DNA of 64,000 bases from Bugula neritina (Eukaryota > Animalia > Bryozoa), in the NCBI GenBank assembly GCA_964035545.1, contig OZ037765.1, positions 19,220,995 through 19,284,994 of the forward strand, in the 5' to 3' direction. The notes under the pieces are model-generated. The model saw only the letters and a program-made list of their open reading frames with translations, did not search any database and was not told the origin of the DNA. The position numbers and the translations under genes were made by a program. Position 1 is the stretch's first letter; the number at the start of each line of letters is the position of its first letter. Below, piece after piece: positions 1-64,000 of the stretch.

Positions 1-3000
1 CTAGGCAGATTTGGCACAGTTGCTAGGAGCATTGCTAATCCAACTAGGGGAGATCGCAATTGGCATCTCCACTAGGAGAGACTGCAATTGTCATCTCTCC
101 TAGGCAGATTTGGCATAGTTGCTAGGAGCATTGCTAATTCAACTAGGAGAGATTGCGATTGGCATCTCTACTACAAAGTATTGTAATTGGTTTTTCTACA
201 AAGGTGAATGTGCATAGTGATTAGGTATATGGCCAATCCTACTTGGAAAACTTTCAATTAGAAAAAAAGCCAATTGTTACCGCTGCTGGTAGAATAACCA
301 ATTCCAAACAAAAAACTCCAGTTACAGTATTCATCAAAGCTATAACTATATTAATTGCTATGCTCTATTCATGTATAATCATTTGAAGTAGTATAAACTA
401 AACGTACAAACTCTACACTCCTGATAGGTTTCAATTATATGATGTTCATAATTATTTTGTGTGAAAGTTTGAGGTTGTCATTGACTAATAGGTATTATCA
501 AATATAATAAATATATGCAGTGAGCTAAGCTGTGAATCCTTTCCAGTCCAGCATTTTATGGTGTTTATGCAAGACTAGCACAACTAAAACCAGCTATTAA
601 TTTCAATTTACATGAACATTGCATAAACTTTCAAAAACCAATAAGCTGCTGTGGTAGGTGAGAAAATTGAGTTTGCAAATTATAAAATTATGTATTCTCT
701 TAGTTGGGTTTCTAATTGGCATACTAGGGAAGATTGCAATTGGCATCTTCACTAAGAGAGACTGCAATTGTCATCTCTCCTAGGCACATTTGGCATAGTT
801 GCTAGGAGCATTGCTAATTCAACTAGGAGAGATTGCAATTGGCATCTCTACTAGAAAGTATTGTAATTGGTTTTTCTACAAAGATGAATGTGCATAGTGA
901 TTAGGTATATGGCCAATCTTACTTGGAAAACTTTCAGTTAGAAAAAAAGCCAATTGTTACCTCTGCTGGTAGAATAACAAATTCCAAACAAAAAGCTCCA
1001 GTTACGTACAGTAATCATCTAAGCTACATCTATATTAATTGCTATGCTCTATTCATGTATGATCATTTGAAGTAGTATAAACTAAACATACAAACTCTAC
1101 ACTCCTGATAGGTTTTAATTATATGATGTTCATAATTATTTTGTGTGAAAGTTTGAGTTTGTCATTGACTAATAGGTATTATCAAAAATAATAAATATAT
1201 GCAGTGAGCTAAGCTGTGAATCCTTTCCAGTCCAGCATTTTATGGTGTTTATGCAAGACTGGCACAACTAAAACCAGCTAATAATTTCAATGTACATGAA
1301 CATAGCATAAACTTTCATAAACCAATAAGCTGCTGTGGTAGGTGAGAAAATTGAGTTTGCAATTTCTAGTAAAAAATTATGTATTCTCTTAGTTGGGTTT
1401 CTAATTAGCATCTCTACTAAGGGAGATTGCAATTGGCATCTCGACTAGGAAAGACTGCAATTGTCATCTGTCCTAGGCAGATTTGGCACAGTTGTTAGGA
1501 GCATTGCTAATCCAACTAGGGGAGATCGCAATTGGCATCTCCAATAGGAGAGATTGCAATTGCCATCTCCCCTAGGCAGATTTGGCTTAGTTGCTAGGAG
1601 CATTGCTAATCCAACTAGGAGAGATTGCATTTGGCATCTCTAATAGTGTTGTAATTGCTTTTACTACAAAGATGAATGTGCATAGTGATTAGGTATATGA
1701 CCAATCTTACATGGAAAACCTTCAATTAGAAAAAAAGCCAATTGTTACCGCTGCTGGTAGAATAACCAATTTCAAACAAAAAATTCCAGTTACAGTATTC
1801 ATCAAAGCTATAACTATATTAATTGCTATGCTCTATTCATGTATAATCATTTGAAGTAGTATAAACTAAACGTACAAACTCTACACTCCTGATAGGTTTC
1901 AATTATATGATGTTCATAATTATTTTGTGTGAAAGTTTGAGGTTGTCATTGACTAATAGGTATTATCAAATATAATAAATATATGCAGTGAGCTAAGCTG
2001 TGAATCCTTTCCAGTCCAGCATTTTATGGTGTTTATGCAAGACTAGCACAACTAAAACCAGCTATTAATTTCAATTTACATGAACATTGCATAAACTTTC
2101 AAAAACCAATAAGCTGCTGTGGTAGGTGAGAAAATTGAGTTTGCAAATTATAAAATTATGTATTCTCTTAGTTGGGTTTCTAATTGGCATACTAGGGAAG
2201 ATTGCAATTGGCATCTTCACTAAGAGAGACTGCAATTGTCATCTCTCCTAGGCACATTTGGCATAGTTGCTAGGAGCATTGCTAATTCAACTAGGAGAGA
2301 TTGCAATTGGCATCTCTACTAGAAAGTATTGTAATTGGTTTTTCTACAAAGATGAATGTGCATAGTGATTAGGTATATGGCCAATCTTACTTGGAAAACT
2401 TTCAGTTAGAAAAAAAGCCAATTGTTACCTCTGCTGGTAGAATAACAAATTCCAAACAAAAAGCTCCAGTTACGTACAGTAATCATCTAAGCTACATCTA
2501 TATTAATTGCTATGCTCTATTCATGTATGATCATTTGAAGTAGTATAAACTAAACATACAAACTCTACACTCCTGATAGGTTTTAATTATATGATGTTCA
2601 TAATTATTTTGTGTGAAAGTTTGAGTTTGTCATTGACTAATAGGTATTATCAAAAATAATAAATATATGCAGTGAGCTAAGCTGTGAATCCTTTCCAGTC
2701 CAGCATTTTATGGTGTTTATGCAAGACTGGCACAACTAAAACCAGCTAATAATTTCAATGTACATGAACATAGCATAAACTTTCATAAACCAATAAGCTG
2801 CTGTGGTAGGTGAGAAAATTGAGTTTGCAATTTCTAGTAAAAAATTATGTATTCTCTTAGTTGGGTTTCTAATTAGCATCTCTACTAAGGGAGATTGCAA
2901 TTGGCATCTCGACTAGGAAAGACTGCAATTGTCATCTGTCCTAGGCAGATTTGGCACAGTTGTTAGGAGCATTGCTAATCCAACTAGGGGAGATCGCAAT

Positions 3001-5565
3001 TGGCATCTCCAATAGGAGAGATTGCAATTGCCATCTCCCCTAGGCAGATTTGGCTTAGTTGCTAGGAGCATTGCTAATCCAACTAGGAGAGATTGCATTT
3101 GGCATCTCTAATAGTGTTGTAATTGCTTTTACTACAAAGATGAATGTGCATAGTGATTAGGTATATGACCAATCTTACATGGAAAACCTTCAATTAGAAA
3201 AAAAGCCAATTGTTACCGCTGCTGGTAGAATAACCAATTTCAAACAAAAAATTCCAGTTACAGTATTCATCAAAGCTATAACTATATTAATTGCTACGCT
3301 CTATTCATGTATGATCATTTGAAGTAGTATAAACTAAACGTACAAACTCTACACTCCTGAGAGGTTTTAATTATATGATGTTCATAATTATTTTGTGTGA
3401 ACATTTGAGGTTGTCATTGACTAATAGGTATTATCAAAAATAATAAATATATGCAGTGAGCTAAGCTGTGAATCCTTTCCAGTCCAGCATTTTATGGTGT
3501 TTATGCAAGACTAGCACAACTAAAACCAGCTATTAATTTCAATGTACATGAACATAGCATAAATTTTAAAAAACCAATAAGCTGCTGTGGTAGGTGAGAA
3601 AATTGAGTTTGCAAATTCTAGTAGTAAATTATGTATTCTCTTAGTTGGGTTTCTAATTAGCATCTCTACTAGGTGAGATTGCAATTGGCATCTCCACTAG
3701 GAGAGACTGCAATTGCTGTCTCTCCTAGGCAGATTTGGCACAGTTGCTAGGAGCATTGCTAATCCAACTAGGGGATATCGCAATTGGCATCTCCACTAGG
3801 AGAGACTGCAATTGTCATCTCTCCTAGGCAGATTTGGCATAGTTGCTAGGAGCATTGCTAATTCAACTAGGAGAGATTGCGATTGGCATCTCTACTACAA
3901 AGTATTGTAATTGGTTTTTCTACAAAGATGAATGTGCATAGTGATTAGGTATATGGCCAATCCTACTTGGAAAACTTTCAATTAGAAAAAAAGCCAATTG
4001 TTACCGCTGCTGGTAGAATAACCAATTCCAAACAAAAAACTCCAGTTACAGTATTCATCAAAGCTATAACTATATTAATTGCTATGCTCTATTCATGTAT
4101 GATCATTTGAAGTAGTATAAACTAAACGTACAAACTCTACACTCCTGATAGGTTTCAATTATATGATGTTCATAATTATTTTGTGTGAAAGTTTGAGGTT
4201 GTCATTGACTAATAGGTATTATCAAATATAATAAATATATGCAGTGAGCTAAGCTGTGAATCCTTTCCAGTCCAGCATTTTATGGTGTTTATGCAAGACT
4301 AGCACAACTAAAACCAGCTATTAATTTCAATTTACATGAACATTGCATAAACTTTCAAAAACCAATAAGCTGCTGTGGTAGGTGAGAAAATTGAGTTTGC
4401 AAATTATAAAATTATGTATTCTCTTAGTTGGGTTTCTAATTGGCATACTAGGGAAGATTGCAATTGGCATCTTCACTAAGAGAGACTGCAATTGTCATCT
4501 CTCCTAGGCACATTTGGCATAGTTGCTAGGAGCATTGCTAATTCAACTAGGAGAGATTGCAATTGGCATCTCTACTAGAAAGTATTGTAATTGGTTTTAC
4601 TACAAAGATGAATGTGCATAGTGATTAGGTATATGGCCAATCTTACATGGAAAACCTTCAATTAGAAAAAAAGCCAATTGTTACCGCTGCTGGTAGAATA
4701 ACTAATTCCAAACAAAAAACTCCAGTTACAGTATTCATCAAAGCTATAACTATATTAATTGCTATGCTCTATTCATGTATGATCATTTGAAGTAGTATAA
4801 ACTAAACGTACAAACTCTACACTCCTGATAGGTTTCAATTATATGATGTTCATAATTATTTTGTGTGAAAGTTTGAGGTTGTCATTGACTAATAGGTATT
4901 ATCAAAAATAATAAATATATGCAGTGAGCTAAGCTGTGAATCCTTTCCAGTCCAGCATTTTATGGTGTTTATGCAAGACTGGCACAACTAAAACCAGCTA
5001 TTAATTTCAATGTACATGAACATAGCATAAACTTTCATAAACCAATAAGCTGCTGTGGTAGGTGAGAAAATTGAGTTTGCAATTTCTAGTAAAAAATTAT
5101 GTATTCTCTTAGTTGGGTTTCTAATTAGCATCTCTACTAAGGGAGATTGCAATTGGCATCTCGACTAGGAAAGACTGCAATTGTCATCTCTCCTGGGCAG
5201 ATTTGGCACAGTTGTTAGGAGCATTGCTAATCCAACTAGGGGAGATCGCAATTGGCATCTCCACTAGGAGAGATTGCAGTTGCCATCTCCCCTAGGCAGA
5301 TTTGGCTTAGTTGCTAGGAGCATTGCTAATCCAACTAGGAGAGATTGCGATTGGCATCTCTACTAGAAAGTATTGTAATTGGTTTTTCTACAAAGATGAA
5401 TGTGCATAGTGATTAGGTATATGGCCAATCTTACATGGAAAACCTTTAATTAGAAAAAAAGCCAATTGTTACCGCTGCTGGTAGAATAACAAATTCCAAA
5501 CAAAAAGCTCCAGTTACGTACAGTAATCATCTAAGCTACATCTATATTAATTGCTATGCTCTATT

Positions 5566-8227
5566 TGTAAGATGATCTGATGTTGACAAGCTACAAGCTA
5601 GCAAGTACTAAAGCTACTGACAAGTGATAGCCGAAGGAAAGCCAACAAGGAACACTCTGGAGCTAGAGCTTAGCCTGGTAGGTTAACACTACATGGCGCA
5701 GTCGGCAGGATATTGAAGAGACAAGAGTTACAAAAGAGAGAAGTGTGTTGTTTGGAGTTCACTAGACTTCAGAGGTTTATATTTGAGAAAAAGAGTTGAG
5801 AGGCTTGTTGAGAAAGGTGGTGAGTGTTGACTTTTGAGCAATTTATAAATAATACTAATAGATTCAGAATAAGAGTGCCAGCGAAAGGAACTGAGAATTA
5901 AACTTTGAGAGACACGGATGCGCCCAGGGATTGGAACTGAGAGTACAGTGCATAATCACGAGATAGCTGCTTAAAATTAAATTGTTTTATTTACTCTATT
6001 AAAACTGCTTAAGTGTAGTATGGCTCATGAAGACATCAAATTAGACCTTAATGCTTTTCCTAAATTAAAGTTGGATGAAAGCAACATAACCAAATCTTGG
6101 AACTCATGGCTCATTCAATTTAAATTGAGTATAGAAGTTACTTCCCTTAATGCAGGGTTTGAAGTAGTAGGGGATGAACAGGTTAGCAGATTTAGACGTA
6201 GGAGAAAGCTTTTAGCTCTGTTAGGAGCTGTAGGGCCAGAAGGTCTTGATTCTTTACAGTCATTTGGTTTTGATTTAAATAATAACTCTGATGATGGATA
6301 TGAGTTAGCCTTAGACTTACTGCAATCTCACTATAATAGAGATGATACATTTTATGTGAAAACCATGAAGTTTGTCACTGTGACCCAAGCTTGTGGAGAA
6401 AACGAAATTGATTATTTGCTAGGAGTTGAGAAGCTAAGTAGAGCAATAAACTTTGGCAATAATGATGATGTTAGAATGGGATTTGCAGTTGCGCTAGCAG
6501 TTAATGGTCTAAGAAATGCAGGATTACGTAGACATTTGTTGCAGCATGCTAATCTAAGCTGGGAACAGCTGAAAAGGAAAAGTCGTGCTGCACATTTAAG
6601 TAAACTTTCCGAGGATGCTTTAAATGCAATAAACAATGAATGCATAGATGAACAGTCAATTGGTAGACTCACATATTCTTACCGAGCTAATGGTAGCTCA
6701 GAACACCGTAAGAAAAGAGATAAAGTTCTACATAGATTTAATTATGATAAGACAATTTCTATCAATAGAGACAACTCTTTTGCAAAGAAAAAAGAGGCAT
6801 GTCATTCATATCAACATTGTAGTTATAAATTGCAAAATGCTTACAAAAGTCATGGCAGATGCTTTAGATGTGACCATACAGGACATTATGTGAGAAACTG
6901 TCCTAAAACCCGTTGCTACATGTGCAAAGAATTTGGCCACATTGCTCAAGATTGTTCTGATAACAAAAGATACCATCACAAAAAGAGATATGTGGAACAA
7001 AGAGAAAACAGGATCGGAGTTATGGACTCCCTAAAATCAATGAAGTTTTCTACAAAGAGTGATGGGACTTATAATCACAATGTCAGTCCTAAAATAACAA
7101 GGACTTTATTAGTTAGTGGTAGACGTGTAGAATTCTTGCTAGATACTGGGTCTGAAGTTTCTACACTTACTGAGGCTACTGCAGAAAAGTTGAACATTAA
7201 ATTAAAGGAACCAGATAAGCATATTACAGGTGTTGATAAGTCTTTGGTGAATGTGCTAGGCAGAGCTAAGGTTTGCATTGGCTACTTCAACAGATTTGTG
7301 GATACCAAGATTTATGTATTGGCAAACTCTACCGAAAATTTGCTTGGTATAGCTGATATTACTAGGTTAAAATTGCTGGATCTACAATGTTGATATAAAA
7401 TGATACATGTGTGTTGTAGATATGGAAAAGTGTGTTGATGTTCACTGTAATGATATAAACACATTATTGCAGTGGAATACTAAGGAATGACAGGCAGAAG
7501 CAGTTACCACTAATGTTGTGTGCTCCCGTGAGTTTAACTCATGGAAGACTCTGTAAGCCGGCGAGAGAAGTCAGTTGTGACCCTCGCTGTTGCTTCACGG
7601 GGTGTGAGCCGAGTGTAGTCCATATGCAGACCCTCGACATCTCACTTTCAGATAATATGATAAATATGAGGTTTGACCTCAGTACTGACATGACATCAAC
7701 ATTGCCAATAATGTTGTCTGCTCCTGTGAGTTCTTTAGTTTAACTCATAGAAGACTCTGCAAGCTAGCAGGAGAAGTCAGCCTTGACCCTTGCTGCTACT
7801 TCACTTGCAGATAATATGATAAATGTCAAATTTGGCATTGTTCTTCCCAACAGTGCTAGCAATGGGAGGAGGTGGGATTCGACATCTAGGACTGAGCCAC
7901 TTTGAACCACTTCATAATAAGTTTAAGTATTCAAGGGCATTAGTTGAAAGCTAGTTTTGTTTGAATTGATTGCACTTCTCTTTTAAAAGAAAAGGGCATG
8001 TGGAATTATTAGCATCATGATGATGATAATATAGATATGTGTTCTGGCATTCTGAAAATGTGCTCTTGTGCCCTGCTTCTCTTTTGTAAGGAGGGAGCAT
8101 GTAAGATGATCTGATGTTGACAAGCTACAAGCTAGCAAGTACTAAAGCTACTGACAAGTGATAGCCGAAGGAAAGCCAACAAGGAACACTCTGGAGCTAG
8201 AGCTTAGCCTGGTAGGTTAACACTACA
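5566..8227 (+). mobile_element. Non-autonomous LTR retroelement (gag + protease only) inserted in the satellite
   Basis: Two 128 bp TG...CA LTRs (5566-5693, 8100-8227) that read identical; 4 bp TSD TATT; PBS TGGCGCAGTCGGCAGGAT (5694-5711) complementary to the 3' end of tRNA-Ser; purine tract AAGGAGGGAG before the 3' LTR. Confidence 0.95.
6020..7393 (+). CDS. Gag-aspartic protease polyprotein, 457 aa
   Basis: Two CCHC zinc knuckles (CFRCDHTGHYVRNC, CYMCKEFGHIAQDC) and a retropepsin LLDTGS motif; stop codon directly after the protease, with no RT, RNase H or integrase before the 3' LTR. Confidence 0.92.
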   Translation: MAHEDIKLDLNAFPKLKLDESNITKSWNSWLIQFKLSIEVTSLNAGFEVVGDEQVSRFRRRRKLLALLGAVGPEGLDSLQSFGFDLNNNSDDGYELALDLLQSHYNRDDTFYVKTMKFVTVTQACGENEIDYLLGVEKLSRAINFGNNDDVRMGFAVALAVNGLRNAGLRRHLLQHANLSWEQLKRKSRAAHLSKLSEDALNAINNECIDEQSIGRLTYSYRANGSSEHRKKRDKVLHRFNYDKTISINRDNSFAKKKEACHSYQHCSYKLQNAYKSHGRCFRCDHTGHYVRNCPKTRCYMCKEFGHIAQDCSDNKRYHHKKRYVEQRENRIGVMDSLKSMKFSTKSDGTYNHNVSPKITRTLLVSGRRVEFLLDTGSEVSTLTEATAEKLNIKLKEPDKHITGVDKSLVNVLGRAKVCIGYFNRFVDTKIYVLANSTENLLGIADITRLKLLDLQC

Positions 8228-11200
8228 TATTCATGTACGATCATTTGAAGTAGTATAAACTAAACATATACAAACTCTACACTCCTGATAGGTTTTAATT
8301 ATATGATGTTCATAATTATTTTGTGTGAAAGTTTGAGTTTGTCATTGACTAATAGGTATTATCAAAAATAAGAAATATATGCAGTGAGCTAAGCTGTGAA
8401 TCCTTTCCAGTCCAGCATTTTATGGTGTTTATGCAAGACTGGCTTAACTAAAACCAGCTAATAATTTCAATGTACATGAACATAGCATAAACTTTCATAA
8501 ACCAATAAGCTGCTGTGGTAGGTGAGAAAATTGAGTTTGCAAATTCTAGTAGTAAATTATGTATTCTCTTAGTTGGGTTTCTAATTAGCATCTCTACTAG
8601 GTGAGATTGCAATTGGCATCTCCACTAGGAGAGACTGCAATTGCCATCTCTCCTGGGCAGATTTGGCACAGTTGCTAGGAGCATTGCTAATCCAACTAGG
8701 GGAGATCGCAATTGGCATCTCCACTAGGAGAGATTGCAATTGCCATCTCCCCTAGGCAGATTTGGCATAGTTGCTAGGAGCATTGCTAATCCAACTAGGA
8801 GAGATTGCAATTGGCATCTCTAATAGTGTTGTAATTGGTTTTACTACAAAGATGAATGTGCATAGTGATTAGGTATATGGCCAATCTTACATGGAAAACC
8901 TTCAATTAGAAAAAAAAGCCAATTGTTACAGCTGCTGGTAGAATAACTAATTCCAAACAAAAAACTCCAGTTACAGTATTCATCAAAGCTATAACTATAT
9001 TAATTGCTATGCTCTATTCATGTATGATCATTTGAAGTAGTATAAACTAAACGTACAAACTCTACACTCCTGATAGGTTTCAATTATATGATGTTCATAA
9101 TTATTTTGTGTGAAAGTTTGAGGTTGTCATTGACTAATAGGTATTATCAAATATAATAAATATATGCAGTGAGCTAAGCTGTGAATCCTTTCCAGTCCAG
9201 CATTTTATGGTGTTTATGCAAGACTAGCACAACTAAAACCAGCTATTAATTTCAATTTACATGAACATTGCATAAACTTTCAAAAACCAATAAGCTGCTG
9301 TGGTAGGTGAGAAAATTGAGTTTGCAAATTATAAAATTATGTATTCTCTTAGTTGGGTTTCTAATTGGCATACTAGGGAAGATTGCAATTGGCATCTTCA
9401 CTAAGAGAGACTGCAATTGTCATCTCTCCTAGGCAAATTTGGCTTAGTTGCTAGGAGCATTGCTAATCCAACTAGGAGAGATTGCAATTGGCATCTCTAA
9501 TAGTGTTGTAATTGGTTTTACTACAAAGATGAATGTGCATAGTGATTAGGTATATGGCCAATCTTACATGGAAAACCTTCAATTAGAAAAAAAAGCCAAT
9601 TGTTACCGCTGCTGGTAGAATAACCAATTTCAAACAAAAAACTCCAGTTACAGTATTCATCAAAGCTATAACTATATTAATTGCTATGCTCTATTCATGT
9701 ATGATCAATTGAAGTAGTATAAACTAAACGTACAAACTCTACACTCCTGATAGGTTTTAATTATATGATGTTCATAATTATTTTGTGTGAAAGTTTGAGG
9801 TTGTCATTGACTAATAGGTATTATCAAAAATAATAAATATATGCAGTGAGCTAAGCTGTGAATCCTTTCCAGTCCAGCATTTTATGGTGTTTATGCAAGA
9901 CTAGCACAACTAAAACCAGCTATTAATTTCAATTTACATGAACATTGCATAAACTTTCAAAAACCAATAAGCTGCTGTGGTAGGTGAGAAAATTGAGTTT
10001 GCAAATTATAAAATTATGTATTATCTTAGTTGGGTTTCTAATTGGCATACTAGGGAAGATTGCAATTGGCATCTTCACTCAGAGAGACTGCAATTGTCAT
10101 CTCTCCTAGGCAAATTTGGCTTAGTTGCTAGGAGCATTGCTAATCCAACTAGGAGAGATTGCAATTGGCATCTCTAATAGTGTTGTAATTGGTTTTACTA
10201 CAAAGATGAATGTGCATAGTGATTAGGTATATGGCCAATCTTACATGGAAAACCTTCAATTAGAAAAAAAGCCAATTGTTACCACTGCTGGTAGAATAAC
10301 AAATTCCAAACAAAAAGCTCCAGTTACGTACAGTAATCATCTAAGCTACATCTATATTAATTACTATGCTCTATTCATGTACGATCATTTGAAGTAGTAT
10401 AAACTAAACATATACAAACTCTACACTCCTGATAGGCTTTAATTATATGATGTTCATAATTATTTTGTGTGAAAGTTTGAGGTTGTCATTGACTAATAGG
10501 TATTATCAAAAATAATAAATATATGCAGTGAGCTAAGCTGTGAATCCTTTCCAGTCCAGCATTTTATGGTGTTTATGCAAGACTAGCACAACTAAAACCA
10601 GCTATTAATTTCAATTTACATGAACATAGCATAAACTTTCATAAACCAATAAGCTGCTGTGGTATAGGTGAGAAAATTGAGTTTGCAATTTCTAGTAGTA
10701 AATTATGTATTCTCTTAGTTGGGTTTCTAATTGGCATCTCTACTAGGGGAGATTGCAATTGGCATCTCCACTAGGAGAGACTGCAATTTTCATCTCTCCT
10801 AGGCAGATTTGGCATAGTTGCTAGGAGCATTGCTAATTCAACTAGGGGAGATTGCAATTGGCATCTCTACTAGAGAGTATTGCAATTGGGTTTTCTACAA
10901 AGATGAATGTGCATAGTGATTAGGTATATGGCCAATCCTACTTGGAAAACCTTCAATTAGAAAAAAAGCCAATTGTTACCTCTCCTGGTAGAATAACCAA
11001 TTCCAAACAAAAAACTCCAGTTACGTACAGTAATCATCTAAGCTACATCTATATTAATTGCTATGCTCTATTCATGTATGAACATTTAAAGTTGTATATA
11101 AACTAAACGTACAAACTCTACACTCCTGATAGGTTTTAATTATAATATTTGGTAGCAGCAACAACTCGCACCGTCTAACGACCAACCATGATAGAATATT

Positions 11201-14200
11201 TGTGATAAACTCTCTGCTAATCGTCATTTGTAATCATCGATCACAATAGCTTATTGATTGCAAAATCTTAGATTAAAGTAAACAGCATATTGTAATTATA
11301 TAAATTCTATCTTTTGTTTGAAGAGCTGAAGCAGTTTTTATGAAATCAATTGCCACAAACTTATTTTCATTAATAGTTACATAAATATACTTTGATCAAC
11401 ACCATAACTTACATCTTTGAAAAATAAAACTTAACCTGCTTATGCAGTATTTACTTTGATTTTATTGTTCTGTTGCATTGTTCTATTATAAACATTACAG
11501 GCTGTACTTGTTCTTATTCCAGCCTTGACGACACACATAGTAACCTGCTCATACAAATTTATATCATGTATATTAAGATGACCCAATAATTTCTGTATAA
11601 GCAATACATTAAATAGTGAATCAACAAAGTTTACCTTATATGGCTATAAATCATATGATTTAAATATAACCAACATACAGCCATATAATGATATTTCTAT
11701 AAAATAGGGCAAATGCTATAATAAGCACTGTATATATATATGATATACACTGCATAGTGAATTGGGCTACACAAAAATTATAGAATGATGAGAATGACTG
11801 TGGCTTAATATAACTTGGCTGTTTAATTGGTGACTCATTCAATGTTATGACTCAAGCTGTTGGTACAATATACCTCAAATAGCTATAATCAAATTTATAA
11901 TAATGTTATTATGACACAATGCGTTATTATAATTATAAGCAAATTGGTGCTGAAGTGATCACTTTCTTACCAAACTATAAAAGTTATACACCATTACCTC
12001 TAATATCCCACTACAAACTAGTGAACTCATATTATATGGGAATTAGCCACAACTTCTTACTTTGTATAGTGATGAATAAATTACCAAGTTATAGCTAGTA
12101 CTTGTTTCAATCAATAAATCATTCTCACATGAAACAATATACTAAATTTTCTGTTTTTAAGTGGAATTATTATTAATGTTTTACATGATGCAAATTGTGA
12201 AATATTCAGAAAACCTATAAATATGAAATTTGCAATTTTAAATAATTGAATATTAATGGACAATATACTATCTGAATACACTTCCATGGGCCGAAACAAT
12301 ATATTAAATTTTATAAGCTTACATAAAAATATGTAAATCTGAACTTTTCAAAACAGCAAGAATTCTCAAGCATTCCCTTTCGTTGCATTAATCTTCTTAT
12401 AGAGCTTACAAATTAGTACAGAAAATCCATTCTTGCAAGGAGCTCCCTAAATTTTCCTTCATCATATAATCTAGTCGGCTACTGCCCGCAGTAATAAACC
12501 ACACAGGATCCCTACTGAGAATATGATAAATTTCCCTCAAAATGTAGTTTAGGTTCTTGAATAATATGGCTTTGCTGGTGACATGCGTGTTGCCTACTAG
12601 CAATTGTTTAGCCTAAGATCAAACTACAACCAATAAGCAGCAACCTTCATTAGAGCTGCCTTATCAACATTCCATTATGGGTGCTAAATAACAAGGTACA
12701 AAGCAAGCTATTCATTATAGCCTGCCAGCTAGCAAGCCTGTAATTAGTATGTACGCGCCAATATCTTCTCATCTCTACGTGCTCATTGAAGCGTGAAGTG
12801 CTGCGCGCTGCTAATTATCTATGAAAAAATATAGTTTTTTCAGTGTATAAATCACCAATTTATGGGAAATCTAGAAGAGTTATTGGAAAAAGAAAAAAAC
12901 TTACACTGGAATAATATCTCAGGATTCCAGCAGTACAATTTTTAATCAGATATCATGTTTTGCTGCTGAGATATTTTACTGGTACTGAAAAGTCAGCTTT
13001 TCAGGCAAAATTGGCCAAAACTGGGCAGTTTTTTGTCTATAACTTTGCAAAAAAAAAATGAAAATTGAAATTTCCAAAAAATGCACTGGGGAAAAAGAAG
13101 ATCTACAACATAGTTTTTAAATTTTAACTCTAGCACAATTAGGTGAGATTTTATTTTACTGGTACTGAATTCTTATATGATTACAATGCAAACCTCAGCT
13201 AGGCAATTGTAGCTATAAAAGGTTGCCCTTAACTATCCTGTGCATACTATGAATATGTGGATAAAAAATATATAACTACTACTTTTGATTGGTTTTCTAC
13301 TCTTAAGGTGTTTAGTTGAGTATAGACTTTCACATTCACTCTTCAGATAAAACTGAAAATCTAATGTTTTGTTCTACAAGGTGCACACTTTGAAATAATC
13401 TAAAAATATGTTATGTTGTTATTAATTGTGAGCTTTTACTTGTATATGCTTAATTGTCCGATGCTTTTGAAATAGTAAAACTTCAGTACTAAATTGTTTC
13501 ATTCTTTCAGATTAATTCATGAAAAATAAGTTATAATAAAAGCATCAAGAAGAGACTGTAATTATATACATATTATACAATGTATGTATTTTGAAGAATA
13601 ACAGGTTTTATATTCTCCCTGAAGTGCAATGGCTGACGAGTGTGTGTGGGCGCGTGTGTCTTATTGAATATGAATACGTGTATGCATGTGTACTCAGTGT
13701 AACAAGGCAATGTGAATAATTAATTTTACCAAGCATTGGAAATTGTACTTCTTTATTTTGGTGCTTTGTTCTAATTTTATGTAAGAATAGTGTTAAGATT
13801 CGGAGCAAGAAAGAGTTGATTACAACTGAATGTTTTAGGGTTTCAACTTGATTTAAAATTCATATTATATTTTTATATGACTTTAAAATAAAATCTGCTT
13901 TGTACGACAGCGTAACATCTATAATGATTAGTTTGAGAGAGCAAGATATATTAACAACTACAAATTTAATATTAGCTCTTAGTTCTTGTGTTATTTTGCA
14001 TGTTGTAATTAATATTGAATGTAGCAAAAATCAGTCACTTATATTACTACTTTGGAGTTATGTTCTTTACATCATTTTGTAACCTGCTTCTTTTTTACCC
14101 ATACTCCTTCTCTTTTGTTCCAGTATCTCCATTAAAATAAATTGCTGAACTATATTGCCAAACTGAATAATCTATTTACATCTAAGTAAATCAACAATCA

Positions 14201-14663
14201 ACACATTTTGTCAAGATATTTTTTATGATTTTATGGCATATTATGTTATCATTAAAAGGGAAGAAATGTAGGTATGAGAGTTTTATTTCTGAGGCACTGA
14301 AGTTATGTGTAGGTATATAAACTCATCAATAAATAATAATAAATTGCAGTAAGCGTCTCACATATAGCTTCAGCATGCACTAGTACACAAGTATTTCATT
14401 AAATACCTCTGAAGCAATAATTGCATAAATTTACTTTTAAATATCAGCCATGGGGCGAATAAACAACAAACAAAAGCAGTTCATCAAAAAACATTCGCAA
14501 TCAATTAAAAAGATTACAAATAAAATTTATCAGTAAATGTCACATTATAAATACTACAAACATAAAAGTAACATCTAACTGTATTGTCACATTCATGCTA
14601 TCCAATGATGTGTATCACAGCTTCAATGTGTAAGGGAAATTGTTGAATAGCTGTGCTGGGGAA

Positions 14664-14793
14664 TTATGTTCTCATAGATTTGATGACTCTGCAAACAGAA
14701 TAAAACTCTAAATGAAATAATTGATGTGCGCATGTATTCTTAGTATATTTATAGTAAAGCTAATAAGATGAAGTACAATGCTGTAGCCAGATA

Positions 14794-14835
<42 letters not shown>

Positions 14836-17800
14836 AAGAAAAAAAATATATATATATCTAATTCAAACATTGAATGACAATTTATAGACAGAAAAAAAAT
14901 TTATAAACTCACTTTTCATATATTTCTGATAGGCTGAGGTCATCTTCATCTGAGGCTTGAATTGCTATATCAGCACCAAGAGCATCTTTTAAACCAGCTT
15001 TACTTGCAGCATAAATCATCCTGTCTTTAACGCAGGCCTTGTCACCTGCCCTAAAATCAGGTAAACAATATTTAACAATGTGAGTTTTATAGGAAGTCAA
15101 CTTTGTTTAGATGTAATATTAGTTACTTGGATGTACAGCTTCATAAGAAATCAAAATCCTCACCAGGAAATGAACAAAAGTTTTCTTCTTTGAGATCTGT
15201 TTATTAAAAACTTAAAATCGAAAGCAGCATAACGAGCATGACCACCATTATTGGCGTCTCGCAATTCTTTCACCATTTCTTCATACTGAGGCAACTCAGT
15301 CGGTTCTTCAGGGTTGTAGCATGAATCTTCTAAATATACACAAAAATTGATACTACACTATTTAGGACAGAATTGGTTAAAACTTTTATCTAAAACTCAT
15401 CATGAACAGTCACAAAAAAGTACACCAACTTTAAAAACACTTACCATCTGGAGACCCTTTTGACAGAACTTTTACAACTTTATTATCTTCAATATGATAT
15501 ACAAAGTATGAATGTAGCTTTTTCATTTTCATCTCTTGAAACAGACGTATAGCTTTGTCATCCAAGGTAACACCTGAACTGCAAGTGGAAGGCTGTAAAA
15601 TACAATAATAATCATACTTGTACTCTAGGGGAAGGTGGGGTAAGTTGGGTCAAGGGGCAAGTTGGGTCAGGCCATTTTCTCAAAAACTGTAATGCTAGGA
15701 AACTAAATAGTTAGGTCAAGAAGTAAAGGTTAAACTAAAATAACTTCCTGCTACTACAACAACACTATCAAAAAAGAGGTGAGTGAAATATTAACTAATA
15801 TCAATATTTTTGCTTCATTTGACATTCTGTTCACCAAAACAGTAGACCAAAACTTTGTCATTAAGCATGAGGATAGAGTGCTAATGTTTTGTGTCATGAA
15901 TGCTTAAGTAGTTAGCTTATATTTAGTGGATTATAAAACTTTCTAAATTAATTTTTTCATGCAAAAATTACATGCTTTACAAAATTGCTGCCAATGGGGC
16001 AAGTTGGGTCAAAATTTTGGGGCTAGTTGGGTCAGTGGCCCAACTTGCCTCGAGTCACTAAACATAGTGTTAATGTAAATTTATTGTTGCAGATCATGAT
16101 ACTGGATAATCACTGCTCACATATATTCTTAGAGTCTGTAACTCTTGCTAAAGAATCAGGAGTTGTTCTACTCACCTTGCCACCACATACTTTACACCGA
16201 TTACAGTCTCTGGATAAAACTGTTTTCGGTCCAATGAAAACATTCTCCAACAAGGCAATGGATAACTTAATGATAATCTATCTGAACAGGAGCATAAAAA
16301 TGCAAGGCATTGGCGCCCTAACAGAGCGAGCATTTGGGCAAAACATGACTGTTGCTAATATAACATCGAGCTTTCGCTCATCTGGCATATTTCCATCAAA
16401 AGCAAGCATATTTACCGACGCCGACTATGTTTCAACCGATGCTACGGACAAACCTCAAAGAGTGATCAATGAGCAAGATGATCTAATTCAACTTAGCCAA
16501 GTTCATCTCAGCCATCTTTATTTCAGATTCCAATCTACAATCCAAGCACGCCTAGTACTTCTGGTTTATTGGCAGGGGCTACCTCTCAGGATACTTCTAC
16601 TTTACTGGTGGTAGCTACCTCTAAGCAGCCTATTACCAATCAAGATATTCTTCCCTTACCCAAAGCTGCTCCACGCAAAGATGGAGCACCCAGAAGAAAG
16701 CGGGTAAAGACCGCTATACTGACAGACACGCCAGAAAAAGAAAGAATCGAACACGAATGAGCAGACAAGGTGAATAAAGTAAAGGGACGACCTAAGGGTA
16801 TGCCTATACAGAAAGAGCCAGAATCCTGCAGTGAAGAAGATGAGCAGAACCATAGTTCCACTAGAGACAGACAGCGATTCACCATCTGAGGCGGAAGCAG
16901 AAGAACAGGATGTGGCAGATGTAGAAGAAGGGGCATTTGTGGTAACAAAATACAAAGGAAAACGTTCAACCATAGGTTTTGTTGGAATGGTGGTTGGCAA
17001 GGATGAAGGAGATTGGACTTTTACAAAAAGACTCCACAGGGCACATTCTCTAAGCCATCATAGCCAGACATATATGCAGTAGAGGCTGAGCAAATTGTTA
17101 GAGTGCTGGGGGCACCTGTCTCAACTGGAACAACTGTTCGAACTATAGGCTGTGTTAGTTTTGGCAACAAACTAGATGGCATGGGCTTTGAGTCGAGTTA
17201 GTTTTCTTGATGCCTTTATTAAATAAAAATAATAGCCCCAAGCAAATTTGGTTTACTTCTTCGTCCATTCCCAGAGTCTAAACTCAAATAATCTCACTAA
17301 CTTAAATGATGACTGGGGGCCTACGTTACAAACTTTATATGTTTTTCTCAAACTAATATGCTGTTAATCATTACTTAGACCTAATGAACATTAATAAACT
17401 GAATTTATTTCAGTGATATGTTAGATGCCATAGTAATGAAATAGCGACCCAACTTGCCCCATTTGTTTTTGGTGGTGACCCAACTTACCCCTCATGCGGG
17501 GTAAGTTGGGTCAGAAGAAAGGTTTTACGGTATTATCTGTAGCTGACTAAATGTTGGTGTTGCCTCAAAATAAAATTGGGCTATTGCAGATAACATATTA
17601 ATCTATCTTTTTGACAAACAGTTTGATATTTACATGCTTAGATCGGCCACAATATTAAAAAAACCAATTTTTGACCCAACTTACCCCGCCTTCCCCTATA
17701 GATATAGGCTAATAAAAGTAGCGAATTAATTTCAAAAACTAAGCAAGCTCAAAATTTTATTTGATATCACTACTACACTGGTGCATGGATACTATTTCAG

Positions 17801-18484
17801 TTATCTTATGCAATAACACTTTTGCAACAAGCTGAAATTTAGTGGAGTCTAAAATCAACAAAATCGAATAAAATATATATGTTATATAGCAACGTAGGAC
17901 ACGTAGGACAAATGCGAAAATTTAAAAAAAAAACACTTGAACAGGTAAATTTTCAATATGAATATCAAATTAAGTCCGTACATGTTTTATCAACATATCA
18001 AGTTTCACAGTGATAGAGACAGGCTTCAAGTTCATTACGTTTACAGTTCAATTAATAGTTTATTCCCATTCCCTTTCAGTTATTTAGTTTTACTACGTCA
18101 GATAAAACTACACTTCCTTACCAAGTTTCAAGTAATCATCACCTCATTTAATTTGATTATCATTATTTTACTTTTAACGACCATGCCAAGATACGTGATA
18201 ATGAAATTGATTTAATAATTTATTGAAACTGAAAGTCACAATCAAAATGAAAATGACAATCTCAATCTGAATCGCAGTGGCAATGAAAAGTATAAATATA
18301 CCACTAACAGTAGGCGTAGCGACTAAACTCACTGTCTAAAGTAAACATGTTAGACCTATTAGTTAGTATTACTATTACTATTAGTAGTACTACTAGTACT
18401 ACTAGTGTACTACTAGTAGTACTAGTAGTACTAGTAGTACCACTATCACTATCAGTACAACATTTATTGAATTGTACTCACCAT
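14664..18484 (-). CDS. ADF/cofilin family actin-depolymerising factor, 159 aa, 5 coding exons (18482-18484, 15445-15592, 15164-15329, 14913-15050, 14664-14688)
   Basis: ATG-only first exon followed by GTGAGT (typical cofilin gene structure). All junctions are GT-AG and in phase (480 nt). Translation M-PSTCSSGVTLDDKAIRLFQEMK...RYAAFDF...KLLFISWAGDKACVKDRMIYAASKAGLKDALG...IQASDEDDL matches ADF-H motifs. Confidence 0.93.
14797..14831. repeat. (TA)n microsatellite
   Basis: Directly visible, in the last cofilin intron. Confidence 0.95.
15628..17696 (+). mobile_element. pogo/Fot1/Tigger-type (Tc1-mariner superfamily) DNA transposon, internally deleted, in cofilin intron 1
   Basis: TIR GGGGAAGG(T/C)GGGGTAAGTTGGGTCA at both ends, TA on both flanks, several subterminal GGGG(C/T)AAGTTGGGTC motifs, and a DDE_1-like coding remnant inside. 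Confidence 0.9.
16090..17180 (+). pseudogene. Truncated DDE_1 (pogo-like) transposase remnant
   Basis: ILDNHCSH...LLTLPPHTLHRLQSLDKTVFGPMK and RRKRVKTAILTDTPEKE motifs, split over several frames with stops; the N-terminal HTH region is missing. Confidence 0.85.
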
Positions 18485-18549
18485 ATTTAAATATAATTTG
18501 AAACAAAGTTTTTAGGTGATGCAAAAAAGTATTGTCCAGATTATTAGCC

Positions 18550-18860
18550 CAAATGACTCAATACCAATATGAATATGGATGATGTAATGATCGAAAGCAA
18601 GGATTAAAACGGTGAGAATGAATTACTACTCGTGCAAGGCGCGATATCAAACTCGGAATGAATGACTGAGCAAGTGGCGAAGTCTTTATACCCATTCATT
18701 TGGGATTTCCCACGCGGCTAACGTAAACAATGATGAATTGCACGGACTGCAGTTCGCAATACCATATTTGGCAACAGTGAGAACGCGTAACGTAAATAAC
18801 CAAACATGATTAGGCCAATCGAACGCAATAATATCTTTTCCAGCCCAGTGATTAGGCCCA
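18550..18860 (-). promoter_or_regulatory. Putative cofilin core and proximal promoter
   Basis: On the - strand: TATAAAG (18690-18684) followed by Inr-like TCAGTC/TCATTC (~18669-18655); CArG box CCATATTTGG (18762-18771); GGGATTTCCC (18702-18711); CCAAT near 18815; TGACTCA (18554-18560). Locally CpG-richer than the flanks. Confidence 0.55.
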
Positions 18861-21800
18861 TACCTTTGCTAATCGATATTTGCTATCAATGACAATAAAA
18901 GTTTTTGATTGCACATAATTAAGTCAAATTTAACCAAATATGACATAATTATACTTGTGTTTTCAGTCTGATTACCTAAAAATTTTTTTAAATCAATATT
19001 ATCAGCAACTTTTTCATCTATAGCTACATAAATACGTTAAATTTTTGATAATTATACCATTTAATTCAGCATTTCTTGACTATCTGTCATACAAAGTATG
19101 TATCTCTAAAGAACCAAGGCATGGTTCTGCATGATTTTAGGTAAACATAGCACCAGTAAAAATGACACAGGTAATAAGGGCACAATTGAAAAAGTAGGAA
19201 AAAATAGCACATTTATGTCAAATTTTCCTAAACTCTAACCCAAACCTTTAAACCTCAACCCCAAACTCAAACCCCTATTTCATTTGGGCCGACTTCGGGT
19301 GCCCGACTAGCACTCGGGTGTCTGGACTGTCCGTATCGGAAGGCCTGATCTAGAATCAACGTTCGAATCGGTCAGGACGACCATCCCAAACTCAAATGGG
19401 TGCCAGAATGATAATTCGGGGTGTCTGACTCGGCCAAAGTCATAACTTACAAAAAGAAACTATGTAGTGACTAGTGAGTGCACAGGATGAAATAGCAATA
19501 TAAATAACAATAAAAGTACATATCCCCAGATTTACTACAATATGGTATACTCTACAAAAAGAAGTAATAGTTTAGTCTACTTTCCAACATTGTAAAATCA
19601 CCTTTAAAAATCAAATTTGCTGCTTACAGTATTTATATATACATTTGTATTTTCCTGCTGTATTTTTTAATAGTATAAGCATTATATGCTTAGTTTAGGC
19701 TATGGCAACATATACATAAACTGTTCACAATAAATTATTTGTTATATTATCATGATGATGCAACACTTGATACAAGCCCTACATTTAATAGTGAATCAAT
19801 ACTGCAGCATGTGACATAAGACTGAAAGGCAACCATATATGGTTATATTAATATTATGGTATAGATAGAATCAGTATACACAGCATTGATATATCTATAT
19901 AAAATATAGTGCGTGCTATACACTGTAAAGTGAATTGGTGTATACACAAACATATTTAATAGTATGATAAGAACGACTTTGGCTTAGTACCTAGGACTTG
20001 ACTGTTTAATGACCATGCATCCAATGTTATGATTCAGGCCGTTACTAAAACATACGTTATATATTTATAAATATTATATTTTGTATAATTTTTATGGCAA
20101 ATTATATTAAAATATAATGCAGCTCTTTTTCTGGTTGTAAATTGCAATTGTGTAGTGTGCGTGTAATCAATAAAGTAACAAGCCACTTAGCACTTGTTTG
20201 AAACAATAAACCATTTCCACAACAGTTTTCTCAAAGTTGCACATGCTTATATAAATTGATTTGGTAATATTGTATATAACATAGATATAGAAAAACCCAC
20301 AAAATCATGCTTAAAAATAGCACTTTTAAGTAGTTTCGCCCGCTGTTTATGTAAGTTTGAATAAATATCTCACCTGATAAACAAAAACTCTATGTTTAGA
20401 AATTTCGAAATATTTTATATAAACATATATTATAACTTATGATAAAAGCTTCCAAAAATGACAAGAAATCATTATATACTTTTACTTGTATTGCATTTGT
20501 TTTCTTTTTATAGAGCTTAATATTGCAGTATAAAGCAGTGCATGTGTGAACTATTTATTTCTAAAGGAATTTCTTTGAGTTTCCATTGAGTACTTGCTTT
20601 AATACTAATAGAATTAATATGAGGCTGATCACAACGACACAAAACTTTTAGAGAAAAATTTTAACTAGCTATGGTTCATTGATGGGAAAAAATCGAAGGT
20701 ATAAGCAACCACAATTCTTGACAACACAATATTATTATATTGGAACATTTGAAAACATTATTTACATCATGTTGGGGCCTCTTTAGATTGTCAATGGCCT
20801 CAAAAGTTATTAAACTGTTCTACTCGATAAAGTGCATAGATTTAAAACATAATTTGTTGTTTTTGTTTTTAAAACAATTATTGTGAATTATAATTTTGTC
20901 AAGACATATAACTCTTTAGAATGAAGACATTCTACATATAGCAAGTGACAAACCGCAACCTCCTCAACTCATTTACAAAGCTCATAACAAAAACTCATAT
21001 TTTCTCAACTTTTTTGTCATGTGCATAGATAAAAAACAGTAAAAAGTTGTAACACTTTCTTTGGTCTTCTTATGAATGAAACAAATTACTTATTTGAGAT
21101 CACCATATAAAATAATCCTGAATAATAAATGTTTTGGTCCCAATTTGCTGGTGTGCCTATAATAAAGTGTATTGACTAAAATATAATATAATTATGTTTT
21201 ATGTGCTGTCTATAAGAGTAAACAAACTATCTCTTCACTTGAGCTAATAGATTGCTTATGATGTAATATTATTGTTACTGTATTTGCAGTACAGTTTGAA
21301 ATTTAAAGGATGAGAAAACTTAGGTCTAAAATCAGCACAAACAAACCAAAAAGCCTCTCTCAATAAACCTATTGATTGTAAACAATAAAGTAGTTGTTGT
21401 ATTCTAGTCTACATGACAGTTATCCTCCAACTGAGGCTAGGAGATGTGGCATTATTAACGGAGTTATCGTCTCTTGGAACTTTTACAATATTTATGATGC
21501 AAGATCACGCCTTCTGTTGCAGGTATTTAATACATAGAAGATTGAGGGATACACTTCCCACAGCCACTATATAGTTTAGTTCCAGTGCCTGCATTGCTGA
21601 AGGGTTAATTCATACAACTGTGAAAATTGGGTATTGTACTATACCAACTGGGTTGGTCCCAGCTCAACTTTTGCACTGCTATCAGGCATTAATTTTGTTT
21701 TAAAAACAAATCATTCATTTTTTATGCACAAATATCATGCTTTTTGAAACAAGACTAAGCCAGAGCGAAGCAAAAATTGTAAATTTGTCAATTATTTTAT

Positions 21801-22697
21801 TATTCAATCATTTACATGAAAAAAGACTGTGGTACGATTTAATATGTATATATTATATGGACTGGTGTGCTTAGAAATAAACTCAGCTCGACAAACTCTC
21901 CTGGTTAATCCTAGTTACTAGAAGAGGGGGTATTGCAGTGCTTCTCTTTGCATTGCATTGTAATATTTAGGTTTTTCTTATTTCCAACTTTAATTCAGTC
22001 AAATTAGCAAGCTGTTATAAATCAAAAGCTGAACTAATCAATAGAAATACAAAATTTAAGCAATTAATCAAGCAGCTAAATATATCAGCATAATATGCAT
22101 AAAAATGTTATTCAATGATGCTCGATGCTTTACAATATGCGATAGAATATACAATATATAAATTATAGGAGGAAGATTCATCAGTGAGCATTAAGTATTA
22201 GCATAGATTATCAAATCCTTTATTTGTATTCATGAAAAATTGAAGAGTTAACTGAGCAGAGGTTTTATTATAGGAAGTATAAATCTTTTAGGAAAAAGGT
22301 ATAACAAGGGGCTATCATAAGTAAACATTTCCAATGTACCAGTACAATTAAATACATAAATGGTAGCTCAGGTTGCAAATTTTTCATGTTTCTCTTATTT
22401 GATTCAGCTACTTGTTCGTCTCACAGTATATTCTCTTAGATTGTGTTACATGTCACTTAGTTTATGCAGCTCTGCTGTTTAAAAAACTTGTAATAGTTCA
22501 GAAGAGAAGGAGTGGAGTTTAAAAAAAACTTATAAAACTAGTTTTATAGTGTCACTTCTAATGACACATTGCAGCGTTTATAACTAAACAGCATTTATAA
22601 TTAAATTATTTTGTTAGTCCCATGTATAGCTATTTAATTACAATGCCAAGTAGCGGTAGCTGTGTGTCTTTCAGTGGTAGCAGTTTATTTTACTAGT

Positions 22698-25600
22698 TTA
22701 GGAGTCATCTCTCTTGTAGCCATTAAACCCAGGAAACAGGTAAAGCTTTCTCATGTGAGTTAAAGTATCCCAGGCTACAACCAACTGCCCTCCACTCTCT
22801 AGATTTCTATCTACACATAGTTTTCTTACTTTAGTCTGCACCTTGAAAATATTCAATAACTTTATGAAGGATAGACTTGTGCAATTAATGAATTGAAAGT
22901 CAAAAGTATTTTCAATATAACATTTCAATACTGGGTATTTCCTTAAAGTTCTATTGTAATATTTTTACTAAACCATAGTAACATCTATTAAATCAAATAA
23001 GACATGCATCTTTTCTATATTCATTTCATTTTAAATTAAAAAAAATCAGGCCTAATAACTGTTCTTGCAACATTTAAAAGAATAGTTTTAGTTTGAAACA
23101 GCAATTTTAGTTTGGCTGCACTCAAAGCTGACTTGACAGCCTTATGTCTGCTGAGCACCTTTATTATTCACAACCCTCTATATTTCATTCATTAGCCCAT
23201 GCTTTCAAATTCACACCCATCAATAAGAGAGGTATAGAACTTATCGAAACACGTTTAACATATAGAAGAGTGCAAGTTTAACCACTGCAGTAAGACACAC
23301 CAACCTGTTTGAATATAGTGTAGAGGTCATGGTGACAGGCATGTTTATACATGGAAGATACAAGAGCTCTAATCATTAGAGATCCATACTCAGAGTGTCT
23401 CTTTGATATGAATGCTGCAAGTAGATTATGTAAAGTAAAAATTATGCAGCTAAGAATTTGGTGTCATTTTAGAGTATAACTTTGTGTATTATAGAGAGTG
23501 TATTTCTTACATTCCATACTAGATTTCACTACTAGCAGGTCATCATAGTTCAGTCTATTCATAGCCTCAGCATCCTCTAATCTGCGAACTTTAGCAAATG
23601 GAGGTGAGATACATTCCATTTCCTTGTCTTGAGATTCTCCGATATCAAATCTGTCTATACCTCTATCACCAAAATCACTCCTCTCTGTAACACAAAACAG
23701 TCCACATAAAAAAGTGTTTTAATTAACTCTAAGTTATTAGTTGGCCTAGGATATTATAGAGCACATAGCAAGTAGTGAGTTGAGAATTGTCTTATCAATA
23801 CAAAACACCAACATTTAATATCTCCATCTACTCAAACAAAAAGCATTGCATCGTAGACATGGTAGAAACTTGTAACGCATTTAGATTACACTTTTTAGAC
23901 GTCCATTTACAATAGACTCTTATTAAAACAATCGCAATGCAACTCCAAAATGTTGCCCTCCGGAAGACTAACTAGTACACTGCTCCTATGGAGGAATGCA
24001 GTACCATGATATAAAGAGTTTTTATGCGAATGTGGTAATATCGGTTATTACATTAGCAAACTATGTTGTAGCCAGCATGTTATCGAAGCGTCTACTAATA
24101 AAAGCATACTGTGATTAATCAAATACCTTCATAACTAATAATATACAATGCTTGAGGGTGAAAATGCACCAGCAGTGTTATGAAAAAGTCTTTACCTCCA
24201 CTACACACTTCCAGTATAACAACTTTCGGTTTGCCAGCCATGCCTGAAAAGTTCAAAGGGGTCAGAAGGTCATAGACATCTGTTAGTTTGACTCTTTTCA
24301 GGTCTGTACCATAAATATGATTGTTCAACCCTCCATGAGTCATTATAACCAACACATGGCATCCCAGATCTTTGTGTTCCTCTTTCTTCACTTCAGTCTT
24401 TACAGCAGACAGCATCTCCTGCAAGCATTGAAAATGGATGACAGAAATTTTATTCAACTGTTGAAATATCTAGCAAAACTAATAAAAATAGCAATTGTAG
24501 AACTGATATATTTATTAAATCTCAACAGCTTAACAAAACTACAGGCCCACATAATGATAACTAAACTCTAAAAAATAGTAACTCATAAAACTATAAGGGT
24601 ACCTTAGCCTTCAGGTCTGTGTGTGTCACAACTTCAAACTTGAGAGCTTTCAACAGGGCAGACATATTCTCAACATCAACATTTGAACCTCTCCTACACA
24701 AATCTGGTCTCTTATCAAAGTTCATGTTGTTTACTATCAGAGCTCTACCTCTTTTCTTGGTCATATTAAACACCTGGACACCATACAGAAGTGCATGTTA
24801 TTGCTATGGAGGTGAAGCCATGCATTGAAATAATAACTAGTATGATAATACTCACTCACACAAGTTTATAGTCACTATCGCTGAAGGAACCCCTGATGGA
24901 AAGGGTTTATTAGTATGTGGCACAGGAAAAATTATGATTGGATGCTCTTCCTAACATAACCAATGGCCTTTATTAGAAATCAAACTTATGAACTTGCATT
25001 TAAGAACTCGGCACTCTAACTTCTAAACCATGGTTGCTCCCTGGTATGATTATACAACATAAAAATAAACATGATCACCTTGTCAGTGTTGGAGAACAGC
25101 TGCTTTATCTTTGAGTTACTGGTTGGACTTAGTCTGAGTCTGATCAACTTCATCTCTTTAACTTCCTGCTCATCAGGACACAGATTGTCATCATCATCAG
25201 AGAGATCACTGAGATCATCATTGGCTAATGCAGATGCAGCTCCCTGATCTGATTGGCTACAGCTTACAACTGTAAAGCACAAAAATCCGTCATCAAGCAA
25301 CATTATATAAACAAGTTACAATGACTATTAAACTGCTAATCACATAGAAATTCTTTTTTCTTTTCGACAAAACTTATTGAAGGCTGAGCACGTTCAAATT
25401 GATATGTTTGTTAACAGAAGATCACAGAAACCAGCCACATAAAAATTTACCAGAACACACTGATCTGTTTTGAGCTGCTCTAACTTTCAGTTCGTTCACA
25501 AACTCTTTTAATATGTCAGCTTCCCTTTCCGACAACGGCTGACCTGAAAGATGAAATATTTTAAAATCATTTGTCAGAATGTCATGTTTTGGCTTTTTGA

Positions 25601-28600
25601 ATGATAAAAAGAGATCGAAAAAACATAGTACTGCATGTATATGACACAAAAACCAACCAACAAAAAAATTACTCCTACTCTTGCAAGCATAATAATATTC
25701 TCAAATACCAAACTATGACATATGCAAACATACATGGGTAAAGAAGTGCACTGGAAATCTCCTCATCACTGCACAAGGTCGTTGAGTATCCATTACGAAA
25801 TTTGACTTCTTTTGGTGAATGTTTCAAGGAGCGAAGGCACCACTGTGGACTTAACAAGCTTTTGGGACACGCAAGTTCTAGCAGAAGGCAATGGGCGCAG
25901 AAACATGTAGTGACTGGTCTACTAGCTGGCCATGTTTTCAGAACATGTCTAAGGATGTTATTGTTGGCAGTAATGAGCTTCTCCCACATGCGACCTATGT
26001 TAGCAGCATCAGATGACACATGGAGTAACAGCTTCCTAGATTTATAGTCGTGCACCAGATGGGTGTAGATTCCATCATGGTACACATTGGCTCCATTTCT
26101 CCTGACTTTCATTACACTGCACTCATCAGGAAACAACTCCAACAAACCAACAGTCATCTGATGGTACACGTATTGTGGCAAAGAGAGACCATTGAACTGT
26201 GTCTCAACTTTGAGGAAAATTTCTTTTGGTGGAGAGTACGAAGTGGCATAAAAGTTCTTAGCAAAATATGGTACAATAAACCATGGTTCCTTTTGTTCAT
26301 CATGTATTGGACCATACAGCAAACAAAATGTCTGGAGTAAGCAGACAGCAATGTTGACATCTTTGAAATTGCTAAAAGATGTTTCTTTTGCAATCAAGTA
26401 AAAAAGAAGGCATTGCATCATCAAACCAGTGTCAGTAAAATGACCAACAGATTTATTAAAGTCCTGCTTTTCAACACGAATTCCAGACTTTGAATAGTAA
26501 GGCTGGAACTTGTCAAGTCGGCTCTGCCATATGTTAGGATCATGATGATACAGGACACATAGAAGTTTGGTTACTTCTGAAATTCTGTAGAATATGTATT
26601 GCCGGAGAGCGCTGATATCTTTATACCACAAAACTTTGCCACAGTCATGCATGTATGTGAGGATTATGTCTAGCTGACTTGACTCAATTTGCTGAATTTC
26701 TGCTTTTACATATTGCAGTATCTCATCAAAGGTGCTGTACACAGAGGGAATAGACAACACTTTTTCATTAACCTCTTCCCAGACCATAGGCAGAGGCTTG
26801 ACAAAGTTTTGACTACTTTTAAGAAGAGAACTTTTGATCAAGTCAAACACCTCATACTTATCATCTTTTCCCACCTCATAAATTTCCTCACTAGGAAAGA
26901 CACTCCCGGCTGATTTACTAAAATGTTTGATATTAGCAAATTCTCCACCTAACGCCTTCTCTTCGCTGATAATCTCTTCAAATAACTTATTTGAAGTTTC
27001 AAGAAAACTTGTTTGAAGCCTTTGAAATTCTTTGATTTGAAACTTGTCTTTATGAGTAAATATAAGTTTTGGTGGACCAAGGGTGGGAGTAGCCAGATAG
27101 AGATGGGACATGTAATCAAAGGCTAATCTTCTAACAGCTTCTCTGTGTGATGATTCGTTTGCAATGCTATCATACTGCTCCATGTTGACTACAATGACTG
27201 GTATACAATTTTGCCTTAGTGTTAGTTGATAGGTTATATGGTAGACCTCCTGGCCTCCCATATCAATGAGACGGAGCACTGTACCATCAACCTCAACCTC
27301 TTCCACATTAAACACCTTGGTTGTCTCATCTCTTACAGCATCTGATCCTCTGTTGGTCAGAACTCTCTTTCTGTCAGCGCTCTGTAATGTTCTTATTAGG
27401 CTTGTTTTTCCAGCCATTGTATTGCCCAGAATAGCTATAGTAGCAAATGGTAGGTTTCTACCAGCACCTTTAGCCAAGTCTGCATAATACTGTCTTGCGG
27501 AATCTACTCCCCTCTTGCATACTTCTAGTGGAGGAGATATAAGCGAATGGCAGTCAAATACATTCAGCTCATGAAGTTGAGTTAGCTGAAATATCTTGGG
27601 ATCTAAGGATGTCAAGGATTTATTGTAAGATATGTCCAGTTCTAGCAGACTATTCAATGTGTACACAGAAGATGGTAAACGGGTTATATTGTTTGCGGAT
27701 ACGTTGAGCTTCTTTAAATTCTGTAGACTCTGTATGCTGGCAAAAAAAAAATTCTCTGTACAGTCATGTATATAATGCAAGTTGCAGCATCTAGAAATGA
27801 TTTCGCAAAAGCTCAAAAACGCTAGTTTATAAATAAGTGCCTCTTTCATGCGCAACATCTACATATTGTGTAGGTATTGTGTTTTTCCATCCAAATATCT
27901 AAATGGTGTGATAAATCAAACTGTTCTAGAAACCTGGCTGAAAAATTAAAAAAAATTATCTCCTCTATAAAATATGGATCAACATCAACGATTACTGCTC
28001 GACAAGTAACCTGCTAATTCAATATTTCTAGAAGGTGTTTATCATTCTAACAACATATTTTTATTTTTATTCTGTAATTGCAAACAATAAAAATGATATT
28101 TAATTAATGACGATGTCTTGTGCAAATTTTGCCCAATTGATTTTAGAGAATATTATAAGTAAAATATTATATTTCTATAGACAAACGGCTAAGAACTAAA
28201 AATATTTGTTGTAGAACAATTATTATATTCACATATTATGTTGACAATATTGTTTTTGACGAACATTGGGTAAATAGTAAATAATGTTTTAAATTCATGT
28301 CCAAAGATAAAAATTAAATTGTTTAATAGTTTAGAAGATTAGCCACAAAATATTAATTGAAGCAGAAAAATAAACTAAAAGTAACTTGAAATTATTATGT
28401 ACCCGCTCATTGATTTGTATAAAGCACCCATCGTTATACATCCTACTTGCATATATGAACTATTATTCTCGGGTTCAGTCCAGATAGACAACCCCCCAGA
28501 TAGACAACCCCAGATGTTGCTATCAAATATGTGTGCAGATGATGTTCAAATATATTTGACTACTTTAAACTTTAAAATTAAATAGAAATAATGTAGAAAA

Positions 28601-31600
28601 ACAGTGTAAAAAAATTATATTATAATTATTATAATTTCAAAAAATCAGGCATTTTATGGATATGGCTTCAGTAAACTGCTAGAGCAACGGCTTCAAAGAA
28701 TCATATTATACATATCCATATAATGCCTGATCTTTTTCAATAATACAACATAATTTTTACACTATCTTTCTACATTATATCCATTTAATTCTACAGTTTA
28801 AAGTAGACAAATATATTTGAACATCATCTGCACACATACTTGATGGCAATATTTGGGGTTGTCTATCTGGGGGTCATCTAACTGAAATTTGGTTGTCTAA
28901 CTGGGGTTATCGATCAGAAATGACACCTTAAATTCTCTCCATATATTTTAGCATCACCAGTCAGGCATAGCAAATTTGAAGCTCAAGAAAACAGTAACAT
29001 ACAGAGATAAAAATTTACAAGATAAAAATAGGCTACTCTGGTCAATGGAAGAGCAGTGATGAGTTACAAGTGATTTTTAATAGAACATTGAATGAGTTAA
29101 AATCTCAATTGCAACAAGCTATTCTCAACTTGAGTGTTAACTGTAGCAACCTCTGTCATATATGCACATAGTTGCCTAATGCCACTAATGAAACTTGTAT
29201 AATCTTATGTGCTATACACACCTGTTTGGTAGAGCTGGAAGTTTACAAAAGCTCATGTTCAACTCTCGCAATGATAGTAAGGATGTGAATATATCGTCAG
29301 ATAGACCGTCAAATAAGTTATTCATTGCTATATTCAACACCTCAAGATTCTTCAGTGAAGATATGCTGTAATACAACGTACAGACATAAAAGCATGTCAT
29401 AACATTTAGAATAAATGCATAAATTGATAAAATGTTGTATGAAATCATCAACATGAGTTTTCACTATGTCCTGGTAGAAACTAGTAGGGTTTGAGCTGCT
29501 TGTAGATAGGTTGGAGAGAGAAGAGGTTAAGACAGAAGTATACACATGTATTAACATTTACATTTTTATATCCTAGCAAGTAAGTATCTTAAATGGAGAA
29601 GGTTTTATATATAGCCCTAAGTGTAGAAAATCATAGACTGAGGAAACTGATAGCAACCAGCATGTCAAAACAATTGAAGCTAAGTTGTTGAGGTTCGTAA
29701 TCAAATAGCTGTGAAGTCACAAGGGAATAACACACAAAGCAACAATTACATTAACAATATAGTTGGAGCTTTGGTGTGGTAGAACGCTAGTATGTTGACA
29801 GTGATACGAGAGAAGACAACTCTACTATACAAGACAGCAAGCTGGAAAAATGAAATAGTCAGTGAGTAGCGATGAGTGAAGGAGCCATTAGTGATACTTA
29901 GAAGAAGCGCAAGTATTATGAGACCATCTTCAACTTGAGTGTCAACTGTAAAAACCTTTGCTGTGTGTGCAGACAGTTGCTGAGTTACATATAAAATATT
30001 ATCATTAGTACAGTATAATTCTACATTATAATATAATACATACCTGTTTGGTAGAGTGGGCAGTTTGCAGTACTCCATGTTCAATTCTTTCAATGATAGT
30101 AAGGATGTGAATATATTGTCAGGTAGACCTCCACATAGGTTATTGTATGATATATTCAACACCTCAAGAGTCTTTAGCAAAGATATGCTGTAAAAAAACA
30201 TGCAGGTATGACATCATGTCATAGGGCATACAATTCAGTATAATATGTATGTGAGTTGATACTAAATCATATTATACAACATGACTACATAGACATAAAA
30301 TATATGAAAAAATTTTGTATCCATGAATAATCTGAGTTTCTTGATGACTATTAATATATAGGCTAGTACAGATCAACCCTTATACAACAGCAATGAGAAA
30401 AGAACTTTGACTGTACTATAAATAACGAGAAATAAACCACTCTTTCACAGAAAACAGGGTCATTCCATGCCAAATCAACCAAATTTTAGGATGTCCCACA
30501 CCTTTGCGTCTCAAAATTTGATCATATTTACACCAAATGAGCCTACGCATGTTATGAGTACTATTCTTGAATACTTCTGTCCGGCACAAAAACTTTTTGA
30601 AAAAATGACTACTTTTGTGAATAGTGGCTGGTCGTTATACATGTTTGTCTGTATGCCCCATTAAGCACTGTCACAGATACCCACTGAAATGGTCTTTCAG
30701 ACCTTTAGTAGATGTGACTTTTAGTTCTACAGGGATGTCTAGCACACTCTCCCTATTGTCAAGACAGTAGAAGATATTGGTTTAGTTGTCAAAAGTCGAC
30801 CCATGAGACAGTTTGTACCGGTTACATGGTTATCGATAGCAGATTAAATACCTGAATTTCCTAGCATGTCACAGTAAAAGTAGCAATTCTCCTAGTAACG
30901 ATGCTAATTACAATTTGCCTCAGAAATATGCCAAATACAATCTCTACTAACAGAATAGGCAATTTTGAACAAAAAGCTGCTGTTACAGTTTAATCATCAA
31001 AGCTATAACCATATTAATTGCTATTCCCAGTTCAAGTATAAACATAAGCAATATCCTAGATTAAATTTACAAATTCTACTCCTACTACATTTTAATCACA
31101 TGATGTTCATAATTAATGTGCAGTTCCAGTTGGTGTTTGAACAAAATCTGAGATGCAAAGCCTTGAGTCATTCGTTGAGTTTGTATGGAATGACCCACTA
31201 ACAAGTATTCAATACCCACAAGTTTCTCAATCGCCAACTATAACGGATGTGCTAAATCATGCACTATAATATCTAATAACATGAATACAACACTACCAGC
31301 ACTATGATGATATTATACCTGGTCCAGTGAGCATCACTCTCTACTCTACATAGTCTTAGGTGTGTGAGGTGAGGAAACAGGGCGTTGATATTTGGAGGAA
31401 ACTCATTGTTCAGTATAAGATGAGTAACTGTATGATGTCTACTAATATTATTGATATCTTCTATAGTGTAGGATGTGGTATCATTCCTCATCCACTCATT
31501 GTCAATGTCAGATATAGTAAATGTGTTAAACCACAGTCTGTACTTCTCTAGAAAATATGCACCAATTTGTATAATTTGCAACTTTGATATCAAACAATAG

Positions 31601-32514
31601 TAAAATAGTGAATAGAGTGACAGTCTCAATCCTATAAACAGTAGGTATTGCAGCATAATTAGAGAATTTACATATTCAAACCGGATTTTAAATTCAATTG
31701 TTCATTATTGATGGAAAATATTAGTTTATTAAACCAAAAATAATATGTTGATTGATCTCTGTAACTCAGTGGTCTTCAAAAGCTTCTAACTATCTATAAC
31801 TTATATACATAAGTAAACATAAGTAGCTTATATCTTTAGACTCCAGCATCAGAAAACTCATTCAACATACTTTGATTTCAGTACTTGTAATATTACTGAT
31901 ACACGTCCATATACAAAACTAGTGAAACTCTGCATAAATCATATAAGATTTAGAAACTTCAAGGGGCATCATCTAAGGCAAAATATGACTGTCAACGACA
32001 GAAAGCACCTGCTAATGATGACTGGCTAAAACTAAGACTTGCACTAATACAATGAAAGTTGACTAGCTTGACATGAGATATTGCAAAGCAATTACACCAT
32101 AGACATTCTTTCAACTAAATAATTAACAAAATACTTTTGGACTTCAGCTAAATTAGTGACAAAATCCAAATCTTAGTTTTTTTTTATATCTCTTACCAGC
32201 ATGGCTTTAATATTAGGTCTGAGCAGACTTAACAATAGGAATGACCTTCATTATTGTTCACTATCTAATTAAACTAATAGTGAATGCATATTTCTACTAT
32301 TGTAAGAAAACTGCTCAGACTACATACTAATTTTAAATACAGAAATAAAGTTATTACTGCTATTCAGACTTTCCATTTTTTCCACAACATGCAGCTACCG
32401 ATCACAGTATATATGCATTCATATGATTTACTAACTTGTAACAGACTGAGTTAGAGGCTCAGTTAGGTCTGGATTCACAGGTTGAGGTGAAGGTCGAGAC
32501 ACTGACTCACTCAT
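22698..32514 (-). CDS. LRR-Roc-COR (Roco GTPase)-caspase fusion protein, ~1234 aa, 12 coding exons (32436-32514, 31319-31547, 30044-30187, 29222-29365, 25734-27736, 25451-25543, 25079-25269, 24603-24773, 24196-24418, 23511-23684, 23305-23414, 22698-22841)
   Basis: All 11 introns are GT-AG with matching phases; total 3705 nt with no internal stop. LRRs (LKTLEVLNISYNNL etc.), Roc motifs GNTMAGKT / DMGGQ / THKD, COR region, caspase large subunit (RGRALIVNN, RRGSNVD, IMTHGG, GKPKVVILEVCSG) and small subunit (DLLVVKSS, SKRHSEYGS, KLYLFPG). The first coding exon is the least certain. Confidence 0.87.
28471..28927. mobile_element. Foldback MITE (~190 bp inverted arms) in a Roco-caspase intron
   Basis: CCAGATAGACAACCCC...GCAGATGATGTTCAAATATATTTG...ATCAGGCATT(T/A)TATGGATATG is mirrored as its reverse complement at ~28710-28875. 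Confidence 0.8.
30457..31196. mobile_element. Non-autonomous TIR element (superfamily unassigned) containing a diverged piece of the satellite monomer
   Basis: Left end GGGTCATTCCATGCCAAATCAAC; right end reverse complement GGGTCATTCCATACAAACTCAAC. No exact TSD (AACA vs ACTA). Confidence 0.7.
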
Positions 32515-33599
32515 TATTTGGTGTCTGTAACAGCTGTTGTTGTATTTAGTAGTCTTTATTCTTATCTGTAGCAGTCATGACATATAATTATTTCATAGCA
32601 AAATGATTATGGTAACATATGTAATCATTATGTTCTTTAAATTGATTGATGTTAAAAACTAAAAATCAGCAACAGCAGTTTATGCTGCAACTAAATTATA
32701 TACACTAGAGCAGATGGAAGTTTTGAACTTGTATGGCGAATAATAAATTGCTATCACATCGGGAAATTTTTTGTTTTTTATGATCTTATTCTCTCTTCAA
32801 GTTATTTTTTAAAGCATGTTAAGAGAAGGCTACTAACTGTTCTTACTCCAAATCAATTTCAATGCATAAATTATTAGACATTATTCTAAACTTTGCGATT
32901 TTCTTCTAATCATATTCTGCAAGCAAACTAAGTCAATTGACATAGCTAAGGCTGTTGCCTTGAGCAGTGCTTCTAGCACCAACTTAATATTAAAGTTTGA
33001 AATATTACCCCTAATAATGAACTGAAGATATTACTAATACATCTTAGCATTATCTTACAAAGCTAAGTCAATCGACGTGAGACTGAGTATTTGTTTTTAC
33101 TATTAAAATTAAAATTAATGAATTATTATCATTATTAATGTACAATAGATATTATTATTAGTATTACTATTCATAATGTACTAGAAATACCAATAATAAT
33201 ATCATCTATTTCAGTATTTGGAAGTGAATGCTCAAAATCCTACTCATAATTAGTAAAAAGAATTAAATCATCTCTGATTTATAACAACATATGTAAGAAA
33301 TGACAGTAACCCAGTAAATACTATTAAATTAAATATCAACATGTTTATGCTAACAATAACAGTATAAGTATAACTAATAGTATTAGTAATAGCAATACTA
33401 TTACTATAATTTATAGTTATAGTATAACTTATACTTAATCTTGTACTATTAGTATCACTACTACTGTTACTATTAGTATTAGTATTAAATTTAGAATAGA
33501 TTTATTATACATATGACTATTACCAATGAGACATGAGTACTAGTTAAACTAGTAGTAATATAACTATATTCTATAACTATAAGTAATATGCTCATAGCC

Positions 33600-33845
33600 A
33601 TTGCTCAGTATCACTAATGCTATCACTATCAGTATCAGTATGACTATGAGTACTCAGTAGTCAGCATTAATATGACATTGGCCATCAGTATCCCTATGAG
33701 TATGACTATGAGTATGAGTATGACTATCAGATCACTATGAATATGAGTATCAGTAGGACTATGAGTATGAATGTCACTATCAGTATGAGTATCAATATCA
33801 GTATGAGTATCACTATGAGTATGACTAACTGACAGCCACTATGAT
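33600..33845. repeat. Degenerate hexamer repeat (TATGAG/TATCAG)n in a low-complexity AT-rich region
   Basis: Directly visible. Confidence 0.85.
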
Positions 33846-34301
33846 AAACAGTATTATAATTATATCTATGACTACTGTATTTCAATTTGTATTAATAATT
33901 ATAATATAATATTAGTTATAATATAAACATATTTATAATAATTATATAATTATATTAATATGTCAATATGAACATCAATAACTATAAGTATAAGTGCACA
34001 TGAAATTGAATATCAGAATGAGAATATCAATATTTAATTTTATATTAAATTATTATGATTATCATTAAAGACATTATGATTATGCTAATTTTGAAATATT
34101 TACTTTTAGTAACAAATTTAGTAACAAAATCAAACTCAAAATACATGCAATATAGAGCATAGTGATGGTTTGATATTTCATGTTGATATAATAATAATAA
34201 TTATGTGGCTTGGATGTATTTGAATGTAGCAACTACTATTGGTTACTGATAGAAACTTGTACAACGTTTTTTCTCCAGAGAGGAAATAATTTGAATGGTT
34301 C

Positions 34302-34445
34302 TATAAGCGGCTCCGCGTTGGGGCTGAATGAATACAGTAGTTGCAGTACTAGAGTTTAGAGTTGGGGGTTTCAATAAACTCCAAAACTAAATTTGAGAAC
34401 TGCAAACTACTGAACTTAATCACCCCTAACTTAGAGCTGCTTATA
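34302..34445. repeat. ~145 bp imperfect palindrome (small MITE-like hairpin)
   Basis: Paired arms TATAAGCGGCTC/GAGCTGCTTATA, CAGTAGTTGCAGT/ACTGCAAACTACTG, TTTAGAGTTGGGGGTTT/AAACTCCAAAACTAAA. Confidence 0.7.
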
Positions 34446-34483
34446 TAATTATTTAGTTTCTTAGCGCATTCTTATGCCCATAA

Positions 34484-35243
34484 CACACTACAGTCGAAAC
34501 GCGACTGTGGCGGCCATTTTGGAGCTGCTTGCGCATGCCTTCAACGTCACGTCCTACTTTTTGCTGATCACACTACAGTTCACTACAAACGATGAAAGCT
34601 AACTGTCTTTAGCCCCGCAGTAAACTTTTAACCAATAGGAATGCCATAACTCAGTTTCTGCAGTAGCCACAGTAACCAACAATCAAATTTAACGCAATTT
34701 TTTGAGATTTACTAGCATAATTTAATAAGATTTTTTAGTTATTTTTATTCTAATTTACTAGCTTCAATTATTCAAAATTACTAGCTTTATTTAATGATGT
34801 TACTTGGCTTTATTCAAGCTCATTCACTAGCCTAAAGAACTAAATAGTACGCTAATAAAATTCAACCAAATTAGAAAAACTAAATATGCAGATAAAATTC
34901 AGCAAAATTTATCTAATGAATACTTATTTTCATGATTTATTGAAACTTTCGTACATAACTTCATCATAATTGTTTTAAAAGTAAAATAATATAATTTTCG
35001 AAGAACCGAATCAAATAATAATGCTCGCTAGTAGCACGTGGAAAAAGTAAAAGCACTTAACCAATCAGGGTTTACCTGGCCAGTCAGTGATTGGCTGATC
35101 GCTCAACTTCAGCGATGACAGTTGAACATGTTGAACTTTCATCGCATCGCGAAAAACTGACAGTTGCGTTCAGTTGTGACGTCACAGAGGTCAACGCTTA
35201 GCCTCGAAAACGCGTTCAAGATGGCCGTTTTGACTGTAGTGTG
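34484..35243. mobile_element. Putative non-autonomous DNA element with CACACTACAGTC(G/A)AAACG termini
   Basis: 18 bp inverted termini with one mismatch, GC-rich subterminal zones and an AT-rich centre; no TSD recognised. Confidence 0.55.
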
Positions 35244-36778
35244 GCAGCCCCATTACCTCTACATTTCAAGAAGGTTTCTTTCGGGTTCCACACGCTGAAT
35301 AATAATAATAGTATTATTATTGCGCGCCGCGAACCAATAGTTTCTAACAATGAACTCAAAAATATTATTCCAGCTCAGTGGTTTCTAACAAATTAGAAAA
35401 GGTTATTTTCTCAAAGAAGATAACTCCATATTATAAACCTGCACTCGAATTGAGTTGTTACCATGGGTCCAATGACAAATCTAATAGTATACTGCTAGCA
35501 CTGGAAACGTAGTGATATAATATATAATTCATGTCTAGCAAAACATTTGAAAATAAAAAATATGCACTTACACAACTTCTGATAAAACGATTTTTTACAA
35601 TTAAAAATTTATATCATTATTTAGAGTTTGATCATACAATGAAATTGCCTTTGCTTGCATGGTCAAAAAGAAAGAATATTGTAATTTATATTATAACCAA
35701 TGCAATGATCTCTTTTTTTGGAGAAAACTAGCAGCAATATTAACTAAAAAGGCAACAACTTCAGTGTTATCAGTTTTATTAAAGATTCCAATGACATGCC
35801 TGAATGTCAAATAATTCAAAAAAAATAAACTCCTTAAAACCTTATTTTGAGTTTCATGTTTAAGTAATGATGGTGCTCAAGACTGTATAAATTTGACAAA
35901 AATTAGGGACATTATTTAAAATAAGCTCATACTCATAGTGCATGCTAACAGTGGTATTTTTTGTAGTCATGTTAAAACTTATATTATTCTAAGCTATCGA
36001 TCTAAGACTATATAAATAATCATACATAATACAGCAATGTGTTAAATGTTGCAAGAATAATAAAGTTTTCACCAAATGTTTGCAACTGCATTCAAATTAC
36101 ATCACTCATCTATGTTATAAAATTATAATATATATCATAATTTCATTGTTGTTGTGTATAGCCAATACGGCTGCATGCATCATAATAAATATGCATGCAG
36201 ATATATATAAATATGGGTGACTTTACCTAATTTAGTACACACTCAAAGTCTCAAGTTTTTAGCTATTTTACACACTTTAGCTGCTAATGTATATAGGTTC
36301 TTGCCAAAAACTAATGAAATATCAATAGATACAACTAAATAATCTAAGTTCTTGTTCACTTTGCTCAATTTTCCATGTTTGTCCTAATTATTTACCTAAT
36401 TTAGATTTGTGGACCGTCATGTTTATTTTTCGTGACGGTTTGAAAATCTAAATTAGCTGAAACTGGAAAAAGCCATGAGAATCAAGCAATACTGAAAAAA
36501 ATCTGTACATGTATAAAAATGAAACATGGCTATTTAAAAATTACTTTGCTGAAAGATTCAGTGTATGTGAGATGAGAATTTTACCATCACATAGCTGCCA
36601 GGAAATCAGTCTTGAGTATCACAAAACCAACGAAAGCATAAGGCAAGGAGTGGATGTCAAGAATTCGTTGAACCTGATAAGACTAAGAAATTGGCAGGAA
36701 TTTGGATAAGTATGCAAAAGAGAGGAAGATGATGACATGAGAAGAGTGCATGAGATAAGAGTCATAAGAAGAAGAAAT

Positions 36779-39700
36779 TGTTGTAATATTTACACAGTTT
36801 ATGTAAACTTGGAGTTACCTTTTCTTGATGTTTTAGCTGATCAATTATTATTCTGTTTTTGTAAAAGATAGTCACTTCCTGTTTGGCAAACTGCAGTGCT
36901 TGATTAAAATAAACTGAAGATTAAAACTAATCCACTAATAATTGCTAGATAAATAGACATCTAAAGAATAAAACATGGTGGCAGCGTAATTTAATGGTTA
37001 GTTTAAAAGATGGAAGGCATTTCACCACCTGGACAATTGAATTTAAGGGCAGAAGATTTGTCAGGAGAATGGCGGCGTTGGATTAGGTCATTTGAGGATT
37101 ATTTGCTAGCAATAGACCTAACTGCTAACTCAAGAGCCGCAGAAAAAAGGAAATTAGCCTTATTCAGACATTGTGGTGGTGAAGATGTACGTGAAATTTA
37201 TTCTCAAATGGAATTTAATCTAGAGGTTAGTGGAGAAATTACTGAAATTGAGGAAGGGGTTGCTGGGAGAAAGCTAGAAGATGTAATTAGGCGTTTTCAT
37301 GAGTACTGTAATCCTCGCACTAGTATTGTGCTGAATAGATTTCAATTTCACAACAGTAGCCAAAGTGGAGATACAATAGATGTATACTTAATGAAATTGC
37401 GAAGGCTGGCGGAAGGCTGTGAATTTGGCAATCAAAGAGATTCATTGATAAGAGATAAACTGCTTTTTGGAATTGATGATTTTAATGAAAGAGAAAAATT
37501 AATGAAAGAGGTTGATGAAAAACTAAGTTTAGACTTTGTGATTAAGTCACTGAGAGTAGCTGAGAAATCTACAAGGCCTAAAGCGATAACGCTACCAGAC
37601 CCCAAACCCGAAGAAGTCAATGCAGTACAAAATGTTGATAATAGGAAGTCAAGAATTCCTTCTGAGGTTACTTATGATAAACGTTCCAAGAACCGATGTG
37701 AGCATTGTGGGAAAAACCATTACAAAAGTCAGAGATGTCCAGCTTATGGAACTAAATGTGCGAAATGCAATCAATTCAACCACTGGGCCAGAGTGTGTAG
37801 GAATTTGAATAAAGTCAATGAAGTACAGCCAGAAAAGGGTGACACAGATTTTTATTTAGGAGAGACACATCACATTAACTCCATAGGTTCTCAATCCTGG
37901 TACACCAATCTCAGAGTAAGCACCAACAAACACAAAGGACAAAGGATCAAATTTAAATTAGATACTGGTGCGTCTCTTAGTGTATGTGGTCCACATCATG
38001 TCTCAGGGGAGCTAATCTCAACTAGCAAAAAATTGTACGGCCCAGGGCAGACACTTTTGACATGTTTAGGAACAATAAAGTGCCAGATAACATCAAAGAA
38101 TGAGCGCATAAATGAAGACCTTTATGTTATTCAAGATCAAACCACACCATTGCTTAGCCGTAGTGCATGTGAGAAATTAAACCTCATCTCTGTGGATTCA
38201 TCTCAATGCCAAATAGAGAATGTGTGTGTTGATGAGAAGCTGTTCCAAGGATTGGGCAAAGTAAATACAGAGCATGTCATTACGTTGAAAGGAGATGCTA
38301 AACCATTTGCTATCCATGTTCCCAGACCCATACCTTTTCCTAGAAGAAAGTTAGCAGATGAAGCATTGATGAAAATGATTGAGGATGGAGTAATTGTTAA
38401 AGTTGATGAACCTACTCCATGGGTGGCACCTATGGTAGTAGTTCCTAAACCTGGCCAAAACAAGGTGAGAATTTGCACAGATTATACCGAGTTAAACAAG
38501 CATATTTTGAGAGAGTTCCATCCCATGGCAACAGTAGATAGCAGCTTAGCTCAATTAGGACAAGGACAAATTTTTTCCAAGATTGATGCAAACAGTGGTT
38601 TTTGGCAAATTCCTTTAAGCGAAGAATCTAGCAAACTAACAACGTTTCTGACTCATTCTGGACGATATCGCTATTTGCGACTGCCTCAAGGCCTATGCAG
38701 TGCTCCAGAAATTTTTGTTGCTGAAATGAACAATATTTTGAAGGATGTTGATGGTGTGGTTATACATATGGATGACATACTGGTTTTTGGTGAGAGCAAG
38801 GAGCAACATGACACAAGATTGCAAATAGTGTTGGAAAAACTTAAAGCTTCAGGCATTACGCTCAATAAAGACAAATGTAAATTTGGAGTACCATCTGTTA
38901 ATTTTCTTGGTTATGTCATAGATCAGTCTGGTATACATGTTGGCCCTCGAGTTCAAGGAATAGTAGATTTTCCTACTCCGAAAAATGTAACTTCAGTACG
39001 AAGTTTTCTTGGAATGGCCAACCAGTATGCTAAGTTTTCCGAGGAATTAGCTGCTGTGAGTGAACCAATTAGAATGCTGTTGAAGAAAGATGTTCCATGG
39101 CACTGGTCCAGCAAACAAGAAAACTCCTTCACGAGGATAAAAGAAATATTTCAAAATGCACCAGTTTTAGCAGTCTATGATGTAGACAAAGACACCATAA
39201 TCACAACAGATGCTAGCAATGCAGGTCTAGGAGCAACACTCTGTCAAATTCAACAGGATGGCTCTCGGCGCTTGATATCTGCTGCAAGTCGATCTTTAAC
39301 AGAGACCGAAAAGCGTTATGCAGCCATAGAAAAAGAAAGTTTAGCAGTCTGTTGGGCTATGGAAAAGTTTTCTCCATATATACTAGGTATGAAGAATGTG
39401 GTTATTGAAACTGATCACCGTCCACTAGTTACTTTGTTTGGGAATATCTTTCTAGACAGGCTTCCACCAAGAATTCAAGGGTTTAAACTTAGACTTCAAA
39501 GATTTCAGTATACTATCAGACATGTGAGGGGGTCTGGGGTTTGGTCTAAGAATGTTGCAGCTGATGCTCTCTCCAGGTATAACACTGCTGAAGCGAACGA
39601 GATTGATGCAGCAAGAGAAATGGAAATTGAACTTTATATTGATAACATCTACCAACATGGATCTGATAGCAGGTTGGAGCAGCTTCGATTAGAACAACAT

Positions 39701-41143
39701 GAAGATGAAATACTGTCAAAAGTAATCAAATTAGTAGAAAATGGATGGCCAGGGTATTTGTCCACTGAAGATGTCCTTCTGAAGCCCTATTTTGAAAGAA
39801 GATCTCTTTTAACAATAAACAAAGGATTCTTGACACTTGGCAATCGTTTGGTAATACCGTTAGCTCAAAGAGAACAGGTGTTGCAAGATATACATAGAGG
39901 ACACTTGGGCATTACAAAATGTCAAGCACGGGCTAGAGATGGCGTGTGGTGGCCTTCTATGTCAAAGGCTATTGAGGCTATGATCAGCAATTGTGCTGAA
40001 TGCAAAATCCATGCAGCTAAAATTACAGAGCCATTACGTCCTTCTGCAACTCCAGATAGACCTTGGCAACACCTTAGCACCGATTTGTTGACTTATAAAG
40101 GCCAAGTATATCTTCTGGTTATTGATAATTATTCAAGGTATCCTGAACTTGCCTTGCTGGGAAACTCTGACTTTTCTTCAAGTAAAGTAATAACACACCT
40201 AAAATCTATTTTTTCACGACATGGCATACCTGAAATACTATTGTCAGATAACGGCCCACAATATGCAAGTGCAGAATTTAAACATTTTTCTGTCGAGTAT
40301 GGATTTACCCATGTGACTAGCAGTCCACATTATCACAGAGCGAATGGAGCAGCTGAACGAGGAGTAAGGACCATCAAAAACATGCTTGCAAAAGAGAAAG
40401 ATCCTTATTTGGCTTTGTTAGCTTATAGATCCTCACCGCAGTTTAGCTCATACTCTCCAGCAGAATTGTTAATGGGTAGAAAATTGAGATCCACTGTACC
40501 CATCCATCCGGATAAGCTTAAACCTGAACTCCCTGACCATGACTTATTCAAAAGGAGCAACGATCAGTATAAAGAGAAAATGAAAGAAAATCATGACAAA
40601 AATCCTAAAGTGCGCCCCCTTTTGCCAGTAAATAAAGGAGACAATGTGATGGTGAGAGATATGCAAAGAGAAGGCTATGCTGCCTCTTCTTCAGACAATA
40701 TTACTCGTCGAACAAATGTCATGACTGACACTGGACCTTTAATACGTAACAGAGCTGATATAACTAATATCCCAACACGATGTTCTGAGCGAACCAGAAA
40801 AGTGCCACGCTACTTAACAGATTTTGATTGTACATAATTTATTATCCACGCCTGTAGTATAAGTTGCACTTGATTTAATTACTGTTGTCAAACCGTTTCT
40901 TTTGTGTGTTTTTTTTTGTTGTTGTAGCCTGAAACTAAAGAGGGGATGTTGTAATATTTACACAGTTTATGTAAACTTGGAGTTACCTTTTCTTGATGTT
41001 TTAGCTGATCAATTATTATTCTGTTTTTGTAAAAGATAGTCACTTCCTGTTTGGCAAACTGCAGTGCTTGATTAAAATAAACTGAAGATTAAAACTAATC
41101 CACTAATAATTGCTAGATAAATAGACATCTAAAGAATAAAACA
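36779..41143 (+). mobile_element. Full-length Ty3/Gypsy LTR retrotransposon (K02A2.6/Mag-like)
   Basis: 197 bp TG...CA LTRs (36779-36975, 40947-41143) that read identical; PBS TGGTGGCAGCG (36976-36986) complementary to the 3' end of tRNA-Leu; PPT AAAGAGGGGA (40937-40946). Confidence 0.96.
37010..40837 (+). CDS. Gag-Pol polyprotein, 1275 aa (Gag, Zn knuckle, protease, RT, RNase H, integrase)
   Basis: CAKCNQFNHWARVC; LDTGAS; LPQGL...IHMDD; TTDASNAGLG...EKE; HRGHLG...CAEC zinc-binding domain; integrase D, SDNG, AER. Domain order PR-RT-RH-IN. Confidence 0.96.
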   Translation: MEGISPPGQLNLRAEDLSGEWRRWIRSFEDYLLAIDLTANSRAAEKRKLALFRHCGGEDVREIYSQMEFNLEVSGEITEIEEGVAGRKLEDVIRRFHEYCNPRTSIVLNRFQFHNSSQSGDTIDVYLMKLRRLAEGCEFGNQRDSLIRDKLLFGIDDFNEREKLMKEVDEKLSLDFVIKSLRVAEKSTRPKAITLPDPKPEEVNAVQNVDNRKSRIPSEVTYDKRSKNRCEHCGKNHYKSQRCPAYGTKCAKCNQFNHWARVCRNLNKVNEVQPEKGDTDFYLGETHHINSIGSQSWYTNLRVSTNKHKGQRIKFKLDTGASLSVCGPHHVSGELISTSKKLYGPGQTLLTCLGTIKCQITSKNERINEDLYVIQDQTTPLLSRSACEKLNLISVDSSQCQIENVCVDEKLFQGLGKVNTEHVITLKGDAKPFAIHVPRPIPFPRRKLADEALMKMIEDGVIVKVDEPTPWVAPMVVVPKPGQNKVRICTDYTELNKHILREFHPMATVDSSLAQLGQGQIFSKIDANSGFWQIPLSEESSKLTTFLTHSGRYRYLRLPQGLCSAPEIFVAEMNNILKDVDGVVIHMDDILVFGESKEQHDTRLQIVLEKLKASGITLNKDKCKFGVPSVNFLGYVIDQSGIHVGPRVQGIVDFPTPKNVTSVRSFLGMANQYAKFSEELAAVSEPIRMLLKKDVPWHWSSKQENSFTRIKEIFQNAPVLAVYDVDKDTIITTDASNAGLGATLCQIQQDGSRRLISAASRSLTETEKRYAAIEKESLAVCWAMEKFSPYILGMKNVVIETDHRPLVTLFGNIFLDRLPPRIQGFKLRLQRFQYTIRHVRGSGVWSKNVAADALSRYNTAEANEIDAAREMEIELYIDNIYQHGSDSRLEQLRLEQHEDEILSKVIKLVENGWPGYLSTEDVLLKPYFERRSLLTINKGFLTLGNRLVIPLAQREQVLQDIHRGHLGITKCQARARDGVWWPSMSKAIEAMISNCAECKIHAAKITEPLRPSATPDRPWQHLSTDLLTYKGQVYLLVIDNYSRYPELALLGNSDFSSSKVITHLKSIFSRHGIPEILLSDNGPQYASAEFKHFSVEYGFTHVTSSPHYHRANGAAERGVRTIKNMLAKEKDPYLALLAYRSSPQFSSYSPAELLMGRKLRSTVPIHPDKLKPELPDHDLFKRSNDQYKEKMKENHDKNPKVRPLLPVNKGDNVMVRDMQREGYAASSSDNITRRTNVMTDTGPLIRNRADITNIPTRCSERTRKVPRYLTDFDCT

Positions 41144-42500
41144 CTCAATGCATAAATGGAAGGACACAATCAAGAAATATCTATAATTCTGTTCCTGAAG
41201 AGGTTACTTAGGATAGGGTTTGTTATAGATGGAGAAGCATAACTGAGCTCGGCTTTCAGCAGTCATCTAGCCACCTGAGCAAAACAGAGCAGAAATAGGT
41301 GAGGACGAAGTGATAAAAAGGATCATTACTGGTGATAATTTATATAATTTATATATATTTGAACAAATAATCATTTACTTTCATTTGATTCATTTAAAAC
41401 GTTGAAGAAAAATATGTTATATATAAATAAATTAAAGTAAATAGTCGTTTTTTAATTTGATTTACTTTTTCAAACAATTGCTGGTAAAAGGAATAATTTG
41501 CTAACATAAAATACTAAAAACGCTTTAAAAGAACTTAAACTTGTATAACTTACATTCTGGTCTTTTGGAGAAAACAGAAATTTAAATTATGAAAAAGTAC
41601 AACGACGTCAGCCTGTGGTAGCTTTGCGGTTTTGTAATTTTCTATAATAAGTATGCATGACTCAAGACATGTTACAAATAATTTCTTATACATAACTTTT
41701 GATGAATAAATAATTAGTTTCGTTCATTATATAACCTGATTAGAAAAACTGCTTTTGTATGTATTCCATATAATTCATGAAACCAGAAGTTATTGAAGAC
41801 AAAATTCATGACCGCTTTGTAAGATGATCACCATGACAGTGCACTTCAATCAGAGCAAATCTAAAACATAGCAAGATTCGTTTTTCTTTAAGTAAAGACT
41901 ATATTAATCTTGTTTAGCACATAGTTATTCATATCATAAGTTAATCATATTAAAATCTGTAAAATGATACTTATACAAGTGTATTTCAATGGAATTGTTA
42001 CTACATAATTAATCAAATAGCTATACTATCTTTTCTTTCTACCCCCTGTAATAATCCTATAAGTAAGAAAATGAACAAAATACAGTATATATTGTACCAA
42101 AGTAAAAAAGTTTTGCTTCATTTTTCTACATGCATTAATGTTGTAAATTGTTAAACCTATAGCCTTGTTTAGATAGAATTATTTTACCAAGGATCAATTT
42201 TTTATGAACCATACGACAAAACTGTGAACAATTTGAATAGCATTCAGAAATTATTAATAAAAAGAATTTAGGAAATTGTAGCATGTACTATTTAATATTT
42301 CTAACTTGTGGCATGTTTTAGTGTTGATCATTGTAAAACTGTCAATTGTTAATTGTCTGTTAATTGTCAAATAAACAAATTATCTCCAACAATATGTAGA
42401 AACTAAACATAATATTCTATTTGAGTTTAATTGAGACTATACTTTGGTATTATTTTCTGCATATACTGTATTTCAGTCATTATCTAATTAACCGCTATAA

Positions 42501-45500
42501 TTATTGCATTGTTTTACCTTCCAAGCATTGTTGAAACCAATCAGTAATCCCAGCATTTCCATCTTTCTCTACCATTGCCTCAACTTCTTCTTTTAACTTT
42601 TTCTTGTTTGTCTGCATATATGCCAATAAACTATTCCATTAAATGTGAATACTATGCAGAATGCTATGCAAAATATTGTGATAAAAGCTTCCAATAGTGT
42701 TTTTCTATATATGCTATATTTAATTTTGTGACTTTTGAATTAAAGAACAGAAGAAAAATGTATATTCTGATGAAAAATGAAAAAAGGGTTTTGTATGACA
42801 CATGCATGTAGATATGCGCACGCCCACACACCCACACGCCCACCCGCACATATACACCTAGCCGTGCACACACATGTCATTCAACTCAATTAATCTATTC
42901 GAGGCTCTTAAGTCTATTAAACCTGGGTGTTGAAGCCTAATGTGGGTAAGAGTACTCTAGCTTTAGTAAATTTCAATATCTGCCCATGCAATAATATGGT
43001 ATACACTCAATAATGTCTAAATATGACACAAATTTAAATACTTTTAGTTAAAAGATTTTGTTTTGCAGGCAAGCCCATTGTTTTGGAGCTGTAGAGACCT
43101 AAATTACCTATGGTCTATAAATCAAAAACTTTGAGCAAAAGTTTCGCTTTTGAAACATTTTCCTAATATTTATTTACTGAGTAAAATAAATTTTCAAAAA
43201 CGTGAATTTATGAAAGCCATTGTTTTTTTTGTAAGTAGCTAAGTCCTGTTGAAACAAAGTCTGTTTTTCACATTGGAGTTGTTCTCCCAACTTTCTAAAA
43301 AAGTCCTGTGGCCTTCACCTATATTTCTGTAAACTAATAACTAATTAATTAATTTTAACTGTCCTAAAAAATCAAAGCTTCATTCTCAGTACAAAAGTTA
43401 CTCACTTTTCTCCCATTCTCTGTTAAAGGTAAAGAGTCAAAGTAGAAAATTCTTGCAGCTTTTTGTATCTCATCCAACTGCCCATGTAAGTAGATATTAA
43501 CACATGTTATATCTATTTACACCAAACTGTATTTGTAAGCCAGAAACATTAAATTCATATAGCTTAACATGATAAGCAATATGGTAGATTTAATAACAGG
43601 TAGAGGGTAATGAGGGGGGGTTAAATTCTGGCAGAAACTACTTCATATGGGATACCTAATTAGCTTATATGACATTATTTGCATAATTGATCATGCTAAG
43701 AAAGTGTTTAACCCTAATATCTCTACATTAACAAAAACTATACATTCAGTGCTGTTGATCAGTCTTTATAAGAAACAAGATTGCTACATTTTTGTGTATC
43801 AATATGCATATACATGAATCAACCCAATGCATGTATAGTTACACATCAATATGAGCGCATATCTAATCAACCATTTGCTACGTCAAGTAAAGATATTGCA
43901 GTGAATGTGCATATAGCATACCCCATTCTGATGACAGAAAGCAAAAAGGTCCTCTTCTTTAGGTTTCTCTGCTCCACTATGTAACCTAAAACAGTTTTAT
44001 TAAGTTCAATTACTGAGCATAATTTTTATCTTCTTCATATATTATTGATGTAAAGCTAAAGCTAAAATTGACCACCTCATAACATTTAAAGTCTTTTCAA
44101 CTTGACTGCAAATGAACTTTCTGTAAAGTAACAAATATATATAATGCTTGATAACTCACACAACACAGTAGGTGATCTCATCTCCTATAACATCATTATT
44201 TTTTGCCCCAACCACCTGCAAAAGAAACAATATAGTAAAAAACAAATGCAGAGACGCCTAAATTTGGTGATGCACACAAATTTAAACATTAATTTATTTG
44301 AAATAAATCATCAGAATTTCAACCCTTGTTTGTATTTATATTTCATTGCTAGATTTTGTAAAAAAATCTGTAACTTACTGAAACAGTTTTAAAAGTGGGA
44401 TATTTTAAGACAACTTCTTCAATTGGTCCAGGATACACAACATCTCCAAATATTTTAAATCTCATAGCATCAGTAACTCTTCCTTTTATTATAAAAGTGC
44501 CATCTGGGTACATCATCCCCATATCTCTGGAGCAAAAGTAACATTACTATCCTTAAAAGATTATATTTTTACCATTTTCACGATTTCCATTTGGTAAGTT
44601 TAGACAAATGTTATAGTAGCTATTGTAGGTTTGCAACTTTGACAAATTAGCCATAAATAACTTTGTTAAATGATGAAATATAATTATAGTTTAAACCATT
44701 TCTCATCCAAATCAAACAAAACTTGCAGGCATGTATGTTGTAGAATTATTACCCAGTCTTAAAGAAACCATCTTCTGTGAAAGCTTCTTTCGTCTTTTCT
44801 GGTTCTCCTCTGTAGCATTTCATAATACTAAATATTTTAACTTGTATTTCACCATCTTTACCAATGTCAACTACTTCATTCTTTTCATTCACCAGTCTTA
44901 GCTATAAATAGAAACATGCTTTGATAAAGTTATTATAACAAACTTTATTGTTTATTTCAATACCTTTATACTTATATAGTAAAAAATATTTTGGAGTTTT
45001 CATATCGTTTGTTAATAATTTTATTACTATAACAAAAGATTTTCAAGAATGTTATTTTGTATGATATACTAATAGGTTTAAACAAAATATTAATACAATC
45101 TAAAGTAACATCATACAAACTCCTTGCTGTTTCTGGTATTTTTATAGTTTACATGTATAAAATACAGTAAGAAAATACTATTGTTATAATAAATCAGTAG
45201 CTTTCAGACAGTTTAACTTCTCTACGCTTATATGTCAATTTTTAAACTTTTGCTTATGAAAGCATCTTTGTTAAGTTAAATGTTGTGCACTGCTGCATGT
45301 TTTATTTTCTAAAATTTCATATATATATAAAGCTTTTGAAATACTGTTGAACTACAAATATTTTGCTACATGTAATTATATTTGACATATGCAATCTTAC
45401 ATATAAAATTGTTGATACTGCGGTTTTAAGCTGACATTGAAAACACTTTACGTTAAATTATAGCCCCCCTCTACTTTTCAAGAGCTGAAGCTAAATTAAG

Positions 45501-46372
45501 CATCAAAACACAAACTACTGTTTATAGTTTTCCTTTTGTAAGAAAATTTTCAAATCAACACAAAAATTTTGAGCACACATGTATAGTTGATTTAACTTTG
45601 AAGTCTTTTTAATTGTCCTGTTTCCAATGGGCTTTAGGTTTTTATTGAAGAGCTGAAAATAATGTGTTTTATAAGGCACTACTGCATGCTATAAGCATGA
45701 AATGCTAAGAATTTGTAAAAATATTTTTATCTAAAATATTTTTCATCTCTTTAATGTAATATACTTAGTTATTTATAGCACAAACTTCTGCATTTGATAT
45801 TAGATGAAGTCTTGACTCCCACATCTTTTCTATGTCATCTGGCTGACTACCAAGTGGAGTTGAGCCAATAAACGATGCTTCAGAACAACCATAGCCAGTC
45901 TACAATAAATAGTAATGACTGATATCACACTTATTTACCACTAATTATAATGTAATTGTGATCGCAAGTAATAAACCCTTGAATATTTAAAAATGAAACG
46001 AATCAACTAACAAATGGTATTCCTTTAAAAACTCTTGTCATGTTCTCTTTAAATTCTCTTGAAATTATTTGTCCAGCATATAAAATAAACTTCATAGAAG
46101 GTGCTTTCATTTGCTTTTGTTCCAAAGTAGAAGCTATTAGCTGTGTCACAGCAGATGGCAGGATAAAGTTGTCAACTCTAAAACATAGTGATTGTAACAA
46201 TATATTTATAGTGATGAGGCGTTATAATTCATGGCCATCATTCTAATAATTTTTGATAAAACCATCACAAACGTGATTTCTTTTATCAAATATTTGACTT
46301 GAATATGATATTAGGTTTTTGAATAACCAAATTTATAGATGCACATGTAACAAATAGTTTGGGAGTCAGTTG

Positions 46373-46452
<80 letters not shown>

Positions 46453-49400
46453 ATCCATTTGCAGCTTTGTAACAGAACCTAAAAACTTACCCTTCAGAGT
46501 GAAGAATGGCTGCACAGCAATTCCCAAATTGGTCTTTCTCTTCTGAAATATCGGGTGAGAGCACAACTTTACTGCATTTCCCTGCTAGTAGCATAGCAAC
46601 AGCAGTGTATCCAATTAGGTCGTCAAAATTATAGTTTAGTGCTAACAGCACCTGCAACAAATTGTGCAATTCTTGCAACTAATTTTCTTAAGAACAAAAA
46701 TTGACAGCAAGTTATCAAAGACAGCACCTTTATTCATGCGATCAAAGCACAGACAAGTATCGTTGGGCTATAATGTTGCTTCATGTCTATGCATATAGTA
46801 TTATATATTTGCATACGAGTAGATCAAGTAAAGATACTTATTTAAAACCATTTTGGGTATTTTTATAGTTTGATACCGTACGCCAGGAGAAGTTGTAAAA
46901 TACATGTGTAAAGAGCTGAAAAATATTGCTCACCCCAAGGTTGAAGTTGACCAGACATAAACTATTAGCCTTGCCACTGTTCTTATGTACAATACATTTA
47001 GGTTTACCAGTGCTGCCCTGTAACAAATATAAGCACACAACCACATATATGTGTAAATATACAGTGCATATATTAGTAGATATACATAATATACATAATG
47101 TATAACAAAATCACAAATTAATCCATCCTGGCAACCATTCATGCAGTCATAGAAACGCACTGATACATTAGTAGGTATACCTACAATACGTAATATGTAC
47201 TGTATATCTACTAATATATGCATATCATATTTCCAAGTAGGCCTACCCAGTTTATTTAAACAGTTATGAACATATATTATTGCTGTGATTCAGTATTATA
47301 CTTTGTTGAAAAGATACAAGTAGAGATATCTTACAGAAGTGAAAAGATGACACAAAACATCTTCTGGTTTCACACTCTTTCTAGCTTCTTCTAGTTGTTG
47401 ATCAGATATTGACTCTCCATATTGTCTGAGTTTATCCAAGTTGTTAAGAAATTTCTGAGTTGGAGATCTGTCTTTGTATGAGTTGTCATAAAATACGTGC
47501 TTCACGTGAGGTAACCTGCAAGACTTTTTACATTTACACACTCATATGATATAGTATATTTTTTTGGTGTGAGCAGACAGTTTCAAAGATAGCATAGGTG
47601 ACAGGAATAGACCCTTTTTCAGAGGTTCCCAATGTCCCCCCTCCTTACAATTAAGAGTTGTGGTCTCTCAAATTGAAATTTGTTGAGCAAAATAGGCTTG
47701 AACCCACTTTTGTGGTTTTGGTTGCTGAGCAATGCTGAAGCGCCACGTTAGCATTGCTCAGTAACCAGAAACACATAAATGCTTTCAAGATTATTTCCGT
47801 CAAAATTATTCATGAAGAAATATCTTTAACATTTTTTAAACTGCTAATATGTGTGCTTATATCAAAATATCTATCTCCCATAAGAACAATTTTATAACAT
47901 AATTAGAATTCTAAGTATCAGCCAAACTTTAAATTTTGAATGAGTTTGCTCTTTATACAAAGGTTCAACCTATTCTTTGTAAGAGACTACAACTTTTAAT
48001 TGGAAAGAGAACCTCTGAAAAGGGTCTATTATAGTTTTAACTGGTTAACTTACGAGATTAATTACAGTTGCAAAATATTATAATAAGATAAGGTAAAAGT
48101 TTTTGCTTTAAACTAATATAGTTTAACAATATATAAACTCATAGATTAATCTGCAAGAGTTTTATTTTAAACTACACAAATTAATTTATATAGTAATTAA
48201 AGTTGACGATAATCCATTTTTGTTATATTAGAAACTATAATTGTACTTGCACAGTTTAGCACTGGAACTTCTGTGCATACTTTAAAAACAAAATAAATAG
48301 TTTTCTATTCCAGCTAAATAAGTATAACTAAAAAAGGCAAAATAAATATTACTACTTACACGCTAGAGTTGGGTGCCTCCTGATTTTCCCCAAACAATCC
48401 CAGTAAGGCAGAAAATGTTTCTCCTCCGTGCCCTTCACCGGCTATCAGAACTTTGCTATTTAAGACTGGGAGAACTTTAGAAATAGCCATTTTTATTGGA
48501 GCGTACAAATAAGGGTGCTAAAAGTAGTTGTTTTGTCAGCTTTTATAAAATTTGAATATACTACAATTATAGTAAATTTCAACTAAATCCTTTTCATAAT
48601 TTGTAAAACATCTTAGGGCACTTTCAGATTCTGAAAGCACCCATAGATGTAAAATATGCTGTTTTTTGTGACTCAATGTTCGATTGAAGTACGCAGACTA
48701 AAAATATTTTTCTCATTATACTTGCAGCTAAGGATTTCTAGGTGACCTATTAACTCAATATCAATTCAATTAACTTACAGCATATCCAATACCAACAGAT
48801 ACAGCAGCTGTGAACAGACATGCAGCTTCTAGAGTTGGAACTCCAACTACTGTGAGAGTATCTTCTCCAGGAGTAAGTCCTAAGGCTAACAAGCCTTTAG
48901 CATATCCATCAGCCTACATTTGAGATTGAAAACAAATATATTTCTATACATCTATTCTCACATTTTTTTTTCATATACATCTATAACGCAATTTAAAAAA
49001 TTAATCCAAATTTTAAATGGTTCATTAATTTTATACCAAATAGAATATCTAGTATAAATGTAACGTTCTTAAACTTCTAATGCTTGTTGATCAAACCATA
49101 TATTAGGAGTTAATTTTCCTATTGGTATAACTTTAACATCGTTATACATTTCTAAGCTGATTGAACATAATAAAGCTAGAAATTCAGTTGCTCGTTTTTC
49201 TTTCACATAAAAAGAAAAAAAATAGATGTTGGTGACTGTTGTTTAGAATCCCGAAGCTCCTGTCGTGTAATTGGTTAGCGCGCCTGCTTGCAAGCCGGAG
49301 GTCTGTGGTTCTAAACCCAGTGGGGGGCAATTATTTTACAGTGACAAAGCAATTTCTTACAAATAATTTGAAACTCATTTTAGTTAAAGGTTTCTTGTAA

Positions 49401-50020
49401 CTTACTCAGATATTTTGTATACCAGCAAATGGAAAGGGGATATTTAATAAGTTTTAAGAAGTTGTAAGTATATTATTTTCTTATTTAATATGAATATTGT
49501 TGTACTGAGTATATATATTTGCATAACCAGCAGTTTACAGCCCATGTACCAGAAAGGGAATTTTACAGAGTATCAGAAGGTATTGAAAAGCAGTAGAAAG
49601 TACTAGAATAATAGCGAATTATTTGGATTTCACTAAGTAGGCTATTGACCTCTATGCATAACATAAGTTTTTAAAAATTGATTCAACATGTCAATAGCAG
49701 AAAGGAACAGACTAGTTAGATAATTAATACCTAGCAGAATTGAATGTCAGAATAAAATTAAAACCACTCAAGCTTCAAGTACTTGTTGTACCAAAACCAG
49801 TTCAATGCCCGCATCAGTAACATTATATAGTAGATATTTATCGTACTTTTTGATGGATTTGACTAGCAGTCATTCTCTCCATAGTCTCTAAGTTAACCAA
49901 CTCTCCATCATGTCCTTCTTTTCTGACTTTCTCAAACAGTTGGTAAAGTACCAGATCCTCTTGTACTGGATGTTCAGGATCATGTGTGTTGACATAACTC
50001 TTAGTCAGGGGTTCAGACAT
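42501..50020 (-). CDS. AMP-binding acyl-CoA synthetase-like protein (ACSF2-like ANL superfamily), paralogue A, ~14 coding exons
   Basis: Exons encode FTS|GSTGKPK (AMP-binding signature), GYGCSE, FFKTG|DMG, IKGRVTD, YPGPIEE and LPLTENGRK. GT-AG junctions in phase where checked; start at 50020, stop TAA at 42501-42503. Confidence 0.88.
46376..46449. repeat. (TA)n microsatellite
   Basis: Directly visible. Confidence 0.97.
47606..48030. mobile_element. MITE with long imperfect TIRs in a paralogue A intron
   Basis: AATAGACCCTTTTTCAGAGGTTC ... GAACCTCTGAAAAGGGTCTATT, with inner pairing CAATTAAGAGTTGTGGTCTCT / AGAGACTACAACTTTTAATTG. Confidence 0.75.
49256..49329 (+). mobile_element. tRNA-derived SINE head or tRNA pseudogene
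   Basis: A-box-like GTGTAATTGGTTAGCGC and B-box-like GGTTCTAAACC; the cloverleaf is imperfect (6 nt anticodon loop, mismatched stems). Confidence 0.6.
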
Positions 50021-51785
50021 TTTCTTTACTGCAAAGTACATATCAGATGTAAAAATGCAAATTTACACATTTTAAATGAAAGTTTGGTTGTCAATATATA
50101 GATAATGATTTTATGACACTTAATTAAATAGGTATACATATCAAAACTATTTGTCCAAAGAGCATAGCACTTTCAAATCATTAATGTGTTGCACAAAACT
50201 AATGTTTTTATCAAGCAATTTTAAACCTATCAAGCTGAAAATTATATTTTTAGTTTTGCTACCGTTATATATTTAATGTGCAGCTGAATAACATGAAGCT
50301 CATTATTTCAGCTAATAGTCTACAATATGTTATCAAAAACATAGATAGGTAAAAGCTGAAAATTTTCATGCAACATAATATTTATACCCTGAGTTCTGTT
50401 GCATAAAACTGTGAGCTGGAAGCATACAAGTGAATTCTTTAATGTTTACCAATTATTTCATTTAGATAATTTTTGCAATACCATACTTACTAATTCAAAT
50501 TCCCAGCAGTTTTATTCTATTCGTTAGCTGCTACTACTTTAGAAATGAGAAGCTGTAAACCAGCTAGTGTATTTAATCAGTACTTGCTATGCAGTGGATG
50601 TATAACGCAGGACCAGTGGAGTGTAAAGCAATAAAAATCTCGAGATTTGATTGGTACTGAAAATAGAGATAAAAATAGCACAGTGGATAAATTAACCTAG
50701 CATCACTGAGGAGATTGTATTTGTTTCCAGGGATCCAGTTTCGGCGTATACAATTACTTATTCTCTAATTATATGCAGCATTTGAGATTTAGAGACAGCT
50801 ATATTTGCTTATATAATATTATAACATTGTTGCTATGCAAGCTTTCAGAGAGATATGTACAAACATATTTTGAATAGATAGCTAATGTTTTTAGCGTACT
50901 AAAACCACCCCACAACCTGAGTAATACGAAATAAAAATCTATTCATCGTAATCCTACACTGTTAAATATGATACTTTTCGTTTGCTATAAAAACAATACT
51001 TTGGTTGGAGGTTTCCTCTTTATCGTTTGTAATATCATACTTTGCTCTCTAAAATAGCTCCAAAAGATTAGAGACAGATAATATTTCCCTTTGAAACTGT
51101 TTGTTTCAATAAAATAAAACTGATTACAATAGAAGTAGATTACATGAGAATTTTCTATTAGATTTAGTAAAAGAGTTGAGTAAATTGATAAAAGCAGTAG
51201 ATTCTTTAGTTATTTCATATCTGGCTGCGTGTATAGAAAAAACTTAGTTAATTTGAGGTTGCTAATCTAGAACTTTAATTTGTGTAAAAGTTGTTAGATA
51301 ATATATTTAGGTTTGTGTTTTTAAAAGAAAAACTAACAATTGATGCTGGTTGCAATCAAAGGAAATTACCCTTATAAAACCTGTCAACCACTAACTGCCA
51401 ACAATTATATAGCTTTAAAAAAGGCAAAATGTGTGACAGAATTTCCAGGATTAAAAAATATATTTGTGTGCAATGTGAATTCATAAAAAATTTTTTGACT
51501 CAGTTACAGCTGGGTAACAGCAAAGGTTATATAACTAGTGTTTAGTAGATTGAGATTGTGTTTGAGCTATATCTTTCACACACGCAAGCACACATGTTTC
51601 CCATTTAGTAAAAATCTCATCAAGCATTTTTAACTAAAACCTTTTACTCTAGCATGCAAAATGAAAATTTTATTATAAGTTCTCTTAAACTACTCTTTCA
51701 GTTGCTGGTACGTTTTGGCTTATTTGACAGCTGCTTGCTTATAGTCTATTATTATTATTCTTTGGTTATTACTTATAAAGCATGT

Positions 51786-52060
51786 GGGAAGCAGCCATAA
51801 TCTAGGGGTTAGAGCATTGGCTTAGTAAACTCGGGGTCATAGGTTCAAACCCCAGTAAAGGCCAATGGTGATGTTAAGAAGGGCATCCAGTCATAATTGC
51901 TCTTCTGTCACATATGAATAAGTCCTTAACTCGACTTGGAAAAAAACCCTTTCTATCAGAGGTTCTCACAGGAATAGTGACTATATACTTGCTGTGAATA
52001 CTTACCAAGTGTGTCCAGATGGTGGAGTGCTCATGAGTAATAATGACAATGGGATAATAC
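51786..52060 (+). mobile_element. tRNA-derived SINE, copy 1
   Basis: A/B-box-like head (TCTAGGGGTTAGAGC, GGTTCAAACCC) followed by GGTGATGTTAAGAAGGGCATCCAGTC; a homologous copy lies at 54358-54900. Confidence 0.7.
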
Positions 52061-52606
52061 TATTATGGCAAAGTTGTATAAGTATGTTTATTTTACAACA
52101 CCTATAGGCACTATAGTGCAATTTAACACATTATAATTGACACATAATTGAATAAAACACAACTTTTAATCAAAATATTGCAGTATATAATATCATAGTT
52201 TCCTACTCATTCAATACTTTAAGTGGAATTGCAAAAAAAATTAGCTTAAATGAAAAATCAGAAATAGTTACATAATTATATTCGGCTGACAAGTGTAGGT
52301 TGTTAACGTTTATTTCACAGAAACTTGATAATTAATGAATATTTTAAATTTACCAGAAATATTTTGCATTAATCAAGAATTATTTGGAATATATTTAATA
52401 TGTTATTAGCAATTCTTAATATTCTAATAAGCTAGTATTTTAAAAGAATAACAATTGCTGCAAAATTCCTTTCCATTGACTAATTAAAAAGGACTACTAG
52501 CATGAGAAAACACAACTTTTCTCTGGAGTAGAAGTTTTATACTGGCATTCTATATAATCCCTCTTCCCATATTCTGATGCCAGTGGCTCATTTAAAATAT
52601 ATGTAA

Positions 52607-61663
<9,057 letters not shown>

Positions 61664-63386
61664 TTTTTCAGCTGTAAAATAACAATTTTACAGCATCCAG
61701 AATTTTATTAAACCTAAAAGATGGTCGTTCTACAGCTTGGCATCAAAAAGCGACAGAGTTAATCTACTACTTGGGATACCAAGTATGCAGTGAATTTAGT
61801 AAACATATGCAATCCTAGGGACACTGTGAAAAGGTAAAGGTTTCTAAACACAGTTACCTCTTACATGGATTTGATAGTTAGAATAATCTTATAGTATGAA
61901 TCCTCTATAACTTCAATTACAAAATATAGGAAATATTGCACTCACACATTGTAAATCCCAGAACTTAGTTTTATGCTCCTCTGTAGCTGCTGCTAATCTA
62001 ACAGTGGCAGTTGCATATCAACTAGTGTGATTGACCTGTACGCTCACTGCACAGGCCAATCAACGTATGGAAGTAGATAATTACTGTCACACGGTTGAAT
62101 CCCTTGATCTGCTAGGGCCTAGGTACTAAATATGTTAGAACAAAAATAGCAACTGCGTAATACATTCTAGTGCCACTCAGCAGGTAGTGTCAGTTCTATT
62201 CATCCATAAACCTCTGAAATGCTTTGCACATATTTCTATAATCTGCTTCTATGCAGTATTTGAGATCAAAGAACAATTTTGTAGTATGATAGTTGATAAG
62301 GACATTGCTGGAGCAGTTGTCTACATACTTGAACATAATATCATACATACATACCTGAATGTTTGTCTGAAAGCTCTCGAGCTATAAATACAACTATTTC
62401 ATCATTTGAAAGTTAGTTTGTGTTTGCAATGTAATCGTACAAATTAATGTAATTTTCTAAATAAGTAATGACTGGCCATGCTGCAATAATGAAAATTTGG
62501 GAAATAAAGCTCCATGATTATCGAAAGATATCACTAAAATATAATATATTTGACAGATGCTGGTAAACAAATAAGACATAGTTTAAAAATATACAACTCA
62601 AAAGGTCATTCTACTAAGAAAAACAAGTAAAACTGGAAATAATTATAGAACACACATCTCATCAGCTTATTATATTATAAATCAAATAATATAAAATCAG
62701 AGGTTTTATTATAAGAAGTAACCAGAAACTGATCCCAGAGAAAACTCTTGCTCTTATTTATATTTGAATAATGGAAAGCAACAAAAACAAAATAACCCTT
62801 TGAAGTTGTTTTTTCTATGCATAGTCTCTATCCTCTTTGTATTGTAGGTTACTCAGAGGGCTGTGGAAAGTCTACAATGAGATATTCATTTACATTATGT
62901 ATATGATATGTAATATATACTGTTCCTTTTTCACATAATGACATAATAGCAGGTTGCTGAAACAACCATGGGGAATGAGTTAGGACGCTTTCAGATTCCC
63001 TACGCTTAGGGGTAACTGTAGGCCCCACGCGATGACCATTCGGTAACCATCACGCGTAGAGCGCAATTATTCAAGCAATTACAGTAATTTTACTCTGACA
63101 TTGCATCATTTTTTGTAAACGGGTGTAAGTGATAGACTAGGTAGTTACCCCTACGCGTACCCAGGGTACCCTTGGTTACCGAATACGAGTACCCTGGCAT
63201 CGACTAAAGTATTAGCCTTAGTAACTGCTGTTAATTGTTTATGACTCAATACACAAAAGAATAGACACTTAGTGTCAAATTTTCTATTAAGGCTAATAAA
63301 GCTTCAACCATAAAACCTTGCAAAAATTTCCACTATAATAGGTATAGACTACAGAAACATTTGAAGTATAATATTTGCATAGTTAC

Positions 63387-63542
63387 TTAGTGATAACCAG
63401 CAGCTAGATTAGACACCCTAGCCATGAGACTAGTGGCAGATTTCTTACTTAGCAGAAGTTCTTTAAACCATTCTGTAACACCGACATCGGGGTCCTTATC
63501 TATCATCACACTGACTGACTTTCTAAGAAGTGGCTTGCTCAC
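63387..63542 (-). CDS. Terminal exon of a third acyl-CoA synthetase-like paralogue (rest of the gene lies beyond the window)
   Basis: After a CAG acceptor: VSKPLLRKSVSVMIDKDPDVGVTEWFKELL...GYH*, homologous to the last exons of A (TNKKKLKEEVEAMVEKDGNAGITDWFQ) and B. Confidence 0.72.
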   Translation of the reverse strand: MSKPLLRKSVSVMIDKDPDVGVTEWFKELLLSKKSATSLMARVSNLAAGYH

Positions 63543-64000
63543 CTGATTTGAAAACATAAACAATAAAATAAAATAGTTATACTATATTCATGTTTTAGAA
63601 TAAGGATTTGGTTGACATTAGACGGCAAAATTGAAAGAATCTATAAATATATTTCACAGCTTAGAACAACTATAAGCTTCTTTGAAACAGGTATTCTCTA
63701 GCTGCAAAAATTAGCACTTTTGAGTTATTTCTTGCTATACTTTTTTTAGCCTATTCATTGGTTTCCAATGAAATAATGTATGTTTTAAAGCCTAATTATT
63801 ACTAAACATGATATTGCAAGATGCCTGTTCTGGAAAATTATAAATAGAGTATCTATTTGTACAAAATCATAGTCTGGCTACTGACATCCCAGACACCCAC
63901 CAGTTTGTCTACTAAGTTAATTGATGTCTTTCAACATTGTGATAAGACATAAAAATGATAGAATTTTTTGCTACACAAAAATGGGAAAGTAGGTGATCCT

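Follow-up and report, generated by a model that had tools for sequence, protein, structure and literature searches.

Can a single animal gene encode a ligand sensor, a GTPase switch and a caspase in one chain? The question is raised by a locus of the bryozoan Bugula neritina, contained in a 64,000-nucleotide stretch of contig OZ037765.1 (hereafter the window), where a sequence-only reading had seen an LRR-Roc-COR GTPase fused to a complete caspase. The gene is on the minus strand, from 32514 to 22698, and has 12 exons and 11 introns, all of them GT-AG, with matching phases and no stop inside any exon. The earlier count of 12 in-frame exons and about 1234 aa proved exact, the product being 1234 aa with the exon-2 acceptor at 31547; this acceptor is preferred because conservation with the paralog L062 begins there. 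A 1262-aa model, using the exon-2 acceptor AG at 31631, was rejected, as L062 is conserved only from 31547. An ortholog, L063, was found as a metagenome contig that is 96% identical to the window over the compared stretch, and contigs from four presumed-RNA runs (X1-X4, from four studies) were aligned to window positions 22600-28000. The domain order in the 1234-aa frame is LRR, Roc, COR, linker and complete caspase, with the following features:

32436..32514, minus strand: putative exon 1, with ATG at 32514, 26 aa, Pro/Ser-rich, in frame with its GT donor
31319..31547, minus strand: exon 2, N-terminal cap and degenerate LRR, 59% identity to L062 from the acceptor onward
30044..30187, minus strand: exon 3, a 144-nt phase-2/2 cassette of two LRRs, 98% aa in ortholog L063
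29222..29365, minus strand: exon 4, a second 144-nt cassette of two LRRs (GT-AG frame, Pfam)
25734..27736, minus strand: exon 5, 2003 nt, about three LRRs, Roc GTPase, COR-A, COR-B and a Cys-rich end (Pfam, AF2, Foldseek)
27400..27426, minus strand: Roc P-loop GNTMAGKTS, a motif located within exon 5
25451..25543, minus strand: exon 6, post-COR linker of 31 codons, spliced in contigs to exons 5 and 7
25079..25269, minus strand: exon 7, acidic Asp-rich linker and conserved pre-caspase segment (joint 25269|25451 in four runs; Watersipora matches)
24603..24773, minus strand: exon 8, start of the caspase large subunit (Peptidase_C14, E 6e-10), with S1-pocket Arg 24695 by motif position
24196..24418, minus strand: exon 9, catalytic His (THG, 24337) and Cys (EVCSG, 24205) (Peptidase_C14, E 1e-11; alignment with solved caspases)
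23511..23684, minus strand: exon 10, linker between the subunits, containing several Asp, and the first part of the small subunit (joint 23684|24196 in X1 and X2)
23305..23414, minus strand: exon 11, small subunit with the second S1 Arg 23400 (Peptidase_C14 positions 171-207)
22698..22841, minus strand: exon 12, caspase C-terminus and TAA stop (frame, contig joints)

A paralog match was sought for exon 1 and none was found. The three COR-to-caspase joins on which the proposed fusion hinged hold to the letter: the introns 25734|25543 (190 nt, phase 1), 25451|25269 (181 nt, phase 1) and 25079|24773 (305 nt, phase 0) have exact coordinates and matching phases, with no stop between them. Read through past its donor, exon 5 meets a stop at 25677-25675, and the linker encoded by exons 6 and 7 comprises about 94 aa. 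Domain and structure searches were run exon by exon, and the full-length context was taken from natural Watersipora and amphioxus proteins.

Exon 5 matches the Roc profile PF08477 with 31.1 bits against a cut-off of 27, and none of the G motifs is disrupted: the P-loop reads GNTMAGKTS, the switch-I Thr lies within DETTK (27330), and G3 and G4 read DMGG (27264) and THKD (27057). The Pfam match of COR-A in the same exon is weak (17.9 bits, below the cut-off). The AF2 model of exon 5 has a pLDDT of 91 and a pTM of 0.88, and Foldseek searches with it returned LRRK1, CtRoco and LRRK2 (E 1e-24 to 1e-17, about 650-750 columns), together with Roc-COR and isolated COR structures (3dpu, 3dpt E 3e-10). 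Because the model matches COR structures, COR is considered real despite its weak Pfam score. With a Roc carrying G1, G3 and G4 and, in the model, a COR directly after it, the predicted protein is a Roco, most likely of the MFHAS1-like group. Its NTPase is a Ras-like Roc domain and no NACHT or NB-ARC ATPase, which places the protein outside the NLR/STAND class.

The caspase part is distributed over exons 8-12. Exons 8, 9 and 11 cover positions 1-49, 47-130 and 171-207 of the Peptidase_C14 profile, and both the large and the small subunit are found in one chain. Aligned with caspase-3/6/7 and CED-3, the gene's THG and VCSG supply the His-Cys dyad, and both S1-pocket Arg are retained. The caspase had been called complete, and in both subunits, His, Cys and S1 Arg it is; the description does not extend to the active-site pentapeptide, where the Gln of QACxG is Glu and the motif reads EVCSG. 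EVCSG lacks the conserved Gln and Arg of QACRG, so the enzyme may have an altered activity or specificity. Compared with ortholog L063, exon 9 displays 0 replacement and 5 silent changes and exons 8-11 together 4 replacement and 15 silent changes, small numbers that would fit purifying selection. A death-fold (CARD/DED) Pfam match was sought in exons 5 and 7-12 and none was found, the 31-codon exon 6 being outside the scan. The protein belongs to the Rocos and to the caspase family and is neither an NLR nor a CARD/DED initiator caspase, but it probably acts like those two combined. A single-sequence AF2 model of the Watersipora linker-caspase piece has a pLDDT of only 32.

The continuity of the gene was examined in the contigs, where the removal of introns at GT-AG sites fits an mRNA origin of the runs. 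Every one of the four runs lists the 6|7 joint. The contigs reproduce 8|9 and 9|10 to the letter, and joints 10|11 and 11|12 are present with 1-2 differing letters, which probably derive from paralogs. Join 7|8 is absent among the listed contig joints of the four presumed-RNA runs (window 22600-28000), a listing that left out 12 further joints; its donor and acceptor are conserved in 16/16 copies of caspase class A (defined below), and in the Watersipora RefSeq proteins P0196 and P0197 the exon-8 match follows the exon-7 match without a break. All 27 of the 27 checked differing letters in the contigs are L063 alleles and the nearest other locus compared is 79% identical in nucleotides; therefore the spliced COR-linker message is that of this gene's ortholog. 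The gene is real and is expressed through L063. The single-gene fusion of Roco and caspase is supported by the splicing of the ortholog and by the intact motifs. A Roco part ending at the stop 25675, which had been named as the outcome that would undo the fusion, is not borne out, since exon 5 runs on into exon 6 in one contig each of X1, X3 and X4. One contig of X2 has intron 5 unspliced.

Two introns contain repeats of their own. Intron 7 (24870-25050) carries a SINE-like repeat that is transcribed and present in many copies, contig depth over it being very high in the presumed-RNA runs, and intron 4 (28470-28930) carries pieces of a short inverted-repeat element, part of which is missing from or inverted in ortholog L063.

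The family to which the gene belongs is large in Bugula. The census on the 216 Mb genome was built from match coordinates plus 62 short loci, so that its counts are lower bounds. Searching with the Roc-COR exon gave 156 candidates, 66 of them scored, and caspase exons gave 135 matches; a genome-wide Pfam Roc search was dominated by small GTPases. At least 77 loci were obtained: three queries together gave 77 Roc-COR exons, each followed on its own strand by a caspase exon no more than 16 kb away, and for 72 of them the distance is 5 kb or less. Family members are mostly clustered on contigs 1 and 6; the window copy is solitary, among transposons. An exon-wise NACHT search of the genome, which split genes could escape, gave a single partial match.

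By exon 9, two caspase classes can be distinguished: class A, 88-96% identical to the window, and class B, 44-49% identical and with the motif HACSG. Roc-COR exons are about equally similar within and between the classes (30 closest copies), and in a quick exon-5 tree the classes are intermixed, monophyly of B being rejected (AU p=5.9e-8). This mixing on the Roc-COR tree shows that family members have swapped effector modules relative to their sensor-switch modules, through recombination or gene conversion. The class-A active-site motif is E-[VAT]-C-S-G, and most sampled class-A copies retain the Cys. Paralogs of this class without Cys have EASSG (L058 and L059) or EAASG (L057) and are probable pseudo-caspases, as judged from the motif.

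The genome holds 615 candidates for the 144-nt LRR cassette, of which 150 were scored; two cassettes were found in the window copy and nine or more in some paralogs. All 25 compared cassettes have AG/GT flanks and phase 2. Across these 25, pN is 0.31 at concave-face positions versus 0.09 elsewhere (permutation p=0.0004), and pS is 0.34 and 0.20, respectively; at six concave sites pN reaches 0.46 versus a pS of 0.38. A concave pN close to pS would fit relaxed or diversifying selection, as read from these proportions and not from a formal test. The suggestion that such proteins are receptors for immunity or cell death, a function that is inferred, gains support from the variable LRR cassettes, the at least 77 loci and the near absence of NACHT matches.

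Among named sequences, the nearest relatives are RefSeq proteins of Watersipora subatra. The full layout is found in four of them (XP_067947674.1, XP_067948342.1, XP_067935178.1 and XP_067932893.1), and the active-site motif in this species is mostly QACSG. The full-length member P0082 (XP_067948342.1) has no canonical GxxxxGKT P-loop by pattern search. Further contigs carry the same exon order. In Branchiostoma, about 11 proteins have LRR, Roc, COR and caspase in identical order (for example XP_002614028.1 / C3XQ16); unlike the Bugula copy, the amphioxus proteins retain QACRG, and GT4, OTU or death effectors are also used. The Branchiostoma Rocos with GT4 glycosyltransferase, OTU or death effectors (P0217-P0240) are intermixed on the tree with caspase-bearing ones. 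In both the Roc-COR and the caspase tree, computed with P0082 misaligned and P0143 omitted, the bryozoan rows form one clade and the amphioxus rows another, the branching between them being not settled. The bryozoan Roc-COR rows are also a clade of their own apart from presumably prokaryotic rows, the deep branches being poorly settled. Another sensor-caspase fusion, with LRRC8/pannexin-like, LRR and caspase parts, is represented by P0243, P0244 and P0245, one of which is from the octocoral Paramuricea clavata.

The same layout is known elsewhere, in Watersipora and amphioxus gene models and in a bacterial catalogue (PMC8195603). The sequence-only reading had stated that no characterised animal protein was known to it with this architecture and had asked for a survey of relatives. 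The statement holds in the searchable papers, and the Bugula loci, at least 77, are all paired with a caspase, but with the gene models of the two other animals and the bacterial systems the layout is not without precedent. No literature on the bryozoan family or functional test of the layout was found, most subscription journals being outside coverage. A review of Rocos describes no caspase group (PMC6337361). In bacteria, caspase is among at least 24 effectors placed behind LRR-AP-GTPase-COR by Kaur et al. 2021 (PMC8195603). These systems have fast-evolving LRRs, Roc, COR, a variable C-terminal effector, which can be a caspase, and several paralogs per genome, and the window family displays the corresponding traits, namely variable LRRs, Roc, COR, an exchangeable effector and multiple copies. 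The bacterial systems are predicted only, whereas the bryozoan caspase is animal-type, with large and small subunits, and its gene has introns.

Other known systems share part of the design. Amphioxus 'LRRs-caspase' proteins have been proposed as direct shortcuts from recognition to apoptosis by Zhang et al. 2008 (PMC2575513); the sensor-to-apoptosis idea is the same, but no Roc, COR or GTPase was named and they may not be the same models. In NCBI the relatives from Watersipora and amphioxus bear the name of MFHAS1 homologs, MFHAS1/MASL1 being an LRR-Roc-COR protein of Roco group 1; MFHAS1 carries no effector domain, and vertebrates have just one such gene. LRRK1/LRRK2 and CtRoco have the same LRR-Roc-COR fold at 13-15% identity, with a kinase or no effector instead of a caspase, and Roco-TIR proteins are known from Aplysia (PMC9334734). 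In brown algal ROCOs, which are candidate immune receptors, phase-2 LRR exons are shuffled under diversifying selection (PMC11378527); cassette exons of this phase, variable in number and on the concave face, recall those of Bugula (PMC11378527, PMC3341825), but the algal exons are of 72 nt with one LRR versus 144 nt with two, and the proteins mostly have no effector, a few having peptidase IPR009003. NLR inflammasomes, Apaf-1/caspase-9 and the PIDDosome would be alike in combining a repeat sensor, an NTPase switch and a proximity-activated caspase; unlike the window protein, they use a STAND ATPase, not a GTPase, a death-fold adaptor and separate chains.

Taken on balance, we lean towards a one-chain cytoplasmic sensor-switch-protease, an innate immune or cell-death receptor with an NLR-like job, whose Roc-COR dimer would activate the caspase. 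We favor it because of the ortholog splicing, the Roco fold, the 77/77 pairing, the concave-face variation and the conserved caspase exons, and because of the one partial NACHT match, the full-length Watersipora and amphioxus models, the COR dimerisation and nucleotide cycle of CtRoco (PMC6337361) and the activation of caspases by forced dimerisation (PMC2575513). The LRR concave face would bind a foreign or altered-self ligand, and binding would shift the nucleotide state of Roc. COR-mediated dimerisation would then bring two tethered caspase domains together across the linker, and the pair might activate as initiator caspases do, without a CARD/DED adaptor, cleaving their own Asp-rich linkers and afterwards death or inflammatory substrates. 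The activation had been described as GTPase-driven, and Roc is indeed intact; the sign may be the opposite, in that bacterial CtRoco dimerises when nucleotide-free and is monomeric with GTP (PMC6337361). If the Bugula protein behaved likewise, its GTP-bound form would be a monomeric off state, switched on by hydrolysis or nucleotide release. It counts against this mechanism that COR dimerisation need not juxtapose the C-termini, since LRRK1/2 dimer geometries vary; the EVCSG motif, the concave pN close to pS and the unlisted 7|8 joint also weigh on the other side. A broader and tentative proposal, which we hold to be possible and not yet probable, is that cheilostome-type bryozoans largely swapped NLRs for one-chain Roco-caspases, with GTPase-gated dimerisation, shuffled LRR cassettes and exchanged active, variant and dead caspases.

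Different readings of the same data have to be weighed against the one-chain receptor. It is very improbable that the model is misjoined, or that the Roco stops at 25675 and the caspase is a gene of its own beside it: the unspliced intron 5 of one X2 contig and the unlisted 7|8 joint would agree with this, but the ortholog contigs are spliced 5-6-7, splice sites are conserved in 16/16 copies, every Roc-COR exon is paired with a caspase and the Watersipora and amphioxus proteins are continuous. Bryozoans are colonial and their zooids are recycled, and a variable LRR surface suits any recognition task, which would agree with a family role in colony allorecognition or in programmed zooid degeneration (the brown-body cycle), rather than in microbial sensing; comparable families are interpreted as anti-invader in bacteria, in brown algae and in amphioxus, which is solitary, and we consider this role improbable.

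The remaining two readings accept a single gene and differ in what the domains do. A real receptor whose class-A caspase is weak or regulatory, a cFLIP-like partner or scaffold that signals with class-B members or other caspases, is unlikely, yet it deserves the most attention among these alternatives. Class A has E-[VAT]-C-S-G versus HACSG in class B and mostly QACSG in Watersipora, some class-A copies lost the Cys, and near-identical Roc-COR modules common to both classes could heterodimerise; on the other side, His, Cys and both S1 Arg are retained, exon 9 has 0 replacement changes against the ortholog and the Cys is present in most sampled class-A copies. An active protease could also be switched on by higher-order clustering or membrane recruitment, Roc-COR being a localiser or timer and not a dimeriser. 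Rab proteins recruit LRRK2 to membranes, where higher oligomers form (PMC6337361), and the long acidic linker could uncouple the caspase from COR, but the exons are without a visible Rab-binding ARM/ANK domain or membrane anchor and COR-B is present, so that there is little likelihood in our view of activation by this route.

If the dimerisation mechanism is true, an animal caspase would be activated without a STAND ATPase or a death-fold adaptor, and a protease readout would become available for the disputed active, dimeric nucleotide state of Roc-COR, which bears on LRRK2. It would also lend support to the view that Rocos are immune receptors in bacteria, brown algae, amphioxus and bryozoans alike. 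The window copy is a handy test case, with two LRR cassettes only, an expressed ortholog and intact motifs.

The surroundings of the gene contain several mobile elements and repeats. A Gypsy-type LTR retrotransposon at 37007-40834 on the plus strand has an unbroken frame of 1276 aa that includes RT, RNase H and integrase, and a 470-aa gag-protease frame (zinc knuckle, aspartyl protease) of a different retroelement is located at 5981-7390, also plus. Fragments of a DDE_1 (pogo-like) transposase are at 16027-17079 (plus), and a nested 99/28-bp repeat, satellite-like, recurs at least 6 times in 1-10800, twice at a spacing of 1468 bp. Small assembly contigs (C27, C42, C66, C101 and others) gave small-GTPase matches with many in-frame TAA/TAG, a composition which suggests ciliate-code contaminants in the assembly.
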